Shown here: positions 1 through 64,000 of the stretch, piece by piece
Layout of the letters: the number at the start of each line of letters is the position of its first letter
Numbering within the stretch: the first letter of the stretch is position 1
Assembly: GCA_963674945.2 (NCBI GenBank)
Contig: CAXXWQ010000004.1
Coordinates: 1,440,001 to 1,504,000, forward strand
Length of the DNA stretch: 64,000 bases
DNA from: an uncultured Desulfosarcina sp.
GTDB lineage: Bacteria > Desulfobacterota > Desulfobacteria > Desulfobacterales > Desulfosarcinaceae
Direction: 5' to 3'
Translations under genes and position numbers: made by a program
Notes under the pieces: model-generated
What the model saw: only the letters and a program-made list of their open reading frames with translations
Told to the model about the DNA's origin: nothing
Database searches by the model: none

Positions 1-158
1 TTTTTTCTGTCGTCCATGTGGTACCTGCAAGGGCTCGCACCCGGAACCGGAAAAAGGGACTTTTCATATAGACGCCATTTCGCCGGTGTCCGGGGAACAA
101 AAAGGTATTTTGGTGCGCAAAATTTGCCGTTTGCGACAATGAATGGGAGGTCTGTCAC

Positions 159-818
159 ATGGGGCGACAACGCAACATTTTCGTAGTGGAGGACGACACC
201 AACGTTTCCATCGTCCTTTCCGCCAGACTGGAAAGCCTGGGCTATCGCATTTGTGGCACGGCTGAAACGGGACTTGCGGCCGTCCAAGGCGTTCGACGCC
301 ACGACCCGGACATCATCACGATGGATATCCTCCTCAAAGGGAATATGAATGGAATCGAAGCCGCCGCAAATATCGGCGCCTTCTCGGATGTTCCCATCAT
401 CTTTATGACCTGCCTCTCCGACCAGAAAATTTTCGAACGCGCCATAAAAACCAACCCGTATGGGTATATCATCAAACCCTACGACACCAATGAATTGCGA
501 TCCGCCATTGAAATCGCCGCCATTCGGCACGAGGCGAAAAGGGAACGCGAGACATTGATCGCGCGACTGGAAAAGTCTCTTGCGGAGGTAAAAACGTTAC
601 GCGGTCTTTTGCCCATATGTGCTTCCTGTAAAAAAATTCGCAACCAGGAAGAGAATCGCTGGCAACGGATTGAGGATTACATCGCGAGTCGAAGCGAAAT
701 CGATTTCACCCATGGCATCTGTCCTGACTGCTCCAGACGATTGTATCCGAACTTATATGAGAAAACAAAAGAAGTGACAATCACCAATGCTCACTGCGAG
801 GAACAACTCGAAGAGTAA
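159..818 (+). CDS. Response regulator: receiver domain plus C-terminal Cys-rich tail
   Basis: Receiver motifs VVEDD, PDIITMDI and IIKP; tail LPICASCKKIR...FTHGICPDC; GGGAGG RBS upstream. Confidence 0.85.
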   Translation: MGRQRNIFVVEDDTNVSIVLSARLESLGYRICGTAETGLAAVQGVRRHDPDIITMDILLKGNMNGIEAAANIGAFSDVPIIFMTCLSDQKIFERAIKTNPYGYIIKPYDTNELRSAIEIAAIRHEAKRERETLIARLEKSLAEVKTLRGLLPICASCKKIRNQEENRWQRIEDYIASRSEIDFTHGICPDCSRRLYPNLYEKTKEVTITNAHCEEQLEE

Positions 819-834
819 GACGTACCTTCCTTTT

Positions 835-1620
835 TTACTCTGCCGTCAACACCTTTTCTTTCATGCGTTCGATCACCGAAGGCCCCGACAATGTCGCCTC
901 TGTTTCCCCGGTGGCAACGGCCTTGAGTCGCTCGATCCGCGATTTGTCTCTGCTGCTCAGGACTGCATCCCAGCTGTGCAGCGAACCGTGAACCAGGCTG
1001 AAAATCACCAGTGGTCCAAAGGCGATCTCTCCACCAGGCTTTCTCTCCAGCTTTCCATAGATGTCATGGTGATTCAGGGAAAAGACCTTGGGTGCTTCGA
1101 CCAGTTCCAGAAGTTCGGCAAAAAGCAAGAGGCACTCCTGAACCCCCGGAGCATATCCGTTTTCCAAAGAGGCAATCCCTTCCCGGGCAATACCATCGAT
1201 ATCGGCCTCGTTATAATCCAATTTCAATTCGCCGATGCAAATCTCGTGAATGGTTTGCAATGAGGCCTCTTTCTTGCTGATGACAACATCCGTGTCATTG
1301 AGGATTTTCATAGCATTTCTGATACTTATCATCTCTTTCACAGTGGGACTCTTGCGAAGCACCACATCCGCTACGGTGGTATTGTAGATGGTAAGGTCAT
1401 TGTCCAATACCAGTATACGGATCTTTTCCGATTCATCGTTCTCCAGGTACAGCTCCAGGTCCCGCTCTTGCTTTCGAACCCAGGGAAAATAAGCCATCAA
1501 TTGGTTCAGCTTTGCCCTGTCGATGCGTTTGCCACTTTCCACCGGTCCGATGGCTCCGGCGATTTCCCGCACCAGACGGTCAATTTTGATTTTCTCGAGT
1601 AGATTCTCCTTGAATGCCAT
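835..1620 (-). CDS. Hypothetical protein (261 aa)
   Basis: Long ORF with GGAGG RBS and protein-like composition; no family recognised. Confidence 0.75.
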   Translation of the reverse strand: MAFKENLLEKIKIDRLVREIAGAIGPVESGKRIDRAKLNQLMAYFPWVRKQERDLELYLENDESEKIRILVLDNDLTIYNTTVADVVLRKSPTVKEMISIRNAMKILNDTDVVISKKEASLQTIHEICIGELKLDYNEADIDGIAREGIASLENGYAPGVQECLLLFAELLELVEAPKVFSLNHHDIYGKLERKPGGEIAFGPLVIFSLVHGSLHSWDAVLSSRDKSRIERLKAVATGETEATLSGPSVIERMKEKVLTAE

Positions 1621-2048
1621 CTACCGCCTCCTTGCATGGGAAAGGTTCATCCTATGATCGAAAAAGGATAAAATTGTCCCAGTCATCTCGAATTTGCCAT
1701 TTGACATCTGTTTTAAAAGCCTATAGAAATGATGTTTCTGCTCGAAAGGCCCTGCCTCCCTCTTCATGAATAGCCAGTGAACACCATCAGGGCAGCACCT
1801 GCTGCGTGCTGGTTTTTCGATGGTGTGCAAAACAAAAACAGGCTGTTTTCCATGCGATGATGAAAGAACGCCAGACGGGTTTACAGGGACGCGTGTTACC
1901 ATTGGGACGAAAATTCGTATTCTATTACGCAAAAAGGGCCACGACGCAAGACAATTGTTCTTGCATGAAAAAATAAAAAATCCGATCCGGTCCATCGTCG
2001 CACCATTGGAAATCGTTGCGGATATTTGTCGGAAAGAAAGGAGTCGGT

Positions 2049-3332
2049 ATGGAAGAGTACGTCACCCTAACCTATGAAGGAAAGGAGTTTCAGCTACCTC
2101 TGGTCGTGGGAACCGAGGGGGAGAAGGCCATCGATATTTCCAACCTTCGGGAAAAAACAGGTCTGATCACCCTGGACCCCGGCTATGCCAACACCGGAAG
2201 CTGCCTCAGCGCCATCACGTATATGGATGGAGAAAAAGGGATCTTGCGATACCGGGGTATCCCCGTGGAACAACTGGCCGAAAATGCCTCTTTCAAGGAG
2301 ACCGCTTACCTGCTCATCAACGGCAGGCTGCCCAATCGTGAACAACTCACCCGTTTTTCGGTGATGCTCAACGACAACAGTCTGGTACACGAAGATCTCA
2401 GGGCCTTTTATCAGAACTTTCCCCGGGCCTCTCACCCCATGGGCATCCTGTCGGCCATGGTCAATGCCCTGCGCAGCTTCTATCCGGAGTTGGGAACCAT
2501 GGAGGAGGAGATCACCATCACCATGACCCGCCTGTTGGCGAAAGTACGCACCATGGCTGCCATGTCCTACAAGATTTCCCGGGGTCACAAAGTGGTCTAT
2601 CCACGACCGGACATGACCTATTGTGAAAACTTCCTGAACATGATGTTCGATACTCCCGTAAAACCCTACGAAATGAATCGGGCGGTGGTCAACGCCCTGC
2701 GGGTCTTCTGGATACTGCATGCCGACCATGAACAGAATTGTTCCACTGCTACCGTTCGCGTTGTGGGCAGCGCCCGTGTCAACCTCTATGCGGCCATTTC
2801 TTCGGGGATTTCGGCGCTGTGGGGGCCGTTACACGGCGGGGCCAACCAGGCGGTCATCGAGATGTTGAGCAACATTCAAGCAGATGGGGGAAATTACAAG
2901 AAGGCCATCGAACGGGCCAAGGACAAAAGTGATCCTTTCCGCCTCATGGGATTCGGACACAGGGTCTACAAAACTTACGACCCCCGAGAAAAAATCATGA
3001 AAAAAACGTGTGACATATTGCTGGAATCATTGAAAATTTCCGACCCCTTGCTGGACATCGCCAAAGAGCTTGAAGAGGTGGCGGTCAAGGACCCCTATTT
3101 CTTGGACCACAACCTATATCCCAATATTGATTTTTACAGTGGAATCGTGTTGCGGGCCATTGGCATTCCCACCAACATGTTCACGGTCATGTTCGCCATC
3201 GGCAGGCTCCCCGGGTGGATCTCCCAGTGGAAAGAAAGCATGGACGACCCAAAATGGAAGATCAGCCGGCCCCGGCAGGTTTACGTTGGGGAAAAGGAGT
3301 ACGATTTCATCCCCATCCATGCGCGTCCCTAA
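2049..3332 (+). CDS. gltA: Citrate synthase (Si type)
   Basis: HADHEQNCST, GPLHGGANQ, LMGFGHRVYK and YPNIDFYSG motifs; ATG at 2049 after AAGGAG. Confidence 0.97.
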   Translation: MEEYVTLTYEGKEFQLPLVVGTEGEKAIDISNLREKTGLITLDPGYANTGSCLSAITYMDGEKGILRYRGIPVEQLAENASFKETAYLLINGRLPNREQLTRFSVMLNDNSLVHEDLRAFYQNFPRASHPMGILSAMVNALRSFYPELGTMEEEITITMTRLLAKVRTMAAMSYKISRGHKVVYPRPDMTYCENFLNMMFDTPVKPYEMNRAVVNALRVFWILHADHEQNCSTATVRVVGSARVNLYAAISSGISALWGPLHGGANQAVIEMLSNIQADGGNYKKAIERAKDKSDPFRLMGFGHRVYKTYDPREKIMKKTCDILLESLKISDPLLDIAKELEEVAVKDPYFLDHNLYPNIDFYSGIVLRAIGIPTNMFTVMFAIGRLPGWISQWKESMDDPKWKISRPRQVYVGEKEYDFIPIHARP

Positions 3333-3522
3333 ACGGAGTTAAAATCATTTTCGCGAAGAACACGTTGCAGGCGTAGAATTCATTTTGTTTTGACAGGCCG
3401 ACCGGCCTTCACATACACTGATAGCAAATCGCCGATCACAAGGATCGGTGACTTGCGTAACCATGAAAAGCAGGCATTTTTGTCGTTACGTTCACCTCCC
3501 ACTCTTCAGATAAGGTGGCGCC

Positions 3523-3984
3523 ATGCTGGTAAAAGAGATCATGACCCAAACACCCATCGTCGTTTCTCCGAATATGGAGGTCGTAAAGGCCGCCAAGCTT
3601 TTATTGGATCATCGGATCAATGGCCTGCCTGTCGTGGACGAACATGGCACGCTCGTGGGGATCCTTTGCCAAAGCGACATCATTGCCCAGCAGAAAAAAC
3701 TTCCCGTACCCTCCTTCTTCTCTTTTTTGGATGGAATTATCCCGCTTCGCTCCATGAAAGGCCTGGAAAAGGAGGTCAGCAAGATTGCCGCCGCCTATGT
3801 TTCGGAGGCAATGACACCCAACCCCATCACCGTGGGGCCGGAGTCAACCATCGAAACAGTGGCAGAGTTGATGGTGGACCACAACTTACACACCCTGCCC
3901 GTCGTGGAAAACGATGTGCTGGTGGGAGTTGTGGGAAAAGAGGATATCCTGCGGACATTGTTGCCCGCGGACCGGAAACGATGA
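3523..3984 (+). CDS. CBS-domain protein
   Basis: Two CBS repeats (VKEIMT...GLPVVD...VGI; AMTPNPITV...LPVVEN..LVGVV). Confidence 0.9.
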   Translation: MLVKEIMTQTPIVVSPNMEVVKAAKLLLDHRINGLPVVDEHGTLVGILCQSDIIAQQKKLPVPSFFSFLDGIIPLRSMKGLEKEVSKIAAAYVSEAMTPNPITVGPESTIETVAELMVDHNLHTLPVVENDVLVGVVGKEDILRTLLPADRKR

Positions 3985-3997
3985 AAGGAGGCACACC

Positions 3998-4438
3998 ATG
4001 GGAATCCATCAAATCGTATGCTGTACGGATTTTTCCAATCATGCCGAGGGGGCCTTTCAGTCGGCCCTCGATCTTGCCCAACGATATGGCGCAAAGCTGT
4101 ACGTCATCCATGTATTGCCTCCCGTGGTCAATCCCATGCTGGCTGATGTGGATCTATTGCATACCAATGATCCGGATGAAAATCTCGTGGTTCGACTGAA
4201 TGAAAAGATGCAGGATGTCTATGGCAACCGAATTCCCGATTCTGTAAAAAGTGAGCTGATCGTCCGGGACGGACACGTATCCACGGAAATCATCCGTTTC
4301 ATCGAAGAGATCGATGCCGACCTGGCCGTGGTGGGTGCTTTTGGTTTGAGCGGTATGGGGCTGGTACTGTTCGGCAGCGTGGCCAAACGCATCTCCCACA
4401 AGGCCCCCTGCTCGGTGATGATCGTCCGGGAAAAGTAA
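3998..4438 (+). CDS. Universal stress protein (UspA family)
   Basis: IVCCTDFS N-terminus and LFGSVAKRISHKAPCSVMIVR C-terminus; AAGGAGG RBS. Confidence 0.92.
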   Translation: MGIHQIVCCTDFSNHAEGAFQSALDLAQRYGAKLYVIHVLPPVVNPMLADVDLLHTNDPDENLVVRLNEKMQDVYGNRIPDSVKSELIVRDGHVSTEIIRFIEEIDADLAVVGAFGLSGMGLVLFGSVAKRISHKAPCSVMIVREK

Positions 4439-4492
4439 ACCGGTTCCGGACATCGTTGCCAGCGGCGGAGGGACGTTCTTTTGGCCTCCATC

Positions 4493-6232
4493 ATGAAAAT
4501 ACTACTCGTTTATCCCTATTTCCTCGACAACCGCATGGATGAAGCGGATATCAGCGCGGTTCCCATGGGTCTGTTCCACGTGGGTGCGATGCTACGGGCA
4601 AACGGATACGCGGTGGACATCCTCAACGTCTACAATTTAGGCCGCGCACCCCACAAAATCTACCAGGTGCTGAGCGATGTGAATCCAGACGTGGTGGGCT
4701 TTTCCATCTTACACGCCAACCGTTGGGGCGGCATCGATATCGCCCGAATGGTCAAGAAGATCAACGAAAATGCCATCGTCGTGTTTGGCGGCGTGGGCGC
4801 CACTTTTCTCTGGGAACATTTTTTGACCCACTTTCCCCAGGTCGACTTCGTGGTTCGGGGTGAAGGGGAACACAGCTTTCTGGAGTTGGTCCGCTTCTTG
4901 GAGAAGAAAGAGGGCGATCTGCCCGAGAACATCCGTGGATTGGCGTTTCGCAGATCAAACAAGCCATGTAAAACAGAGGATCGAGAGCCCGTAGCGGACC
5001 TGGACACCCTTCCCATGCCCGCCGAATATTTCACCTTTCAACACCTCTCCATTACCAGGGGGTGCCCGGAAAATTGTACCTTTTGCGGATCTCCGGAATT
5101 CTGGCAACGCAGGGTGCGTTTTCACAGCGCCGACTATTTCGTAGATCAGATCGCACACCTTCACGCCAGAGGCGTACGCTTTTTCTTCGTTTCCGACGAC
5201 ACCTTTACCCTCAAACGAAAACTGGTGTTGGACGTTTGCCGCCAGATCATCCAGCGCCGCCTCGACATTAACTGGGTGGCCATATCCCGGGTGGACTGCG
5301 TGGATGAAGAGATGCTCAGATGGATGCGCCGCGCCGGATGCACTCAGGTCAGTTACGGGGTGGAAAGCGGTAGCCGGAAAATCAGGAATCTACTGCAAAA
5401 GCGGATCAGTGAAGCGGACATCTGCCGCGCCTTCGATATGACCGCAAAAACCGGCATCATGGCCAGGGCGTATTTTATCTATGGTGCGCCGGGCGAGTCG
5501 GATCAAACCATCCAGGAAAGCCTCTCTTTGATGGAACGAATCCGCCCCCTGTCCGCAATTTTTTACATATTGGATCTGTTTCCCGGAACGGCCCTTTATG
5601 AGGAATACAAAAAAAAGACAGGCATCACCGATGACATCTGGTTGAAGCGCATCGAAGACATCCTCTATTTCGAAACGGATGCGTCACTTTCCAAAGAGCA
5701 GGTTCTCGACTTTGGACGACGGCTTCGGGAAGGGTATTTTTCAAGACTGCCGGAATTCGTCGATGGGCTGGAACTCACCGATGACCCGGAACTCTATCCG
5801 CTGCACGCCGATTTTCTGTCGCGGCTGGGATTGACCTTCAGTCACGGGGACTATGCTACGAATCCGCTCATCGAGAACAGCCTGGAAACGGCTATCAGAC
5901 TATTCAAACGTTCACTCGAATACCACCCTGACCACAGGGCCTTCTGGGGATTGGGTATCGTCTACCAACACCTGCGCCGCGTAGAAGAATCGGTGGATAT
6001 CCTGGAGCAGGGCATCGACCACCACGAAACCAGTGCGGACCTGCATCTGGCCCTGGCCAACAGCCTGATGCGGCTGGGACGTTACCAACAAGCCCGTCAG
6101 GCCTTAAGACGTTTTCCCCATCATCCCCAGGCCGTCGAGCAGATCATTCGATGCTGCCGATTCATGGGAGACCGAGATGGAGAAAAGAAATGGCGGGATC
6201 AACAAAAAGTGTCACACCGCACTTCTATGTAG
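4493..6232 (+). CDS. B12-binding radical SAM protein with C-terminal TPR-like repeats
   Basis: N-terminal cobalamin-binding region (PMGL..VGA, VVRGEGE); RGCPENCTFC (CxxxCxxC); GVESGS; helical TPR-like tail. Confidence 0.88.
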   Translation: MKILLVYPYFLDNRMDEADISAVPMGLFHVGAMLRANGYAVDILNVYNLGRAPHKIYQVLSDVNPDVVGFSILHANRWGGIDIARMVKKINENAIVVFGGVGATFLWEHFLTHFPQVDFVVRGEGEHSFLELVRFLEKKEGDLPENIRGLAFRRSNKPCKTEDREPVADLDTLPMPAEYFTFQHLSITRGCPENCTFCGSPEFWQRRVRFHSADYFVDQIAHLHARGVRFFFVSDDTFTLKRKLVLDVCRQIIQRRLDINWVAISRVDCVDEEMLRWMRRAGCTQVSYGVESGSRKIRNLLQKRISEADICRAFDMTAKTGIMARAYFIYGAPGESDQTIQESLSLMERIRPLSAIFYILDLFPGTALYEEYKKKTGITDDIWLKRIEDILYFETDASLSKEQVLDFGRRLREGYFSRLPEFVDGLELTDDPELYPLHADFLSRLGLTFSHGDYATNPLIENSLETAIRLFKRSLEYHPDHRAFWGLGIVYQHLRRVEESVDILEQGIDHHETSADLHLALANSLMRLGRYQQARQALRRFPHHPQAVEQIIRCCRFMGDRDGEKKWRDQQKVSHRTSM

Positions 6233-6424
6233 TGTTCTTCCAGAAACAGGAAAATTGGGTCGAGATCGAGGCTTGCGACCAATTTTATCTCGGGTTTTAC
6301 CGGAGACGCCCCGAAGGAAGTGCCCCTTGGGGTGCATATGGTTGATATTTCGAGGATAAAATTTTTTGCATAACACAGATATCGACCAAAGCCAAAATTG
6401 GCTTGGCCATTTCTGGACTGGTAC

Positions 6425-6673
6425 TTAGGCCTTGCCGCAGCAGCTCCCCGGCCCGGCACAACCGGCATGCCCCGGTGTGGCGCCGCAGCATGCCGTGTCC
6501 CCCGGGCCGGGCATGGCAGATGAAGGAGACCCCGACAAGGATGAATGGGCGGACAGCATCTTTTTCACGTTACTGCCACCGCATTTTTCACATGAGACCG
6601 TCGTATCCTCGGAGAAAACGATCACTTCGGATACATGACCGCAGTCGGCACACAAGAAGTCGAAAAGCGGCAT
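6425..6673 (-). CDS. FmdB-family zinc-ribbon protein
   Basis: MPLFDFLCADCG...CEKCGG..VKKMLS followed by a Cys/Gly-rich tail; GGAGG RBS. Confidence 0.85.
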   Translation of the reverse strand: MPLFDFLCADCGHVSEVIVFSEDTTVSCEKCGGSNVKKMLSAHSSLSGSPSSAMPGPGDTACCGATPGHAGCAGPGSCCGKA

Positions 6674-6689
6674 CACATCCTCCCACGAA

Positions 6690-7076
6690 TTAATGGTTGC
6701 ATCCACCAATCTGAACACCGTGGTGGTGGCCACAAATATGGCCAGGTTCAAACTCCGGCAATTTTCCCGATTGTATCAATTGTGCATTTTCTTCTACGGT
6801 CCCCGCGACCGCGCGATAAACGGTAATCCCCGCTTCCTTGAGCCTTTTCAGGGCGCCGCCGCCGATTCCACCAACCACGACGCCGTCCACTTGTTGTCCT
6901 TGTAACGCCCCCAGGGGATTACAGGCACCGTGCCGATGATCCTTGTCCGGATTTTCGTAGACCTCTATCGCATCGGTATCCAAATCCATGAAAACAAAGT
7001 ACGGCGCGGATCCGAAATGGCCATAAACATCACTTTTCCTGCCCTTGTCCTCGACGATGGGAAATGCGATTTTCAT
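6690..7076 (-). CDS. NifB/NifX-family (dinitrogenase FeMo-cofactor-binding-like) protein
   Basis: MKIAFP, GHFGSAPYF and VVVGGIGGGA motifs; His-rich C-terminus. Confidence 0.88.
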   Translation of the reverse strand: MKIAFPIVEDKGRKSDVYGHFGSAPYFVFMDLDTDAIEVYENPDKDHRHGACNPLGALQGQQVDGVVVGGIGGGALKRLKEAGITVYRAVAGTVEENAQLIQSGKLPEFEPGHICGHHHGVQIGGCNH

Positions 7077-7536
7077 TTTGTTTGCCCTTTCTCATGCAAA
7101 ACTAACCAATGCCTGGCATGTGGTTATCGTCAGATAATGGTGAATGCACGAAAGTGAGCGAAATCGCCGATCATTTCCCCCACGTTGAGGTGCATGGTGA
7201 TTTGAATTCATATCGTAAAAAAAGATCTGTTTCAAGAATCTATCCCGTCTGAACAGGGCAATGGGAACCGTCGGCCGTTTCCGGCAAAAATCGAAGATAT
7301 GGTTGCTTCGACATTATCCACATGCTATATGTAGTGCACTTGTCTAAAATCGGCTCTTATTTCGTATCAAGGTCAAATGCCCCTGACGCACTTCTCCACC
7401 ATTTTGTCCTTCCAATGCGGGATCGTCCCTGCCGCAACGTTCGACAATCACGGTTCGCGTTTTGTATCGGCACACTCTTGTCCGTGCTGCAAGCAGATCG
7501 TTCACAGGATAAACCCAAAGATCTTCAGGAGGCGCC

Positions 7537-8883
7537 ATGATTTCCACTTCGGCAAGTAAGCAAAAAATCTTTGTATTGGATACCAATGTGATCCTGCACG
7601 ACAGTACGTGTATCGAACAATTCCATGAGCATGACATCGTTATTCCCATACCCGTCATCGAGGAGTTGGATCGGTTCAAGAAGGGAAAAGAGATTTTAAA
7701 CTGCAACGCCAGAGAATTTGCCAGGGCATTGGACGAATTGACCGGTGATCGTATTTTCAATGGCGGAATACCCATCGGCCCTGGAAAGGGAAAGATCAGC
7801 GTCTGTTTGGATCGGGAATTTCACGATAAACTCAAAACGAACTTTTCACCCGGCAAACCGGACCATCATATCCTCAACGCCGTCTATCATATCGCCTGCG
7901 AAAAAGGTTTCGACCGTGTCTTTCTGGTAACCAAAGATGTGAACTTACGCATGAAAGCCAAATCCATCGGTCTGATGGCACAAGATTACAGCACGGATCG
8001 GGTCCAGGCACCGGCGGATCTGTATAAAGGGACCCGTCTGGTGAATGACCTTCCCGCCGCCGTCATCAACCAGTTGTACAGCAAACCGTTTGAACTGGCC
8101 GCCGCCGCCATCGAGGTCGACACACCGCTTTTCGCAAACGAATATCTTGTAATGAAAAACGGCAGCACCAGCGCTTTGGGGACCTATCTTCCCCAGACCC
8201 AGACGATTCGTCGAATCGACACCCAGACCTGCTTCGGCATCCGGCCCAGGAATGCAGAGCAGTGTTTTGCCATGGACGCATTGATCAACCGCGACATCCC
8301 CCTGGTCACCATCACGGGGAAAGCGGGAACCGGGAAGACGCTGCTGGCCCTTGCCGCAGCACTAGAGAAACGACGTTATTATCGGCAGATCTTCATCGCC
8401 CGGCCGTCGGTTCCCTTGAGCAACAAGGACATCGGATACCTGCCCGGGGACATCCAGTCCAAACTCGACCCGTATATGCAACCATTGTACGACAACCTCT
8501 CGGTGATCGAAAGCTGTCAGAACACCAGGAATGGCAATGGCTCCCCGCGTCGGGTGAAAGACCTTCTCGATGAAGAAAAAATCGTCATCACACCGCTGTC
8601 CTACATCCGCGGCCGAAGCATCGTGAAGGTCTTTTTCATTGTGGACGAGGCCCAGAACCTCACGCCCCACGAGGTAAAAACAATCATCACCCGGGCCGGC
8701 GAAGGGACCAAGATCGTCTTCACCGGCGATATTTATCAGATCGACCATCCCTACCTGGACAGCCGGAGCAATGGACTCAGCTATCTCATCGAAAAAATGA
8801 AAGGACAACACCTGTACACCCACATCAATCTGGAAAAAGGGGAACGGAGCGAGCTTTCCGACCTGGCCATCAGCCTATTGTAA
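7537..8883 (+). CDS. phoH: PhoH-family ATPase with N-terminal PIN domain (PhoH2 type)
   Basis: FVLDTNVILHD (PIN); GKAGTGKT Walker A; YIRGRS; IVDEAQN; TGDIYQID. Confidence 0.92.
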   Translation: MISTSASKQKIFVLDTNVILHDSTCIEQFHEHDIVIPIPVIEELDRFKKGKEILNCNAREFARALDELTGDRIFNGGIPIGPGKGKISVCLDREFHDKLKTNFSPGKPDHHILNAVYHIACEKGFDRVFLVTKDVNLRMKAKSIGLMAQDYSTDRVQAPADLYKGTRLVNDLPAAVINQLYSKPFELAAAAIEVDTPLFANEYLVMKNGSTSALGTYLPQTQTIRRIDTQTCFGIRPRNAEQCFAMDALINRDIPLVTITGKAGTGKTLLALAAALEKRRYYRQIFIARPSVPLSNKDIGYLPGDIQSKLDPYMQPLYDNLSVIESCQNTRNGNGSPRRVKDLLDEEKIVITPLSYIRGRSIVKVFFIVDEAQNLTPHEVKTIITRAGEGTKIVFTGDIYQIDHPYLDSRSNGLSYLIEKMKGQHLYTHINLEKGERSELSDLAISLL

Positions 8884-8938
8884 GAGGTTCGTTTATGACG
8901 CCGGGTGTTGACTATGTTCTTCGGGGCTGGTACTTGAG

Positions 8939-8951
8939 GATAATCATTATC
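8939..8951. promoter_or_regulatory. Fur-box-like operator upstream of the fur/perR-family gene
   Basis: Palindrome GATAAT-C-ATTATC, 17 bp before the ATG; TTGACT -35-like hexamer at 8908. Confidence 0.7.
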
Positions 8952-8968
8952 AAAAACGGACGAGAACC

Positions 8969-9409
8969 ATGGCAAACCCTGAAATGCGATTACAAAGCAT
9001 GGTGGACACCCTGCGGAAACACAAATACCGGATCACGCCCCAGCGACTGGCCATCTTGAAAGTGCTTGCAAAAAGTGAGGGGCATCCGAGCGTCGAATCC
9101 ATCTATGCCCAGGTCAAGCCCGCATTTCCCACGACAAGCCTTGCCACCATTTACAAAAACATTGCCGTTCTAAAGGAGCTGGATCAGGTCCTTGAACTGG
9201 GGTTTAGCGACGACAGCAACCGGTACGACGGCAATAAGCCATTCGATCATCCCCATGTGGTTTGCACCATCTGCAAGAAGATCCTCGATCCCGATATCTC
9301 GAAACTTTCGGACATGACACAGGAACTGACGCGTCAGACCGGATTCACCATCACCCGCCATCGCCTCGATTTTTTCGGCATCTGTCCGGATTGCCAGGCC
9401 CGGCGGTGA
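8969..9409 (+). CDS. Fur-family transcriptional regulator (PerR-like)
   Basis: RITPQRLAIL, HPSVESIY, SLATIYK, HPHVVCTIC and FFGICPDC motifs. Confidence 0.92.
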   Translation: MANPEMRLQSMVDTLRKHKYRITPQRLAILKVLAKSEGHPSVESIYAQVKPAFPTTSLATIYKNIAVLKELDQVLELGFSDDSNRYDGNKPFDHPHVVCTICKKILDPDISKLSDMTQELTRQTGFTITRHRLDFFGICPDCQARR

Positions 9410-9416
9410 TCCTTTT

Positions 9417-9842
9417 TCATTTGGGCGGAAAGGGCTCCTTGGCCGAACCGAAACCGATGATGGCGCCCTGCTCATCCAATGCCAACACCATAAATTCGTA
9501 GGTGTTCCTGCCTTCCGTGGGACAGGGACCATTGTAACCGATGTCCAGTGCCTTGGGCGGAATGCGTCCCGATCCGTCGTTTTCGATCTTCCCACCGCCG
9601 TGGTTTTCTTCCGGGATGCTCAGGTTGGTGAGACGGATCGTAAGCCATTTGGTTCCCTCGGGAATGTTGGATACCCGGATTTCCGGAGAGTCGTGGATAC
9701 AGGGGGCGATCCCCTGCCAGGAGAAGGAGACATCCATTTTCACGGCATCCTCGGGGATGTCGATCTTATTTGGATTTCCGGCACAACCAAATGAGACAGA
9801 AAGAAATAATAAAACACCGATCACGGCCTGCCAATTTGTCAT
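9417..9842 (-). CDS. YbhB/YbcL (PEBP-like) lipoprotein
   Basis: Lipobox SFGC; SPEIRVSNIPEGTK; YNGPCP..G.NTYEFMVLALD. Confidence 0.8.
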   Translation of the reverse strand: MTNWQAVIGVLLFLSVSFGCAGNPNKIDIPEDAVKMDVSFSWQGIAPCIHDSPEIRVSNIPEGTKWLTIRLTNLSIPEENHGGGKIENDGSGRIPPKALDIGYNGPCPTEGRNTYEFMVLALDEQGAIIGFGSAKEPFPPK

Positions 9843-12358
9843 ATTCGCCTCACAAATTCGGTTTTGTATCAGATGGGCAATAGGTAGTATCAGGCCTTTG
9901 AATTGTCAAAGGGTATTTGAAGTTGAAGCGCGTTGACATAAGTCGACCCTGAAAATTGACATAAGTCTTTCCCAAATCGCCTTAACATGGTCAAACTTTG
10001 TTTGATTTGATCTTTCGATGTAGGCAACGCACTCCTGGGGTGTTCGTAACCTATCTGGCGGACTCTTTTTCCGCCATTGTCAGGGTCTGGAGTTCCGGCT
10101 CAATGGCATCAGCTGTGGTTCTGCAAAGGATCAAGAGAAAGAAAAGGCCCATCCACTTGAGATTAAAAAAAGAAGAAATATAAGTGCCGTTCATATTAAG
10201 CTCTCGTCATCTACTATAACTGAAGTGCCCTGATGGAGGGCAGCTTTGATTGGTTAGGCAAAACAATATCCCCATGTCTGTAAAATTATCGGTAACGGCG
10301 CAGACAGGATGACCTAAAACTACCAATAAAATATACGGGTTGCTGAGATCGCTTGTCGAGGGAAAAAATTGAGATCCAAAAGGCGCTATGAATCTGCCAG
10401 GGTGGCTGCTACCCATTTCCCGACCCCAATTCATTATTTCCGGTATAGAGATCGGCTTGGTATAGTATGGAAAGGGCAGGAATTTCTATAACTTGTTATA
10501 GCCGTATCATACTTCATGGTTTCTGAAACGTGCGTTTTACTGCTATGTAGGAAATAAAGTTACATTTCAGTAATATAGGCCACCTCATACAACATGTTGT
10601 GGCTCGCGTTTCCCGATAATATCAATGCTTAGTTCAGCGTATCTTTACTGGCAATCATGAATGGAGTGAAACCGGGAACCGGCATCACCCCTTAGCACGA
10701 TGGATAACCAGCATTCTCGCCGCTTGGTTTGTCCGACCTCGAAACTTTTCCAGTGCTGTATAGATCAATTCGATGATGCATTGCGGGAATAGATATTACG
10801 TTCGACAGTTTTACAGGTCATAGACGATTTTGCGATTCCGTGGCTTCAATATATACTTACGCTGATATTCGGTAATGTGTGTCTTTACAATGTGGGCAAA
10901 TCCGGATGTGGAATTTCAGCCTCAGGTCTGATGATCAGAAACATGAGAAGTATCGACGAATTGCTTTGAGGGATATATTTGGGTATGGTAATCAAGAAAA
11001 GGAGCAACCCCATGATCAAATCAATCCGTTTACTGTCGATATGGCTGTTGCTGCTGGCGCTGGCCGGCTGTGCCACACTCCCCGAAAACGTTGATCGGCC
11101 TTCGTCCAAGGCCTTCACCGATACCAGAGATACGGCTATCGGAAGCGCCATAGCCAAGGAAACATCCGACCATCCAGGCCAATCCGGTTTTTTGCTGTTG
11201 AAAAGCGGCCTGGACGCTTTTGTTGCCCGGGCGATGCTTGCCCGTTTTGCCGAACGCAGCATCGATGTGCAATATTACCTTTACCACGATGATCTGGTCG
11301 GGCGGTTGTTCACTGATCAACTGGTCCAGGCGGCCGACCGCGGTGTTCGTGTACGGTTGTTGGTGGACGACATGGACCTCAGCGGCCGCGACTTGGGTTT
11401 AGCCGTATTGGATGCGCATCCTAATATCGAGGTGCGCATATTCAACCCCTTCAGCCGCAAAGCAGGCCGCACATCCCAATTCATTACCCGATTTGGTTCG
11501 GTGACCCGCCGCATGCATAACAAGAGCTTTACCGTGGACAACCAGGCTACTATCTTGGGGGGGCGCAACATCGGCAATGAATACTTCGAAGCCGACCCGG
11601 ACCTGGCATTCGCCGATCTGGACGTCATGGGAATCGGGCCGGTGGCCCAAGAGGTTTCGGCTTCTTTCGACCTTTATTGGAACAGTGAGCTGGCCTATCC
11701 GGTTGGCGTTCTGCTGGGAAAACCGACGACACCAGAGGAAGTTTCAGGCAAGCTTCAGCAATTGCAGCACTTTGTCGCCGATCAAGCGGATTCGGAATAC
11801 CTCAGAGCACTTCGCAATTCATCCCTTGCGAAAAACATTCAAAACAATCAGGTGGATTTTTGGTGGGGCCGAGCCGGGGTGGTCTACGATCAGCCGGAAA
11901 AAATCATGCAGGATTTCGACCAGAATCAGTTACACCTGTCTTCGCAGCTCAAGCCTTATCTGGATGCCATAAAACGGGAACTGATCCTTTTTTCACCCTA
12001 TTTCGTGCCCGGCAAGGCGGGTACGAAATTCCTCACTGGGCTGGTCGAAAAAGGGATGCGGGTGCGCATTTTGACCAACTCCCTATCCTCCAATGACGTG
12101 GGTATCGTGCACGCCGGATATTCCAAATACCGTAAAGCCCTTCTGCGCGGCGGCGTCGAGCTCTATGAATTGAACAAAAAGCTGTCCCGCCAACAGCGCA
12201 AGGAAAAGAAGGGTGTCGGGGGATCATCAAAGGCCAGCCTGCATGCCAAGTCGTTTGTCTTTGACCGCCGACAGGTCTTCATCGGATCCCTCAATCTCGA
12301 CGCTCGTGCGTTGCTGCACAACACTGAAATCGGTGTCGTCATCGATCAATCCGATATT

Positions 12359-14814
12359 CAGAACACTGCATCTCCGGGAAAACTATGTGACACCTCCGGC
12401 ATGATTTGAGGTGCTGCAGCCATTTAGTTCGAATATCATTTGCAGCTCGGTACCGGGGTATTTTACCTGCGCACTGTTCAGATGCGCAAACAGTTGGCAA
12501 AGAGCCCGATTGGCCGCTGGGAACGAAGCGCCGTGCAATCGTATATTCAATTGCTGATTTTCAATATCGGGCAGTACATCGCCTTCGGTCTGGAACAGTG
12601 TCTGGAGAAGACTCCGTGCATCCGACGAGTTTACCGTCGGACCCGTGAGCAACCCAACCATTGCCGTCTCTGCACGATATGCAATCATACGAACCGTGTC
12701 CATCAGGCGTTTTCTGCCCGGTTGTAAACGTAAAAATTTATCTTTTGCTTCAAGTTCTCCCCACGTGATGTGTTTACTTGTCTGTTTTCGTTTTTCTTTC
12801 AACTCGCTGAGTTGATACTCCATCTTTTCGATTTCTTCTAACAGCTCGGCCTTTTTCTCTATCCACTTCTTAAACTTTACCGGTTTGTCTTCATTTTCAG
12901 GGTGAATGGTCATCTCGGCAAAACAGGCACGACGATATCGTAGCTTGTTCTGCAACGAATTACGGGATTGATTCAATTGCCGCCAAACGGGGTTGATTAC
13001 CCGTTCGGTATCAGGAAATTCAACGACACCATAATCTAAAAGCACATCGATATCAAAATGTTGCATCATATAGTTGAAAAAGTTTTCCTGACACCACCGG
13101 CTGAACATGCGTGCTGCCAATTGAGTATGCGGCAAATCGAAAGCGGTGCTGATTACGCTGGTCTGGTGTCCGGAATCGGTCAGTTTTCGCACTTGTCGCA
13201 TCCATGTTGCACCCTTACCAGATCCCACCAAACTACCCATTTCGCAAAGCCGCATCTTCACCACCTCTTTGTTTGGCATCGCAACTTCATACTCGGTGAA
13301 CCAATGCTCCGGCCATGATTCACCAGGATGCTTATGATACGTCATGCAGCCGATTCGATGGCGATCCCACATTTCCTTGAAGAATGCGGGACTATATCCT
13401 TCCCTGTCGAAAACAAGAACGAACCGGCATAAACATGGGTTCTCTTGTAGTTGCTGCAAACCGGGTTGATTCGGAACGTCTTGCAACAACCGGGGAACGA
13501 TATCGTCTCTTAAAACCGCCAATAATCCAGGATCGATCTGCTTTTCGACGACAAAAAAAGGTCGGCCAATCGCATCGTTAACCCAATAGTCGGTAATGCC
13601 CCTCATGCACAATCGTTCCCGGGACACGTAGCGGCGCGGTAGTCGGGTCAATTTTCCATGATAAACACGTACATGCCCGTCAACATAAAGCGCGCCAACC
13701 GATTCGGGCGCCTGTTCCATCCAGTATTTACCGAGGTATGCGGCCCACTTTTCCGCGCCGTGGTCTGCGCTCAACGCATCCATCTTGTAACGCAAACAGC
13801 GAACCTCCGGTGCACGATCCAAGCCCAATAACTTACCAAATTCTCCCGGAGCATGGCCTCGTATTTTTTCTGTCGTCTTGATCCTGCATAAGGCCATAAA
13901 CGAAAGCAGCAACAAGACATGAAAGATCGTGTAATAGCCTTTGACTTGGCCGAGGAACTGTTTTGCGCCGGTAAACAACCCGTTTGCCACCAATGACGGT
14001 ATCGCACAAAGAACGCCTGCTTTGGGAACGTCCAGGCATCTGTCAAAACGAACCGGCGCACCAACCATTTTGCCCAATGATGCCAATATGCGTTCCCCGA
14101 CTCGGTTGCAAGCCGTCCCCATACCATCGGCAGCAGCCATGTCGACCATGTCCCGATCTGATTTGGTTAGACACGGTTCACCAATCCTTGATTCGATTAA
14201 CCGACCATCATCTATAGCTTTGCGAAACGTATCGTATTTAATGCCAAGTTCCAGGGCGGCATCTTTTTTCGAGCACCCTTGATCCAGTAAACGTTGGGCT
14301 TGTTCAAGCACCTCAGGTTTGAAAACCTTGCCGCCGCGTCGTCCCCGCCGCTGAACGAAAAATGCCTCGGCGCCGCCGGACCTGAGTTTGTTCACGGATC
14401 GGATGACATTGCTCTTGGATACGCCGAATGTGTTTTGGATATCGATCTGGCGGCAAGCTCCGGATTCAACCAGTTGGGCTGTTATCATCCGAAACATTCG
14501 TTGATCGCCTTGTCTGTGAGAATAAATCGGAACGGTCGATAGAAAATAGGTCCAGGTCGTATCGTCACGAAATACACTGACAAGCCCGTTGATTTGTCTT
14601 GCACCGCGAGGAATAAGTGGTAGTATCTGTTGAGGCATGGCATCCTTTTCCTTTCATTTATCCGCCAAGATAATAAGGTTAAAGGTGCCATGTTCATTTT
14701 CCGGTTGCAATACCTTACCGGCCTGCTGGATTCAGACTCCTATCTTTCTGTTTTTCAACCACTTACATTATGTTTTGCTTGCCATATGCAACAATTAGGA
14801 AATCAAGTTTCCTG
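12359..14814 (-). mobile_element. Insertion sequence, 2456 bp, unclassified DDE type
   Basis: ATATT duplication at 12354-12358 and 14815-14819; imperfect terminal IRs CAGAACACTGCATCTCC / CAGGAAACTTGATTTCC (12/17). Confidence 0.9.
12383..14638 (-). CDS. DDE transposase (751 aa) with N-terminal HTH domains
   Basis: LYVDGH, LVFDREGYS and RWCQENFF give a D-D-E-like triad; lies within the IR/TSD-bounded element. Confidence 0.85.
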   Translation of the reverse strand: MPQQILPLIPRGARQINGLVSVFRDDTTWTYFLSTVPIYSHRQGDQRMFRMITAQLVESGACRQIDIQNTFGVSKSNVIRSVNKLRSGGAEAFFVQRRGRRGGKVFKPEVLEQAQRLLDQGCSKKDAALELGIKYDTFRKAIDDGRLIESRIGEPCLTKSDRDMVDMAAADGMGTACNRVGERILASLGKMVGAPVRFDRCLDVPKAGVLCAIPSLVANGLFTGAKQFLGQVKGYYTIFHVLLLLSFMALCRIKTTEKIRGHAPGEFGKLLGLDRAPEVRCLRYKMDALSADHGAEKWAAYLGKYWMEQAPESVGALYVDGHVRVYHGKLTRLPRRYVSRERLCMRGITDYWVNDAIGRPFFVVEKQIDPGLLAVLRDDIVPRLLQDVPNQPGLQQLQENPCLCRFVLVFDREGYSPAFFKEMWDRHRIGCMTYHKHPGESWPEHWFTEYEVAMPNKEVVKMRLCEMGSLVGSGKGATWMRQVRKLTDSGHQTSVISTAFDLPHTQLAARMFSRWCQENFFNYMMQHFDIDVLLDYGVVEFPDTERVINPVWRQLNQSRNSLQNKLRYRRACFAEMTIHPENEDKPVKFKKWIEKKAELLEEIEKMEYQLSELKEKRKQTSKHITWGELEAKDKFLRLQPGRKRLMDTVRMIAYRAETAMVGLLTGPTVNSSDARSLLQTLFQTEGDVLPDIENQQLNIRLHGASFPAANRALCQLFAHLNSAQVKYPGTELQMIFELNGCSTSNHAGGVT

Positions 14815-15200
14815 ATATTGCGGAGGGAATGGGTGCCTGGTTCGACCAAAGCATCGAAAGTGTCGCTTTTCGACTGGAACTGGTAAAAAACGACAACGGA
14901 ACAGAATCGATTCGCTGGCGCGGGGTGGTGGACGAAGAGCCGGAAACCTTTGACGTGGATCCGTATACCGGGTTCTGGCGGCGTTTAGGGATCAGCATTA
15001 TGCGCATTCTGCCCATCGAATCCCAGCTCTGAACGGCAATTCTCCATTCAACCCAATGGATGCGCACTCACTGCCAGGTCTTGATTCAACTTTTCCGTCG
15101 CCTATAGCATCCTTTATTTCCTCACTGCCCAAAATGGGCACCAAAGGTATTGACATAAATTTGGCTGATTAATAGCAATAGTTATCAGTCGACAGTCGAA

Positions 15201-15242
15201 TTTCGCACCTCGCGCCTCGCACTTTGCATCCCACATTTCGCA
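15201..15242. repeat. Degenerate 7-bp tandem repeat, 6 units
   Basis: tttcgca cctcgcg cctcgca ctttgca tcccaca tttcgca. Confidence 0.7.
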
Positions 15243-15290
15243 ATATAGCAACCATTCAATTTAGTAACAATTTAAGAATGTGATTAAGCG

Positions 15291-15794
15291 ATGAAAAGCG
15301 AAAAGAGTAGGGAAGACAACCAACATCAAATCTTTGACTTACAGCTTTACAATCAACATAAAAATTTGGTGGCGATCATCATGGCCCGCTTTTTCCTTCG
15401 CTATCTCAACCTCCTATACAGGGAGTTTGAAGGTGATCTCGTGTTGCCAATCGTGCTGGGTGAGATCGCTCATCATAATATAATTCGACTTTATTCCCTC
15501 AAGGACGACTGCATAGAAATCAATAAGCAAACGGTGGATTATCCAGAGCGGATGAAGCTCCTTGCGCCCACGAACGCTTATTCCATAAGCCAGGCAACGG
15601 GCATCCCCAGGGAAACAGTAAGAAGAAAAATCCACAAACTTCAAAAAAAAGGGTGGGTAGTCAAAAACGATCAGGGAGAAGTTACCCTATCTGAAACGGT
15701 CAGCGATCATTTCACCAAAGACTTGAATAAAAAAATACTTGCCGAGCTTTTAAAGGCGAGTGAATGCATTCGGAATCTTTTAAAACCCGCCTAA
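15291..15794 (+). CDS. Putative winged-HTH DNA-binding protein
   Basis: AYSISQATGIPRETVRRKIHKLQKKGWV resembles a Crp-like HTH; visibly AT-rich; first gene of the AOR operon. Confidence 0.7.
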   Translation: MKSEKSREDNQHQIFDLQLYNQHKNLVAIIMARFFLRYLNLLYREFEGDLVLPIVLGEIAHHNIIRLYSLKDDCIEINKQTVDYPERMKLLAPTNAYSISQATGIPRETVRRKIHKLQKKGWVVKNDQGEVTLSETVSDHFTKDLNKKILAELLKASECIRNLLKPA

Positions 15795-15811
15795 AACCCA
15801 GGACCAACGAC

Positions 15812-16495
15812 ATGAATGAAGACAAACCAGGAACATCAGGGAAAATCAGTCGCCGGCAGTTTTTAATCGGTTCAAGCGCACTCGGTGCAGCGGTTTTCCT
15901 GCCGGGAACACTGCTGGCGATCCCCAACACGATCGCCGATTCAAAAGGGTTTCTCGTCGTCGATCTGAAAAAGTGCCAGGGCTGCGGCACCTGCATGATG
16001 GCATGCGCGCTGGCGCATTCCGGAATGGCCTCCTACAACCTATCGCGCATTCAAATCCAGCAGGATTCATTTGCAGACTGGCCCGATGACGTGTCGATGG
16101 GAATATGCCGCCAATGCCAGGATGCTCCTTGTGTGGCGGTGTGTCCCGTGAGACCGATACGGGCAAACAAGCCGAACCCCAAGCAGGGCAACGTTCGCAT
16201 GATCGACCCGGCACTTTGCATCGGATGCAAAATGTGTCTTGTCCGCTGTCCGTTCACGCCGAGCCGCATTCAGTGGAATCCCTATTTGCAAAAGTCACAA
16301 AAGTGCGATCTGTGTGTGGACACGCCCTACCTGGAAGAAAAAGGCGGCCCCGGAGGCACGCAGGCCTGTGTCAAGGTATGTCCGGTAAACGCGATCAGCT
16401 ATATAACCAAGATGCCCGATCAAGGCAGCGATGAATCGTATAATGTCAACCTCCGAGGCCGCGCTTGGTCGAAACTCGGAATGACCACCAAGTGA
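15812..16495 (+). CDS. Tat-signal 4Fe-4S electron-transfer subunit (DmsB/YdhY-like)
   Basis: SRRQFL twin-arginine motif; CQGCGTCMMAC, CRQCQDAPCVAVCP, CIGCKMCLVRCP and KCDLC...ACVKVCP. Confidence 0.9.
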   Translation: MNEDKPGTSGKISRRQFLIGSSALGAAVFLPGTLLAIPNTIADSKGFLVVDLKKCQGCGTCMMACALAHSGMASYNLSRIQIQQDSFADWPDDVSMGICRQCQDAPCVAVCPVRPIRANKPNPKQGNVRMIDPALCIGCKMCLVRCPFTPSRIQWNPYLQKSQKCDLCVDTPYLEEKGGPGGTQACVKVCPVNAISYITKMPDQGSDESYNVNLRGRAWSKLGMTTK

Positions 16496-16505
16496 GGACG
16501 ATTTT

Positions 16506-18650
16506 ATGACACGCTACGGTTACGCCGGGAAGATACTACGGCTGGACATGACCAACAGGAAAGCAATCGCCATTGATACCGAACCGTATCGACGATGGGG
16601 CGGCGGGCACGGCATGGGCTCCGCGCTTTTTTGGGATTTCTGCAAGGACAAGACCATCACGGACGGCCGCCACCCAGCCAATGTCTGTTGCGTCGTGACC
16701 TCTCCCCTCTGCGGGACGATCGTACCGTCAGCGGGTGGACGATGCGAGGTGGTCGGCGTCGGCGTTGGCCAGTACCCCCTCTCCTGGTTCACCCGCACAA
16801 ACTTCGGTGGTCGATTTTCTACTATGCTCAAATATGCCGGGTGGGATGCGATTGTAATTGAAGGCAAGGCAGACAGCCCCGTCTGGGTCGACATCCGCAA
16901 CGAGCAGGTGATCTTCCATGATGCCCAAAACCTGTGGGGCAAGGATACGTGGGCCACACAACTATCGATTCGAGACCTCATCAAAATTAGTCGTGGAACG
17001 AAAACCCATTGGCAGGACATTCGGGCATTATCTTTGGCCAAATCCGATGAATCATCAGGAGAGGATCTCGGCAGGACGACCCAGAAGCCGGCGATCCTTT
17101 GCATCGGACTTGCGGGAGAAAACCAAACCTGCCACGCCGCCTTGATCCATGATGCCGGAAACGGGGCAGGTCAGGGAGGACTCGGGGCGGTATGGGGATC
17201 GAAGAATCTGAAAGCCATCTCTGTTCTGGGCACCGGCGGAATTAATGTTTACGATCCCAAGACCCTGCTTAAAGCCCGCATGATCACCAAAGAAAAATAT
17301 GTCACCAACTGGCAGGCGCCCGACTTTCAAGCCTGGACCCGCATCGGCGGGCTGCCTAAACCGATCGTCCAAGCCGCCATGCCGACCGATGAGCGCCGCC
17401 CCCAGTCCTGCCAGGGGTGTATCAACGGATGCCGGTCGCGCTACAACGTGGGCTATGGCAATGAGTCCGCCTGCCAGGAAACCTTCTGGTACGGGCCTTA
17501 CGTCCGCAAAGTCGCGAAAAGTCGTGCCGAGGATACCGAAATCAATCTCAAGGGAGCCGATATCGTGCAGCGCTACGGCCTCAATTCCTTTGTGCTTCAG
17601 CCCGGCCTGCATTGGCTCGAACACCTTTACGAAGAAGGCGTCCTCGGTCCAGGGCGGTCAATCCCTTCCGATCTTCCTTGGGAATCCATCGGGACGCTGG
17701 ATTTTGCGGAAAAAATCGTCCATGCCTTGTCGACGCGTAAAGACATCGGCGCGGATCTGGCCGATGGCTGGGTGCAGGCAGCCCTGAAATGGGGACGGGA
17801 GGAAGATCTTCACACTGGCGCGCTCCAGTTTTCGTATTGGGGTGTTCCGGAGCATGGTTACGATCCCCGTGCCGAGCTCGAGTGGGGCTACGGCAGCCTC
17901 ATGGGGGACCGCGATACCAACACCCACTGCTTCAACTATATCTTTACCAATGTCAGTGCGGCGTTTGCCTTCGGCAAACCCCTGCGCATCGGGGCGGAAG
18001 AAATGGCCAAACTGCATGCCAAGAAGATGTCTCCCTATGCAAAAGACCGGCCCGAGGTGCTCGATTACAGCGACGCCAACATGTACTCGGAAGCGGTTGC
18101 GCAGACCGTCCGCTGGCAGCAGCACTACTGCCGGTTCTATAAAAATTCCGCGTTGTACTGTGATTTAAAATGGCCTGATTTCCTCAATACCAACGTGCCG
18201 GATCTTGAAGGGGCCACAGCGTCGTCGGACGCCGGAGAGCATGTGTTCTGGAATGCGGTCACCGGCGATACCCTCAGCTTTGAAGACGGTATTGAAATCG
18301 GGCGCCGGATCTGGAACCTGGACAACGCCATCTGGGTACTCCAGGGAAGACACCGCGAAATGGTGCATTTCGCACCGTATATCTACAAAACCGTATACAA
18401 CAAGGGCGAAGTGTTTCCCTTCTTCATGTGGACCTGTCGGGATGACAATGGGAAATGGCATTACAAGGATCTGATGGGCCGTTCACTGGATAGGGCTAAA
18501 GTCGATGAATGGAAAACCATCTTTTATCAGCTCGAAGGTTGGGATATCAAGACGGGCTGGCCCAAACGCAGCACGCTCGAAAAAATGGACATGGGTTTTG
18601 TGGCGGATGCGCTCGAGGCAGCCGGTAGATTGGGGGAGGAAGCATCGTGA
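16506..18650 (+). CDS. Aldehyde:ferredoxin oxidoreductase family (AOR/WOR/YdhV-like) catalytic subunit
   Basis: GYAGKILRLD, LKYAGWDAIVIEGKA, GQGGLGAVWGSKNLKAI, CQGCINGC cluster ligands and GWD..TGWP tail. Confidence 0.92.
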   Translation: MTRYGYAGKILRLDMTNRKAIAIDTEPYRRWGGGHGMGSALFWDFCKDKTITDGRHPANVCCVVTSPLCGTIVPSAGGRCEVVGVGVGQYPLSWFTRTNFGGRFSTMLKYAGWDAIVIEGKADSPVWVDIRNEQVIFHDAQNLWGKDTWATQLSIRDLIKISRGTKTHWQDIRALSLAKSDESSGEDLGRTTQKPAILCIGLAGENQTCHAALIHDAGNGAGQGGLGAVWGSKNLKAISVLGTGGINVYDPKTLLKARMITKEKYVTNWQAPDFQAWTRIGGLPKPIVQAAMPTDERRPQSCQGCINGCRSRYNVGYGNESACQETFWYGPYVRKVAKSRAEDTEINLKGADIVQRYGLNSFVLQPGLHWLEHLYEEGVLGPGRSIPSDLPWESIGTLDFAEKIVHALSTRKDIGADLADGWVQAALKWGREEDLHTGALQFSYWGVPEHGYDPRAELEWGYGSLMGDRDTNTHCFNYIFTNVSAAFAFGKPLRIGAEEMAKLHAKKMSPYAKDRPEVLDYSDANMYSEAVAQTVRWQQHYCRFYKNSALYCDLKWPDFLNTNVPDLEGATASSDAGEHVFWNAVTGDTLSFEDGIEIGRRIWNLDNAIWVLQGRHREMVHFAPYIYKTVYNKGEVFPFFMWTCRDDNGKWHYKDLMGRSLDRAKVDEWKTIFYQLEGWDIKTGWPKRSTLEKMDMGFVADALEAAGRLGEEAS

Positions 18651-19012
18651 ACTATTCTTTGTCACAGCCCAGCGAGACCATATCCCGTAAGATCCTCAGT
18701 CCCGTCCCCTTTAAGGCGCGCTTTCCCGCCGGCCGCCTGAAACCGCCCGTGGGAATCATGCCTGGCGATGTGCGCAGTCTTCCGGAATTGCACCTTTTTC
18801 TTGAGCCGGACAACGCCTCTCTTCCCGGTATCAACTTGAAGGCCCTTCCAGAATGGATTGAAGTGAGCATCGGCGACAAGGAGCTGGCAGAAGCAATTCG
18901 GGCCATTGTCGACACAACGGTGAATTACGTCGAGGATTGCTTGAGAGTCCACGAAGTGGTGAGGTATCGACTGGATCAGGCACATGAGATCATTAAGGAG
19001 ACCAAGGTATGA
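18647..19012 (+). CDS. Hypothetical protein, translationally coupled within the AOR operon
   Basis: GTGA and ATGA overlaps with the flanking genes. Confidence 0.6.
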   Translation: MNYSLSQPSETISRKILSPVPFKARFPAGRLKPPVGIMPGDVRSLPELHLFLEPDNASLPGINLKALPEWIEVSIGDKELAEAIRAIVDTTVNYVEDCLRVHEVVRYRLDQAHEIIKETKV

Positions 19013-19998
19013 AGATCTTGCTCGCGGCGCTATTCTGCCAGCTTGTATTTTGTAGTCACCTGGCTTCGGCCCAACAGACAGAAATCAACGGTGCCGTTGC
19101 CTATACCGAAACAATGCAGTTTGATTACAGGAAGGACGGGATCCGGAACCGGGTGCAGTTCTGGCTCGAATTCAGGGGCCGCCCTACTTTGGGAAAGCCC
19201 GGGGAATCGGGCTACAACCCCGAATCCGGTTCCATTTACTACTATCTTGTCGACCTTGATAACAAGAAAACGGTCGAAAACTGGCTCATGGGGTTCAGTA
19301 TGATGGAAGGGCCGCCGCCCAAAGGCCCCTATCCCATGACTGGCATCGAAATCCGCGGAAACATGGCCACGTTTACGGCTTTCGGCATGAAGTGGACCGT
19401 TATCGACGGTGGAGAGGGCTTTGCCAAGGATACGGTGAAGATCGATGACGGATTTAGGGTAAAACAAATGACGCTCTATGGCGGCGATTTTAAAATTGTC
19501 GATACCGAAATAGAAGCGCACGCCGCCTATCAGGATTGCGTGAAGTGTCATGAAGGGCAGACCATGGCGATGCGGACCAAGGGGGGCCAGCACAACACAG
19601 TGGGATGCGGCGACTGCCACGTCGGTCACCCACCGGAAGTAAAAAAGCCTTACACCGCATGTATGGAATGCCACGAAGCGCATTCGGACCAAATGGCCGA
19701 AGATGCCTGCGGTCAGTGTCATCAGGCGCATATGGCCACTGAAGTCACCTATGCGTTCAACGTTCCGTCAGCATACTGTGTCGCATGTCATCAGGATGCG
19801 TTGGATGAACTGGCGGCGAGCCAGAGCAAACACAGCGACATTGCCTGCGCACTCTGCCATCAGGAACGGCACGGGGCATCAACCACCTGCCAATACTGCC
19901 ATGGCGGAATCCACCCGGCGCATGTGATGAAGAAAAGCGATATTTGCGCGGCGTGTCACCATACGGCCCATGAATTGGAAAGTGCGCGGACGAAATGA
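19009..19998 (+). CDS. Secreted octaheme cytochrome c with a non-heme N-terminal domain
   Basis: Signal peptide; 8 CxxCH motifs (CVKCH, CGDCH, CMECH, CGQCH, CVACH, CALCH, CQYCH, CAACH), all in the C-terminal half. Confidence 0.9.
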   Translation: MKILLAALFCQLVFCSHLASAQQTEINGAVAYTETMQFDYRKDGIRNRVQFWLEFRGRPTLGKPGESGYNPESGSIYYYLVDLDNKKTVENWLMGFSMMEGPPPKGPYPMTGIEIRGNMATFTAFGMKWTVIDGGEGFAKDTVKIDDGFRVKQMTLYGGDFKIVDTEIEAHAAYQDCVKCHEGQTMAMRTKGGQHNTVGCGDCHVGHPPEVKKPYTACMECHEAHSDQMAEDACGQCHQAHMATEVTYAFNVPSAYCVACHQDALDELAASQSKHSDIACALCHQERHGASTTCQYCHGGIHPAHVMKKSDICAACHHTAHELESARTK

Positions 19999-20075
19999 GA
20001 GAACCCGGCAATCGGCTGTAAAAGCGAAAAGAGTGATAAAAAACCTTCGCACGTGAAGGAAAGGAGAATACCAAT

Positions 20076-20897
20076 ATGGGTCAAGAAAAAACCCAAACCA
20101 ACCCCTCCCGTCGGCGACTGTTGAAAAGCGCGGGAGCTTTGCTGACAGGCGGATTGATCGGCTGTGCGTCCATGAATTTTTCTGCGTCATCGAAAAAAAC
20201 ACCGGACCCAGCACCGGCCTTACCATGGCCGTGGCATAAGATCGAACCCATGGAAGCCGGTTCACGTGCGTACCATATCTATCTTGAGGCTAAAGGTTGA
20301 GGCAACGGGGCCTGGCTGGGGGTCCTCGGCCTTTTGAAAGATTCGGTGGGTTATCCCTGGACGACCATGCCGGACTATATGTACAGTCATTTGTCAGCCG
20401 GATACGGAGGGCAGGGGACCCTTTGCGGTGCGCTGGGTGTCGCCTCCCAATATTTTAGTATGGTTGCCTATGACCAGGAGGAAACACACGTCAAAATGAT
20501 TGATGAATTGTTTCAATGGTACAGCCGCACCGACTTTCCCACGCAGCGATTCGACGATATTTGCCATTTTCCCAATCAGGTGAAGCGAAACGCAAAAACC
20601 CCGCTGTGCCACGTGTCCGTTTCCCAGTGGACCCTGGCCGCCGGAGCCACAGTGACCTCCAAAGAAAAAAAAGATCGCTGTGCCAAAGTGACCGGAGAAG
20701 TGGTCTATCAGATGGTGTCGATGCTCAACCTTTATGCAGAGGGACAATACCAACCCCATCGATACCCGTTTGAGGAGGAGAATCAGAGTTGCCTTATCTG
20801 CCACGGTGTGGCTGACATGTGGCACAACAAGGACGGCATGAACAACCAGCAGGGTAAAATGGCATGTATTCATTGCCACCAGGCGCTTTACAAATAG
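20076..20897 (+). CDS. Split-Soret cytochrome c / C-GCAxxG-C-C family protein, probable selenoprotein (in-frame TGA at 20298-20300)
   Basis: ORFs 20076-20300 and 20334-20897 are in one frame, separated only by TGA (KG-U-GNGAW); Tat motif SRRRLL; GTLCGAL, PLCHVSV, DRCAKVTG; CLICH and CIHCH. Confidence 0.85.
20298..20334 (+). promoter_or_regulatory. Candidate bacterial SECIS hairpin
   Basis: Directly 3' of the UGA: GGGGCCU pairs with GGGUCCU around a loop that starts with G; lower stem AGGC/GCCU. Confidence 0.6.
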
Positions 20898-20920
20898 TAT
20901 TCATCGATAAGGCCGCAAAC

Positions 20921-22696
20921 TTGGTTGCCCGAAGCTTTCTTCGCACATGGCTCTTCTTATCAGCCCTTCTGTTAGCATGCATTTTTTCGGTACCGATCTC
21001 CGGGTTTGCCCTGACTAACACCAGTAAGGCGAATAGAGGCGTCGAAATACAACCGCAAATCGCTGAAGGGCGACCGATTCATCTCGTATATATCCATTTG
21101 GTAAAATCCGCAGGCGATCCGGCAGGTGATGAAGCATTGAGAAGACAGGTGGTCGATGCTTTTGGAATTAGCCAAGGCGAACCATTTAGGCAGTTCACTG
21201 CGGAATTCGGCCTGAAAAGGGTAAGACAACTCTCTTCGGTTCAATCGGCAGAATTGAAGCTTTACGAAACGGTACCCAGCGGTCAGGTGGTGGTGGCCAT
21301 ATTGGTTTCACCGGTGGAAGAAACAGCAATCGTTCCCCAAAAAGCCAAGGGTATACTGGCCACCGGCGAAATCCGGGACTTTCCGACGATCTTTGAAAAC
21401 GACAGTTCCAAGTTCGTCTTTATCCTGAACGGGGGGGGCGGCATATTCAGCGACATCGATCCCTGGTTTGGTGGATATGGCGAGGCCTTCAATGGAAGCA
21501 ACCCGACTGCCGAAGATCCCTTAGGATCTGGAACCTCCACATGGATTGAAGGATATATCGAACCCGGGCTCGGCGGAATCTTTCAGATTTCCGATTATCC
21601 CCTGTATCCCTATGGGGCTGTATCCTACCTCATGTCCGGCACTGACGGGCATGATATTTACAACTCCGGCACTTGGGGTTACGGAGACTTCGAGAAGCTG
21701 TATGTAGGATTGATCTGGGACTTGCCGAGCAAAAATTCTTTTTTGGATGTTTCCATTGGCAAGCAGGTCTATCAGCTGAGAGACGGTTTTTTGCTTTCAA
21801 AGATTCCGGTGTCCACGTCGATCGGTGAACGCGCCGCCCTTTACCTCGGACCGCGTCTGACCTCGAAGAACACCATGCTGGTCCGTGCCAAGGCCTTTGG
21901 CGTTGGCCTGGATGCATTCCTCATCGAACCGAGCGAGATCGATGAAATTGCATCAGACACCCAGCTGGCCGGGGTCAATCTGCAGCACCAATTCTCCAAT
22001 ATTGATGCCGCCTTCACTTATTTCTACGTCCCTGAATCAAAATCCATCTACCGGACACCGGACGGCAGTCGACTGCCCCGGGAAGGTCTGCGGACGTTCA
22101 ATCCGAGCCTGTCGGTGACCAAGCTTTTCGGCCTGGACGGAGCGTGGATCAAGGCAGAGTATGCCTATCAGGACCACGAGGACTTTGATATGTTCGCTCA
22201 AGCAGGATATGTCTGGGCCGGATATCAGGTGCAAAATTGGCCGTGGCGGCCGGCACTCAGCTACCGCTGGTCGATGTTTACCGGGGACGATCCAAATACA
22301 CAAACATATGAGCGTTTTGACCCATTGTTTTCTGGCGGGTTGGGTCAATTTTTGCCGGGTATCATTTTTAGCAAAGTTTACAAAAATGCCAATTTGATCA
22401 CGAATCGGGCCACCCTCAGTGTCAAACCGGATGACACCCTGGAGTTGATCCTCGATTATTTCCACCACCGGGCCGATGATTTGAACAACCTGGGTGGCAT
22501 TGGACCGCTTCAGACTCTCGAATCCAAGGACATTGGGCAGGAAGTGACCCTGACCGCATTTCATTATATCGGAAAGCATCTTTTCCTACAGGGAATTGCG
22601 TCTGTGGGTTTTCCCGGAGAGGCAATTGATCTGGCATTGGGTGGCGGTGCAGAAAATTGGTATACGTTCCAAGCCGCACTTTATATGTTTTTCTGA
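20921..22696 (+). CDS. Outer-membrane beta-barrel protein (alginate-export family-like); start uncertain
   Basis: Signal-like N-terminus; YRWSMFTGDDPNT..YERFDPLF resembles AlgE-family barrels; C-terminal ALYMFF. Confidence 0.75.
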   Translation: MVARSFLRTWLFLSALLLACIFSVPISGFALTNTSKANRGVEIQPQIAEGRPIHLVYIHLVKSAGDPAGDEALRRQVVDAFGISQGEPFRQFTAEFGLKRVRQLSSVQSAELKLYETVPSGQVVVAILVSPVEETAIVPQKAKGILATGEIRDFPTIFENDSSKFVFILNGGGGIFSDIDPWFGGYGEAFNGSNPTAEDPLGSGTSTWIEGYIEPGLGGIFQISDYPLYPYGAVSYLMSGTDGHDIYNSGTWGYGDFEKLYVGLIWDLPSKNSFLDVSIGKQVYQLRDGFLLSKIPVSTSIGERAALYLGPRLTSKNTMLVRAKAFGVGLDAFLIEPSEIDEIASDTQLAGVNLQHQFSNIDAAFTYFYVPESKSIYRTPDGSRLPREGLRTFNPSLSVTKLFGLDGAWIKAEYAYQDHEDFDMFAQAGYVWAGYQVQNWPWRPALSYRWSMFTGDDPNTQTYERFDPLFSGGLGQFLPGIIFSKVYKNANLITNRATLSVKPDDTLELILDYFHHRADDLNNLGGIGPLQTLESKDIGQEVTLTAFHYIGKHLFLQGIASVGFPGEAIDLALGGGAENWYTFQAALYMFF

Positions 22697-22872
22697 TTGT
22701 CGGAACAGTTGCAATTAAGAATTGCTTACCGATTTGCGTTGATCGCGCCAAGATAGATCTTTCTCGCGATCATTCGGCATTACCCCATCGCAACTCGGCA
22801 ATTTCGTCGACATAACCGTCACCGTGGTTTTGTTATTGATCGTTCGGCGCTGCCTGAACAATAGCGATTTTT

Positions 22873-24432
22873 GTAGTTGTTCAGAGGTGTGAACTAGTCA
22901 TTCACAGCAATCCAGCTAAAATCCGGGGAATGTTCTTTGAAATAGGAATCCATGGCGTTTACTAATATGGGAAAAACCGGTACGCCTTGCATTCGACAGG
23001 TTTGTTTTAACGAAAGGATTCGTTCGACCCATCGGTTTCCTTTGTCACTTTGTGTCCCATAACTGCGCTTTCTCAATAAGACAGCAAATCGTAATGCACG
23101 CTCGGAACGGTTATTGGTTGGCTCGACACCATCATTCTCAAGAAACACCCAGAGCGATTCAAGTTGGCTGCCAATTGAGCGTGTGAGTTTACCGGCTTCA
23201 TTGTCTGCACTTTCATGGAGAATTAACAATAAAAGCAGCCGTGAGTAGAAATCGGTCCATTGCTTTTCGTCCGGAGGCTCTTTCGCCCATTTGCATAAAA
23301 GACGAAGCTCTTTCGAAATTGATTCGCCGAACTGCTTGATCGCATCGTCTTTTCGTTCGGCCAGACCTTTGGCTTTTCGAATCAGATGGGCCAAGCATGC
23401 CTGGTGTTTATTAACCCATTTGACATAGACGCCGTAATGGTCGCTGATCAAAATTCCTTTCCAATCCTCGATCAATTGAAAAAATGCCTCTTTGTTTCGA
23501 TTGTGGTGGATCATGAAAAAGGCAACGACCGAATTTACCATTGTCCAAAGCCAATGTAATTTTCCGGATTTGAACCAGGAAGTCTCATCGATTCTATTTA
23601 CCTCTTGTCGGCGGGCTTGATTTCCGATCTCGTTATAAATGGGTTCGATGGTATTGGACATCCGATCGATCACACGCTGGATTCCGCCGGTTGAGATCGA
23701 AAGACCCAGAACAGAATGGCAAACATCTTTTACGGTTTGGCGACTTGCACCATGCGATCCGGAAAGCTCACAGATTACCGATGATAGCCGGGGGCCGTAG
23801 CCACTGGCGAATTCTCTGGGCACAGCGGCTTTAACTGTTTTCCCACAACAAGCGCAGGTGCCCTTGTGAAGAATCAAGTGCATGACATCGAGTTCTATTT
23901 GGGGCAATTCAACATGCTGATGCGTGTAAAAAGGGGTCACGCTGCCCGGCTCCCAACTCGAATGTCCGCATGAACATGTATTAGGGAAAATATTCTCTGT
24001 TTGGTTCGGTTCCAGCATCTGCTGCCGGTGGCCTTTATGGCCCTTTTGGGCACCACGTTTTCTTTTGCTCTTTTTCTTATCTCTTTTGGGTCTTTTGAAA
24101 GGGCTGTCCGACGACGGCGGTTTACTGGAATTTTGTGAGTTCATTTTAGACTGAGCTTCAAGTATTTCAGTTCGCTTTTCAAGCTCGTCCTGTCTTTTGA
24201 TCAACTGTTTGATGAGATCCTCAAGCTGGACAATATAGGCCTTTACAGGCTCCGGGGTATTGTTCCAATCCTCATCAGAAAATGGTCTTTTAACTTCCAT
24301 AAAAGGAAGCATAACATAGACAAAATAAATAATCTAGATTTATTTTAAATAATTTCAGTTAGTTATGAATGCACCGTAATTCTTTATAATTACAGCCTGT
24401 TATGAATGGGCTGAAACCCCCTGAATGGGTAC
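22873..24432 (-). mobile_element. IS66-family element (single-ORF, ISBst12-like)
   Basis: Ends GTAGTTGTTCAGAGG and (reverse complement) GTACCCATTCAGGGG; no 8-bp direct TSD visible. Confidence 0.8.
22894..24312 (-). CDS. IS66-family transposase
   Basis: NSQNSSKPPSSD, GAQKGHKG, IDETSW, LISDHYGVY, QACLAHLIR and PTNNRSERALR motifs. Confidence 0.95.
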   Translation of the reverse strand: MLPFMEVKRPFSDEDWNNTPEPVKAYIVQLEDLIKQLIKRQDELEKRTEILEAQSKMNSQNSSKPPSSDSPFKRPKRDKKKSKRKRGAQKGHKGHRQQMLEPNQTENIFPNTCSCGHSSWEPGSVTPFYTHQHVELPQIELDVMHLILHKGTCACCGKTVKAAVPREFASGYGPRLSSVICELSGSHGASRQTVKDVCHSVLGLSISTGGIQRVIDRMSNTIEPIYNEIGNQARRQEVNRIDETSWFKSGKLHWLWTMVNSVVAFFMIHHNRNKEAFFQLIEDWKGILISDHYGVYVKWVNKHQACLAHLIRKAKGLAERKDDAIKQFGESISKELRLLCKWAKEPPDEKQWTDFYSRLLLLLILHESADNEAGKLTRSIGSQLESLWVFLENDGVEPTNNRSERALRFAVLLRKRSYGTQSDKGNRWVERILSLKQTCRMQGVPVFPILVNAMDSYFKEHSPDFSWIAVND

Positions 24433-24730
24433 CAAAAATCATATCTTCAATTGGCCCGGACTCCAGATACAAAGTTGATAATCACATGTTTACCATGGGT
24501 TTGATAGGTACAGGATACATGCATGCCACAGGTGCCAGTAAAACCTGTGATAACAACTTACAACGGCCACCCGGACCTTTATTAAATTAAATGTTCGGTA
24601 GCTACGGGGAGTGCGTTGCCAACTTAGAAGGGCCCAATCAAATTAAGTTTGACCATGTCAAGCTATTTCAGGAAAGACTTTTCGCAATTTTCAGCACAGA
24701 CGTATGTCAACGCGCTTCATATACATAAAC

Positions 24731-24754
24731 AACGCCGGGCAAAAGCCCGGCGTT
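24731..24754 (-). terminator. Intrinsic terminator downstream of dnaK
   Basis: Perfect hairpin AACGCCGGGC-AAAA-GCCCGGCGTT with T-rich tails on both strands. Confidence 0.75.
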
Positions 24755-24791
24755 TTCTTCGGTTCCTTGTCGATGTGACTTCTTATTGCCG

Positions 24792-26711
24792 TTAGGCCAC
24801 TTCCTCAAAGTCTGCATCCACAACATCTTCATCGTTGGCTGGATTGGCTCTCGCATTTCCGCCCGTTCCTTGTCCTGCCTGGCGACCACCACCATTGGAC
24901 CCACCAGCCGCCTGTTGATACATGGACTCGGACATCTTGTGGGAAACCCTGGTGAGCACCTCGGTAAGCTGCTTGATCCGCTGGACATCGTCTCCCTTTA
25001 TCGCCTGCTTGAGATTGGAAACAGCATCATCGATCTCCATGCGAACGGTGCCGTCAACGTTTGCCCCCATCTCCCCAAGACTCTTTTCCGTGGTGTAGAT
25101 CAAGGCATCGGCATTGTTTTTCGCCTCCACCAGTTCCCGTTTTCGGCCGTCGGCCGCAGCGTGCATCTCTCCGTCCTTAATCAGCCGATCGATCTCTTCC
25201 TTGCTCAACCCCGAGGATGAGGTGATGCGAATGCTCTGGGCCTTTCCCGTTGCCTGGTCTCTGGCGGACACTTCGACGATGCCGTTGGCATCGATGTCGA
25301 AGGTCACCTCGATCTGGGGCACACCCCGGGGCGCCGGTGCGATACCGGTAAGTTCGAATCGGCCCAGCGTCTTGTTGTCCGCGGCCATTTCCCGCTCTCC
25401 CTGAAGCACATGAACGGTCACGGCCGGCTGGTTGTCCTCTGCCGTCGAGAAAATCTGACTCTGGCGGGCGGGAATGGTAGTGTTTTTCTCGATCAATTTG
25501 GTCATCACCCCGCCCAGGGTCTCGATGCCCAGGGTCAACGGGGTCACGTCCAGAAGCAGCACATCGCTTACATCACCGTCCAACACCGCGCCTTGAATGG
25601 CTGCGCCCATGGCCACCACTTCGTCGGGATTGACGCCCTTGCTGGGTTCTTTCCCGAATATCTGCTGTACCCGCTTTTGCACTGCCGGCATCCGGGTCAT
25701 TCCGCCGACGAGGATCACTTCGTCGATGTCGCCGCCGGAGTAACCGGCATCCTTTAGGGCGGTCTTGCAGGGCCCCTCCAGGCGCTCCAGCAGATCTTCC
25801 ACCAGGGACTCGAGTTTGGCACGTGTCAACTTAAGGTTCAGGTGTTTGGGACCGCCGGCATCGGCGGTGATAAAAGGCAGGTTGACATCGGTTTCCATGG
25901 CACTGGAAAGCTCCATTTTCGCCTTCTCCGCCGCCTCTTTTAGGCGCTGCAACGCCATCTTGTCGCCCCTCAAATCGATTCCCTGCTCCCGCTTGAATTC
26001 GTCTGCCAGATAGTCGATCAGGCGCAGGTCGAAATCCTCGCCACCCAGGTGGGTGTCACCGTTGGTGGCCTTGACCTCGAAGACCCCGTCTCCGATCTCC
26101 AGGATAGAGATATCGAAGGTGCCGCCGCCCAGATCGAATACGGCGATCTTCTCCTCCTTTTTCTTGTCCAAACCGTACGCCAAAGAGGCCGCCGTGGGTT
26201 CGTTGATGATTCGCTTGACGTTTAACCCGGCAATTTTGCCTGCATCTTTGGTGGCCTGCCGCTGGCTGTCGTTGAAGTACGCCGGTACGGTGATCACCGC
26301 ATCGGTGACCGTCTCTCCCAGGTACGCCTCCGCCGACTTTTTCAGATCCGCGAGGATAAATGACGAAATCTGCGCCGGACTGTACTGCTTGCCGTCCAGG
26401 GTGATGGCCGCATCGCCGTTTGATGCCTGGGTTACGGCATAGGGAAGGTTCTTTCGGTCCTTGGCCACTTCGGCGGCATCGAATTTTCGACCGATCAATC
26501 GCTTTACGCCGAAGACGGTCTTCTCCGGATTGGTGACCGCCTGTCGTTTGGCGACCTGGCCGACCAGCCGTTCACCGCCGCTTGAAATGGCCACCATGGA
26601 CGGGGTGGTTCGCCCACCATCCAGGTTTGTGATCACCTTGGCATCGCCGCTTTCCATGACGGCCACGCAAGAGTTGGTTGTTCCGAGATCGATTCCGATG
26701 GTTTTGCTCAT
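24792..26711 (-). CDS. dnaK: Chaperone DnaK (Hsp70)
   Basis: [36 protein letters not shown] and [18 protein letters not shown]. Confidence 0.98.
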
Positions 26712-26795
26712 TTTCTGTTCCTCCTGATAGTGAGGGCCAATGATGTCCCCGTGCGTTTTTTGTATGAGCAAACCATAAATCAAATATAGTCAATG

Positions 26796-26996
26796 TCAAT
26801 TTTTTAACATTACTTTTTTTATTTTTTTATTGCGGTAATTCATCGAGCCGGCTGATTTCCAGATCATACAGGCCGTCCGATGCGTAAAGCACAATTTGGG
26901 GCACCGGGAACGGCCGCACCCTTCGCAGAAGCGAAGAGTGTATTTCCTGCAGATCATAACGGCAACACGACCGGGATGATTGACACAGGTTTCCAT
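26796..26996 (-). CDS. Possible small Cys-rich (B-box-like) protein
   Basis: METCVNHP...ICRKY...FCEGC..RCP pattern; may be degenerate. Confidence 0.35.
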   Translation of the reverse strand: METCVNHPGRVAVMICRKYTLRFCEGCGRSRCPKLCFTHRTACMIWKSAGSMNYRNKKIKKVMLKN

Positions 26997-27156
26997 TGTG
27001 TATATTGCAACCCGTTTTATTGTGGTATAGACGGTAAGATAGATGCCGGCCCATCGTCGAGACTGTCATGTTCAGAAACAACATCGATCCCAAACGAATC
27101 CTTTGGCGGCGATTGTCACCCCAATTTTCGGTAAACGCTATGAGATTACGATTCAT

Positions 27157-28383
27157 ATGAAAGAATTTTTCAATGTTGAAACCATCGATGCCGTTCTATC
27201 CCACGTCTCTTCCTTTCAGCCGGTGGAAACGGAGGCGATTTCACTGTCAGAATGTCTGGGCCGGGTAATTGCGAAAGATATTTACGCCGACGTCGACATT
27301 CCCGATTTTGATCGGTCCACCGTAGACGGATACGCCGTCGCCGCCGCATCCACCTTTGGCGCATCCGAGGCGAACCCGGCCTATCTGGATGTGTGCGGGC
27401 AGATCCCAATGGGGGTTCAGCCCGACTTCACCGTAGGTCCGGGCCAGGCGGCGCGAATCGCCACCGGTGGAATGATGCCCCGTGGAGCGGACAGCGTCGT
27501 CATGGTGGAACATATCGATGCATTGGACGACACGACCATCGAGGTGTACCGAAGCGTCGCTCCGGGACAGCATGTCATCGAAAAAGGGGAGGATATCCAA
27601 CACACGCAACCGGCCCTGTCTGTCGGAACGCAGATCCGCCCCCAGGAGGCAGGTCTTCTGGCCGCCTGCGGATGTACGGACCTTACGGTATTCCGGCGCC
27701 CCATGGTGGGCATTATCTCCACCGGAGACGAAGTGGTTCCGGTGGATCGGGTTCCCGCTATCGGGCAGATTCGGGATGTCAACACCCAAACCCTTTCCGG
27801 ACAGGTACTGGCGGCCGGCTGCGTGCCCGTCTCCTTGGGCATCGTCAAGGACAATCGCGACGATCTTCTCGAAAAATACCGCAGTGCGTTATCGTTAACC
27901 GACATGGTTTTGATTTCCGGCGGCAGTTCGGTGGGCACCCGGGACTTCACCGTGGAGGTGCTCGGCGACCTGCCGGACACGCAAATTCTGGTGCACGGTA
28001 TCTCCATCCGTCCTGGCAAACCCACCATACTGGCCCGCTGTGGCGGTAAAGCCTTTTGGGGGCTGCCCGGCCATGCCGCTTCGGCAATGGTCGTTTTCGC
28101 CGTCGTGGTTCGACCATTTCTGGATCGAATCTGCGGACGAACGGCTACCAACAATTCATTTTTTCTCCAGGCCACCTTGAGCCGGAATCTGGCCTCGGCA
28201 CTGGGACGGGTGGACTATGTGCGCGTGAAACTGAACGAGATCGACGGCGGTCTGGTTGCCGAACCGATTCTGGGAAAATCGGGATTGATCAACACCATGG
28301 TCCGGGCCGACGGCCTGGTGGCCATCGACATGAACACCGAAGGATTGGAGCAGGGTGCTAAAGTACATGTAATACCGATTTAA
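27157..28383 (+). CDS. moeA: Molybdopterin molybdo/tungstotransferase MoeA
   Basis: FDRSTVDGYAV, RIATGG.MPRGADSVVMVE, ISTGDEV, SGGSSVG and RPGKP. Confidence 0.95.
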   Translation: MKEFFNVETIDAVLSHVSSFQPVETEAISLSECLGRVIAKDIYADVDIPDFDRSTVDGYAVAAASTFGASEANPAYLDVCGQIPMGVQPDFTVGPGQAARIATGGMMPRGADSVVMVEHIDALDDTTIEVYRSVAPGQHVIEKGEDIQHTQPALSVGTQIRPQEAGLLAACGCTDLTVFRRPMVGIISTGDEVVPVDRVPAIGQIRDVNTQTLSGQVLAAGCVPVSLGIVKDNRDDLLEKYRSALSLTDMVLISGGSSVGTRDFTVEVLGDLPDTQILVHGISIRPGKPTILARCGGKAFWGLPGHAASAMVVFAVVVRPFLDRICGRTATNNSFFLQATLSRNLASALGRVDYVRVKLNEIDGGLVAEPILGKSGLINTMVRADGLVAIDMNTEGLEQGAKVHVIPI

Positions 28384-28451
28384 ATCACTGATCACCCAGC
28401 AGAGCTGGGAATTTGGTGAAGACCCCTTGAAAGGGGCTAAAATCCAGACCA

Positions 28452-28635
28452 CTGAACGTCGAACATCGAACGTCCAACTTCGAACTTTGAATAAGGCATT
28501 CTGTCAATTTTGATCGCCATTCAACATTACTTCACAAACGGAAACAAATGACTATTCATTTCTTTTTTCAAACGATGGAGCGAAGCGATCTTTGCATTCG
28601 ACGTTGGACGTTCGATGTTCAATGTTCGATGTTCA
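28452..28635. repeat. Intergenic palindromic element with arms built from 7-bp units (TCGAACR-like)
   Basis: Left arm ctgaacg tcgaaca tcgaacg tccaact tcgaact; right arm ttcgacg ttggacg ttcgatg ttcaatg ttcgatg ttca (inverted). Confidence 0.85.
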
Positions 28636-28746
28636 AAAAAGCTTCTTCCGATTGAATGTCTCGCCAAACCGGTCCGAACCTCTTCGGATCGCTTGGGCAT
28701 AGCCCGAGGTTTGATTAACTGCAATTATCGACACCGGGAGAAACGA

Positions 28747-30678
28747 TTGACAACCAAAAGAAATATCTACCTGAAGATGAAATCCCTGGAAGAAGCGAAA
28801 CGCATTCTCTTCTCCCATTTTTCCCATACGGGCACCATGGCCGCAGAAACGGTATCCCCACCCGATGCCGTGGGCCGGGTGCTGGCCCAGCCGGTCACCG
28901 CCGCCGTCTCTTCCCCCAATTTCTTCGCCGCCGCAATGGACGGTGTCGCCGTCAAGGCAAAGGATACCTTCGGGGCGAACGAGGCCCGTCCCAAGGAGCT
29001 GATGGTGGGCCCCCAGGCCCATTTTATCAATACCGGCCATGTCATGCCCGACGGCACCGATGCGGTGATCATGATCGAAAACATCATTACGGTGGATGAC
29101 CATCGCATTCGCATCGAAGCGCCAGCCTTTCCCTGGCAGCATGTACGCAAAATGGGAGAGGATATCGTGGCCACGGAGCTGCTCTATCCCAGGGGACACA
29201 CGGTCACCGCCTATTGCGTGGGTGCGTTGATCGCCGGCGGCGTCTACCGGGTGCCGGTAAGAAGAAAGCCGCGGGTACTGATCATTCCCACAGGGTCGGA
29301 GCTGGTGGACTGGCGGTATACAGCACCAAAGGATTTGGCGCCGGGTCAGGTGCTGGAGACCAACTCCTATGTGCTGGAAAAGATGATCGATGCATCCGGC
29401 GGGCAGGCGATTCGTCACGACCGGGTCATGGACGACGCCGATGCGATCCGTCAGACCGTGGCGGACGCCGTTGCAGAAGATGTAGACATCGTCATGACCA
29501 TCGGCGGCTCTTCTGCCGGTTCCAAGGACTACGCCCTGCCCACGCTTCAGGATCTGGGAGAGCTGCTCGTCCACGGGGTGACCATCATGCCCGGAAAGCC
29601 CTTGATGTTCGGCGACATTCAGGGAAAGCCCTTTTTCGGCATCCCCGGCTATCCGGTATCGGCCATCATCGCCTTCGAGCAATTCGTGAGGCCGCTCATC
29701 AAACGCATGATCGGTGCCGCCGATGCACCGCGACAGACCGTGGCCGTTGTGCCCACCCGTAAAATCGCCTCCAAACTGGGAATGGAAGAATTCATCCGGG
29801 TCAAATTGGGCCAGGTGGACGACAGGATCGTGGCCACGCCCCTGCCCCGCGGTGCCGGCATGATCACCAGCATCACGGAGGCCGACGGTATGATTCGCAT
29901 CCCCAATGCGGCAGAGGGCATCAAGGATAGCGACGCGGTCCGGGCCGAACTGCTCAAACCGTTGTCCGCCATACAAAACACCATCGTCATCGTGGGAAGC
30001 CACGACAACACCCTGGACGTGCTGGCGGATCAGCTGCGGGCCGGAGATCGAAGGTTGACCCTATCCTCCAGCCACGTTGGCAGTATGGGCGGACTCATGG
30101 CCGTCAAGCGCGGCGTCTGCCACCTGGCAGGTGCCCATCTGCTGGATACCCGGACCGGCGAATACAACCATCCCTACATCCGGCGATACCTGCCGGACAC
30201 ACCGGTGAAACGGGTGAACCTGGTCATGCGCGACCAGGGCCTCATGGTCCAAAAGGGCAACCCCAAGGGTATCCGGGGAATCGAGGATCTCGTCAGGGAG
30301 GATATCGTCTTCATCAACCGTCAGGGAGGATCGGGCACCCGCATCCTTCTGGATTACCGTCTGGCACAGCTGGACCTTTCGGCCGATGCCATCAATGGAT
30401 ACGCCACCGAGGAGTTCACCCACATGAACGTGGCCGTGGGCGTACTAAGCGGTGCGGCGGACGCCGGCCTGGGCATCTATGCCGCGGCAAGGGCCCTGGA
30501 TCTGGATTTCATCCCCGTGGTCACCGAACAATACGACCTGATCATCCCGGCCCGGTATTTCGACGCGCCCAACATCCAGGTCCTCTTGGAGACCATCGTC
30601 ACGCCGGAATTCAAGGCCCGGGTTTCGGCCCTGGGGGGCTATGGAACGGACAAGACGGGCACGGTGTTTTCCCAGTAA
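28747..30678 (+). CDS. moeA: MoeA fused to a C-terminal PBP (molybdate/tungstate-binding-like) domain
   Basis: AAMDGVAV, PTGSEL, GGSSAGSKD and MPGKP; then VGSHD, HVGSMGGL and FINRQGGSGTR; TTG start after GGGAG. Confidence 0.92.
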   Translation: MTTKRNIYLKMKSLEEAKRILFSHFSHTGTMAAETVSPPDAVGRVLAQPVTAAVSSPNFFAAAMDGVAVKAKDTFGANEARPKELMVGPQAHFINTGHVMPDGTDAVIMIENIITVDDHRIRIEAPAFPWQHVRKMGEDIVATELLYPRGHTVTAYCVGALIAGGVYRVPVRRKPRVLIIPTGSELVDWRYTAPKDLAPGQVLETNSYVLEKMIDASGGQAIRHDRVMDDADAIRQTVADAVAEDVDIVMTIGGSSAGSKDYALPTLQDLGELLVHGVTIMPGKPLMFGDIQGKPFFGIPGYPVSAIIAFEQFVRPLIKRMIGAADAPRQTVAVVPTRKIASKLGMEEFIRVKLGQVDDRIVATPLPRGAGMITSITEADGMIRIPNAAEGIKDSDAVRAELLKPLSAIQNTIVIVGSHDNTLDVLADQLRAGDRRLTLSSSHVGSMGGLMAVKRGVCHLAGAHLLDTRTGEYNHPYIRRYLPDTPVKRVNLVMRDQGLMVQKGNPKGIRGIEDLVREDIVFINRQGGSGTRILLDYRLAQLDLSADAINGYATEEFTHMNVAVGVLSGAADAGLGIYAAARALDLDFIPVVTEQYDLIIPARYFDAPNIQVLLETIVTPEFKARVSALGGYGTDKTGTVFSQ

Positions 30679-30682
30679 GGAC

Positions 30683-31105
30683 ATGACCGTTCGAGAAACA
30701 TATTCGCTTTTGGATCACACTGCCGATCTGAAAATCCGCGTTTTCGGAAAGGATCTTGCCGGTCTATTCGAAAACGCCGGCCTGGCCCTGTTCGACCTGA
30801 TGATCGAAACGGACAGTCTCGCCACCGATGAGCGTACGATCCGCGTCTCCGGTGACGATCCAGCGGATCTTCTCGTCAACTTCCTGCGAGAACTGCTTTT
30901 TTTGTGGACCGGCGAAGAGAAAGTGGTCACCATGATCATCGTCACGACCCTTTCCGAAGCCGCCGTCGTCGCCCGTGTCACCATCGATCCATACTCGCCG
31001 GAGCGCCATCACGTGATCAGGGAAATCAAGGCCGTCACCTACCATCAAATCGAGGTGCGCCCCACGAAAAAAGGGTGGCAGGCTACGGTGGTGTTGGACA
31101 TCTGA
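30683..31105 (+). CDS. Archease
   Basis: LDHTADL N-terminus, EIKAVTYH and ATVVLDI C-terminus. Confidence 0.95.
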   Translation: MTVRETYSLLDHTADLKIRVFGKDLAGLFENAGLALFDLMIETDSLATDERTIRVSGDDPADLLVNFLRELLFLWTGEEKVVTMIIVTTLSEAAVVARVTIDPYSPERHHVIREIKAVTYHQIEVRPTKKGWQATVVLDI

Positions 31106-31111
31106 TATCAT

Positions 31112-31199
31112 GACGGCTTCGCAAAAAGCCCGATATCTGCGTTACGCTATATCCCTCGGGACTCGCAATCCTTGATTTCGGACTCTTTACGAAGCCGTA
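31112..31199 (+). repeat. REP/MITE-like palindromic repeat, internally deleted copy
   Basis: Terminal IR GACGGCTTCGCAAAAAGCCCGA...TCGGACTCTTTACGAAGCCGT; inverted homologue of 32728-32851 lacking 36 bp. Confidence 0.85.
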
Positions 31200-31247
31200 C
31201 GGAATCAGACGTTTAAGAGTTTATTATATCATCGGGGAGGAGAAACC

Positions 31248-32681
31248 ATGGAACTTATCAAGATCAATCCGTTCTGCTATGAAATCCCCCGGTGCGGCAC
31301 CATGAGGGTTCCGGGACGAATTTTCATGAGCGAAACCATGGCCGGTCAGATGTCCGAGACAGAGGCCCTGAAACAGGTGGCCAACGTGGCCACGCTGCCC
31401 GGTATCCTCAAGGCGGCCATGGCCATGCCGGACATGCACTGGGGCTATGGTTTTCCCATCGGCGGCGTGGCCGCATTCGACTGGGAGACGGGTATCATCT
31501 CTCCCGGCGGTGTGGGCTATGACATCAATTGCGGCGTTCGACTGGCGGGAACCGGTCTTACGGAGAAAGAGATTCGACCGGTGGCGGATCGTCTGGTGGA
31601 CGCCCTGTTCAACAACATCCCGTCGGGTGTCGGTTCCACGGGGTCGGTGAAATTATCCCCAAAAGAAGCCAACCGTGTGCTGCGCCAGGGGGGGCGCTGG
31701 GCCGTTTCCCGGGGCTTCGGCGAACCGTCCGACGTGGAGCGCACCGAAGACGGCGGCTGCATGGAATCGGCCGATCCGTCGGTGGTCAGCGAGCGGGCCT
31801 TGCAACGAGGATCCAAACAATTGGGCACATTGGGCTCCGGAAACCATTTTCTGGAAGTGGGCGTGGTCGATGCCATCTTCGACGAAACTGCGGCCCGGGC
31901 ATTCGGGCTGTCCGAAAACCAGGTGACCGTGCTGCTCCATTCCGGTTCCCGGGGATTGGGATACCAGGTGTGTGACGACGCATTGGCCTTCATGAACAAG
32001 CACGTTCGAAAATTGGACATCCAGTTGCCCGACCGCCAGCTTGCCTGCGCCATGATCCAATCCGAAGCCGGCCGGCAATACTTCTCCGCCATGGCCTGCG
32101 CGGCCAATTATGCCTGGGCCAACCGACAGATACTTCTGCACCGGGCCAGGGAGACCTTCCAGCGGGTGCTGGGCATCGGCCCGCGGGATCTCGCCATGCA
32201 CCAGGTGTACGACGTATGCCACAACATCGCCAAACGGGAGACCCACACGGTGGAGGGAAAGGCCCGCACGGTGTGCGTGCATAGAAAGGGCGCCACCCGG
32301 GCATTCGCCCCCGGCCATCCGTCCATCTGTGAAACCTATCGGAAAGTGGGGCAACCCATCCTCATCCCCGGGGACATGGGAACGGCCTCCTACGTGATGG
32401 TAGGCACCGAAACCGCCATGGCGGAGAGCTTCGGATCCACCTGTCACGGCGCCGGCCGGGTACTGAGCCGGAAGGCGGCCAAGAAACAGAGCAAGGGTCG
32501 CGCCATCCACCGCGAACTGGCCGACAAAGGTATACTCGTAAGGTGGACCGGTCGGTCCACCATGGCCGAAGAGATGCCCGATGCCTATAAGGAGATCGAC
32601 CAGGTGGTGGATTCGGTGGACGGCGCGGGGCTGTCGAAAAAAGTCGCTCGTCTGCGCCCCATATGTGTGATAAAGGGATGA
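31248..32681 (+). CDS. rtcB: RNA ligase RtcB
   Basis: MPDMHWGYGFPIGGV, GYDINCGVR, LGSGNHFLE, HSGSRG, HRKGAT and STCHGAGR. Confidence 0.97.
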   Translation: MELIKINPFCYEIPRCGTMRVPGRIFMSETMAGQMSETEALKQVANVATLPGILKAAMAMPDMHWGYGFPIGGVAAFDWETGIISPGGVGYDINCGVRLAGTGLTEKEIRPVADRLVDALFNNIPSGVGSTGSVKLSPKEANRVLRQGGRWAVSRGFGEPSDVERTEDGGCMESADPSVVSERALQRGSKQLGTLGSGNHFLEVGVVDAIFDETAARAFGLSENQVTVLLHSGSRGLGYQVCDDALAFMNKHVRKLDIQLPDRQLACAMIQSEAGRQYFSAMACAANYAWANRQILLHRARETFQRVLGIGPRDLAMHQVYDVCHNIAKRETHTVEGKARTVCVHRKGATRAFAPGHPSICETYRKVGQPILIPGDMGTASYVMVGTETAMAESFGSTCHGAGRVLSRKAAKKQSKGRAIHRELADKGILVRWTGRSTMAEEMPDAYKEIDQVVDSVDGAGLSKKVARLRPICVIKG

Positions 32682-32727
32682 CGATTGTTAACCTATTCAT
32701 GCGGACCTCGTAAAAAGCCGGATCTCG

Positions 32728-32851
32728 GACGGTTTCGTAAAAAGCCCGAGATCAAGGCCTGCGAGTCCCGAGGAATGAGGCGTATTACCGATACGTCGCA
32801 GTGACGAGGGATGAAGCGTAACGCCGATATCGGGCTTTTTACGAAGCCGGC
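32728..32851 (-). repeat. REP/MITE-like palindromic repeat, full copy (124 bp)
   Basis: GACGGTTTCGTAAAAAGCCCGAGATC...GATATCGGGCTTTTTACGAAGCCGGC; inner hairpin CGTATT-ACC-GATACG; extra partial end at 32704-32727. Confidence 0.85.
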
Positions 32852-32872
32852 CATCATGCGGAGCCGATAGTT

Positions 32873-33703
32873 GTGAATACCATAGAAGCGATCATGCTGG
32901 GCGTCATCCAGGGACTCACCGAATTTCTGCCGGTGAGCAGTTCGGGTCACCTGGTCCTTTTTCAAAACCTGTTGGGTCTTACAGAACCGGAGCTATTGTT
33001 CGACATCAGCCTCCACGTGGGAACACTGGTGGCGGTCCTCATCGTCTTCTTTCGAGACATTTATGAAATCCTGCGCGCATTGATCCGAACTCCTTTTCAA
33101 ATGAAGCAATCCGGTGGTCTGTCGGCCATCGTCAAAACGGATCCTTTCGTCCGCATGGCGATGCTGATCGTCGTCGGGAGCATCCCTACCGCCGTCATCG
33201 GCCTCGTGTTCAAGGAAATCGCCGATCGTTTGTTCGGCACCATTACCATCGTGGGCCTGATGCTGCTCGTCACCGGTACCATTTTGTGGCTGACCCGAAA
33301 TATCGTACGGGAAGGCCGCCCCGTAGAAAACACCACCAACAAGGACGCACTGATCATCGGCATCGTTCAGGGCCTGGCCATCTTGCCCGGCATATCCCGC
33401 TCCGGTTCCACCATCGCCACGGCGCTGTTTCTCGGCGTGGATCGAAAGGTGGCAGGCCGATTCTCCTTCCTGCTCTCCCTTCCCGCCATCATCGGAGCCC
33501 TCGTTTTAAGCCTGGATACACCCGAACTGGCAACCACGATCCCCTTGGGCACCATCATCCTGGGATCGGTAATATCGGCGCTGGTGGGCTGGCTCGCCCT
33601 GGTGATGCTATTGCGGGTTGTTGACCGGGGGCAATTGCACCGGTTCGCCCCGTACTGCTGGCTGGTGGGTACGGTCACCCTTGTCCTGGCCATGATGGGA
33701 TAG
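32873..33703 (+). CDS. uppP: Undecaprenyl-diphosphate phosphatase
   Basis: QGLTEFLPVSSSGHL and PGISRSGSTI motifs; multiple TM segments. Confidence 0.96.
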   Translation: MNTIEAIMLGVIQGLTEFLPVSSSGHLVLFQNLLGLTEPELLFDISLHVGTLVAVLIVFFRDIYEILRALIRTPFQMKQSGGLSAIVKTDPFVRMAMLIVVGSIPTAVIGLVFKEIADRLFGTITIVGLMLLVTGTILWLTRNIVREGRPVENTTNKDALIIGIVQGLAILPGISRSGSTIATALFLGVDRKVAGRFSFLLSLPAIIGALVLSLDTPELATTIPLGTIILGSVISALVGWLALVMLLRVVDRGQLHRFAPYCWLVGTVTLVLAMMG

Positions 33704-33971
33704 ATTCGCCTCTTTTCAAATACTGGAATCTTTTTCACATCCATCGAGAAAGATAGGAAAAAAAGTACCGTTTTTTCCCCGCCAACACTTCGTCATGGCT
33801 CCTCTGGTCGCGGCAGGATGGGAGTCGAACCGGCATTTCCAGCAGCGCCCTTCTCAAATCCATTCATATCCATAGAGTACCGGCTTTGGAGGATACAAGA
33901 AAAGTCCGGTGTCACATCGTCATGATGAAACGATAGGAAGACCGTCTCACCGGAAATGTAAATGAGGAATA

Positions 33972-33986
33972 TGGCACGTATTTTGT
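33972..33986 (+). promoter_or_regulatory. Possible sigma54 -24/-12 promoter
   Basis: TGGCAC-GTATT-TTGT, one mismatch to TGGCAC-N5-TTGC, about 55 bp before the ATG at 34042. Confidence 0.45.
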
Positions 33987-34041
33987 ATAGCTTGCAGTGC
34001 GAACACAGGAAGGGCCGGCGAGAATCTTCAGCGAGCGTAAA

Positions 34042-35616
34042 ATGGTTACTGAGAAGACACCGTTGTTTTCCGACAAGACCCGCACCACTTCCGATCACCA
34101 GGATTGGTTGACCGCAAACGATATTCTGCGGCGAACGGGAATCGAAAAACAGGACCTGATTCGCTTCATCCAGCTGCAGGTGCTTCCCAAATCCATGATG
34201 CGCATCTCCCGAGATGGCCATGGGAAAGGCCGAAAAAAGAGCTATTTCTCACCATCCATACTGGAACAGGTTAACGCCCTGAAACGTCTTCGGGATCAAG
34301 GATACACCGTGGAAACCATCACCGGTACCTTTCAAGACAGATCCGGAACAATCACCGTACCGACGAGCCCGTCGCCGCGGGAAACGGCGGCAACGGGCCA
34401 TGCCCCCCTCCGGCAAACCGGCAGCGGTGCCCCCCGTAACGTTCAATTGCCCGCTGCGACCTTTGGCGCCGCCCTCTTCTTCGTCAATACCGACCTTCGT
34501 ATCGGATGGGCAAAGACGGAAGAAAAGGACCTCTTATCCAAGGCCATCGCCAACGAGATGGAAGACGATCCATCCGGAACGGTTTTCGACATCCTGCTGC
34601 GGGCCTCCCTCAAGGAGTTCGTATTCAACTGGCAACCACTATTCACCTTTGTTTATGGCTTTTTGAAAGAGACGACGGACCCGAAGATTTTCCATCATCT
34701 GGCACCGACGATCTCCATGGGCGTGAAGCACACGGATCAAATGGAAACGCGCGGGGCCGATAGCGGACTTCGGGGTCGAATCGACAGCTGCCCGATCCTC
34801 CTGGAGGGAAATGACGACCGGGCGCGTCAGATGCGGATCTATGGCCTCACCCTTTCGGACGGAACCCTGTTCATTCTCTCCCCCGAACACCATTGGGACA
34901 AGCATGCGGGCCGCTCTACCCGTGAATCCGGAACCGATACCCGGCCAAATGCCGAAGCCAAAGAGGAAAAAGTTCCCTTCGGCGTTCTCTCCGTACGGCT
35001 CGACAACTCCCGGGAAATCGTAGAAGCCCTTTTGCCGGATACCTATTACCAGTTGATGGAAAAAATCTGGCAGGCGTGCGATCAGGTGCTGGCGTCCCAC
35101 GGCGGCCACCGCGTAAAGCGTAGCGGCAACGAAGTACAGTACATGCTCCCCAAATCGACGGAAACGGACCCCGTCTTCGAAGCGATCTGCTGCGCCGTGG
35201 AACTGAGGGAGAAAATGCGGGCAATCGAAGCGGATTTGAGGACCAATGGTGGCTGGTTTGCCGATATTCGGTTGAACATGGGGATCAGCAGCGGAAAGGA
35301 TCGGATCAGGCCCGACGATCCGACGGCCAGTATGGCGTTCACCCTCCCCGGAGGCGCCGCGGATCAGGCGTATACCCTATCCGCCTTCGCCCATGAAGGG
35401 GGGATCTGGGTCACCAAATCGGCCTTTGGTCATCTCACCCCCGATCAGATACGCCGCGTCACCTTCGGCATCTACCGCGAGAATCGACTGATCCCCAATA
35501 TTTTTGCGAAGCTGTCCGAACTCACCGATGATTTTGAACCGTCACCCACACAAGGCGGCATCCACACCCTTTCCATCACGCAGATCATCGCAGTTGAGCC
35601 CGAAGGCAGGAATTAA
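34042..35616 (+). CDS. MerR-like HTH plus class III nucleotide-cyclase-like domain protein
   Basis: N-terminal LTANDILRRTGI...FIQLQVLPK; C-terminal AICCAVELRE, LNMGISSG and GGIWVTK cyclase-fold motifs; catalytic Asp residues appear absent. Confidence 0.7.
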   Translation: MVTEKTPLFSDKTRTTSDHQDWLTANDILRRTGIEKQDLIRFIQLQVLPKSMMRISRDGHGKGRKKSYFSPSILEQVNALKRLRDQGYTVETITGTFQDRSGTITVPTSPSPRETAATGHAPLRQTGSGAPRNVQLPAATFGAALFFVNTDLRIGWAKTEEKDLLSKAIANEMEDDPSGTVFDILLRASLKEFVFNWQPLFTFVYGFLKETTDPKIFHHLAPTISMGVKHTDQMETRGADSGLRGRIDSCPILLEGNDDRARQMRIYGLTLSDGTLFILSPEHHWDKHAGRSTRESGTDTRPNAEAKEEKVPFGVLSVRLDNSREIVEALLPDTYYQLMEKIWQACDQVLASHGGHRVKRSGNEVQYMLPKSTETDPVFEAICCAVELREKMRAIEADLRTNGGWFADIRLNMGISSGKDRIRPDDPTASMAFTLPGGAADQAYTLSAFAHEGGIWVTKSAFGHLTPDQIRRVTFGIYRENRLIPNIFAKLSELTDDFEPSPTQGGIHTLSITQIIAVEPEGRN

Positions 35617-35621
35617 CCAAT

Positions 35622-35760
35622 GTCTGTCCAGAAATGGTAGATCATGGTTCAGGTCAAGGCCGCAGCGACGTCGAAACCGCAGGCGTAGCAGCGCTACGTT
35701 GAGGATTTCGACAGAGTGAGAACGCCGGCATGGGTCATGAGATGCCGTTTCTGGATGGGT
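35622..35760 (+). repeat. ~140-bp nested hairpin element (MITE-like or structured RNA)
   Basis: 30-nt terminal arms pair fully on the + strand using G.U, apart from a tandem GA/AG; inner stems GTCGAAA/TTTCGAC and CGTAGC/GCTACG. Confidence 0.75.
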
Positions 35761-36728
35761 CTAGCTATAGCACGACAGCATAGAACACCCCGGCCGGTCC
35801 CTGGCCCAATCCGGACGCTTTGCGGCAAAATGCCCTTTGTCCGGCTGCTCGTCGTAAGGGTGGCGCAAGAGGTCCAACAGTTCATGCACCAATGAAAAAT
35901 CATGTCGGCGGTCAACCGACAGACCTCAGCAAACCACCGGGGATAAACGTCCGCAGACGGTTTTCCCAGGTGGGGAAAATCGGTGCGGATGGTATAGTCC
36001 ACGAGTTTCTTCAGCAACTGTATCTCCCCACGTGCGGCGAAGATCTGAAAACTGCCGAACCGGATGAACGATGGCGCCACCCGGCAAACGACGGCACCCG
36101 GCTCCATCTTTGGATGACCGTCGTAGAACATGTCCCGTTCCACCGATTCTCCGGTCAGAACCAGGCTTAACACGCGGGTGGTGGGCACACCCAGGTGAAA
36201 CATGGCCTCGCTGCACAAAAACTCACGCAGGGAAGAACGCAACACGGCCAGGCCGTCTGCGTTTCTGGAATAGGGGGTCGGCCCGGCACCTTTGAGCTGG
36301 AGCACCCAGCGCGAACCGTCTCCATTGATGACCTCTCCCAGGTTAATGGCGCGGCCATCACCCAGTTGTCCGGCCCAATTGCCGAATTGGTGACCGCCGT
36401 AACACATTGCGTAGGGTTCCATCTGTGGCAGCAGACGATTTCCGGCAAACACCGAAAGGAAGGCATCGGATTCGCACTCCGTTTCCGTAAGGCCCAATAA
36501 CTCGGCGACTTCGGGTGAATAGGCCACGAGCCGGGGTTGGGAGACCGGCGTCGGGACGACACGGGAGTAACAGGCGCCGGCCACCTGCCTGCGATGGTTT
36601 CGGGTCTCGATGTCACCGGGCAGTTGGGAAACGAACCGATTATCGAACCGTAAATTACCAAGCGCCGGGAGAAAAGGGTCTGCGGCAGGGGCAGGAGCGA
36701 TCGCTTCCATGGATTCAAAGCATTTCAT
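35761..36728 (-). pseudogene. selO: SelO/YdiU protein adenylyltransferase with an internal deletion and frameshift
   Basis: [28 protein letters not shown] and FIRFGSF are present. After MIFHW the sequence jumps in another frame to the C-terminus [17 protein letters not shown]...GCSMLSCYS*; the HGVMNTDN region is missing. Confidence 0.88.
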
Positions 36729-36900
36729 GTTTGGCTCCCTTCGTATAGGAACGCGAGAACTTAGGGTAAGCATGAATCGGCGGGAAGCAAAGCGATGGTC
36801 GTGGAAGTGAAGAAAATCACCTGGGAAGGCATCGCGCCTGTTCGATCACCACGAATTCATCGAAGTGATCGAACAGGGAAAAAGTGAGTTTACTATAAAT

Positions 36901-37560
36901 TCATGCGGCGGGTTGCCGATCGCCGTGCTTCTCCCACTCGTGAATGTCACCCTCTTCCACTTGTTCCCAACCGGTCACCATGGCCCTCACGTGTGCAGTA
37001 ATGCTGTGGCCGGTGGTGGTCATGTAGACATGGACGATGACGAAACACAAGATGGCGAAAGCGCCTGCCATGTGGACGATGGCGACGATTCCCAGGGAGA
37101 GGCCCGAAAGCCCCCATTCCGGCCATTGATTGTATCCCCAGTACAAAAACCCGGAGATCATTTGAACGGGGAGCAAAATGGCCGCCAGCGACAGGTAGAC
37201 CAGGCGCTGCAAAGGATTGTGCTTGGCCTCCTTGCGTTTGGGGACCGGATGGCTTTCACCCCTGAAGATCCCCCAGCTGTAGTAACGAACCACCTGGAAC
37301 ATCTTCTTTGTGGTGGGAATGTACTGCTTCCACTCTCCGGTGGTGAACAACCAGAAGACGAAGAAGGCGAAGGCGATCAACCAGGTAATTCCCACGAAGT
37401 TATGGATTTCCACCGCGTCCTCGAATCCCAAAAAGGAATAGACGCCATGCACCTCGAAGCCGGTGATCAGCAAAGTGAAGATCAGCGCCATCTGCAACCA
37501 GTGCCAGAAACGCTCATACCGCGTGTACAGGTACATGTTGATCATGTTTTTCATGGACAT
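36901..37560 (-). CDS. Cytochrome b (Ni/Fe-hydrogenase/PhsC-type membrane anchor)
   Basis: ERFWHWLQ, KHNPLQRL and His-containing TM helices (IVHMAG, VHVYM). Confidence 0.92.
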   Translation of the reverse strand: MSMKNMINMYLYTRYERFWHWLQMALIFTLLITGFEVHGVYSFLGFEDAVEIHNFVGITWLIAFAFFVFWLFTTGEWKQYIPTTKKMFQVVRYYSWGIFRGESHPVPKRKEAKHNPLQRLVYLSLAAILLPVQMISGFLYWGYNQWPEWGLSGLSLGIVAIVHMAGAFAILCFVIVHVYMTTTGHSITAHVRAMVTGWEQVEEGDIHEWEKHGDRQPAA

Positions 37561-37562
37561 GG

Positions 37563-39194
37563 CTATTTATCCTCCTTCCCGCTATTGGTAAACATTCGGG
37601 TCAGGCCATGAAGGACCACGCCCATCAGATGCCCCAGCACCAGGATCCATCCCAGTGAATCCAATAGGGAGAAATTGTCCCGGCCAGGCATGTAGAATCC
37701 CGCCAGGTTGGCCAAACGGCTGTCGCTTCGGGTATGGCACTCACTGCAGGCCACCACATTTTCTTTGGGCGCTACCATATGGGTGATGGGAAAAACGTAG
37801 GTGGTGTCCACGAAGTCGAATTCACCGGAAAAGGGGATGCCCAGATCCCTCTGGCCCACGGAAAGGGCATGATCCCAATCCAGGGTCTCCCAGTATCCAT
37901 CGGGACCGGAAAGCATCGGGCCCAAAAGGGTCTTGTGGACCTTGTCGTAGGGTTGCCTGCCCCGGTGGACCTTGAAGGGAAAAATTCGGGCGTTGGGGTC
38001 GCTCCGGTCTCCTACGGGATGGCTTACCGCCACGACCTTGCCCGGATCGATGGTATCTTTCGCGGTGGTACTGTCGATGGAGCCATTGTACCAGAAATAC
38101 TCCGGCTCGACATTCTTGGCCCACTTCATCTTTCCCTTGATGGACATATAGTCATGTTTGCCGAATTCGTCCTCCGTCGTGTACGGCTTGCCGTCCTTTG
38201 TCTTTCCCGCCTGGGACCAGTCCCACGATATCTTCGTGGGATTGACACGGGCAAACTTCGGAATATGGCAACTCTGGCAGGCAACCTTGTCCGTGTGATC
38301 GTTGGCCTTTGACTCGCTTTTATGGGGTGTGCTGCTGTGGCAGGACTCGCAGGTGATTTTCGCTGTCAGGTCATCCTCGATCAGGCTTTTTCGATCCGTC
38401 GCCGCAGGCCTGGTATAGACCCGGCCGGCAATATTGTGCAGCACGGTGGTATGACAGCGGGTGCACTTGAAATCTTGTCCGTCTTCCCCCATATGCACAT
38501 CGAGGGATTTGTTGGGTTTGGAAAGGGAAGTGTCCAGATCGCCGTGTTTGACGCCGTCTCCACCACCACCCTTGAAATGGCAGCCACCGCAGTTTTGCCG
38601 CTCGGGGCGGACCACGGCCTGCGCGGCGGCGGCAATGTTGCCGCGTATTTCATCGGCGATCTCCTGTTCTTCCGGATCCTTTGATCCGTCGAATGCATCC
38701 AGGTCCTCGAAGGACTCTTCCCAGTTGATGGTTTTCTGTCCGTGACAATGAAGACAATTGATGGTCTCGGTTTTCTTACCCCAACCGGGATGGCAACTCA
38801 GGCACCCCTTGTCCTGCATCTTATTGGTGGAGATACAAAAATTGTTGATGGAGTCACCGCCCTTACCATGCACACTGCCGTCCGGGGTTGTATAGGCGTT
38901 CCAGGTCCAGTGAATGGTCTTGTGAAACTGGTCCGCCGCCTCCGTATGGCAGGATAGACATGCCCGGGTAATCTCAGACCCGGACCGAAAATCCTTTTGC
39001 AGTGCCTCGATGCGGCCATGATCGGTGGTGATCCACAGCTTTTTCTCCTTGGTGGCCTGCTGCGCCATGGTCCGGCCCGGTGCCTCTGTCTCGTCCTCGG
39101 AACAGTAAACGGCCGGCGTGCAGAGCATTGCCAGCATAAAAAGAACAATGGCCCACGGAACGCTCCTCTGGCTTGGTTTGGTGAATGTCATCAT
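37563..39194 (-). CDS. Octaheme c-type cytochrome, tetrathionate reductase (OTR) family
   Basis: 8 CxxCH motifs; IHWTW, INNFC, GGGGDGVKHGDLD and DVHMG family motifs; signal peptide and C-terminal TM. Confidence 0.9.
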   Translation of the reverse strand: MMTFTKPSQRSVPWAIVLFMLAMLCTPAVYCSEDETEAPGRTMAQQATKEKKLWITTDHGRIEALQKDFRSGSEITRACLSCHTEAADQFHKTIHWTWNAYTTPDGSVHGKGGDSINNFCISTNKMQDKGCLSCHPGWGKKTETINCLHCHGQKTINWEESFEDLDAFDGSKDPEEQEIADEIRGNIAAAAQAVVRPERQNCGGCHFKGGGGDGVKHGDLDTSLSKPNKSLDVHMGEDGQDFKCTRCHTTVLHNIAGRVYTRPAATDRKSLIEDDLTAKITCESCHSSTPHKSESKANDHTDKVACQSCHIPKFARVNPTKISWDWSQAGKTKDGKPYTTEDEFGKHDYMSIKGKMKWAKNVEPEYFWYNGSIDSTTAKDTIDPGKVVAVSHPVGDRSDPNARIFPFKVHRGRQPYDKVHKTLLGPMLSGPDGYWETLDWDHALSVGQRDLGIPFSGEFDFVDTTYVFPITHMVAPKENVVACSECHTRSDSRLANLAGFYMPGRDNFSLLDSLGWILVLGHLMGVVLHGLTRMFTNSGKEDK

Positions 39195-39241
39195 CTTCTC
39201 CCCAAATGGGCTTTTCCAAGGTAAAAGTACCATCATTCTTA

Positions 39242-39586
39242 TTATTTGCACTTGGCCGGTGTAGGCGAATCGGCTGCATGATCATGAAGGTAGGCGTAGA
39301 TATCACTGATGTCCTCATCGGACAGCGCATCCCACTCTTTTTTGCAACCGAAATCCGCAAATTCCTTCTTCTCGAATGTACGCGTCCACTGGGCCTGGGT
39401 CTTGGCGTCAGGGCTGATGGGAGGCTTGGGAGAATCCACTTCCCCGCGTTCCATGCAGGCCTTGTAGACCTTTCGATAGGTGTATTTCCCTTTGCGTTTG
39501 TTTCCCTTTTCAAGGGCAAGGCCGGCGCTTACAGTGGAAAAGAGGAAAACCAGTGCGGTAATGACGAAAATTCCTTTTTTGCTCAT
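39242..39586 (-). CDS. Small secreted cytochrome c-like protein lacking CxxCH
   Basis: Signal peptide; GNKRKGKY, ISPDAKTQAQW and YLHDHAADSP; YKACM at the expected heme site. Confidence 0.7.
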   Translation of the reverse strand: MSKKGIFVITALVFLFSTVSAGLALEKGNKRKGKYTYRKVYKACMERGEVDSPKPPISPDAKTQAQWTRTFEKKEFADFGCKKEWDALSDEDISDIYAYLHDHAADSPTPAKCK

Positions 39587-39723
39587 GATGCCTCCTAATG
39601 AATTTGAAATTTAAAATTCAAAATGAATAATGAAAATAGCATGAACCGTCATGAAATAGATGATATCGTATCATTTCCTAGATGATTCGGTACATACTAG
39701 GATTGCCAGTGTCTCATAGGACA

Positions 39724-39897
39724 CTACCACCAACAGATCACTTTGTCATTTTCGAAAATCTTGTCCACCAGCGCATGCCAATCCACCGGTTTTTCGTAAA
39801 GCATGACGACCGTCGCCGTGTTTTCCAGGTTGATGACATTGGTAAGCTTGGCAATGGTTTCATCCGGCTTTGATTTTAAAATATGAAGCACTCTCAT
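39724..39897 (-). CDS. Small DsrH/TusB-like protein
   Basis: MRVLHILK...VDWHALVDKIFENDKVICWW. Confidence 0.6.
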   Translation of the reverse strand: MRVLHILKSKPDETIAKLTNVINLENTATVVMLYEKPVDWHALVDKIFENDKVICWW

Positions 39898-39932
39898 ATG
39901 CAAAAACATCCTTATACCTGTTGCCGCCGAAT

Positions 39933-40235
39933 TTAGAACGGGATGACAATATCCGCACTTTGGATCCTCGTGGCTGCCTGGGTCAGCGTCACATGGGTGA
40001 AGCCGTATTTTTCCGCGTTTTCCGAGTTGTTGGAAAATCTAAGCCCGCCCAACTCGTCCAAAAATGCCATGTTGTCCCGGTACGCTTCGTCCATGTTTTC
40101 GATCTCGTGATGGAGCACGAACATCTGCACGGCCATCCCTTCCAGCAGCAATCCGATGCTGATCCGCAGCCCTTCGTACTGCTGCTGCGGGTCCCTGATA
40201 ATGACAGCGGCCTGTTTCACACCTGTTACGTTCAT
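39933..40235 (-). CDS. DsrE/DsrF-like protein
   Basis: AVIIRD...YEGLRISIGL and C-terminal ADIVIPF. Confidence 0.6.
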   Translation of the reverse strand: MNVTGVKQAAVIIRDPQQQYEGLRISIGLLLEGMAVQMFVLHHEIENMDEAYRDNMAFLDELGGLRFSNNSENAEKYGFTHVTLTQAATRIQSADIVIPF

Positions 40236-40281
40236 GGGTGCCCCGGACGATCTTCCCATCGTATTTCTCTTTCGACGGCGG

Positions 40282-41991
40282 TTAGTAACGGAACGTCAGG
40301 CTTACATAGGCGTCCCACACCTCGTCGATAACCGGATTCAAGGCGTTGAGAGAATTGATCTCGTCGATTTTCTGCGGCTTTCCCAAGGGATTCCCGCTTC
40401 CTGTATATTCGTAATCGTAGTACCGGGCACCGATGGTGGCGAAAAAGTTGTCGTTGATAATAGGCTGATGCCAGTATCCTTCGTAGACGTGGCCACGCAC
40501 GGCCAGCTTGCTGCCGACCAGCGAATCCTCTGCCCCGGTGAAATTGAACCAATAGCGGGAGCCGTAGTTGTATTCCACACCGAAGCGGGCGTCCCAGGGC
40601 ATGGGAAATACGGCGCCGACGTGTATCATGTATCCATCGCGGTCCTCCAGCTCACCATTGGAGTTGAGCAGGCCCATGCCCATGATTTTGTAGTAGGGAT
40701 TTTCGGATGTCTGCGAAGGGCTGGTATGGCTCCAGGAGCCGGACAAAAACAGGTCGATGTCCTTCTCGAACCGTTCGTACAGGTTGGTGCGCAAGAGCAG
40801 GCTGAGGGCGTCCCAGTCACCGAGGTTGGTGGAAGGTTGCAGCCGGGTAACGAATCCTCCGGAGTTTTGATTGAAGGTGTATGTACCGTCGGCATTTTCG
40901 GTGATGATGAACGGCATGACGGTAAGTCCGGTGAATCCGTCTGTAATGTCCCACGCATGGGCATAGTTGAGAACCGCACTGGTACTTTCATTGTCGAAGA
41001 TCGTTGCGATGAATCCGCCAAAATGCACGTCGTCCACATACGATTGCTGGCTACCCAGAGAATAGGTGTTTCCCCAATCGCTTTCGAATCCCTGACCATA
41101 ACACAATTTAAGGGATGCGCCCGGAATGCCGGTCACATATTCCAGGCCCATGCTGTAAGACGCACCGTCGAACTGCCAGTTGATGACCGAGGCAAGGGGA
41201 GAGCCTCCTTCAAGACTGTAATTCATGTACTCCATGGGAGGGCCTTCGGTGCCCGGCCGGCGTCCCACGGAAAATGTGGTGGGGACCCGCCCCCAGTCCT
41301 TTTTGTAAAAAAAGGAGGCCCGTTCCAGTCGTATGGTATCACCATGGGGCAGGTTTGACGTGTTCCCGTCCAAAGCGATATCGCCCAGCGTTCCCTGGTT
41401 GAACTTCACACCGCTGCTGTCACCGAACACCTTGTATGCGGCCAGACGACCGTCGAAACTGAGCTGATCGTTGACCTTGGCCGTCATTCGCAGTCGAAAT
41501 TTGTTGGTCAGGATGATATCGTTGTCGGCGTCGAATTTCTCGGTCGGGGGAATCATGCCGAATTGATCCATGAGCGCCATGGCCTGCTGTATCTGCGGCA
41601 ACGTGGCGTTGTTGAGTCCCATGGGATAATCCACGAAGAATCCTCCCACCAGGGAACTGGGCGCTACCTGGATGTCCTTATAATGAAGTGAGTCGCCCCT
41701 GGAGCGAAATTCGATGCCGAAGGCAACCTTGTCGGTGGCCGTGTGCAGTTCTGCTTTGTTGAGGCGATTGTCCAGTTCTTCGATCTCCTCGTCCTTCTCC
41801 TGATTCTTGCTCTCCAATGCCTCGAGTTGTTTCTTGACCTCGGACATCTCTTCATTCATCTGCTCCAACTTCTGCTTGAGCATCTGGACCTCCTCTTCTG
41901 CCCAGGCGATTGCAGGTGCCATGGCCCCCCAAAGAAAAACGAGGCAGAGCAGGATGACAATGATGTTATTGTTGCGCGCTGGATTGTTCAT
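40282..41991 (-). CDS. DUF3373-like exported/outer-membrane protein
   Basis: Signal peptide, coiled coil, then a beta-rich region with GRRPGTEGPP, EYNYGSRYWFNF and KLAVRG; C-terminal LTFRY. Confidence 0.75.
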   Translation of the reverse strand: MNNPARNNNIIVILLCLVFLWGAMAPAIAWAEEEVQMLKQKLEQMNEEMSEVKKQLEALESKNQEKDEEIEELDNRLNKAELHTATDKVAFGIEFRSRGDSLHYKDIQVAPSSLVGGFFVDYPMGLNNATLPQIQQAMALMDQFGMIPPTEKFDADNDIILTNKFRLRMTAKVNDQLSFDGRLAAYKVFGDSSGVKFNQGTLGDIALDGNTSNLPHGDTIRLERASFFYKKDWGRVPTTFSVGRRPGTEGPPMEYMNYSLEGGSPLASVINWQFDGASYSMGLEYVTGIPGASLKLCYGQGFESDWGNTYSLGSQQSYVDDVHFGGFIATIFDNESTSAVLNYAHAWDITDGFTGLTVMPFIITENADGTYTFNQNSGGFVTRLQPSTNLGDWDALSLLLRTNLYERFEKDIDLFLSGSWSHTSPSQTSENPYYKIMGMGLLNSNGELEDRDGYMIHVGAVFPMPWDARFGVEYNYGSRYWFNFTGAEDSLVGSKLAVRGHVYEGYWHQPIINDNFFATIGARYYDYEYTGSGNPLGKPQKIDEINSLNALNPVIDEVWDAYVSLTFRY

Positions 41992-42053
41992 CTGTTCTCC
42001 TTGTAAACGTTGTTCATGAAAAGTTGATGGATTTCGCCTGAACAATCGTATCG

Positions 42054-42068
42054 GCAACTGTCGTGCCA
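42054..42068 (-). promoter_or_regulatory. sigma54 -24/-12 promoter of the DUF3373-OTR cluster
   Basis: Minus strand reads TGGCACG-ACAG-TTGC, matching the consensus, about 60 bp upstream of the ATG. Confidence 0.85.
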
Positions 42069-42096
42069 TGTTGGGCAAAACGAGTCGAAATTTATT

Positions 42097-42193
42097 TAAC
42101 TTGTTGTTAATTTAATAAAAATTAAAACTGTAGACGATCTTGTAAAGTATTAAAGACAAGCTTATGTTAACACTTGTTAAGTTAACATGTTAA
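42097..42193. promoter_or_regulatory. Candidate IHF site and enhancer (UAS) region
   Basis: TAACAACAAGTTA on the minus strand (42097-42109) is close to WATCAANNNNTTR; clustered TGTTAA/TTAACA half-sites at 42165-42193. Confidence 0.55.
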
Positions 42194-42273
42194 TGCTATA
42201 TTTTAACAGAATTTACAATCACCGTTCACCAGCTGGCATGGAAATTGGCCACGGATTTAATACGGAAGGTGCC

Positions 42274-43641
42274 ATGAACATCGCAAAATATTGGAAAACC
42301 ATCGTCGATACACTTCAAGACGGCCTGATGGTCGTTGATCCAAAAGGAGATATCATCGCCGCCAATCAAGCGGCAGAGAAGATCACCGGTTATTCCCAAG
42401 ACGAATTAATCGGAAAATCTTGTCGCATATTGAATTGTACGGGATGCAAAATCATCGGGAAAGGTACTGGAACGAATTGGTGTCGTCTCTTTCAAAAAGG
42501 GGGCATCCGGGAGAAGAAATGCCTGATCACCAAAAAAGATCGTCATTCGGTGCACATCGTCAAAAGTGCCTCTGTTTTACGCGATGAAGCGGGAGAGATC
42601 ATCGGCGCCGTGGAAACCCTTACCGACATTACCGAGAAGATCCGGCAGCAGCAGGAGATCAGCCAGTTGCGCAAGACGTTTTACCTGGATGAGGGGTACC
42701 ACGGAATTCTTGGCAAAACGCCCGTAATGCTCAACCTGTTCGAAATGATCGAAAATGTTTCCCAGTCGGACACCCCGGTGATGATTCAAGGTGAGAGTGG
42801 AACCGGAAAAGAACTGGTTGCACGGGCCATTCACCAGGCCAGCAATCGCAGGGAGAAGCCGTACGTCAAGGTAAACTGCGCGGCCTTGAATGAAAACCTG
42901 TTGGAAAGCGAATTGTTCGGACACGTAAAGGGCGCCTATACCGGTGCGGACCGCACCCGCATCGGACGGTTCGAAGCCGCCAATGAAGGGACGATTTTCC
43001 TGGACGAGGTGGGAGACATCCCCCCCGCCATCCAGATCAAGTTGTTACGGGTGCTGGAAGAACGAAAGATCGAACGGGTGGGAGACAACCGTTCCGTCCC
43101 CGTGGATGTGCGGTTGATCACTGCGACCCACAAGGATCTGGAGTCGTTGATCCAGCAGCAGCTTTTTCGGGAAGATTTGTACTTTCGCATCAACGTCTTT
43201 CCCCTGCAATGCCCTCCGTTGGCCCAACGAAAGGACGACATCCCCATCATCGCCCAGAGCTTTATCCGTCGCAATGCGGCCAGCAGCGGAAAAAACATCC
43301 TCGGCCTGACACCGGACGCGCTGGAGGCCTTGACGGATTACAATTGGCCGGGAAACGTCCGGGAATTGCGCAACACCATCGAATACGCCTTCGTCCTCTG
43401 CCAGAACGGCGGTATCGGCGTTCAACACCTGCCCCACAAGATTGTCAACGGCATGGATACGCCACAACCGGACTGCCACCTCGATCCGCAATGTGTAAAG
43501 GATCGGGAACGGTTGATCCAGGTACTTCGGCAAACCGGCGGAAACCAGTCCAAGGCGGCAGAAATGCTGGGCGTCAGTCGGGTCACCATCTGGAAACGGA
43601 TCAAAAAATTCGGAATCGATATCAAGAAAGAGGTGGGATGA
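42274..43641 (+). CDS. PAS-domain sigma54-dependent activator (bEBP, Fis HTH)
   Basis: GESGTGKE, ESELFGHVKGAYTGA, FLDEVG, WPGNVREL and the GGNQSKAAEMLGVSRVTIW HTH. Confidence 0.95.
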   Translation: MNIAKYWKTIVDTLQDGLMVVDPKGDIIAANQAAEKITGYSQDELIGKSCRILNCTGCKIIGKGTGTNWCRLFQKGGIREKKCLITKKDRHSVHIVKSASVLRDEAGEIIGAVETLTDITEKIRQQQEISQLRKTFYLDEGYHGILGKTPVMLNLFEMIENVSQSDTPVMIQGESGTGKELVARAIHQASNRREKPYVKVNCAALNENLLESELFGHVKGAYTGADRTRIGRFEAANEGTIFLDEVGDIPPAIQIKLLRVLEERKIERVGDNRSVPVDVRLITATHKDLESLIQQQLFREDLYFRINVFPLQCPPLAQRKDDIPIIAQSFIRRNAASSGKNILGLTPDALEALTDYNWPGNVRELRNTIEYAFVLCQNGGIGVQHLPHKIVNGMDTPQPDCHLDPQCVKDRERLIQVLRQTGGNQSKAAEMLGVSRVTIWKRIKKFGIDIKKEVG

Positions 43642-43667
43642 CGAAAACCTTGTTTTCAACCAGAAAA

Positions 43668-43710
43668 CAACAGAGGCATCCTGCCGCTATGGAACAGGAT
43701 ACCTCTGTTG
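43668..43710 (-). terminator. Intrinsic terminator of the cold-shock gene
   Basis: CAACAGAGGTATCCTG...CAGGATGCCTCTGTTG followed by TTTT on the minus strand. Confidence 0.7.
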
Positions 43711-43730
43711 TGAATCAATTCGGTTGTTTG

Positions 43731-43934
43731 TCAGCTAGTTTTTTTCACATTCTTGGCTTCGGGACCACGGTCACTCTCCTCGACGTCGAAAATCACCATG
43801 TCTCCCTCTGACAGGGTCTTGAACCCCGTCATGTCAATAGCGCTGAAGTGGACGAAAATATCTCTTCCGTCCTCTTCGTTAATAAAACCATACCCCTTCT
43901 TGTCGTTGAACCATTTTACTGTACCGTTCGCCAA
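43731..43934 (-). CDS. Cold-shock protein
   Basis: [15 protein letters not shown] and [12 protein letters not shown] start after GAGGAGG. Confidence 0.95.
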
Positions 43935-44111
43935 AACGCCGACCTCCTCTTCTGGAAAAATCCCCCCCAAAATACCCCTTTGCCGCGGAAGACGATACTC
44001 CGGCAGTTGAGATAGTCGTGCAGAAGACGTGAAATCAAATGGTTTCGGTTGCCAAATTATCATCCCCATGATGAGCATTAGCCAATGAAAAAGGTGTTGT
44101 CAAGAGAAAAA

Positions 44112-45089
44112 CTACAATGGAAACCTCTGAATGTTGGCGTTTTTTCTTAGATTATCTAAGTAGTTGTTGATCTCCTTTCCCTCCGTTTCCTGCTGTAAAT
44201 GCGCAGAAATTGCCTCTTTCACTTCGGTAAAGGCCATGGTCTTCTCCGGGTTTCGCTCGATGACACGGATCAAATGGTAACCAAAACGAGTCCTTACGAT
44301 ATCGCTGGTCTGGCCGGGTTCCAGGGCGAAAGCAGCCTCGGAAAATGGTGGAACCATCTGGTTCCGCGTAAAAAAGCCCAAATCTCCGCCCTTGGCCTTG
44401 CTGGGACAATCTGAATATTGTTGGGCGAGCACAGAGAAATTCTCCCCGGAGGCGATTCGGGCCTTGAGTCCCTCAATGGTCGCCAGTGCCTTGGCTTGCG
44501 CCTCCTCATCCGCGTCTTCCGGCACCTTGATGAGAATGTGAGAGGCCTTTACCTGTTCCGGCTTTTGAAAAAACTGGGGATTGTTATCGTAGTACGCACG
44601 AACCTGTTCATCGGGGACGGTTACGTGATGGGTCACCTCCTTGTCCAGCAGGGCCTTGATTGCGAGTCCTTGATGAAGCTGCTCGATGAATTCTTTCTCG
44701 GAAAAGCCCATATCCGTAAGGGAATTTTGGTACGCCTGATCATCGGCGAATCCAGTTTTGAACTGATCCAACGCCTTGTCTATCTGTTTCTTTTGGATTT
44801 CGATACCCAATTCCCGGCTTTTCTGGAACAGCAAAGCGCGGTTGATCAGGGTTTCACGAATATCTCCTTCATATCGTCTCAATTGCTCATCCGAAACGGG
44901 CCTGCCCTCTCGGGCCAGTTTCATTGCGACAAGTTTCATCTCACGATCCAACTCCTGGCGAAGCAGAACAGTATCGTTTACCAGCGCGACTTTGCTGTTG
45001 GGTTGCTCCGCTGCGAGACCGTTGGAAAAAGATAGAAAAAAGAGAGTCATGAGGGTGATGATGAATCGTAAGGGTCGATACGGTGCCAT
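44112..45089 (-). CDS. Periplasmic peptidyl-prolyl isomerase (SurA/PrsA, parvulin)
   Basis: VKASHILI, GGDLGFF..QMVPPFSEAAF and TRFGYHLI. Confidence 0.93.
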   Translation of the reverse strand: MAPYRPLRFIITLMTLFFLSFSNGLAAEQPNSKVALVNDTVLLRQELDREMKLVAMKLAREGRPVSDEQLRRYEGDIRETLINRALLFQKSRELGIEIQKKQIDKALDQFKTGFADDQAYQNSLTDMGFSEKEFIEQLHQGLAIKALLDKEVTHHVTVPDEQVRAYYDNNPQFFQKPEQVKASHILIKVPEDADEEAQAKALATIEGLKARIASGENFSVLAQQYSDCPSKAKGGDLGFFTRNQMVPPFSEAAFALEPGQTSDIVRTRFGYHLIRVIERNPEKTMAFTEVKEAISAHLQQETEGKEINNYLDNLRKNANIQRFPL

Positions 45090-45337
45090 TGAATTCTCCT
45101 TGTTTGTTAAAAATTCGAGTCCACAGGGCCCGAATAGAAGGGGGATGCATTACGAACGCATGATACCGCAGGAGCCAGAATGAATGTGATGTCGCTTCGC
45201 TCCGACGATTTGATATGATGGATTGGGCCGAAGGCGAATACCTGATTCTGACTCCTGAATTCTTTTGACAATCATATGGCAGAGCAAGTGGACGCTGACC
45301 TGGTCCAGAGGACAAGGTTTTCTGAACCTCAATACAA

Positions 45338-46201
45338 TCACCTTGCAAGGGGAACGACCCCCACCATCTCGACCAGCTCACCGGTGAAACTGCCGACAAT
45401 CACCTTGCTCTTCAGTTTTATGGGCAGTCGCCGATGATCCGCAGACACCCACAATTGAATCTTTGCATCCGGGCTCTTTTCGAAGACCCCGCCGACGTGG
45501 GAAAGATCCGGTTCGATGAGAAACGTATCGAATGTTCCCGCAGGTACTGTGACCCGTTCGTTTCGAATCACATGGGCCACGCCCAATACCTGCTTTTTCC
45601 CATCGGTCACCGACCGTTGGATGTGACTGCCCGGTTCCAGTTTGACGGATCGGGACCAAAAAAAGACGGAAAGCGGATCCAGAGTGTCTTCCGTGATGGG
45701 AATTGGATCACGCGCCTTTCCCCGGTTGCTGTACTGGGCGGTCATTTTCTTCCAATCGAAAGAGACGATGATATCCCGCTTCCTCTCTCCTTCATGTTGT
45801 TTTTTTCGATATTCTAAGGATCGACGCATGTCGAAATCGGTCCAGGACTCGATACGATCCCGAACCATGAAAATGGAATCGACAAACGCATTGGATTGCG
45901 CCGATAGGGCAAAGTGGTGGGCATCGTCGTATGCAGCCAGCGGTTCCCTTGGGAGGACCTCCAGTATGGCCTCGCCTGCCGGAATGATGGTCCATTTAAG
46001 TACAAATGTCAGGCGCTCACCCGGCCGAAATGCTTCGACGGTGGCGGTTTCCTCCGCGAGGGAAGAGATGGGGAAAAAGAAGAAAAGGGAAAAGACAATC
46101 CAGCACGCAAACCACCATGGGCCATGACAGTGCACGTTCACTGCGTTTTTCAACGAGGTCTGTTCCTCTCTTTGCCTCAATGAACCCGCGACGATTTGCA
46201 T
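45338..46201 (-). CDS. DUF3108-like exported protein; start uncertain
   Basis: GERLTFVLKW, VTVPAGTFDT and LWVSADHRRLPIKL. Confidence 0.7.
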   Translation of the reverse strand: MQIVAGSLRQREEQTSLKNAVNVHCHGPWWFACWIVFSLFFFFPISSLAEETATVEAFRPGERLTFVLKWTIIPAGEAILEVLPREPLAAYDDAHHFALSAQSNAFVDSIFMVRDRIESWTDFDMRRSLEYRKKQHEGERKRDIIVSFDWKKMTAQYSNRGKARDPIPITEDTLDPLSVFFWSRSVKLEPGSHIQRSVTDGKKQVLGVAHVIRNERVTVPAGTFDTFLIEPDLSHVGGVFEKSPDAKIQLWVSADHRRLPIKLKSKVIVGSFTGELVEMVGVVPLAR

Positions 46202-46203
46202 TG

Positions 46204-47145
46204 TTACAATCTTACCGCCAGGCGACGTGCCCGACGACGGCCCCACAGCCAGAGGCGTAGGATATGCGTAAAGGCCACAGCCGTGATGATCCGCGGCACC
46301 CACAGCCAGAAAGGATGTATCCCAAATGGCAAAAACAGACACGGATCCTCGATCATGGCGTGATTGATGCCTATGGAAACGTGAAGGGGGGCCAGAATTT
46401 CCGGTGATAAGGGGCGTTCACTGACCTCTGCTACGATTACCGCACCACCGTATGCAATGCCGAACATCGCAGCCGTCATCCACAAAAGCGCCACCCTTCG
46501 ATCCAGACCCAGCAAAGACAAGGCGGGTTCGACGGCCCGAATTATACGGTCGATGATATGGTACTGCCGAACAAGTTCCATGAAGATCATCACCGCCATG
46601 ATGATGGCCAAAATCTTGAGGCCCAGCCATGCCATTTGGATGGCCCAATCCCGGATTGCCGGGAAAAATAGAACGGGGGAAGCGTTTGAAACGCTCGTTG
46701 TCATCTCAGTGGCCGTTTCCGGTCCGAATACCCACGACAAAAACCAGACCGTTACTACGGCCGCAAAGAGCCGAACAAGAGTGGCCAACAATGCGGAGAA
46801 ACCGGATCGGTTCTGAATGATGCCCTCTTGAATCAAATTGTGGGCGATAAGCAGGAAAATTGCCATCAACGTCATCTGAGCGACGGTGAATGGCAGAACA
46901 GACATCGCTGCAATTGCACCGTAAATTCCTGTCAGAAGGCCGACGATGAGTGGAAAGGCGGCCGTCGCAGGCAGGTGAAGCAAACCCATGAGCGGCTCCA
47001 GGATACCATCCAATTTGTTCAGCCAACCCGAATATTCAAACAGGAACGTCACGAAGGAGACGGGAAGAATGATCTTGACCATCCAGACGAATCCCAGCCA
47101 TCCTTTGACCGCGCCAAGTCGAACTGTCGTTGTTATGGAATCCAT
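46204..47145 (-). CDS. Nucleoside-recognition (Gate) domain membrane protein
   Basis: Multiple TM segments; LEPLMGLLHLP, GIAYGGAVI and NHAMIEDP. Confidence 0.7.
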   Translation of the reverse strand: MDSITTTVRLGAVKGWLGFVWMVKIILPVSFVTFLFEYSGWLNKLDGILEPLMGLLHLPATAAFPLIVGLLTGIYGAIAAMSVLPFTVAQMTLMAIFLLIAHNLIQEGIIQNRSGFSALLATLVRLFAAVVTVWFLSWVFGPETATEMTTSVSNASPVLFFPAIRDWAIQMAWLGLKILAIIMAVMIFMELVRQYHIIDRIIRAVEPALSLLGLDRRVALLWMTAAMFGIAYGGAVIVAEVSERPLSPEILAPLHVSIGINHAMIEDPCLFLPFGIHPFWLWVPRIITAVAFTHILRLWLWGRRRARRLAVRL

Positions 47146-47152
47146 GAACCGG

Positions 47153-47629
47153 TCACGGCATCAGATAAAATCCCAATATGGGGTCATCCATCTCATTGGG
47201 AAGGAAAGCGGCGCCCACGTATAAACCGCTGATATTACGAATGATCACCTTCTTTTTCATGGGGCTTCGCTTTTGATTGTCCAGGTTGAATTCGACCAAT
47301 AGTTTCGCACCAATGGGAAAATCTCGGGGTGCGTTCAATTTTAATTTCAGGCCAGTGGTGGAGATGTCCACCACCTTGACCAAGCCGGAATCAGCCGGAC
47401 CATTCTCCCCCATGAGGGTAAATCGCCCTGGCAGGTCGGCACTTTTTCTGTATTGCCTGCGCTTTTCCAAACGACACCGAAACGTGTTACCGCAGGTGCA
47501 GGTGCATTTGACCGTAATCTTCTGATTGGTGTTGGCGTATTTGCTGACATCTGTAATCTTGGCTTTCCCGCATTTGGGACAACGGAAGGTAGCGGTGTTG
47601 TTACTGGAAATAAATACGGTCTGATCCAT
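47153..47629 (-). CDS. Zinc-ribbon plus PilZ-domain protein
   Basis: CPKC and CTC; RRQYRK (RxxxR) and DISTTG (DxSxxG). Confidence 0.88.
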   Translation of the reverse strand: MDQTVFISSNNTATFRCPKCGKAKITDVSKYANTNQKITVKCTCTCGNTFRCRLEKRRQYRKSADLPGRFTLMGENGPADSGLVKVVDISTTGLKLKLNAPRDFPIGAKLLVEFNLDNQKRSPMKKKVIIRNISGLYVGAAFLPNEMDDPILGFYLMP

Positions 47630-47653
47630 ACGCTTGTCGTTTCGTCCAGAAAA

Positions 47654-48118
47654 TTAAAATTCATCCGCTATGGATTGATGGCCGCGTATCTTGATGATTT
47701 CTGGTTTGTAGTTGGTATCTTTCGAAAGACGACGGCCCGCAGCGCGGATAATGACAAATGCAAAACCGAAAAACGCGAAGCCCAAAAGGGCCGATAAACC
47801 CGATGGATCCATTCCTTTGTCCATGGCAATCCGCTGACCGAGGATCGCACCGGCAATCATCGCCAGGATGGGAAAAACATAGAGGAGGAAGGTGACCTTG
47901 AGAAGATAGGCGGTTTTGACATTCAAGACGATTCGATCACCCACGCGGGCATTGACCGAATTGATCGCCTCCACCTCCATCTCCTTGCTTTCTCCATCGC
48001 CATGGCAGGCATCTCTGGATGAACAGGATGCACAGGCGGAAGATCGCGTGGTCTTCACCCAGGCGGTTCCGTTTCCGGAAGCGCCCATCTTAAATACGAT
48101 TCCCTCTTCGATGGCCAT
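47654..48118 (-). CDS. RseC/MucC (SoxR-reducing system) family protein
   Basis: RSSACASC...C, ARVGDRI and LLYVFP followed by two TM helices. Confidence 0.9.
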   Translation of the reverse strand: MAIEEGIVFKMGASGNGTAWVKTTRSSACASCSSRDACHGDGESKEMEVEAINSVNARVGDRIVLNVKTAYLLKVTFLLYVFPILAMIAGAILGQRIAMDKGMDPSGLSALLGFAFFGFAFVIIRAAGRRLSKDTNYKPEIIKIRGHQSIADEF

Positions 48119-48204
48119 AAGCGGTATTCTCGGTGAATGGTACGTTCGTTGACCTATGAAAATCTACGTATCGTTGCTATCAATAAACACTTTTTTATCG
48201 AACA

Positions 48205-50262
48205 TCAACCGTTAACCGCTTTTTGAATATGGACCGGCGATTTTTCAACTGCCGCATCCTTGTAACAGATGAGACCACAATTGAGGCAGCGGGCAGCCTC
48301 TTCCTGGGCCATTTTCGTATCGAACCCCTTTTCCAACTCTTTCAACTGGGCAAGATCGCGACTCTCTGCAAGGGGCATGATTCGTCGCTGGACCGGTGTC
48401 ACCTCCTCCACCTCGTCCACATCTTGGATGATCATCTTTGGGTTCAACACGTTTTCCGGTAAGTCGACGGGAATATCATAGAGCAATTTGTGAATGGTGG
48501 CTGCCGCCCGTCGGCCAGCGCCAATCGCTTTGATGGCACCGCTGAAATCGGTCAGGGATTCACCCCTTGCGAACAGCCCCATCTGATTGGCCAGATCCGG
48601 TCTCTTGTAAGGTGATACGGCCGTCCATTCTCCCGTCCCGTCCGCCGTTTCATCCTCTTCATCGCGCGCGGATCGAGTGAAGATCAGTTCAGGAAAACGG
48701 CCCGCCGAAAAGACCAGGGTCTCGGCCGGCAATTGGAGGGCCTGATTCGTGGTCGCATCGATCACCTCCATACCCGTAAGGCAGTCTCCTTCCCCGAAGA
48801 GGCGGGTAACACCGCCGTATATCACTTGGGCACCGGCTTCTTTCAAAGCTGTCTGGGTTTGCGGCGTCAAGGCTTCACGAAAAACGAAAGTGACGGCATC
48901 GGCGCCGGCGCTGCGCGCCTTGGTCAGCGCTTCGCCGGCCAATCCCTCTCCGCCGACGATGACTGTTTGGCCCTGGCATGTCACGGTCTCGTGTCCGTTA
49001 CTGCCCGACCGGAGCAGGTCCAGCAGCAGGTAACCGCCGGGAATGGGACTTTCGGCCATCTTCTCGCCCCCACGGGCCAGACGGCTGTCCCATCCCCCCG
49101 AGGCGAGGAAAACGGCTTCGTAGCCCTCGTCCAGAAGGCCTGCCACGGTGATATCACGACCGAGCATCTGGCCGGTCTTGGCGGTAACCCCCATATCCAG
49201 AATGCCATCGATATCCCACTTGAGGATCTCGTCGGGAAGACGATACTTGGCAATGGCCGTATTGAGCAGTCCGCCCAGGCGGTCCGTACCTTCGTATACC
49301 GTGGTGTCGTGCCCCAACCGGGCCATGAAAAAAGAGGTGGAAAGTCCCTGTACACCGCCACCGATCACGGCGACGCGCCGGCCGGTTTCCGGTGCCTTGA
49401 ATGGTTGAATGCGCTCGCTTTGGGTACGTTCATAATCGGCGACAAACCGTTTCAAAAAGTTGATGGCTACGGGTTCGTCCACGTATTTCCGGCGACAATC
49501 GTCTTCGCAGGGCCGGGGACAGATTCGTCCGATCACGGTTGGAAAGGGATTTCGCTCCTTGATGGTCTGAACGGATCCGTGGTAATCGCCTTCGACGATC
49601 TGCTCGATGTAACGGCTGATATTGATCCCGGCCGGGCATGCACGCTGGCAGGGAGTGGTACAATCTTCCGTCGTGTACTCTTTCAAGATTCTACGGGTAA
49701 CGGAAGAGAGGGTGATGATGTGCTTGGGGCAAACCCGTTCACAGGTACCACAACCGGTACACTTGACCTCGTCCACCACCGGCAAGCCTTTCGGCCCCAT
49801 GGTAATTGCGTCGAAGGGGCACGCGGCGGCACAAGTCCCCAGCCCGAGACATCCGATATTGCAGACCTTCATTCCACCGGATAGAATCGCGGCCGCACGG
49901 CAGTCGTTCAGGCCGTCATACTTGTACTTCACATCGGCGTCGGCCACGCCGTAGGTGCAACCGGGCAGGGCGATGTCCGGTTCCTTGGCCTCGACACTGA
50001 CGCCGAGAATTTCGGCAATGGCCACGGCCACCTCTTCACCGGCTGCAACACATGAATTCGGTGCCGCCTTTCCCGCCACGATGGCTTCTGCATTGGCACT
50101 GCACCCGGGCATACCGCAGCCGCCACAGTTGGCACCGGGCAGGACGTCGTCGACGGCGACGATTTTCGGATCGACGTATACGTAAAAAACTTTGGAGGCC
50201 AGCGCCAGGCCGATTCCCACTACGAGTCCAAGTCCGCCCATGAGTACGATGGCTATGGTCAT
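48205..50262 (-). CDS. rnfB: RnfB-like polyferredoxin fused to a GltD/NfnB-like flavoprotein domain
   Basis: N-terminal TM; LPGANCGGCG.PGC; two ferredoxin motifs; PCQRACP...GRICPRPCE; VIGGGVQG; EAARCLNCG. Confidence 0.85.
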   Translation of the reverse strand: MTIAIVLMGGLGLVVGIGLALASKVFYVYVDPKIVAVDDVLPGANCGGCGMPGCSANAEAIVAGKAAPNSCVAAGEEVAVAIAEILGVSVEAKEPDIALPGCTYGVADADVKYKYDGLNDCRAAAILSGGMKVCNIGCLGLGTCAAACPFDAITMGPKGLPVVDEVKCTGCGTCERVCPKHIITLSSVTRRILKEYTTEDCTTPCQRACPAGINISRYIEQIVEGDYHGSVQTIKERNPFPTVIGRICPRPCEDDCRRKYVDEPVAINFLKRFVADYERTQSERIQPFKAPETGRRVAVIGGGVQGLSTSFFMARLGHDTTVYEGTDRLGGLLNTAIAKYRLPDEILKWDIDGILDMGVTAKTGQMLGRDITVAGLLDEGYEAVFLASGGWDSRLARGGEKMAESPIPGGYLLLDLLRSGSNGHETVTCQGQTVIVGGEGLAGEALTKARSAGADAVTFVFREALTPQTQTALKEAGAQVIYGGVTRLFGEGDCLTGMEVIDATTNQALQLPAETLVFSAGRFPELIFTRSARDEEDETADGTGEWTAVSPYKRPDLANQMGLFARGESLTDFSGAIKAIGAGRRAAATIHKLLYDIPVDLPENVLNPKMIIQDVDEVEEVTPVQRRIMPLAESRDLAQLKELEKGFDTKMAQEEAARCLNCGLICYKDAAVEKSPVHIQKAVNG

Positions 50263-50361
50263 ATGCACACCCCTGTCATTCTCTTTCACAGTTAGCCCAC
50301 CGGCGTTCAATAACAATCGAACGCGCCGAACCCAGGGCATTGTTGTCAATCGAAAGTGTGA

Positions 50362-52209
50362 TCACAATATGGCATCGAACCTGCATTTATCGTAGCAGGT
50401 CAAACACTTGATGCACTTTTCCTTGTCGATGCGGGCGACTTCCTTCTTCTTCCATTCGATGGCGTCCGCCGGGCAGGCCCTGAAACACATGCCGCAACGG
50501 GTGCAGGCTTCCGGGTCCACTTCGAATTTCAAGAGCGCCACACAACGTTTTGCCGGGCAACGGCGCTCGTAGATATGGGCCTCGAACTCGTCCCTGAAAT
50601 AGCGCAACGTGGAGAGAACCGGGTTGGGGCCGGTCTGCCCCAGCCCGCAAAGGGCCGTCTCCTTGATCGTGTGAGACAATTCGATCAGGGTGTCGATATC
50701 CCCCGGCTCACCTTTTCCTTCACAGATTTTCTCCAGGATCTGCAACTGACGGCGCGTTCCCTCCCGGCAGGGGGTACACTTGCCGCAGGACTCATCCTGA
50801 ATGAACTCCATGAAAAACCGGGCCATGTCCACCATGCAGGTATTCTCGTCCATGACGATAGCGCCGCCGGACCCCATGATGGCGCCCACCTTGGCAATCG
50901 CCTCGTAGTCCACCGGCGTGTCCAGATGCGATTCGGGAATACAGCCGCCCGAAGGACCGCCCAATTGCACCGCCTTGAATTTTCGCTTCTTGGGGATGCC
51001 GCCGCCGATGTCGAAGATGATGGTCCGCAGTGTCGTTCCCATGGGTACTTCCACCAGTCCGATGTTGTTCACGTCACCGGACAGGGCAAACACCTTGGTG
51101 CCCTTGCTCGTTTCGGTGCCGACACTGGCGTACCATTCACCGCCGTTCAGTATGATCTGCGGGACGTTGGCCAGCGTCTCCACATTGTTCAGGATGGTGG
51201 GTTTTTCCCAAAGCCCCTTGTGCGCCGGAAAAGGAGGTCGCGGTCGCGGCATCCCCCGTTTCCCTTCGATGGATCGCATCAACGCGGTCTCCTCGCCGCA
51301 TACGAAGGCGCCGGCGCCCTGGTAGATCTCGATATCGAAAGAAAAATCCGACCCCAGTATGTTGTCGCCCAACAGACCATAGGCCTTGGCCTGCTCGATG
51401 GCGATACCCAGCCGTTTGATGGCAAGCGGGTATTCGGTTCGGGCATAGATATACCCCTTGCGGGAATCGATGGCCTTGGCCGCGATGATCATGCCCTCGA
51501 GCACTGCGTGGGGGTCCGCTTCCAGTATGCTGCGGTCCATGAAGGCCCCCGGGTCTCCCTCGTCGGCGTTGCAAAGCACATACTTGACGTCGCCTTTGCT
51601 CTGACTGGCAAAATCCCACTTCACACCGGTGGGGAATCCTGCCCCGCCCCGTCCCCGCATGCCGGATGTCTTCATCTCGTCGATGATCTGTTGGGGCGTC
51701 ATTTCGAACAATGCCTTGGCCGCACCGGCATATCCGTCCCGGCCGATGTATTCCTCGATGACCTCGGGGTCGATCAACCCCTTGTTGCGAAGGGCCCTTG
51801 GCATTTGATTGGCGAAAAAGGGAATCTCGGTCTGGGCGGCGATCTTCGCCTTGGTGACCGGATCCTTGTAGAGCAGTCGTTCCACCGGTTTGCCGTTGAC
51901 CAGATGAGATTCCACCAGTTCCGACATGTCTTCGACGGTGAGTTTCTGATAGAAAATGTCTCCGGGATGAACCACCAGCAAAGGCCCCAATGCGCAAAAC
52001 CCGTTGCAACCGGTTTCGATCACCTGTACCTTTTCACCAAGCCCCTTCTCATCGATGGCGGCGATCAAGGCATCCTTGACACGGATCGACCCCGTGGCGT
52101 GGCAACCGGTACCGCCGCAGATCAAAAGATAGGTTTTCTCCCTGAACGCCAGGCGCGCCGCCTGGGATTCTCGAATGTTCTCCAACTCCGCCGTCGTCAG
52201 TCTCGCCAT
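50362..52209 (-). CDS. nuoF: NuoF/HydB-like NAD(H)/FMN-binding subunit
   Basis: N-terminal 2Fe-2S (CGGTGC...GCNGFC); RGRGGAGFPTG; NADEGDPGAFMD; ESCGKCTPCREG; two C-terminal 4Fe-4S motifs. Confidence 0.93.
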   Translation of the reverse strand: MARLTTAELENIRESQAARLAFREKTYLLICGGTGCHATGSIRVKDALIAAIDEKGLGEKVQVIETGCNGFCALGPLLVVHPGDIFYQKLTVEDMSELVESHLVNGKPVERLLYKDPVTKAKIAAQTEIPFFANQMPRALRNKGLIDPEVIEEYIGRDGYAGAAKALFEMTPQQIIDEMKTSGMRGRGGAGFPTGVKWDFASQSKGDVKYVLCNADEGDPGAFMDRSILEADPHAVLEGMIIAAKAIDSRKGYIYARTEYPLAIKRLGIAIEQAKAYGLLGDNILGSDFSFDIEIYQGAGAFVCGEETALMRSIEGKRGMPRPRPPFPAHKGLWEKPTILNNVETLANVPQIILNGGEWYASVGTETSKGTKVFALSGDVNNIGLVEVPMGTTLRTIIFDIGGGIPKKRKFKAVQLGGPSGGCIPESHLDTPVDYEAIAKVGAIMGSGGAIVMDENTCMVDMARFFMEFIQDESCGKCTPCREGTRRQLQILEKICEGKGEPGDIDTLIELSHTIKETALCGLGQTGPNPVLSTLRYFRDEFEAHIYERRCPAKRCVALLKFEVDPEACTRCGMCFRACPADAIEWKKKEVARIDKEKCIKCLTCYDKCRFDAIL

Positions 52210-52227
52210 ACCCCCTCCGCCAGATTA

Positions 52228-52581
52228 CTACCAGGAACCGTCCAATCCCCGGATGCCATTCATGTAGAGTCGCCCGCAAGCGACAAATAACGAGTATTCG
52301 GTAACCATGAGGGGAATGTCGTTGGATTTTGCCATCTCCACAAATTGTTCGGGTGGCGTCTTTCCCCTGACGATAACGATGGCGCCCACGCCGACGATCT
52401 TTGCCGTTCGGATAACATGATCCGTGGTTACGCCGGTAAGCAGCACACATTCATTGGCCACGGCAGACAAGACATCGTCCATCAGATCCGCCGCACCCCC
52501 GGCGACGATGACCTTGTCCATCTGATCTTCCCCGTAGAGCACATCCCCTTTGAGAATATCTTTGATTTCTGAAATTTTCAT
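52228..52581 (-). CDS. DRTGG-domain protein
   Basis: ADLMDDVL, VLLTG and IVIVRGK.P motifs. Confidence 0.85.
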   Translation of the reverse strand: MKISEIKDILKGDVLYGEDQMDKVIVAGGAADLMDDVLSAVANECVLLTGVTTDHVIRTAKIVGVGAIVIVRGKTPPEQFVEMAKSNDIPLMVTEYSLFVACGRLYMNGIRGLDGSW

Positions 52582-52602
52582 TGTCGTAGGACCATATTCA
52601 GT

Positions 52603-53097
52603 TTAGGTATACTTTTCGAGGAGTTCGATCACCTTATCCGAACTCACGTCCCCGTGTGTATCCTGATCGACCACCATCACCGGTGCCAGTCCGCATGCAC
52701 CCAGGCATCGAACGCCTTCCAGCGAAAACCGGCGATCCTCGGTGGTTCCCCCCTCTTCCAGATCATATTCATTTTCGATTCGACTCAAGGCCTCTTTGAT
52801 GCCTTTGACATAGCAGGCCGTGCCCAGGCACACTTTAATCGTGTGACGTCCCTTGGGAACCATGGAGAACAGAGAATAGAAGGAGGCCACCCCAAAGACC
52901 GTGCTGGAGGGAAGGTTCAGGCCTCGGCTGATATAATCCAAAAGCATCACGGGCAAATATCCGGTAATATCCTGACATTCGCGAAGCACCGTGATGACGG
53001 CACCCGACACCGCCTTGTTCCTGTCGATGACCGCATCGATCCTGGACCACATCGCTTCGTCGATATCCGGATGGTGAGGATGGAAATCTGGTTTCAT
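52603..53097 (-). CDS. nuoE: NuoE/HydC-like 2Fe-2S subunit
   Basis: GVASFYSLF, VCLGTACYVKG and RCLGACGLAPV. Confidence 0.93.
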   Translation of the reverse strand: MKPDFHPHHPDIDEAMWSRIDAVIDRNKAVSGAVITVLRECQDITGYLPVMLLDYISRGLNLPSSTVFGVASFYSLFSMVPKGRHTIKVCLGTACYVKGIKEALSRIENEYDLEEGGTTEDRRFSLEGVRCLGACGLAPVMVVDQDTHGDVSSDKVIELLEKYT

Positions 53098-53372
53098 ATC
53101 AGCATGGCTCCTTTGGCCTCGGGAAGCAACCCTTGAATACTACTTTCAATTGCCGAGTCGGCCTTGTGTACGAATAATTGTTTTGTCTTTCAAATAATCG
53201 CGAGGGAACATTTCATAATTACCCGAAAATGTCAATGCCGTTGTGCGTTTATGACCGCTTGACGGCACCGTGAATCCTGGTCTATAAACCAAACGATCCG
53301 AAAACATGACCACATCTTCTCTCTTACGAACACTCGTTTCTCACGTTTGGAGATAAACCGACATTGAACCGC

Positions 53373-54203
53373 ATGAAAGAACAGGTAGATGAGGCAGCGA
53401 AATTTCTTGGGTCCCGGTTCGCCGTTTCCCCGAAAACCGCCATAATCACCGGTACCGGCCTGAGCGCGTCCGTGGGTCCCCTGGACCATCCCGTCACCCT
53501 GGATTATGATCGAATTCCCCACTTTCCCGTTTCTACCGTTGTCAGCCACACCGGAAGGATCCTCGCCGGCGGTCTCGCCGGCCATCCGGTCATGGTCCTT
53601 CAGGGGCGGTTTCATCTGTACGAGGGCTATGATCCGAAAACCGTCACCTTTCCCATTCGGGTGATGCAGAAAATGGGCGTCGGGCACCTGATTCTCGTGA
53701 ACGCCGCCGGGGGGATGAACCCGGCCTTTCGGCAGGAAGACCTGATGGTCATCGACGACCACATCAACCTCACCGGCGAGAATCCGTTAATCGGTGCCAA
53801 CGAGGACGACTGGGGCCCCCGGTTTCCCGATATGACGGCGGCCTATGACCCGAATTTTCGCCGGCTGTGCCGAGAAGTCGCCGAAGCCCTGGCGATTCCC
53901 GTCACACATGGCGTCTATGCCGGTCTAAAGGGGCCCAGTTTGGAAACGCCGGCGGAGGTCCGCTTTCTCAAGACCATCGGCGCAGACGCCGTGGGGTTTT
54001 CCACGGTGATGGAGACCATTGCCGCCGTCCATGCCGGAATCAAGGTACTGGGCATCTCCACCATCACCAACACCATCGATCCGGATCGACCGAAACCGGC
54101 TTCGGTGGAAGAAATCCTGGCGGCGGCCAACGCGGCGGCGCCCAAGCTCAGCCGGCTGATCGGGCGGATCGTGGCCCGGATCCATGGGAAGGACGCCCAA
54201 TGA
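53373..54203 (+). CDS. punA: Purine-nucleoside phosphorylase (trimeric type)
   Basis: QGRFHLYEGY, NAAGG, GPRFPDM, GPSLETPAE and GADAVG.ST. Confidence 0.93.
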   Translation: MKEQVDEAAKFLGSRFAVSPKTAIITGTGLSASVGPLDHPVTLDYDRIPHFPVSTVVSHTGRILAGGLAGHPVMVLQGRFHLYEGYDPKTVTFPIRVMQKMGVGHLILVNAAGGMNPAFRQEDLMVIDDHINLTGENPLIGANEDDWGPRFPDMTAAYDPNFRRLCREVAEALAIPVTHGVYAGLKGPSLETPAEVRFLKTIGADAVGFSTVMETIAAVHAGIKVLGISTITNTIDPDRPKPASVEEILAAANAAAPKLSRLIGRIVARIHGKDAQ

Positions 54204-55513
54204 TGGAAACGGCAGACCTGCTGATCGAAAACGGCATCCTCATGACCATGGACCCGAACAACCGGATCATTGAAAAGGGAAGTATCGCCGCCACCGGCGA
54301 CACCATCACCGCCGTCGGACCCGCCACCGAACTGGCATCCGTCTGCGCAAAGGAGACCATCGACGCGCAAGGGGGCATCGTCATGCCCGGGCTGGTCAAC
54401 ACTCACACCCACCTGCCCATGACGCTGTTTCGCGGCCTCGCCGACGACATGCCCCTGATGACATGGCTCAACGACCACATCTTTCCGGCCGAGGGCCGCT
54501 TCGTGAATCCCGAAACGGTCCGCTGGGGAACCCTTCTGGCCTGTGCGGAAATGCTTCTTTCGGGCACCACATGCTGCTGCGATGGATATTTTCACGAATC
54601 GGCCGTGGCCCAAGCCGTTGCCGAGACGGGCATGCGCGCCGTACTGGCACAGGGGGTAATCGATTTTCCGGCGCCCGGCGTGCCGGACCCGGCCGAAAAC
54701 ATCGCCCACGCCCGCAATTATGCGACGCGCTGGAAGGAAAAATACGATTTGATCGCTCCGTCCATCTTCTGCCATTCCCCCTACACCTGTGGTGACAAAA
54801 CCCTTCGACAAGCCAAGGCCGCCGCCGATGAATTGGGCCTTTTGTTTCAGGTGCACGTGGCCGAGACGAACGGCGAACACGAACAATCGATCCGTGAAAA
54901 GGGGATGAGCCCCGTGGCCCACCTGGATCGGTTGGGCATCCTGGATCGAAACACCATCATGGCACACTGCGTCTGGGTGGATGAGGAAGACTTAGAGATC
55001 ATGGCCCGGCGAGGATGTGGCGTCGCCCATTGTCCCGAGAGCAACATGAAGCTGGCATCGGGCATCGCGCCGGTTGCCGTAATGAAAAAACACGGCATCG
55101 CCGTGGGATTGGGCACCGATGGTGCGGCCAGCAACAACGACCTGGACCTGTTCGGCGAAATGGCCATGGCGGCCCGGCTTCACAAGGTTGCAGCGGGCGA
55201 CCCCACCACCCTGGATGCGGCCACCGTCCTCAAGATGGCCACCACCGATGGCGCACGGGCCATGGGCCTCGGGGATCGGATCGGCTCTCTAACCGTCGGA
55301 AAGCAGGCGGATCTCATCATCCTGGACACTCGCGCCTGCCACATGACGCCCATGTATCACCCACAATCCCATGTAATTTACGCGGCAAGCGGGAGGGATG
55401 TGCGACACGTGATGATCGCCGGGAAACAGGTTGTTGCCGACCGCCGTTTGCTGACGTTGGACGTCGACGAAATCATGGATCGGGTCAACGCCATCGCCGA
55501 AGAGATCGGCTAA
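54200..55513 (+). CDS. mtaD: 5'-methylthioadenosine/SAH deaminase-like amidohydrolase
   Basis: PGLVNTHTH, HSPYTC, HVAET, HCPESNMKLASG and LGTDGAASNNDLD. Confidence 0.88.
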   Translation: MMETADLLIENGILMTMDPNNRIIEKGSIAATGDTITAVGPATELASVCAKETIDAQGGIVMPGLVNTHTHLPMTLFRGLADDMPLMTWLNDHIFPAEGRFVNPETVRWGTLLACAEMLLSGTTCCCDGYFHESAVAQAVAETGMRAVLAQGVIDFPAPGVPDPAENIAHARNYATRWKEKYDLIAPSIFCHSPYTCGDKTLRQAKAAADELGLLFQVHVAETNGEHEQSIREKGMSPVAHLDRLGILDRNTIMAHCVWVDEEDLEIMARRGCGVAHCPESNMKLASGIAPVAVMKKHGIAVGLGTDGAASNNDLDLFGEMAMAARLHKVAAGDPTTLDAATVLKMATTDGARAMGLGDRIGSLTVGKQADLIILDTRACHMTPMYHPQSHVIYAASGRDVRHVMIAGKQVVADRRLLTLDVDEIMDRVNAIAEEIG

Positions 55514-55687
55514 AAAGCTTTTCCATGTCATAGATCGCCAAACCAATTAAGAAAGAAAATCCATCTTCCATTATTTCGTCGATGGGGTAAAATGGGAAAA
55601 GCTTATTATAAAAGTATTGTTAATTGGGTACGAAACGCGGAAAAACAAATCCCGAAAATTGAGTATTAGCCAGCGAGTCCATAGAAG

Positions 55688-57397
55688 ATGGACAGAAAAT
55701 CGATCATCACCGCGGCACGGGGCGATACCCCGGCGGACCTTTTGCTGGTCAACGCCAACATCGTCAATGTATTTTCCGGGCGGGTGAACCAGGGAAGCAT
55801 CGCCATAAAGGATGGCCATATCCTGGGATTCGGCGAATACGAGGCTGATACGGTCCTGGATCTTGGAGGCCGGTTTGTGGCGCCCGGCTTCATCGACGCC
55901 CACGTGCACATCGAAAGTGCCATGACCATCGTGGCCGAATTCGCAAGGGCCGTGGCGCCCTTGGGGACCACCACCGTGGTGGCCGACCCCCATGAAATCG
56001 CCAATGTGATGGGAACGGCGGGCATCGAATACATGCTCCGATCCGCCGAAAACCAGCCCATGGAGTGCCTCTTCACCCTTCCCTCCTGCGTTCCGGCAAC
56101 CAGCATGGAGACCGCCGGCGCCCGGCTGGAAGCCGAGGATCTGGCCCCCTTTCTCTCCCATCCGCGCATCGTGGCCCTGGCGGAAATGATGAACTACCCC
56201 GGCGTTATCTTCACCGATCCGTCGGTGATGGCCAAGCTGGAAATGGCCCGTTCCCACAAAGTGCCCATGAACGGCCACGCACCGGGCGTTTCCGGTCGTA
56301 AGCTGGCCGCCTACGCCGCCGCCGGCATCGCCTCGGACCACGAATGCACCCGGGCCGACGAGGCTTTGGAAAAGCTCTCTTTGGGCATGCGCATCATGGT
56401 CCGAGAAGGCACCTGTGAACGAAACCTGGATGCCCTGTTTCCCATCATCGATGCCGGTACCTGGCCTCGAATGATGTGGTGCACCGACGACCGCCACCCC
56501 CACGATATTCTCACCCATGGTCACATGGACGCGGTGATCCGAAAGGCTGTGGCAAAGGGATTGGATCCCGTCACGGCCATCCGCATGGGAACCATCAATC
56601 CGGCCGACTATTTCGGTCTTGGGGATGTGGGAGCCGTCGCACCGGGCCGCAAGGCCAATCTGGTGGTCTTCGCCGATCTTTTTGACATTCGCGTCCAAAA
56701 GGTCTTTTTCATGGGGAAACTGGTGGCCGAAGATGGAATGATGCGGCCCGACATCCACCGCCCATCCCCGGTCTCGGTGCCGTCCGCCATGAATCTGGAT
56801 CTCGAAAGACTGGATTTTTCCATTCCCGCGGCAGGCCAGCGGATGCGGGTGATCCGGGCCATCGCCGACCAGGTGGTCACCGGCTGCGACATCATGGATG
56901 TGAAAAAACACGACGGCGAAGTTGTGGCCGATATCGACCGTGACCTGGCAAAGCTGGCCGTGGTGGACCGTTATTCGGGGATGGCTGGTACCGGGAAGGG
57001 ATTCGTGACCGGTTTGGGATTGAAACGCGGCGCCATCGCCTCCACCGTGGCCCACGACTCCCACAACGTCATCGTGGCCGGTATCACGGATGACGACATG
57101 AAAGCCGCCGTGGCAGCCCTGGTCGGGATGGGAGGCGGTCTGGCGGCAGCCCTGAATGGCAATGCGATGCAACGGCTCCCCCTTCCCGTTGCCGGGCTCA
57201 TGTCCGACCAGCCGGTGGAGACGGTGAAAGAGCAGATGGACCGGATGATCGACGCCGCCAGATCCCTGGGAAGCCCCCTGTCCGATCCCTTCATGACCTT
57301 AAGCTTTCTGGCCCTTCCCGTCATCCCGGCGCTGAAACTCACCGACCGGGGCCTTGTTGACGTGAACCGGTTCGAAATCGTGGATCTGTTCGTTTGA
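55688..57397 (+). CDS. ade: Adenine deaminase
   Basis: PGFIDAHVHIES, ADPHEIANV, AEMMNYPG, DHEC, CTDD and AHDSHN. Confidence 0.96.
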   Translation: MDRKSIITAARGDTPADLLLVNANIVNVFSGRVNQGSIAIKDGHILGFGEYEADTVLDLGGRFVAPGFIDAHVHIESAMTIVAEFARAVAPLGTTTVVADPHEIANVMGTAGIEYMLRSAENQPMECLFTLPSCVPATSMETAGARLEAEDLAPFLSHPRIVALAEMMNYPGVIFTDPSVMAKLEMARSHKVPMNGHAPGVSGRKLAAYAAAGIASDHECTRADEALEKLSLGMRIMVREGTCERNLDALFPIIDAGTWPRMMWCTDDRHPHDILTHGHMDAVIRKAVAKGLDPVTAIRMGTINPADYFGLGDVGAVAPGRKANLVVFADLFDIRVQKVFFMGKLVAEDGMMRPDIHRPSPVSVPSAMNLDLERLDFSIPAAGQRMRVIRAIADQVVTGCDIMDVKKHDGEVVADIDRDLAKLAVVDRYSGMAGTGKGFVTGLGLKRGAIASTVAHDSHNVIVAGITDDDMKAAVAALVGMGGGLAAALNGNAMQRLPLPVAGLMSDQPVETVKEQMDRMIDAARSLGSPLSDPFMTLSFLALPVIPALKLTDRGLVDVNRFEIVDLFV

Positions 57398-57518
57398 TTG
57401 CATATACCGCCGCAAGCAAAGTCAGTTCCCACCGATCCGCCTGGACCCTGTCCTGAAAATCTTCCGAAGGATCGTCACGATCCCTATACCAATATGCTGC
57501 GCCGTTTTTTGTCTCACG

Positions 57519-59189
57519 GTAGAGTAGGGAGGGATTACCCTCCCCCTCGTCAAACCGGACAGGCGGATTTCCCGCATCCGGCTTTCCCTTGAACTTCACC
57601 AACAAGCACACGCAGAGCATCAGCTAATGTCGCTACTACAGATATATCAGCCCCAGCTGTTTCAGGTGCCGGTAATAGCTTCTCCCTTTCGGAGGACGAA
57701 AAGGACGCTGACTGCGACGACGTAAATGACCGATAAAGCGATGCAGAACATACCAGTTCATTTCCCGAAACGCCTTGCGAGGATAGCCGAATTGAAAGTA
57801 GTTGGCCCATCCGCGCTGTTGGCGATTCACCGCCTCGATCAGCTGCGTCACAGGAACACAACTGTGTTTGCGGCTAATCGTTTCTCGAAGCCTGTCCCGA
57901 TGCGCCTGCATCGCCTTGCGCGATGGCGTTACGTTCAGATAGAAGACCTTCTCGAACCAATGAAGGTAAATATTCGCCAAAAGCGGCGATATCACACCGC
58001 CTTGAGGCGTACCCTTCCCTTTCCGCGAGACTTTCTTGCCGCCGTGGCCATCATCCTCCTCGATCGGTGCCGACAGCCACATCTGAATCAGCTTCAACAC
58101 CGAGCGGTCGACGATCCGCATGCGAACACACTTCATCAGCTTGTCCTGCGGAATCGCGTCAAAGTAACCTTTCAGGTCGGCATCAAGCACCGACGTCAAT
58201 CCCTGTTTTCGGTTCGATGATCAGCAGCGCGGCCGTCTGGATGACACGGTCCCGTATCGTCGGGATGCCCAAAGGGCGCTGACGTCCGTCGGGTTTGGGT
58301 ATATATACCCGCCGTACTGCCATGGGGCGGTACTGCTTGCGCCTGAGGTCTTCATGGATTTCTTCCACGAAACCCTCAGACCCGCCCTCACTGGCTTCAA
58401 TCTGTTCGAATGTAACGCCGTCCACACCGCCCTTGCCTCCGTTGGCTTTGGCGATCCGGTAGGCGCTGGTCAATACGTCTCGCCGATAAATCCGATCATA
58501 GAGTGCATAAAATCGGAACTTCGGCTCCTGCTTCGCTTTCAGGTAGAGCTTCTGTCTCAAAGAAGAGAGTTTCTCCGGAAGCCGGATCGTCTTTACGTGG
58601 GCGGACTTCCACACGTCCACGTCAATAGACTCCCACAGTTCCAGTTGTTCCGTAATGGGTCTGTTAACCAAGCGGCACTCCTCTTGTCTGACTCTGCATG
58701 TTCAAGGCAAGGCCCCTTGGCTCCACGGGCATTACCCCGCTTCTCGGCTACTATGGGCCTCTCCGACTCCCGACATGGCCGTTTGCCGGTTATTGATTCC
58801 CCACAAACGTTGGTGACACGATCGCCGCCGTGCCGGGTCTCCCAGGTTCCTCGATGCGACTGTCCAAGCGCGCCCTCCCCTATCACCCCGGGGTGCCCTG
58901 CGGCTTCTCTCGCTCGTTGCTTCACCGCAGGTGGCAGGCTTCGCCATCTTTGGCAGGTTGGCCACACCCAATTGCGTAACGAGGCCGAAGCGGGTTCATT
59001 TTCATTAGGGCTCACTTGTTCGCAGTCCGGGAAGGCTATTCCCTTCGCCACCCGCCATAGGGCGGTGACCGATCCGCTTCCCATGCTCGGTTACCCTGAC
59101 ATGGGGGACCGCTGCTACACGATGAACGAGCAATTATCATGGCTGACTCCTTTCAGTCGGCAAGTCACACCAGGCTTATCCTGGCGCTC
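57519..59189 (-). mobile_element. Group II intron (1671 nt as present)
   Basis: 5' end GAGCG; domain V AGCCGGATGCGGGAAATCCGCCTGTCCGGTT; short domain VI ending CCTACTCTAC; EBS1 CAAAGA in a GCC/GGC hairpin. Confidence 0.92.
57636..58671 (-). pseudogene. ltrA: Group II intron reverse transcriptase/maturase with two internal deletions
   Basis: [52 protein letters not shown] and maturase RGWANYF are present; SYGFRP and YADD segments are missing; frameshift near 58208. Confidence 0.9.
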
Positions 59190-59339
59190 CAAAGACGCTA
59201 AGCCGCTAAGAGTAAAAGATTTAAAACACCCAATCAAAACTTTCGTAAAACCTGAGTTCACCGCTGCCACTTACGATTCTTTTCTTATCGTCGTTCGTTG
59301 CGCCTTCGCGGCTTCGCGCCTTTGCGTGAGACATTGCTT

Positions 59340-62300
59340 TTATTCGCGCCCCGATGTTCCGGCCATGACGGACTTTCCCACCTCCCTGCCGATAACGGTG
59401 TCAAATGCCAACCGCACCGGATCGGGAAAGGGCGTGGCCACAGGCCGGTTCTGACCGTCCCGCGTCACCCAGACGGCCCGGTGAAAGCCGTAGGCGATCT
59501 TCACCGACGATCCGTCCGGTTCCAGGCGGAAGTAATCCACGTGAAAGGTGACGCTGCAACTTCTCAGCTCCTTGACGGCCAGGGTGAGCTTGATCCGATC
59601 GAAGGGCATGGCCTCGCGCAGGTGGTCCACGCGGCTCTCCAGGGCCAGCAGCTCTCCCTTCTCACCGATTCCGCCGAAGTAGTCGGGAATCAGATCGTAG
59701 AAGAATCGGTCCCGGATCTGCCCCTGCCAGTCGTAGTAATTGGCATAGTAGATATTGCCCACCAGGTTGGCGTGGGCCAGGGTGGTGTCGAAGACCTGTT
59801 CCCTCACGATGGCGCGAATCACCGGTCCCGGGGGGGCCAGATAGAGGATGGGATCATCGTCCGATTCAAGCAGGTGTGCCATGGATTCCTCCATGGGCGC
59901 GGGGATATCGGGCGCATCGAAACGCGGGCACATGTCCTCGATGAAATGCCCGTAGTAGGTTGGATAAGGGGCGACCCTGGCCTTTCCCGGACCCAGTATC
60001 TCCACCCAGGTGGTCTGAAGACGGCAAAAGGCGAGACGTTTGCGGCCACCATCCTTTCCCATTTTTCGAAAATCATAGGAAAGCGTCATGGTGGAATTCT
60101 CGGGCCCGCTGTTGTCACTCACCCACATGAGAATTTCCACCTGGTCGCTGGTGGCACCCTCCCCTACTATCTTCAGGTGGCCATAGTTGGTCACCCCGCC
60201 CCATCGGCCGCTGGCGAACTGATCCGACATCTGGGCCAGGACCGGCCAGGCAGAGGCTTCCCGGGTGTTACCCATCCATTTGATGAAGTTGGAAAAGTAG
60301 ATGGTCCGGCTCAAATTGGCGCTGGGCTGGAAGGTGACCGGCAGCCGCTGGACGAACACCAGCTGCCCCTGGGGTCCACCCTCGATCATCTCGAAGGGGC
60401 GGACCTCGTACAAGGGTTCGTATCCCGGATAGTCGGCGGTCAAAAGGTGCGCCGGCACCCGGGGCGCCGCCTTCTCGGCGGTCGTGGTAGTAACGGCCAG
60501 AATCTGCGGCCTGCCCCAGGTCAGACGAATGGCCAGGGTGAGAATCTGTAGGGCGGAACCTTCGGCGTCGGTGACTTCAAAAAGAACGGCCGTCCCTTTT
60601 TTTTTCACGATCCGAAGGGTATCTGAAGAGACGACACCGATCTTGCCCAAGGTTTCGGTGGCGGCCCAGACGCGGGTACCGGCGGTATCCAGATCTTCTA
60701 TGGATTCGGCGAGTTCATCCAGAAGCCGGGCCCGATCCGGTCCCAGCAGACCTATCCACGCGTCTTTCTCCCTCGAGGTAATAGCGGCCAGGTCACACCC
60801 CATTGGACCGGGACCGACCGAACAGAGACAGGTCCGGTCCTCATGGGTCAACGACAGGTCCAGCACGCCACCGGCGATATTGGCGACGGCCGGTTTACCC
60901 GTCTCTTCCCAGTGGACGGCCAATGAAGCGGATGGGACATCGTACTTGTCGGCGGCCTCCTGCAGCGCCTTTTCCAGCAGGGGCATCTCGAGATCCCGTC
61001 GCCGGTCCCTGGTCTGGTCGTGAATTCCCACGATGGTGGCCAGATCCACGAAAGGTGTTGTCACGGCAAGATCGTTTCCGGCCGCATCCAGCGCCTGCCG
61101 AACCATCTGCCGGTCCCGCTCCTCTGGTCGGATCAGATCGGCCACCGTCGGGTAGTGATCGTGGTGCTTGAGAATTCGAAGACGATAGCCGGAGAGTTCG
61201 GCCCGGATCGATCCGTCCTCACCAACTGCCGTCACTTTGTAAATCAGGTCCCGGTCATCCTGCTCCATCAGTTCAACGCGCACGTTTGCCGATTTACCGC
61301 CGTCGAAGAATTCGGGGAAAAGATCCATGCAATCGATGGATACGGGAAGGCTGGTATCCTGGGGTACCAAGAGGGCCGCGCTCTGCAGCATCGTATCGGT
61401 GAAGAAGGGATCACCCAGGCACAACCGGACCGAAGGGTGTTTCCCGAAGGCCTGGCCCACCAGTCGATCCTTTGGAGTCAGGCGGCTGGTGAGCAGTGCC
61501 GTTCCGGTCCGTTCACCGGATTGTTGGATTTGCCAGACCCTTTCGATGCCCTGGAACCGGGGACCTTGGAACAAGAGCGTGGGACGGTACAGATCCGTCT
61601 CGGGGACCAGCGGCAAGGGTTCATCGGGCAGTTCCATGACGGCTGCCGGCGCCGTTTCCCCTGCCTCGAAGGCAAAGGAGGCGGAGAAAAAGTCGGAAGC
61701 AACACCGGTATCCTGCTTGACGATACCGGCGTGAATCGTGGTCCGCCCATCGCCATCTGCCTCGGATATGATGGCATGGATGGTGATGTCGGCTCCCGAT
61801 TCGGCATCCACGGTGATGGGCCGGAGAAGACGAATATCCCGGATCTGCATCCGCACCGGCTTCTTTTGTTCGGTAAGGTAAAACACCGCTTCGGCCATGG
61901 CCTCCAGGCCGAATACCGTCGGGAAGAGATATGACCCTTGAAAATGGTGATCCTTGAGATAAAGATCGCTTTCGAGGGATAGATGGGCGGAAAAAACCGC
62001 CTCCACCCCCGGCGTCAGATGAATAAGCCGTTCCAGAAACCGCCAAGCCCGGGGCGGGTCGGGAATTGTCTGGCGCCACGTGTCCAGTCCCCCCAGACGG
62101 GCGGTCACCACCACCTGGCGATGGCCCGGGTCGTGGGTGAAGAGTCTAAGAAATCGGTCCACACCCATATCGGTGGGAATGGCGTCGATGCCCCTGTCCC
62201 GAAGCAGGGCCACGCTTCCCATGCGTGCCCCCATCCCTTCGTCCCGCCAGATGCTGTAGGCGACATTGAGGATCTGGGTTTGGGGATGGACGGCATGAAA

Positions 62301-64000
62301 CCCTCGCAGGAGGATGTCCATTACCTCGTTGGAAAAGCCGTACCAACCGTTTCCGGGCATGCCGGTGAGGCCGATGATGGATCCGAGCCCCACGATGAGC
62401 TTTGGCGGGTTCCCGTGAAGCGGATCGAGCAGGTGAAGCAATCCCAGCACCTTGGGGGCGGTTTCTGCAAATGCCTGTTCGGGAACGACCTGTCCGGTCA
62501 ATCGTGGCCGGTTGAGGCCGGCACCGTGGATAATCCCGGTCACCGTTCCAAACTTTTCGGTGACCTGGCGCAGCATATTTTCGACCTGGCTTCGATTTGT
62601 CACATCACAGGAAAAGTAGGCTGCCGTCAGGCCGAGATCCACATACTGGTCTAAAACATCGCGGATCTCTCGACTGGCCGGTTCGTCCGGCGCCTCTTCG
62701 GGAAAAGAGGTCCTCCCCACCAATGCCATGGTCACACCGGTATGGCGCGCCACGGCCAGGGCGCAGGCGGCCGTGATCCCCTTGGCGCCGCCGGTAACGA
62801 GGATGACGTCCTTTCCTGTCCAACGAATATCGCGCACTTTTGCATCCGCAGGCTGTACGAGATGGGGAATGGGGATTCGGCGGGTCTGGTCCAGATCGTA
62901 TCCCACGGCGGCGTAACTCTCCTGGGTGAAGATTTCGGCCAGGGTCTCCCAGGCGATGATCTCTGGCGACAGGGCGGAACTGAAATCCACGACACGAACC
63001 CGAAGGTCCCCCCGTTCCAGATGAAGACTCGCTCCCAGCGCCATGGTTGCGCATCGATCCGCTGTCGCGAATCGTGGGTTCCGCCCGAAAAAACCGCCAC
63101 CGAATTGAATCCAGGCGATGGTGGTGGTCCTTCTGGGAGCTTCGGCCGCCGGCGGCACGCGGGTCAACAGCGACCGCATACGGATCATCCGGTCCAACAT
63201 TGCCGACGGATCCGCGCCTCCGAGGTCGTTTTTGGGCAAGATGGTCACCAAATGAGAAAAGGCCGGATCCTGAACCAAGGCGTCAACATCTTCATGATCC
63301 ATGGCGCACCGCTTGGTAAAAGCGCCGCGATGGAATAAATTAACGTCCAGGGCTTCGGCCACATCCGCCGCGTCTTCGCTGAAGAGAATCAGGAACCGCG
63401 CCTTTTGCAGATCATTCTCCGAGCGCATCCGCCAGTTTTCGGGAAACAGTGGATAGGGTGTCTCCACCATTTCCATGGCGAAGTTGCGCACCCAGGTGGT
63501 ATGGTCATCGGGAACGACCGGCGGTCGCGTCTCTTCGACGCCGGCGACGGCTTCCTGCTGCTGGGCCGCCATCCGGTTCAAGATGGTGCCGATCTCCCGC
63601 AAACTGCATGTGCGCAAAGGCTCGATGTCCAGGTGAGCGGACAGTCCCAAGGCCGTGGCGGTGCTCACCACCAGGTCCTGGAGCTTGTCCGGCCCCAGGT
63701 GAAGATCTTTTTCCACCAAAAGGTCCGGATCTAGGGTGTCCATGGGAAAACCGGTGATTCGGGCGGCCTGGACGCGCAACTCGGTCATCGCATCCAAAGG
63801 GGGGGCCACCTGGATTTCGGGTTCCATGGCCATGGCAATTTGATCCACGACCTGGGCCAGGCTTGCGTTGGCAAGCCCCGGGACCTCCAACCGATCGGAC
63901 ACACCGGTCTTGTTGGCCAACCACACGATCAGGTCTCCGGCCTTGATGGAATCCAGGTTCAGATCATCCAGGAGGCGAAAGGACAATTCGATGCTTTCGG
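59340..64000 (-). CDS. Enediyne-PKS-like iterative type I PKS, 3' part: ACP-ACP*-KR-DH-PPTase-TE-TE (runs off the window)
   Basis: Frame open to the window edge; LLDDLNLDSI (ACP); LVTGGAKGIT...WYGFSN (KR); DHHFQGSYLFP (DH); MGCD...RVWAATETLGK (PPTase-like); two hot-dog TE motifs. Confidence 0.88.
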   Translation of the reverse strand, partial: ESIELSFRLLDDLNLDSIKAGDLIVWLANKTGVSDRLEVPGLANASLAQVVDQIAMAMEPEIQVAPPLDAMTELRVQAARITGFPMDTLDPDLLVEKDLHLGPDKLQDLVVSTATALGLSAHLDIEPLRTCSLREIGTILNRMAAQQQEAVAGVEETRPPVVPDDHTTWVRNFAMEMVETPYPLFPENWRMRSENDLQKARFLILFSEDAADVAEALDVNLFHRGAFTKRCAMDHEDVDALVQDPAFSHLVTILPKNDLGGADPSAMLDRMIRMRSLLTRVPPAAEAPRRTTTIAWIQFGGGFFGRNPRFATADRCATMALGASLHLERGDLRVRVVDFSSALSPEIIAWETLAEIFTQESYAAVGYDLDQTRRIPIPHLVQPADAKVRDIRWTGKDVILVTGGAKGITAACALAVARHTGVTMALVGRTSFPEEAPDEPASREIRDVLDQYVDLGLTAAYFSCDVTNRSQVENMLRQVTEKFGTVTGIIHGAGLNRPRLTGQVVPEQAFAETAPKVLGLLHLLDPLHGNPPKLIVGLGSIIGLTGMPGNGWYGFSNEVMDILLRGFHAVHPQTQILNVAYSIWRDEGMGARMGSVALLRDRGIDAIPTDMGVDRFLRLFTHDPGHRQVVVTARLGGLDTWRQTIPDPPRAWRFLERLIHLTPGVEAVFSAHLSLESDLYLKDHHFQGSYLFPTVFGLEAMAEAVFYLTEQKKPVRMQIRDIRLLRPITVDAESGADITIHAIISEADGDGRTTIHAGIVKQDTGVASDFFSASFAFEAGETAPAAVMELPDEPLPLVPETDLYRPTLLFQGPRFQGIERVWQIQQSGERTGTALLTSRLTPKDRLVGQAFGKHPSVRLCLGDPFFTDTMLQSAALLVPQDTSLPVSIDCMDLFPEFFDGGKSANVRVELMEQDDRDLIYKVTAVGEDGSIRAELSGYRLRILKHHDHYPTVADLIRPEERDRQMVRQALDAAGNDLAVTTPFVDLATIVGIHDQTRDRRRDLEMPLLEKALQEAADKYDVPSASLAVHWEETGKPAVANIAGGVLDLSLTHEDRTCLCSVGPGPMGCDLAAITSREKDAWIGLLGPDRARLLDELAESIEDLDTAGTRVWAATETLGKIGVVSSDTLRIVKKKGTAVLFEVTDAEGSALQILTLAIRLTWGRPQILAVTTTTAEKAAPRVPAHLLTADYPGYEPLYEVRPFEMIEGGPQGQLVFVQRLPVTFQPSANLSRTIYFSNFIKWMGNTREASAWPVLAQMSDQFASGRWGGVTNYGHLKIVGEGATSDQVEILMWVSDNSGPENSTMTLSYDFRKMGKDGGRKRLAFCRLQTTWVEILGPGKARVAPYPTYYGHFIEDMCPRFDAPDIPAPMEESMAHLLESDDDPILYLAPPGPVIRAIVREQVFDTTLAHANLVGNIYYANYYDWQGQIRDRFFYDLIPDYFGGIGEKGELLALESRVDHLREAMPFDRIKLTLAVKELRSCSVTFHVDYFRLEPDGSSVKIAYGFHRAVWVTRDGQNRPVATPFPDPVRLAFDTVIGREVGKSVMAGTSGRE

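Follow-up and report, generated by a model that had tools for sequence, protein, structure and literature searches.

We identified in an uncultured Desulfosarcina sp. a five-gene operon, nuoE-DRTGG-nuoF-rnfB::gltD-rseC, whose products we read as a bifurcating (Bfu) module without BfuA that an alternative RnfB would connect to an Rnf2-type core encoded elsewhere; we give this reading about an even chance. The window is the whole stretch of DNA analyzed, 64,000 nt long (GCA_963674945.2 CAXXWQ010000004.1:1440001-1504000), and coordinates are counted from its first letter. The host is a Desulfosarcina-like sulfate reducer with a genome of 7.08 Mb. The five genes of the original prediction are present and lie on the minus strand between positions 47654 and 53097, and Pfam searches over the 34-64 kb part of the window detected no HydA, FdhA, NuoG or rnfCDGEA genes. 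The genes of the operon, followed by two genes in the same direction and with tight spacing, are:

52603..53097, minus strand: nuoE, BfuC/HydC-type [2Fe-2S] subunit, 164 aa (PF01257, E 4.9e-45)
52228..52581, minus strand: DRTGG-domain protein, 117 aa (PF07085, E 3.5e-07)
50362..52209, minus strand: nuoF, BfuB/HydB-type FMN/NADH subunit, 615 aa (Complex1_51K, NADH_4Fe-4S)
start 50262, minus strand: rnfB::gltD, hereafter FUS, 685 aa (PF04060 FeS, Fer4 dicluster, Fer4_20, Pyr_redox_2)
47654..48118, minus strand: rseC, 154 aa (PF04246, E 1.6e-34)
47153-47629, minus strand: PilZ-domain gene (Pfam)
46204-47145, minus strand: Gate-domain membrane gene (Pfam)

The FUS start is most likely the ATG at 50262 because the alignment of the paralogue from the same genome begins at exactly that methionine and an AGGGG lies 8-12 nt upstream; a TTG at 50349 was considered and rejected in favour of this ATG. 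It is uncertain whether the PilZ and Gate genes belong to the system. Their order is retained in the close relatives L020-L022, L023 has PilZ alone and in L030 PilZ lies 1.8 kb further on.

The best eight PDB matches of NuoE are all bifurcating Bfu subunits (7t2r_C, 8a6t_C, 7p5h_C, 7q4v_C, 9bov_C, 9n5u_C, 9mqx_C and 8oh5_A), its best relatives being HydC, NfnC and StnA. NuoF aligns over its full length with solved bifurcating HydB, StnB and NfnB (7t2r_B, E 1.7e-254; 7q4v_B, 3.9e-247; StnB 8oh5_B, 2.1e-220). It contains an N-terminal 2Fe-2S thioredoxin-like match (residues 25-100), an N3-type [4Fe-4S], a 3Cys+1His site and a C-terminal 2x[4Fe-4S] domain (residues 562-614), and GDPGAFMD, CMVD and HIYERRCPAKRC were found in its translation, so that all the NuoF motifs originally listed (N-terminal 2Fe-2S, GDPGAFMD, the Cys/His site and two C-terminal 4Fe-4S) are present in the translation or in Pfam matches. 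Residues C458, H545, C551 and C556 align with conserved residues of the solved bifurcating HydB chains 7t2r_B and 7q4v_B and, like all cluster cysteines, do not vary across 38 aligned NuoF sequences. We infer that they form the extra BfuB metal site, which consists of 3 Cys and 1 His and has been modelled as Zn or as [2Fe-2S] (PMC9499530). The assignment of NuoE/NuoF to the bifurcating Bfu/HydBC type also held, their closest solved relatives being bifurcating HydB/HydC, StnB/StnA and NfnB/NfnC. With the BfuB domain set, the 3Cys+1His site and the BfuC [2Fe-2S], the pair is by its sequence a BfuBC-type NADH/ferredoxin core without BfuA, and bifurcating activity is predicted. The DRTGG protein is possibly a nucleotide-sensing accessory. 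Its gene sits between nuoE and nuoF in L019, L021 and L022 and immediately before FUS in L024 and L031; in G061 no DRTGG gene was found between nuoE and nuoF.

FUS was divided into five segments:

49888..50262, minus strand: residues 1-125, RnfB membrane helix and membrane-proximal [4Fe-4S] (C46, C49, C54, C71; PF04060, TIGR01944)
49666..49887, minus strand: residues 126-199, RnfB ferredoxin-like 2x[4Fe-4S] (Fer4 families; mean identity 85%)
49078..49665, minus strand: residues 200-395, GltD/NfnB-like 2x[4Fe-4S] and first (FAD) Rossmann motif (Fer4_20, E 1.1e-24)
48658..49077, minus strand: residues 396-535, former NAD(P)H domain, folded, signature motifs gone
48205..48657, minus strand: residues 536-685 and stop, second FAD segment, linker and C-terminal Cys motif

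Residues 1-125 match solved RnfB (9eri_B, 7zc6_B), begin with a helix at residues 2-25 in the predicted structure and show a mean identity of 82% inside the orphan clade described below and of 53% to the Rnf2-operon paralogue. In the ferredoxin-like segment C134, C138, C144, C148, C168, C171, C174 and C178 are unchanged in 45 of 45 sequences. Judging from these alignments FUS is a genuine RnfB: conservation is highest in the RnfB modules, with 82-85% identity, and falls to 44% in the former NADPH domain. In residues 200-395, modelled mostly with pLDDT above 85, C205, C209, C248, C252 and C256 are invariant and GGGxxG, E324 and R341 are retained. The C-terminal motif E655-x3-C659-x2-C662-x3-C666 is also invariant and aligns with 'RCLECGC' at the end of the StnC/NfnA GltD insert; we infer that it ligates a cluster.

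The original prediction did not mention that the GltD-like part has a degenerate NAD(P)H half. Three elements found in StnC, NfnA and the Rnf2 paralogue, namely GGGN[ST]AxD, YRRxxxEMPA and the 15-residue loop GEPDASGRRRPVP, are replaced or deleted in FUS. Over residues 396-535 members of the clade share a mean identity of only 44%, and identity with the intact paralogue averages 15%; in the predicted structure residues 432-461 still form a beta-alpha-beta unit, modelled with high pLDDT. GGGN[ST]AxD and YRRxxxEMPA occur in StnC, NfnA and all 19 rnf-linked intact fusions and in none of the 25 members of the degenerate clade, the FUS of the window included; this clade has kept the first FAD motif as well as all Fe-S cysteines. 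The tree built from 44 fusions places these 25 rows in a clade with an SH-aLRT of 100. At the base of this clade are fusions linked to rnfCDGEA (L035, L038, L040, L043, L046 and L059), the window FUS is one of 18 orphans that make up a derived clade (support 99), and a sister group of orphan FUS genes adjoins selenocysteine-type FdhA.

The synteny survey that the original prediction had proposed covered 151 genomes of the order with 78 family labels. Degenerate-type FUS was found in 109 genomes and a NuoF orthologue in 68, and the nuoF-FUS pairing proved conserved: in 53 genomes, from 33 family labels, nuoF lies 22-344 nt upstream of degenerate FUS on the same strand. The same order was seen in 6 of 80 fetched loci. 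Outside the order nuoF was directly upstream of FUS in none of the 13 genomes with a 44-53%-identical FUS, and a NuoF-FUS fusion protein was sought among 113 longer relatives and not found, a weak negative. FUS does not need NuoEF, since 48 of the 109 degenerate-FUS genomes have no close NuoF orthologue, another 8 carry both genes unlinked, and L024 and L031 have DRTGG-FUS without nuoEF. NuoEF can in turn have other partners, as in G005, where the genes of the NuoE and NuoF orthologues (69% and 73% identical) form a pair of their own next to rubrerythrin. A match to rnfA above the family cut-off was present in 104 of the 109 genomes.

FUS genes of the same clade serve as the rnfB gene of complete rnf operons. 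In G001 a DRTGG gene (45% identical to that of the window), HATPase, a HydS-like gene, nuoE, a 2Fe-2S gene, nuoF, cytochrome c3, rnfCDGEA and degenerate FUS follow one another on one strand, and in L046 and L059 rnfCDGEA-FUS is followed by NuoG-like, NuoE and NuoF genes. A census of RnfB modules in 15 genomes found degenerate FUS as the only RnfB module of the assembly in six (G002, G061, G141, G080, G083 and G153); the DNA was read for G002 and G061, and the other four are known from the census only, where genes may have been lost at contig ends. G002 has rseC-cytochrome c-rnfCDGEA-yceG without rnfB, and in G061 nuoE-nuoF-FUS-rseC and an rnfCDG-A string that lacks rnfB lie on separate contigs. 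In G054 the Rnf2-type rnfB is down to two remnants and nuoF-FUS is whole. A cluster of cytochrome c and rnfCDGEA without rnfB has also been described in Desulfotignum phosphitoxidans (PMC4046663). The idea that an rnf operon of the host might lack rnfB was not borne out: Rnf1 encodes a 316-aa RnfB and Rnf2 a 691-aa large RnfB, so there is no visibly vacant RnfB slot in this genome.

RseC has two membrane helices and an N-terminal CxxCx5C motif (CASCSSRDAC) as described for RseC in PMC11729352, and scores 119 bits against PF04246 (cut-off 24.4). The window rseC is the only RseC match in the genome. It comes next after FUS in L020-L023, L026, L030, L031 and G061, and rseC opens the rnf operons of the relatives L061, L063 and G002. 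RseC acts with Rsx/Rnf in E. coli and Clostridium ljungdahlii (PMC12174285). Docking on an Rnf complex encoded elsewhere, as the original prediction had suggested, is the best-supported reading in view of the same-clade FUS in rnf operons, the relatives in which FUS is the sole RnfB and the presence here of the only rseC. Counting against it are the host rnf operons with an rnfB each, the FUS genes without NuoEF and the NuoEF genes without FUS, the sister orphans beside FdhA together with the three host FdhA-like genes that have no nuoEF, the absence of upstream nuoF in genomes outside the order and, weakly, the missing NuoF-FUS fusion protein.

In the mechanism that we propose, the FMN of NuoF would be the binding site of NADH and the C-terminal clusters of the same subunit that of ferredoxin, and NuoE/NuoF would pass electrons to the adjacent FUS. 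The Fe-S chain of FUS would replace BfuA as the connection between the NuoF N3-type cluster and that of RnfA/E, probably in the order C-terminal Cys motif, two GltD-type clusters, ferredoxin-like pair and membrane-proximal cluster. Through its RnfB module FUS would dock on an Rnf2-type core (RnfA/E/D/G, with RnfC and cytochrome c3) encoded elsewhere, and electron flow through this core would be coupled to ion translocation. The core could receive electrons from NADH and reduced ferredoxin by confurcation, or the flow could run the other way, with bifurcation from the core. The former NADPH domain would be a structural remnant, the FAD, if kept, a relay, and RseC may aid assembly or anchoring of the module. 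Rnf2 of the host would have a choice of two heads, this module and the NAD(P)H-binding large RnfB encoded in its own operon. Tentatively, this could amount to a Bfu-Rnf supercomplex, in which a bifurcating flavin/Fe-S module for NADH and ferredoxin is fixed, via a dedicated RnfB isoform that has given up its own NADPH site, to the ion-translocating Rnf2 core and periplasmic cytochrome c3; a single machine would then couple bifurcation or confurcation directly to an ion gradient, and Desulfobacterales would swap RnfB 'heads' (NAD(P)H, NuoEF, perhaps FdhA) on one core.

Alternatively, NuoE, NuoF, FUS and perhaps RseC could be a complete, membrane-tethered Bfu enzyme that never meets an Rnf core, with the RnfB helix as an anchor only and a third substrate (for example a disulfide, quinone or NADH) handled at the FUS FAD site or by RseC. 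We consider this unlikely, although it is the likeliest of the other readings. In its favour, both host rnf operons retain their own rnfB, the tree indicates that the FUS clade has left rnf operons, FUS retains R341, the FAD motif and a former NADPH domain that is well folded, and BfuA-less type 4 Bfu enzymes have been described whose third substrate is on an unrelated partner (PMC9304861). Against it, the membrane-proximal RnfB cluster domain, whose sole known partner is RnfA/E, is among the most conserved parts of FUS, six genomes of the census have no other RnfB module, and G001 carries FUS behind rnfCDGEA.

We regard it as improbable that NuoE/NuoF serve a distant BfuA-type subunit and that FUS is a separate alternative RnfB, adjacency reflecting co-regulation only or a larger FdhA-NuoEF-FUS assembly. 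Candidates include three FdhA-like genes of the host with NuoG-type N-termini, none with nuoEF adjacent, and it fits this explanation that sister orphan FUS genes adjoin FdhA of such type and that NuoEF orthologues exist without FUS. However, nuoF followed by FUS, with gaps down to 22 nt, is kept across the 53 genomes and 33 family labels, and HdrA/MvhD-like genes beside one of the three FdhA-like genes suggest that this FdhA has a different partner. Finally, a soluble Stn/NfnABC-like transhydrogenase (NADPH, NAD+ and ferredoxin) with FUS as the NADPH subunit is very improbable, for although the GltD part is closest in sequence and fold to NfnA and StnC, the NADPH signatures of StnC, NfnA and the Rnf2 paralogue are gone throughout the clade and the NuoG-like domain, the sole StnB contact in Stn (PMC10482914), is absent.

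If, as in the reading that we favour, NuoEF-FUS is an exchangeable head of Rnf2, it would show a route of NADH and ferredoxin into Rnf2, would give BfuA-less type 4 Bfu enzymes a concrete partner and would be the first bifurcating module found coupled to an ion pump of the Rnf type. Desulfobacterales account for a large share of marine-sediment carbon oxidation. In Desulfobacteraceae Rnf2 is reported to belong to the core genome and to be constitutively formed (PMC11887813).

Several known systems resemble the module in part. The Nfn-Bfu enzymes (StnABC of Sporomusa ovata, NfnABC of Caldicellulosiruptor and Thermococcus; 8oh5, 9bov, 9n5u) likewise combine a NuoEF pair with a GltD/NfnB-like Fe-S flavoprotein, and the best sequence and fold matches of the FUS flavoprotein part are the NfnA/StnC chains 9bov_A, 9n5u_A and 8oh5_C. 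FUS differs in having an RnfB membrane module and no NuoG-like scaffold, N-terminal [2Fe-2S] domain or NADPH motifs; neither FUS nor its neighbours gave a Fer2_4, NADH-G_4Fe-4S_3 or molybdopterin match for a NuoG-like BfuA domain. The StnB contact lies solely in the NuoG-like domain (PMC10482914), and of the BfuB-binding region of Stn/NfnABC only the motif ending the GltD insert remains in FUS. With these losses the Stn analogy drawn in the original prediction is weak. Type 4 Bfu, for example Rub-Bfu of BfuB clade 57 (Schut et al. 2022), shares the BfuBC core and the absence of a BfuA homologue from the cluster, the third substrate being carried by an unrelated partner (PMC9304861). In Rub-Bfu, BfuBC occurs with rubrerythrin (PMC9304861), as seen around the G005 NuoF (73% identical). 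The neighbour here is instead a large RnfB. In the main text of PMC9304861 Rnf is named only in the reference list and GltD nowhere.

RseC compares with RsxABCDGE/RseC of E. coli and rseC-rnf of C. ljungdahlii, where a CxxCx5C RseC is genetically tied to an Rnf-type subunit, but the window rseC follows an orphan rnfB paralogue and not rnf core genes. The N-terminal 190-200 residues of FUS match the whole core of canonical RnfB (Clostridium tetanomorphum 7zc6_B, 9eri_B; E 3e-51 to 5e-53), to which FUS adds a GltD-like part of about 470 residues, and its gene stands apart from rnfCDGEA. The RnfB-GltD fusion as such is already published as the large RnfB of Tol2-type Rnf2 (PMC5109826, PMC11887813). 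That protein, known from Desulfobacula toluolica and Desulfobacteraceae, has about 700 aa, NAD-binding sites and as partner an RnfC without NADH domain (PMC5109826); the host RnfC2 has no Complex1_51K, SLBB or RnfC_N. The plan is the same, with an RnfB helix, Fe-S modules, a GltD-like flavoprotein and a C-terminal Cys motif, and the window FUS is 40% identical to the host's own Rnf2 large RnfB, with all Fe-S cysteines in common. As the type is understood, its gene closes a (cytochrome c)-rnfCDGEA operon and its product has an NAD(P)-binding site; the window FUS, in contrast, lies outside any rnf operon, falls in a clade of its own in which the NAD(P)H sequence signatures are gone, and is preceded by nuoE/nuoF and followed by rseC.

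The operon comprises five genes on the reverse strand, and Pfam and NCBIfam confirmed every domain named for it in the original prediction:

52603-53097, reverse strand, nuoE
52228-52581, reverse strand, gene with a DRTGG domain
50362-52209, reverse strand, nuoF
48205-50262, reverse strand, rnfB::gltD fusion, encoding a membrane-anchored large RnfB with a GltD-like part (FUS)
47654-48118, reverse strand, rseC

From nuoE to rseC the genes are spaced by 21, 18, 99 and 86 nt, and rseC is followed in the same direction by a PilZ gene and then a Gate-domain membrane gene. The start of FUS is most likely the ATG at 50262 (685 aa), as opposed to a long TTG frame of 714 aa, because the alignment to the same-genome paralogue begins at that Met and AGGGG lies upstream. 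Between nuoF and FUS a simple scan revealed nothing that resembles a terminator, and the promoter/terminator scan of the operon returned nothing exceeding shuffled expectation. There is no HydA, FdhA, NuoG or rnfCDGEA gene at 34-64 kb of the window, where the other genes include purine-salvage, SurA-like, sigma-54 activator and multihaem cytochrome genes. On the operon's strand, 5-12 kb downstream of it, are genes for a SelO-like protein (35694-36773), a multihaem cytochrome c (Cytochrome_cB, 37563-39251) and a DUF3373 protein (40282-42078), all on the reverse strand; a PAS/sigma-54 activator gene (42187-43641, forward strand) is divergent from these. A group II intron reverse transcriptase/maturase fragment (RVT_1 + GIIM, 187 aa; 57636-58199, reverse strand) adjoins a pair of ORFs without assignment and, at 59340-63986, a large PKS-like gene.

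The closest solved relatives of NuoF belong to the electron-bifurcating enzyme family (Bfu), in which BfuBC is the NuoF/NuoE-type core and BfuA the partner subunit. They are the bifurcating BfuB subunits 7t2r_B (E 1.7e-254), 7q4v_B, 8a6t_B, NfnB 9bov_B and StnB 8oh5_B, complex I NuoF being a far weaker match (E ~1e-120). NuoE follows the same pattern, with subunits of bifurcating enzymes as its best solved relatives. Among 38 NuoF sequences the N-terminal [2Fe-2S] part and the C-terminal 2x[4Fe-4S] domain are invariant, as are C458, H545, C551 and C556 (38/38). These structural matches and invariant residues bear out the earlier assignment of NuoE and NuoF to the bifurcating type, with its 2Fe-2S cluster, Cys/His site and C-terminal clusters. 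In the available part of PMC9499530 a 3Cys+1His site of HydB is presented as a hinge holding Zn2+, and zinc is also carried by StnB (PMC10482914, partial text).

Residues 1 to ~200 of FUS match solved RnfB and the remainder matches the GltD insert of NfnA/StnC. The large RnfB of Rnf2 (the Desulfobacula toluolica Tol2-type Rnf) in the same genome keeps the StnC/NfnA signatures GGGN[ST]AxD and YRRxxxEMPA and the loop GEPDASGRRRPVP; FUS has VGGEGLAGE and FVFRE instead of the two motifs, and the loop is deleted. The comparison covered 44 full-length fusions: FUS itself, the one of the Rnf2 locus, and those of 42 loci out of the 80 fetched from relatives (L-handles). Eight loci were left out because their fusions are cut (L019, L024, L042, L044, L049, L053, L061 and L071), and another 30 because no large fusion is present there. 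The NADPH signatures are kept in 19/19 members of one clade, all of them rnfCDGEA-linked, and are missing from 25/25 members of a second, degenerate clade that includes FUS. Both clades received an SH-aLRT of 100, in a tree obtained by a quick search and rooted between them by assumption. Basal members of the degenerate clade are still rnf-linked (L035, L038, L040, L043; L046, L059), and a derived subclade of 18 (support 99), to which FUS belongs, never adjoins rnf genes. Across 45 fusion sequences there is no variation in any Fe-S cysteine, the first GxGxxG, E324 or R341, nor in a C-terminal E-x3-C-x2-C-x3-C motif aligning with the point where the StnC GltD insert ends. Mean identity to FUS amounts to 82-85% across the RnfB modules and 80% across the GltD Fe-S region, against 44% for the former NADPH domain. 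Since an AlphaFold model of FUS (mean pLDDT 76, pTM 0.73) still folds this last domain confidently, the NADPH pocket is judged to be lost by its motifs and not by its fold. A pocket that is NAD-specific instead of lost was rejected, as the residues after beta-2 differ from one clade member to another (RE, RD, RK, GK) and show no consistent acidic signature. Similarly, we rejected FUS as a pseudogene or assembly artefact: its frame is open, its cysteines are invariant and orthologues occur in 109 of 151 genomes.

In one degenerate FUS that is otherwise intact, an in-frame TGA occupies the position of the first Cys in GAN-C-GGCG, the RnfB cluster motif (L030:7629-7631), and a strong hairpin (-26.3 kcal/mol, 63 nt) begins 5 nt downstream. 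The FUS gene also has one TGA in the survey genomes G089, G015, G141, G032, G100 and G135, within the first 125 residues in G141. The TGA may encode a selenocysteine ligand of the Fe-S cluster.

Out of the 80 fetched loci, 28 are rnf-linked and six have nuoF-FUS. Where the contig reaches, nuoE precedes nuoF-FUS, with DRTGG between in L019, L021 and L022; rseC (L020-L023, L030) and PilZ come after it. L024 and L031 have the arrangement PNP<>DRTGG-FUS without nuoEF, with rseC after FUS in L031. In a sister FUS group from Desulfobacula-, Desulfotignum- and Desulfamplus-like MAGs other genes adjoin FUS, which in L028, L033, L034 and L039 is divergent from a selenocysteine-split FdhA whose N-terminus is of the NuoG type. 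The arrangement is a hint that the same adaptor could take a formate-dehydrogenase head. In these loci FUS lies at ~7000-9100 (L028, L034, L039) or 4034-6100 (L033), and a DHH/DHHA2 gene is found shortly downstream on the opposite strand in L028, L033 and L034.

The survey of the order took in 151 genomes (G-handles), the window's among them, all with a completeness of 85% or more. Degenerate-type FUS was defined by at least 54% identity, the next matches falling to 43%, and NuoF orthologues were unfused proteins of at least 69% identity. Degenerate-type FUS is present in 109/151 genomes and an unfused NuoF orthologue in 68/151. In 53/151 genomes, representing 33 of 78 family labels by hand count, nuoF lies directly upstream of FUS on the same strand at 22-344 nt. 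Species with named orthologues include Desulfosarcina variabilis, D. ovata and D. alkanivorans. The two are both there but apart in 8 genomes, degenerate FUS occurs without a close NuoF orthologue in 48, and a NuoF orthologue occurs without degenerate FUS in 7. Outside the order, a 44-53%-identical fusion was found in 13 of ~195 genomes of the phylum; nuoF is directly upstream of it in none of the 13, and in one of them a NuoF::GltD gene follows the fusion at a distance of 5.4 kb. NuoF::GltD proteins of ~1020-1075 aa with an intact-looking Pyr_redox_2 part are encoded at L046:11531-14605, G002:C57, G001:C18 and G285:C30, those in L046 and G285 a few kb downstream of rnf-linked degenerate FUS.

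Several observations tie FUS to an Rnf core. In G001, a single strand carries genes for DRTGG-like, HATPase and HydS-like proteins, nuoE, a small ORF, nuoF (71% identity), cytochrome c3, rnfCDGEA and degenerate FUS; the small ORF has no Pfam match and a weak likeness to the N-terminal 2Fe-2S part of NuoF. This string looks like a HydABC-type operon with Rnf and FUS in the place of HydA. The DRTGG-like, HATPase_c_2 and HydS-like (Fer4 + Fe_hyd_lg_C + PF04060) genes upstream of nuoE (L107:13202-16280) form the regulatory cassette known from HydABC operons, and the hydrogenase catalytic subunit is absent. A census of the RnfB N-terminal module in 15 genomes, which detected canonical RnfBs (39-43% identity) at E 1e-19 to 1e-23, found degenerate FUS to be the sole RnfB module in six (G002, G061, G141, G080, G083 and G153). 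These are 85-100% complete where a value is given, and rnfA is elsewhere in each. The rnf loci of G002 and G061 were read as DNA, the other four genomes being placed by the module census alone. G002 has rseC-cytochrome c-rnfCDGEA-yceG with no rnfB, and G061 has nuoE-nuoF-FUS-rseC, with rnfC-D-G-A on a separate contig and again no rnfB there. In the latter stretch (L126:5455-9336) a 198-aa ORF with no Pfam match follows rnfA, and rnfE is missing too. G075 and G127 were looked at for the same kind of operon and add no clear case, the contig of G075 stopping 365 nt past rnfA. For Desulfotignum phosphitoxidans, the available part of PMC4046663 lists cytochrome c and rnfCDGEA and no rnfB. In G054 (L129:7884-8395) an intact-type large rnfB behind rnfA survives as a 92-aa N-terminal ORF and, in a different frame, a C-terminal piece ending RCLNCCRLC, nuoF-FUS being whole elsewhere in the genome. 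Either the Rnf2 head was deleted naturally or the assembly is wrong at this point. Among the 109 genomes having degenerate FUS, rnfA is above the cut-off in 104, and the remaining five assemblies consist of 130-740 contigs. The window's genome has no RseC gene besides the one in the operon, and in relatives rseC is found as the opening gene of rnf operons. A link between RseC and Rsx/Rnf has been described in E. coli and C. ljungdahlii (for part of this, PMC12174285, partial text).

RnfB-type genes number three in the window's genome (7.08 Mb, 4 contigs): FUS and one in each of two rnf operons. Rnf1 is a canonical rnfCDGEAB operon encoding an RnfC with Complex1_51K and an RnfB of 316 aa. Rnf2 is cytochrome c3-rnfCDGEA-large-rnfB, with an RnfC without Complex1_51K, SLBB and RnfC_N and a fusion of 691 aa that is 40% identical to FUS. 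An rnf operon without rnfB, which had been envisaged for this genome, was not found, as both operons retain the gene; consequently FUS would compete or alternate with resident subunits here. Three FdhA-like genes with NuoG-type N-termini are located on contig C4 (L109, L110 and L111, at 3.24, 3.29 and 1.18 Mb), with no nuoEF alongside. An in-frame stop of the kind seen with selenocysteine interrupts two of them, and one of the three adjoins HdrA/MvhD-like genes.

We consider, with about even confidence, that NuoEF is a Bfu core feeding FUS, docked on an Rnf2-type core. NuoE and NuoF would handle NADH at FMN and ferredoxin at the C-terminal clusters, and FUS would act in BfuA's stead as the third branch, its Fe-S chain leading to the membrane-proximal RnfB cluster and then to RnfA/E of the Rnf2-type core, whose RnfC presumably cannot bind NADH. 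In exchange for the NuoEF head, the large RnfB would have abandoned its ancestral route of NAD(P)H entry. The net reaction would be reversible, between NADH plus reduced ferredoxin and the Rnf2 core, probably with cytochrome c3, and coupled to ion movement. Against this reading, or limiting it, count the rnfB genes retained in both rnf operons of the window's genome, the frequent occurrence of FUS without NuoEF, the NuoEF orthologues that occur alone or, in G005, beside a rubrerythrin gene, and the three FdhA-like genes without nuoEF in the window's genome. A NuoF-FUS fusion protein was not found either: none of 113 longer relatives (at least 1200 aa), which are StnC-like or HdrA-like, has the RnfB Fe-S module and a NuoF domain in one protein, although this is weak evidence. 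A stand-alone membrane-tethered Bfu enzyme, as the derived subclade away from rnf genes might suggest, is possible but doubtful beside the six genomes with FUS as sole RnfB module. That a BfuA partner of NuoEF is encoded far away, the FdhA-like genes being at hand, appears unlikely beside the 53 genomes with adjacent nuoF and FUS. A Stn-like NADPH transhydrogenase is very improbable, with the GltD insert in its favour and the missing NADPH signatures against it.

The architecture of FUS, a large RnfB, is already published. Dörries et al., citing Wöhlbrand 2013, describe in the available part of PMC5109826 a Tol2-type Rnf, named Rnf2 in Desulfococcus multivorans, whose RnfB of ~700 aa carries NAD-binding sites and whose RnfC lacks the NADH domain. 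According to a 2025 study (PMC11887813, partial text), Rnf2 belongs to the core genome and is constitutively formed in Desulfobacteraceae. No description of nuoEF adjoining an orphan large RnfB was found in the literature searched, though the supplements of PMC9304861 might show it; it is likewise absent from the available parts of PMC12174285, PMC9304861, PMC5109826, PMC4046663 and PMC11887813, and one supplement of PMC11887813 had no match for RnfB, NuoF or RseC. Apparently new, in that we did not find them in this literature, are the combination of BfuBC, large RnfB and RseC, the division of large RnfBs between a putatively NAD(P)H-competent clade and a degenerate one, and the conserved nuoF-FUS unit, whose neighbourhood the PMC9304861 supplements may show. 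The whole finding rests on comparative genomics. Taken singly, the components (BfuBC core, large RnfB, RseC) are of known kinds. Schut et al. describe the partner as unclear for many BfuBC-only clusters (PMC9304861, partial text), and the NuoEF and rubrerythrin genes of G005 recall the Rub-Bfu 'type 4' enzymes in the same part of that paper.

Follow-up and report, generated by a model that had tools for sequence, protein, structure and literature searches.

A class F-like group II intron without endonuclease inside an arm of a periodic intergenic repeat, and evidence that its lineage likely homes to such repeats by base pairing

We found that positions 57519–59189 (minus strand) of the window, by which we mean the whole analyzed stretch of 64,000 nucleotides from an uncultured Desulfosarcina sp., hold a group II intron of 1671 nt that interrupts an arm in a pair of inverted repeats having an 8-bp period. 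We consider it highly probable that this is a broken, endonuclease-less and class F-like intron lying exactly within a single arm of a periodic repeat between genes, and that it belongs to a lineage likely to home there by base pairing between RNA and DNA, with the repeat family likely serving as a mostly harmless landing pad. Such homing would be a variant of a known hiding strategy of introns, and is well supported by covariation between guide loops and exons. The window alone cannot show this strategy because it holds a single dead copy in a low-copy repeat, and is but a dead example of the pattern found for the lineage.

The intron copy of the window

Deletion of the intron rebuilt an arm identical in 27 of 30 positions to that at 59304–59333, thus reproducing what the initial annotation of this DNA had reported, and the two arms, 93 nt apart, were the top inverted repeat of positions 57300–59500. 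An empty copy of the repeat was found in the congener G032 (locus L298), where the 3′ flank seen here follows upon the same arm, and because arm and flank are joined directly in that copy, the insertion of the intron must have been precise and without target duplication. This confirmed the proposed placement in a single arm of the palindrome, for which the coordinates were also right. An empty orthologous site was not found among 13 congeneric loci examined. In 12 of these 13 loci the genes for adenine deaminase and the polyketide-synthase-like protein nearly abut without any repeat (the 13th held unrelated DNA), so that repeat block and intron were both added between the convergent genes in a lineage-specific manner. 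Since an empty copy exists in G032, the repeat would have come first and the intron second; a repeat block may have arrived between the two genes, with the intron following and its ORF then decaying. The features of the locus are given in Table 1.

Table 1. Features of the intron, its target repeat and the neighboring genes, in positions of the window.
Feature	Positions	Strand	Support
Adenine deaminase gene, left neighbor, converging on the insertion	55688..57397	+	Pfam Adenine_deam_C, Amidohydro_1
Remnant similar to the 3′ tail of a gene that congeners carry elsewhere, in lineage-specific intergenic block	57401..57485	-	75–76% matches in G032 and G033
3′ exon part of occupied arm; IBS3 is the C at 57518	57510..57518	-	Empty copy L298 has this flank
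Class F-like group II intron of 1671 nt, present once, with deletions in the RT	57519..59189	-	
Domains V and VI; AGC triad, 5-nt DV loop	57519..57586	-	Rfam RF00029; fold
C-terminal ORF piece, RT3-4 fused to maturase X, no endonuclease domain	57636..58199	-	Pfam RVT_1, GIIM
N-terminal ORF piece, RT0-2, ended by 89-nt deletion	58183..58671	-	
Position of EBS3; reads A here, a mismatch to the C of IBS3	58883	-	Column pairs with exon +1 (Watson–Crick) in 20/22 introns
alpha′, terminal loop of a stem-loop, 7-nt complement to alpha at 59125-59131	58912..58918	-	Consensus fold of 59 introns
EBS1, CAAAGA	58947..58952	-	Covariation with exon -1 to -5; unpaired in consensus fold
EBS2, UUACGC; ACGC pairs with exon -10 to -7	58974..58979	-	
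5′ exon part of occupied arm, with IBS1 and IBS2, 8-bp period	59190..59210	-	
Spacer between the arms, 93 nt	59211..59303	.	Rebuilt empty element folds as single long hairpin
Free inverted arm, an empty potential site in opposite orientation	59304..59333	+	
Polyketide-synthase-like gene (KR, DH, thioesterase-like); predicted transcript enters repeat and intron	59340..63986	-	

With regard to the origin of the repeat block, both G032:C2 and G033:C11 have a gene whose 3′ tail the remnant next to the intron resembles, and G032:C2 (148 kb) also carries the empty repeat and 8 of the 13 arm matches of G032. Because of the tail match, the empty repeat and the clustering of arm matches, the block may derive from a replicon similar to G032:C2. 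No sigma-70-like promoter was found in 57300–59500, and no RNA run contained more than 0.07 of the words. It was also seen that the word of EBS1, CAAAG, occurs on the transcribed strand of the free arm at a distance of 93 nt upstream from IBS1, and in a transcript that reads through, the splice site of the intron would be predicted to be hidden.

Domains V and VI were recognized by the Rfam Intron_gpII model at 50.3 bits (cut-off 40), with AC as the intron's 3′ end, whereas the 5′ end at 59189 was placed by alignment with relatives beginning at the same base. The start GAGCG, which differs from the consensus GUGYG and is common to many relatives (the copy of G034, 93% identical, begins GUGCG), was considered as a mark of decay and rejected. 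Using as reference the intact 2012-nt intron of G035 (locus L004, 84% identical, ORF at 519–1892), we found an 89-nt deletion at 58208/58209 that shifts the RT frame and a 252-nt deletion at 57942/57943 that removes the YADD region. The latter was rejected as an assembly artefact, since one contig spans the junction without difference in two runs of a single sample, possibly the source sample. The intron is single-copy in the 7.08-Mb assembly and has no intact sibling there, other RT matches being distant fragments at one locus only. Judged from its sequence, this copy is dead, with an RT that lacks 89 plus 252 nt including YADD. Among its relatives, the intact protein P0013 scored 379 bits on TIGR04416 (cut-off 300), and those of 458 aa contained PF00078 and PF08388 only, without any endonuclease domain.

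Some further observations were made with regard to related elements. The runs X1–X3, in which the sequence of the window is found, contain in addition an intact related intron at about tenfold its depth. In G034 the intron (L301, G034:C1:2143091-2146202) carries a 3.1-kb insert inside its RT gene, placed at the YFD motif, and the insert has a 681-aa ORF that by eye is large serine recombinase-like. Another region of the genome of the window (L001, G000:C3:2185000-2198000) contains pieces of RT genes from two or more other group II introns, along with genes that by eye are IS91-like.

Regarding its class, the ribozyme without the ORF amounts to about 635 nt, which lies within the 450–700 nt of class F, and both EBS1 and EBS2 are present. 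The 5-nt DV loop and an alpha′ at the tip of a stem-loop were also found, both being common to IIE and IIF; the available part of Nagy et al. (PMC3753933) gives these two, together with EBS2, as marks of IIE/IIF. In a tree of IEPs with references other than classes E and C, the 40 rows of the lineage formed one clade (SH-aLRT 99) with deeper forks unresolved, and the nearest named reference was Ni.ha.I1 (g3, class F) at 46% identity, compared with 36% for g2, 33–36% for g1 and 30% for class D. The intron appears class F-like by these RNA features, with an RT-X protein lacking endonuclease, and would likely belong to class F variety g5, which in the accessible parts of PMC3552965 and PMC4244168 is defined around Ge.ur.I1, So.us.I2 and Pe.th.I2. 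Identity with class C (IIC) was rejected on the basis of a covarying EBS2, a longer EBS1, insertion inside the arm, an AGC triad and a full-length DV.

Target sites and guide loops of the lineage

The relatives were surveyed using a pattern made of letters from the intron 5′ end only, with no exon letters, which found at least 117 loci in 31 of 64 parts of a genome collection and at least 121 loci in 11 of 64 parts of a metagenome collection. Including seven earlier loci there were at least 246 matches, many of them 5′ fragments ended by contig ends; at least 230 had 40 nt or more of exon and a G start, representing at least 204 distinct sites. The IBS1 pentamer was found to recur 8–10 nt upstream, with at most one mismatch, in 136 of the 204 distinct sites listed, compared with 7.9% among the 14,683 remaining G positions of these flanks and with a shuffle mean of 13.8 (maximum 24), although the shuffles overstate significance because the sites are related by descent. 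In the spectrum of periods for the sites listed, 8, 9 and 10 stood out as maxima and echoes appeared at 16 and 18, and an exon scaffold was evident, with G at -1 in 99% and T at -4 in 84% of these sites and with TG or CG beginning the 3′ exon in 23 of the 26 sites where both intron ends were found. Furthermore, the four bases before an upstream G-Y-G copied IBS1 in 113 of 139 sites listed; this copying lies outside the main EBS2 duplex, and 49.7 cases (maximum 67) were expected upon swapping of upstream units among sites. The grammar of the repeats is a pyrimidine-rich pentamer ending in G, followed by YG, with a period of 8–10, and periodic sites carried nine phylum labels among the named records listed.

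Most of the intron copies were thus found in the same kind of repeat as that of the window and not in unrelated sequence. The initial annotation had suggested that the lineage homes into a multicopy family of 8-bp-periodic palindromes, which holds at the level of the lineage and for multicopy repeats but was overstated for this particular genome; moreover, the repeats targeted form a superfamily that has many words and periods of 8, 9 or 10 nt, and some sub-lineages use other REP-like hairpins. Among the 68 of the 204 listed sites that failed the periodicity test, 26 were REP-type-like, presumably being other REP-type arms, while 18 were degenerate or of another period and 24 unclassified. Hairpin-type targets clustered in sub-clades of their own in a domain I tree. 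Scanning a viral collection gave five matches, one being a true intron, and the best 30 matches listed from a plasmid collection included no member with more than 48% identity. A test of open frames as a sign of intergenic position gave 92 versus 105 of 122; the site of the window is intergenic, and we infer the same for the other sites.

In the same survey, loci L045, L055, L078 and L189 had 655–768 nt with both ends, little or no ORF and positions in repeats, and could be non-autonomous forms. Six loci (L066, L152, L232, L207, L239 and L264) had the 5′ end GUAGCG, one base longer than usual. At L017 (G013:C2, around 5560800) a different intron, with 35% IEP identity, was found directly behind a hairpin repeat of the GTCATTCCGG type, a class C-like placement in a REP-like palindrome.

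For analysis of the guide loops, 111 of the 204 sites had at least 330 nt of intron, 95 of these were aligned over the EBS region and 86 gave both EBS by anchors (nine being dropped), with 82 of them distinct. EBS1 paired 5/5 with exon positions -1 to -5 in 63 of the 82, compared with 10.7 (maximum 22) upon exon shuffling, and 28 different EBS1 words occurred among the 82 introns; here too, as in all the shuffles of guide loops, kinship inflates the contrast. The earlier claims that CAAAGA of the window complements the last six exon bases and pairs 5/6 with the free arm were both borne out, the former with all six pairs; the two ORF deletions, the location of EBS2 and the EBS3 mismatch had gone unnoticed in the initial annotation. 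In the consensus fold, based upon 59 introns, EBS1 was unpaired and EBS2 lay in an unpaired bulge, and the EBS3 column was taken to be intron nt 307, which was Watson–Crick complementary to exon +1 in 20 of 22 introns. The longest Watson–Crick duplex of EBS2 had a mean of 3.54 versus 2.81 (maximum 3.07), and its words followed those of the exon, ACAC occurring with GTG in 33 cases and with GCG in none, and ACGC with GCG in 13 and with GTG in four. Covariation with exon -1 to -5, the upstream G-Y-G and exon +1 therefore shows that EBS2, EBS1 and EBS3 together span one repeat unit. The 82 natural combinations of EBS1, EBS2 and exon offer an immediately usable list of specificities for an En-minus intron of compact size.

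The guide loops have also been retuned repeatedly. At least 24 EBS1 changes were needed among 35 IEPs with 17 words, as counted on the protein tree because the domain I tree includes the EBS columns, and in the domain I tree the seven-row sub-clade with the copy of the window had six EBS1 words. A few EBS substitutions could be enough to shift an intron between repeat words, and after transfer the intron could adopt the repeat variant of its new host. Integration would, by analogy with En-minus introns generally, occur by reverse splicing into single-stranded DNA at replication forks with priming from the nascent strand, and copies in repeats would persist because such sites are many and intergenic.

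The same distribution could in principle arise through survivor bias only, whereby introns insert at any match of 11–12 bases, genic insertions are purged and those in repeats are left, with no specialization involved. Repeats do dominate the matching words in some hosts, such as G065 (63 of 87), and six of the nine exact sites in the genome of the window are non-periodic; purging of genic insertions also probably contributes under our preferred explanation. However, survivor bias fails to explain why retuned EBS sequences should match repeat variants across at least 24 changes and nine phylum labels, or why the sites share a scaffold from -4 T and -1 G to YG at +1/+2. Sister introns of g3-like type moreover had periodic exons in zero of five cases, mostly in different hosts (nine loci from 401 + 301 genomes and six plasmid loci, 5′ ends being placed in 5 of the 16 loci tried). 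We therefore regard survivor bias on its own as unlikely.

That the intron or its protein instead recognizes a two-arm hairpin, in the manner of class C, seems very improbable. The rebuilt element of the window does fold as a long hairpin (-62.7 kcal/mol as RNA), 45 of 179 sites listed had a partner arm on their upstream side (two mismatches allowed in 12), which is above the controls of 15 and 5, and five of the eight copies in G065 had an exact partner within about 100 nt. The remaining 134 of the 179 listed sites had no close upstream partner at that threshold, however, and one of the G065 copies (L281) had none within 150 nt upstream; furthermore, EBS2 is present and covaries, the DV is of full length with an AGC triad, and the hairpin stem would bury both IBS1 and IBS2. 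Because of the covariation of EBS and IBS, the few upstream partners and the burial of the IBS sequences, the site is likely recognized through ordinary base pairing to a single arm. The proposal that the palindrome as such is the target was accordingly abandoned, as it is apparently not read.

Copy number of the repeats and their association with GxxExxY genes

In the genome of the window we found six sites within seven mismatches of the 30-mer, 10 sites within one mismatch of the 19-mer and 23 sites when a less strict periodic pattern was used. Nine empty sites, three of them periodic, matched the 11-nt recognition word exactly, and the pattern given in the initial annotation had two empty exact sites and one occupied. 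The repeat is hence multicopy and not a single palindrome, though its family is small here. The word of the window occurred 13, 7, 3, 0 and 0 times in five congeners, and G035 had no matches to either of the two patterns tried.

In G065, all eight intron copies were located in the repeat of that genome, for which there were 63 exact empty 14-mers and none with reversed controls (another reversed-pattern control gave 51 matches, but is itself similar to the repeat and therefore no independent control). Across five hosts chosen for their different targets, the empty copies of the own target numbered 63, 18, 42, 120 and 192, and in the cross-host counts 13 of 20 cells were 0 or 1, with the remainder at 7–75. 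The target of the intron in G066 had 18 copies versus 75 for the commonest variant tested, and that in G067 had 42 versus 44 and 50 for other variants. From these own and cross-host counts it follows that the intron matches a variant present in its host, though not always the commonest one.

The periodic words were also found close to genes for GxxExxY (TIGR04256) nucleases. Using the 16 longest of 20 matches, from five other genomes, we found periodic words within 130 nt of 13 of the 16 genes, compared with 4 of 29 control windows. One of these genes (L328) was flanked letter for letter by the site of the intron of that genome (L066), and another (L329) by the very word of the window. A GxxExxY gene was present in 6/6 genomes tested, the single one in the genome of the window being wrapped in a 10-bp variant, while most arms, including those of the window, enclose no gene. 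As a separate observation, periodic arms of several words cluster around the GxxExxY gene of this genome at about 366000–441000 of G000:C2, in a region that also includes a duplicated block of a few hundred bases. The openly accessible literature gave no description of GxxExxY arms, and the available text of bioRxiv 2021.01.26.428298 merely names the family.

It is conceivable, although we think it improbable, that this class F lineage, found across nine phyla or more, lives as a specialized parasite on the periodic arms of GxxExxY cassettes, in turn representing an uncharacterized selfish system, in which case the protein would fix the scaffold, the EBS loops would be retuned for each host and nuclease cuts would replace the endonuclease domain. 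We know of no activity of a GxxExxY nuclease on such arms. The still more limited notion of a hijack, with nicks or unwinding by the nuclease at the arms supplying a single strand or a primer to the En-minus intron, would fit the flanking of nuclease genes by intron targets and the presence of the gene in every genome tested, but is highly unlikely, as no nuclease activity on arms was found in the literature searched, sub-lineages use other repeats and priming at replication forks suffices for other En-minus introns according to the accessible part of PMC4424553. The intron also provides an independent marker for a single unit and strand within the GxxExxY-linked arms.

Comparison with known systems

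Introns that hide in mobile DNA are well known, with RmInt1 being one example. Those described in the available parts of PMC7306698, where hiding in mobile elements is a further target strategy, as well as Ni.ha.I1 in a transposase gene (PMC3552965, Table S2), share with the present lineage the EBS/IBS homing and the use of a multicopy element, but here the host is a short non-coding repeat and specificity has been retuned repeatedly among variants of one grammar; 'repeat' and 'palindrom' do not occur in the accessible text of PMC7306698. Class C introns at terminators and attC sites, as far as presented in the parts available of PMC4424553, PMC7923331 and PMC12584367, are likewise En-minus with many harmless intergenic sites per genome, but read a hairpin plus an EBS1 of 3–4 bp without EBS2, whereas this lineage uses an EBS1 of 5–6 bp with a covarying EBS2 and inserts inside the arm.

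Comparison can also be made with elements other than introns. REP-targeting IS elements (PMC1525189, in part; ISPpu9) similarly use short intergenic palindromes as safe sites, but they are DNA transposases or recombinases acting at REP hairpins, while here a retroelement uses arrays of periodic words. The REP/REPIN-RAYT systems, as seen in the sources available, likewise have short arms paired in inverted orientation on both sides of a spacer, intergenic and multicopy, with a linked small nuclease-type gene; in our case, however, the arms are tandem words of 8–10 nt, the linked gene is GxxExxY (TIGR04256) and the arms are absent in congeners. No GTAG or CGTC head, as in REP/REPIN, was visible in the arms of the window. 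The target types of bacterial group II introns given in the accessible parts of reviews are single homing sites, terminators and attC (PMC4424553; also PMC12584367 and PMC7923331), and within the literature covered, which did not extend to subscription papers such as Simon et al. 2008, we found no description of introns homing into these periodic repeats. The pattern found here would fall between the known strategies, as base-pair homing at a dispersed repeat superfamily, with many retunings and throughout a lineage.

The closest likeness is with class F variety g5 (Ge.ur.I1, So.us.I2, Pe.th.I2 and c-Ku.st.I1; PMC3753933, PMC3552965 and PMC4244168, each as available in part), here compared by description and not by sequence, which shares an RT-X protein without endonuclease, a size of about 2 kb, a DV loop of 5 nt, an alpha′ located terminally on a stem-loop, both EBS1 and EBS2, and non-coding sites. 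In the exon of Ge.ur.I1-1, IBS1 is found again 9 and 19 nt upstream, each time followed by UGU, with splicing at these copies in vitro, according to the accessible text of PMC3753933. This is the same periodic grammar as that of the targets of the present lineage, but as far as that text goes the copies were treated as alternative splice sites and not as a dispersed repeat family, with no lineage-wide target preference described, and the words 'repeat', 'tandem' and 'intergenic' are absent from its main text. The periodic grammar would thereby explain the odd alternative splice sites of Ge.ur.I1-1, and class F introns, which in the available parts of the cited papers were studied in vitro only, would gain a target ecology.

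Follow-up and report, generated by a model that had tools for sequence, protein, structure and literature searches.

A natural single-chain fusion of a PKSE-type synthase with two hotdog domains in Desulfosarcina, predicted to release a free polyene

RerA/RerB of Rhodococcus erythropolis PR4 is the closest characterised system to the gene described here: RerA (KS-AT-ACP-ACP-KR-DH) and RerB (PPTase-Y-TE) yield polyenes with 6-9 double bonds as well as polyenones, both in E. coli and in vitro (PMC11563203). With the TE inactivated, the system is orange, its chains probably remaining enzyme-bound; the polyenes are unstable, and a one-chain fusion of RerAB was made artificially by the same authors (PMC11563203). 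Our literature search for follow-ups on RerA/RerB found none. Among enediyne-type synthases (PKSE), PKSE/TE pairs of the SgcE/SgcE10 type give pentadecaheptaene, as described in the available part of PMC9992847, and enediyne clusters are defined, according to the portion of PMC4480864 consulted, by the five-gene cassette E10/E/E5/E4/E3. CexF of cellulolytic clostridia is an arylpolyene iterative PKS whose PPTase, ACP, ligase and KASIII are each encoded by a gene of their own and which uses tetronate release (PMC12144888, accessible text).

The DNA that we analysed, hereafter the window, is a stretch of 64,000 nucleotides whose minus strand carries, at 59340..64000, the 3′ 58% of an iterative type I PKS gene, that is, the last 1,552 of 2,692 residues. 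The initial annotation had proposed looking upstream for KS and AT domains; both are present beyond the window end, and the whole gene (C4:1499340-1507418, minus strand, 2,692 aa) encodes KS-AT-ACP-ACP-(serine-less ACP)-KR-DH-PPTase-hotdog-hotdog. The order ACP-KR-DH-PPTase followed by two hotdogs, proposed from the window alone, was thus borne out, with the carrier region refined to two serine-bearing ACPs and a serine-less repeat. The reading frame stays open from the end of the window down to its stop codon at 59340, and internal stops are absent across the whole gene. Contigs of three sequencing runs span the gene with no listed substitution within it; these come from two samples of one study, possibly the source of the assembly, and do not count as independent support. 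No RNA run appeared among the listed holders of the gene. The gene is intact and conserved, and represents a naturally fused version of the RerA/RerB type.

Pfam recovered KS, AT, ACP, KR and DH above cut-off and 4HBT_2 on the last domain below it, and profiles built from homologues added a PPTase-like domain (residues 2108-2310), hotdogs at 2350-2499 and 2526-2674, two full ACPs and the third repeat. KS (residues 10-468), AT (596-923) and ACP1 (1037-1102), placed by Pfam and homologue profiles, lie beyond the window end. ACP2 (residues 1127-1192) begins just past it and occupies 63843..64000, with Ser1157 in an LDSIK motif; the third ACP-like repeat, delimited by homologue profiles at 63591..63764, has its serine replaced (LHLGPDK) and cannot be primed. 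The region at 62814..63491, with WVRNFAMEM (63468-63494) at its start, aligns with SgcE and is likely a structural KR subdomain. It precedes the ketoreductase (62094..62813; PF08659; TGGAKGIT motif, Tyr1693), the dehydratase (61149..62036; PF21089 and PF14765; His1824 and Asp2008), the integrated PPTase-like domain (60489..61097; Asp2209-x-Ala2211, Glu2255, Lys2259), a first hotdog, TE1 (59922..60371; Arg2386, Glu2387, Thr2410, Asn2411), and a second, E10/E7-like hotdog, TE2 (59397..59843; Asn2551, Tyr2557, Tyr2561, Arg2569), all on the minus strand. The motifs quoted in the initial annotation that we looked up were all present: ANLSRTIY (60297-60320), ANLVGNIY (59748-59771) and WVRNFAMEM, together with RFLERLI (62022-62042), LLFQGPRFQ (61551-61577) and LGDPF (61404-61418). 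Residues C216, H350, H393, S699, H803, S1067, Y1693, H1824 and D2008 are retained in all 14 orthologues compared, and the catalytic roles of such KS, AT, ACP, KR and DH residues are well established. No ER domain was found in the protein.

The protein is colinear with SgcE of the C-1027 plasmid, at 42% identity across KS-AT and 28% across the remainder up to the PPTase. In a KS tree of 29 rows, a subset of those in a quick 52-row tree, 18 tandem-hotdog and 5 PKSE sequences grouped together against 6 PfaA-like KS with support of 100/100; CalE8, DynE8, RerA and aryl-polyene KS are outside this tree, and four of its rows are called PfaA-like by similarity only. The kinship with PKSE rather than PfaA that had been proposed therefore holds. 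The five actinobacterial PKSE form their own long-branched clade, with the target KS outside it. Tandem-hotdog KS were monophyletic in 60% of bootstrap trees, and PKSE as sister or as nested group both fit the tree; the quick 52-row tree gave the tandem-hotdog group an SH-aLRT of 93 and contained one very long branch.

The relationship of both hotdogs to E10/E7 was likewise upheld, by direct match for TE2 (SgcE10, E 2e-15; CalE7, 7e-15; DynE7, 3e-12) and by profile for TE1. TE1 was unmatched in direct sequence searches against the same three proteins; profile comparison with four E10 proteins gave E values of 6e-18 to 8e-15, and hhalign gave 97.4% to E10 and 99.9% to TE2. The pair is compatible, at the sequence level, with duplication of an E10-like domain. 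An arginine aligned with SgcE10 R39, a residue that is catalytic in E10/E7, occurs in the two hotdogs in 120/120 and 117/120 rows, respectively. An AlphaFold model of the pair (pLDDT 92.3, pTM 0.91) aligned along both of its halves with double-hotdog acyl-ACP thioesterases (Z 23.7, rmsd 3.2, 250 aligned) and matched double hotdogs of other activity, namely LnmK and dehydratases, at Z 16-19. The two thioesterases of the earlier description are better read as one unit, TE1 and TE2 being predicted from the model to fold as a single double hotdog. Of the 120 homologues listed, which had been selected with the hotdog region, 119 have both repeats. TE1 is the most conserved domain among the 14 orthologues (90%, vs 82% for KS and 81% for TE2) and has the lowest dN; among distant homologues, its conservation is no better than that of TE2 and below that of KS (0.54 and 0.41 against 0.64 and 0.58). 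Positions 2368 and 2378 of TE1, near the catalytic loop, diverge from E10 and vary family-wide. We also considered a single composite active site made of the TE2 loop and the TE1 arginine; this idea is weakened because the R415A variant made in RerB concerns the TE2 arginine and TE inactivation blocked release (PMC11563203, in the portion available).

The PPTase domain had no match in Pfam or in a PDB sequence search; its assignment comes from colinear alignment with the SgcE C-terminus and from conserved H2192, D2209, E2255 and K2259. The first acid, Asp2209, is retained, and the second is replaced by Ala2211, where RerB (acids D48 and E50) and SgcE have an acid; in other group II PPTases the second acid is non-essential, as the accessible part of PMC4103896 reports. 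Self-priming is not universal in the family, since the orthologue L051 has lost Asp2209, Glu2255 and Lys2259 and the domain is missing from 9 of 120 homologues. Two other PPTase genes lie elsewhere in this genome, and the ACP2 repeat is absent from 4 of the 14 orthologues.

Taking these analyses together, we consider it probable that the gene encodes a self-priming, self-releasing synthase of the PKSE/RerAB lineage, with a free polyene as its predicted product and not an enediyne. The PPTase domain, with the residues described above, would load Ser1067 and Ser1157. AT, KS, KR and DH would then cycle from malonyl-CoA with no enoyl-reduction step, each round contributing one double bond to a fully conjugated chain, since all catalytic residues are present and an ER domain was not found. 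TE1 and TE2, of predicted fold, would pair within one chain as free E10 protomers pair between chains. By a release chemistry that we infer from SgcE/SgcE10 and RerA/RerB, the pair would cleave the final beta-hydroxy or beta-keto thioester by hydrolysis, with decarboxylation leaving a terminal polyene or polyenone of ~C15-C19. With a tailoring or export gene lacking alongside, the product would remain in the membrane and serve as a pigment that scavenges radicals and oxygen. This antioxidant role is our first guess, a tentative one with somewhat less than even chances, and a lipid signal is its rival. Because RerAB polyenes are unstable and the native product of RerAB is not known, enzymes from unlinked genes may convert the polyene into its natural final form.

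Sulfate reducers of the genus Desulfosarcina are common in sediments and degrade hydrocarbons. The sulfate-reducing host suggested at the outset is supported by the closest named relatives of the gene, which belong to this genus; among the best 80 of 441 matching stretches, D. alkanivorans, D. widdelii, D. variabilis and D. cetonica are carriers, and other named carriers are scattered over Myxococcota, Planctomycetota, Omnitrophota, Actinomycetota, Pseudomonadota, Cyanobacteriota, Bacillota and Oligoflexales. No relative was found in viral contigs. The hotdog pair occurs in 25 of 30 same-genus genomes, 3 of 28 from other members of the family, none of 24 from the order's other families and 1 of 400 phylum-wide. 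The gene is dispensable, because it was not found in 5 of the 30 genus genomes, two of which are at least 96% complete in at most 20 contigs; at 3 of 17 other orthologous loci it is in pieces. dN was below dS in nearly all domain-by-pair comparisons among 14 orthologues, and within the genus the gene sits mostly in the same surroundings under purifying selection, as judged from these sequences. The distribution fits vertical retention in one genus with patchy spread elsewhere. What is new here is that the gene is near-core in a genus of strict anaerobes from which strains have been cultured and that, in sequence conservation, its first hotdog ranks above every other domain within that genus. 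The architecture is less singular than had been suggested: the two-gene RerA/RerB form has been characterised (PMC11563203), and fused versions are spread over many phyla.

Orthologues stand back to back with a gene of 530-580 aa (18/18 loci) and face an adenine deaminase gene (14/18), and no tailoring, export, acyltransferase or lipid-assembly gene is adjacent to the PKS. The divergent upstream gene (C4:1507505-1509247), with a HASHQQIH motif, had no Pfam, NCBIfam or PDB match and only weak HIT/GalT leads (0.77-0.80); its presence in 45 of 61 relatives, many without the PKS, ruled it out as a dedicated partner. A CrtI-like gene (C4:2679860-2681374), considered as an unlinked tailoring partner, was ruled out as well: 6 of the 31 genus genomes have a match, and one of those lacks the PKS. 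Between the PKS stop and the adenine deaminase gene lies a group II intron remnant (window 57519-~59190, minus strand), with Rfam RF00029 at 57519-57586 and RF02003 at 59000-59159; the remnant is single-copy in the genome, its RT/maturase ORF is short and in two pieces (58671-58183 and 58199-57636), and the 13 further loci that share this gene order have no such ORFs at the same place. Some 110 bases ahead of the start of the PKS gene, 13 of the 18 orthologous loci (among L040-L059) carry TGGCAT-N5-TTTCA (shuffle rate 0.003), a partly palindromic, sigma-54-like element with a changed -12 box and an inverted repeat upstream. It is absent from this genome's copy, from L052 and L053 and from five PKS-less control regions, and near-variants occur in L041 and L044.

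Neighbourhoods at other loci are more varied. In 6 of 59 loci, a count inflated by kin, a CrtI/CrtISO-family oxidoreductase is either fused to the synthase or encoded by the next gene downstream. A CrtI/CrtISO-like flavoprotein is fused behind the hotdogs in L143 and L134 and in the proteins P0109, P0119 and P0120, the last of which also has a PilZ domain. Cyanobacterial loci L009, L133, L145 and L148 contain two or three flavin halogenase-like genes, making halogenated polyenes candidate products, and a Gloeothece cluster contains a carotenoid oxygenase. Downstream of the synthase in the group of L127, L146, L138 and L143 are HisKA_7TM kinase, response regulator or HD-domain genes. Kinase, CrtI-family and halogenase neighbours support a polyene product and leave a signalling role possible.

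Two alternatives concern the chain itself. A PfaA/HglE-type lipid synthase would work with a trans-acting enoyl reductase and make chains that are saturated or methylene-interrupted; tandem ACPs are in keeping with this, PfaA TIGR02813 is the best NCBIfam match, and the genome does encode a PfaA-like synthase elsewhere (C3:2472712-2479380), besides a separate multi-KS gene (C4:122848-127185). However, the TIGR02813 match reached 572 bits against a cut-off of 1010, the KS is kept out of the PfaA-like group (100/100) and pfa partner genes are absent from the neighbourhood, leaving this reading very improbable. The gene might instead begin an enediyne or polyyne pathway whose remaining genes lie elsewhere, as its PKSE-type KS, PPTase and E10-type hotdogs could suggest. 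A distant locus, L147, the only E4-like case in an initial set of loci, has three ORFs of ~695 aa downstream of a tandem-hotdog PKS (L147:11032-17590), of which the two scanned are FG-GAP/UnbV (E4-like); E3 and E5 had no match within that locus. Against this, tblastn searches of this genome, which is 98.7% complete, with SgcE3, SgcE4 and SgcE5 gave zero matches at E 0.01. The E3 family DUF1702 occurred in none of 31 genus genomes (C-1027 plasmid control positive at 1e-131). E5 was absent from this genome with a positive control and had only a weak 71-residue match (6.6e-4) in one other genus genome, and the E4 family search ran without a positive control. No discrete E10/E7 thioesterase gene was found, SgcE10 matching only the fused ends of the genome's two PKS genes. 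Because E3, E4 and E5 were not found in the genome and E3 in none of the 31, the gene is not part of an enediyne pathway; the enediyne/polyyne reading is already largely refuted and is hardly to be credited now, and the gene is no new enediyne source. The initial annotation's self-priming, self-releasing polyene or polyyne synthase is accordingly supported for the polyene and not for the polyyne, and an enediyne product is not supported either.

The other alternatives keep most of the chemistry and change the fate of the product. The released polyene or polyenone could diffuse as a hydrophobic signal that membrane sensor kinases perceive. Among loci outside the orthologue group of the window's gene, 25 of the 38 visible on both sides have a kinase gene as immediate neighbour, as do 28 of the 59 visible on at least one side; these counts are overstated because many loci are kin, and they compare with 111 HisKA matches in this 7.08 Mb genome. 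These kinases are of three unrelated types (six-helix hybrid, STAND Ser/Thr and HisKA_7TM). A FadL-type channel gene lies upstream in two loci (L127 and L146), and an HD-domain protein lies downstream in two. The genome's second synthase copy (C3:140871-148688, 2,606 aa, single ACP, 43-46% identical to the window copy) is directly behind a hybrid kinase (C3:148899-150884) with about six membrane helices, no periplasmic domain and a MASE8-like lead (0.93), and such a six-helix kinase is conserved upstream of the synthase in 10 other loci. Yet the window copy has no adjacent kinase, its neighbours being the 530-580 aa gene and, past the intron remnant, the adenine deaminase gene; two-component genes two to three genes off persist in genomes without the PKS; Pfam MASE8 had no match in this genome; and the kinases could regulate the gene instead of sensing its product. 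We judge a signal unlikely, and give similarly low odds to a broader proposal in which the fused double-hotdog family would be the synthase of a new polyene-signal class read by adjacent membrane kinases, near-core in Desulfosarcina, with enediyne PKSEs as a specialised offshoot. Finally, a polyenoyl or partly reduced chain might be passed to a lipid or other acceptor, TE1 acting as a transferase, isomerase or dehydratase and not as a half-hydrolase. The divergence of TE1 from E10 near the catalytic loop, at 90% conservation vs 82% for KS, and the LnmK and dehydratase matches to the model (Z 16-19) speak for this; conversely, TE1 conservation among distant homologues does not exceed that of TE2 and is below that of KS, no acyltransferase or lipid-assembly gene is adjacent, and RerA/RerB frees polyenes with the same two domains (PMC11563203), so that we hold such a transfer to be distinctly unlikely. 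Hydrolytic release of a free polyene is the reading that we prefer.

If this is correct, most Desulfosarcina species would make a highly conjugated, oxygen-labile polyene, a hitherto unreported metabolite that might serve as a marker of the genus, with the fused gene as a one-gene polyene factory. Our search, which lay mostly outside the subscription literature and included the available part of PMC11003711, found no report of such a polyene in Desulfosarcina. Named cultured carriers make the native product and role of RerAB-type enzymes testable. E10/E7 thioesterases work as oligomers; taking 'domain Y' to be another hotdog of the E10 kind suggests a way in which an oligomeric thioesterase can be fused to a PKS.

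Comparison with known systems places the protein as follows. Like CexF, as described in the accessible text of PMC12144888, it is an iterative type I PKS of strict anaerobes, with a conjugated pigment as its predicted product; CexF is set apart, by the same description, in that PPTase, ACP, ligase and KASIII are encoded separately and release is by a tetronate. With double-hotdog acyl-ACP thioesterases (plant FatA/FatB; bacterial 2ess and 4gak) it has in common the pairing of two hotdog repeats within a single chain (Z up to 23.7) at only 9-15% identity, and this arrangement is likely convergent because the repeats here are E10 homologues. It resembles SgcE/SgcE10, CalE8/CalE7 and DynE8/DynE7 in domain order through the PPTase, in KS lineage and in the E10-type hotdog fold with its arginine, but differs in a thioesterase that is fused and duplicated, in two ACPs and in the lack of E3/E4/E5. 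The likeness to RerA/RerB was judged by eye from supplement sequences, with RerA/RerB in none of the trees and no identity value attached: the order KS-AT-ACP-ACP-KR-DH then PPTase-'Y'-TE is shared, domain Y carries the TE1 motifs, R415 corresponds by eye and residue count to Arg2569, and the RerA/RerB gene table, in the part available, names no enediyne cassette genes (PMC11563203). Unlike RerA/RerB, the Desulfosarcina synthase is one natural polypeptide, with an extra serine-less ACP repeat, alanine in place of PPTase E50 and a strict-anaerobe host.
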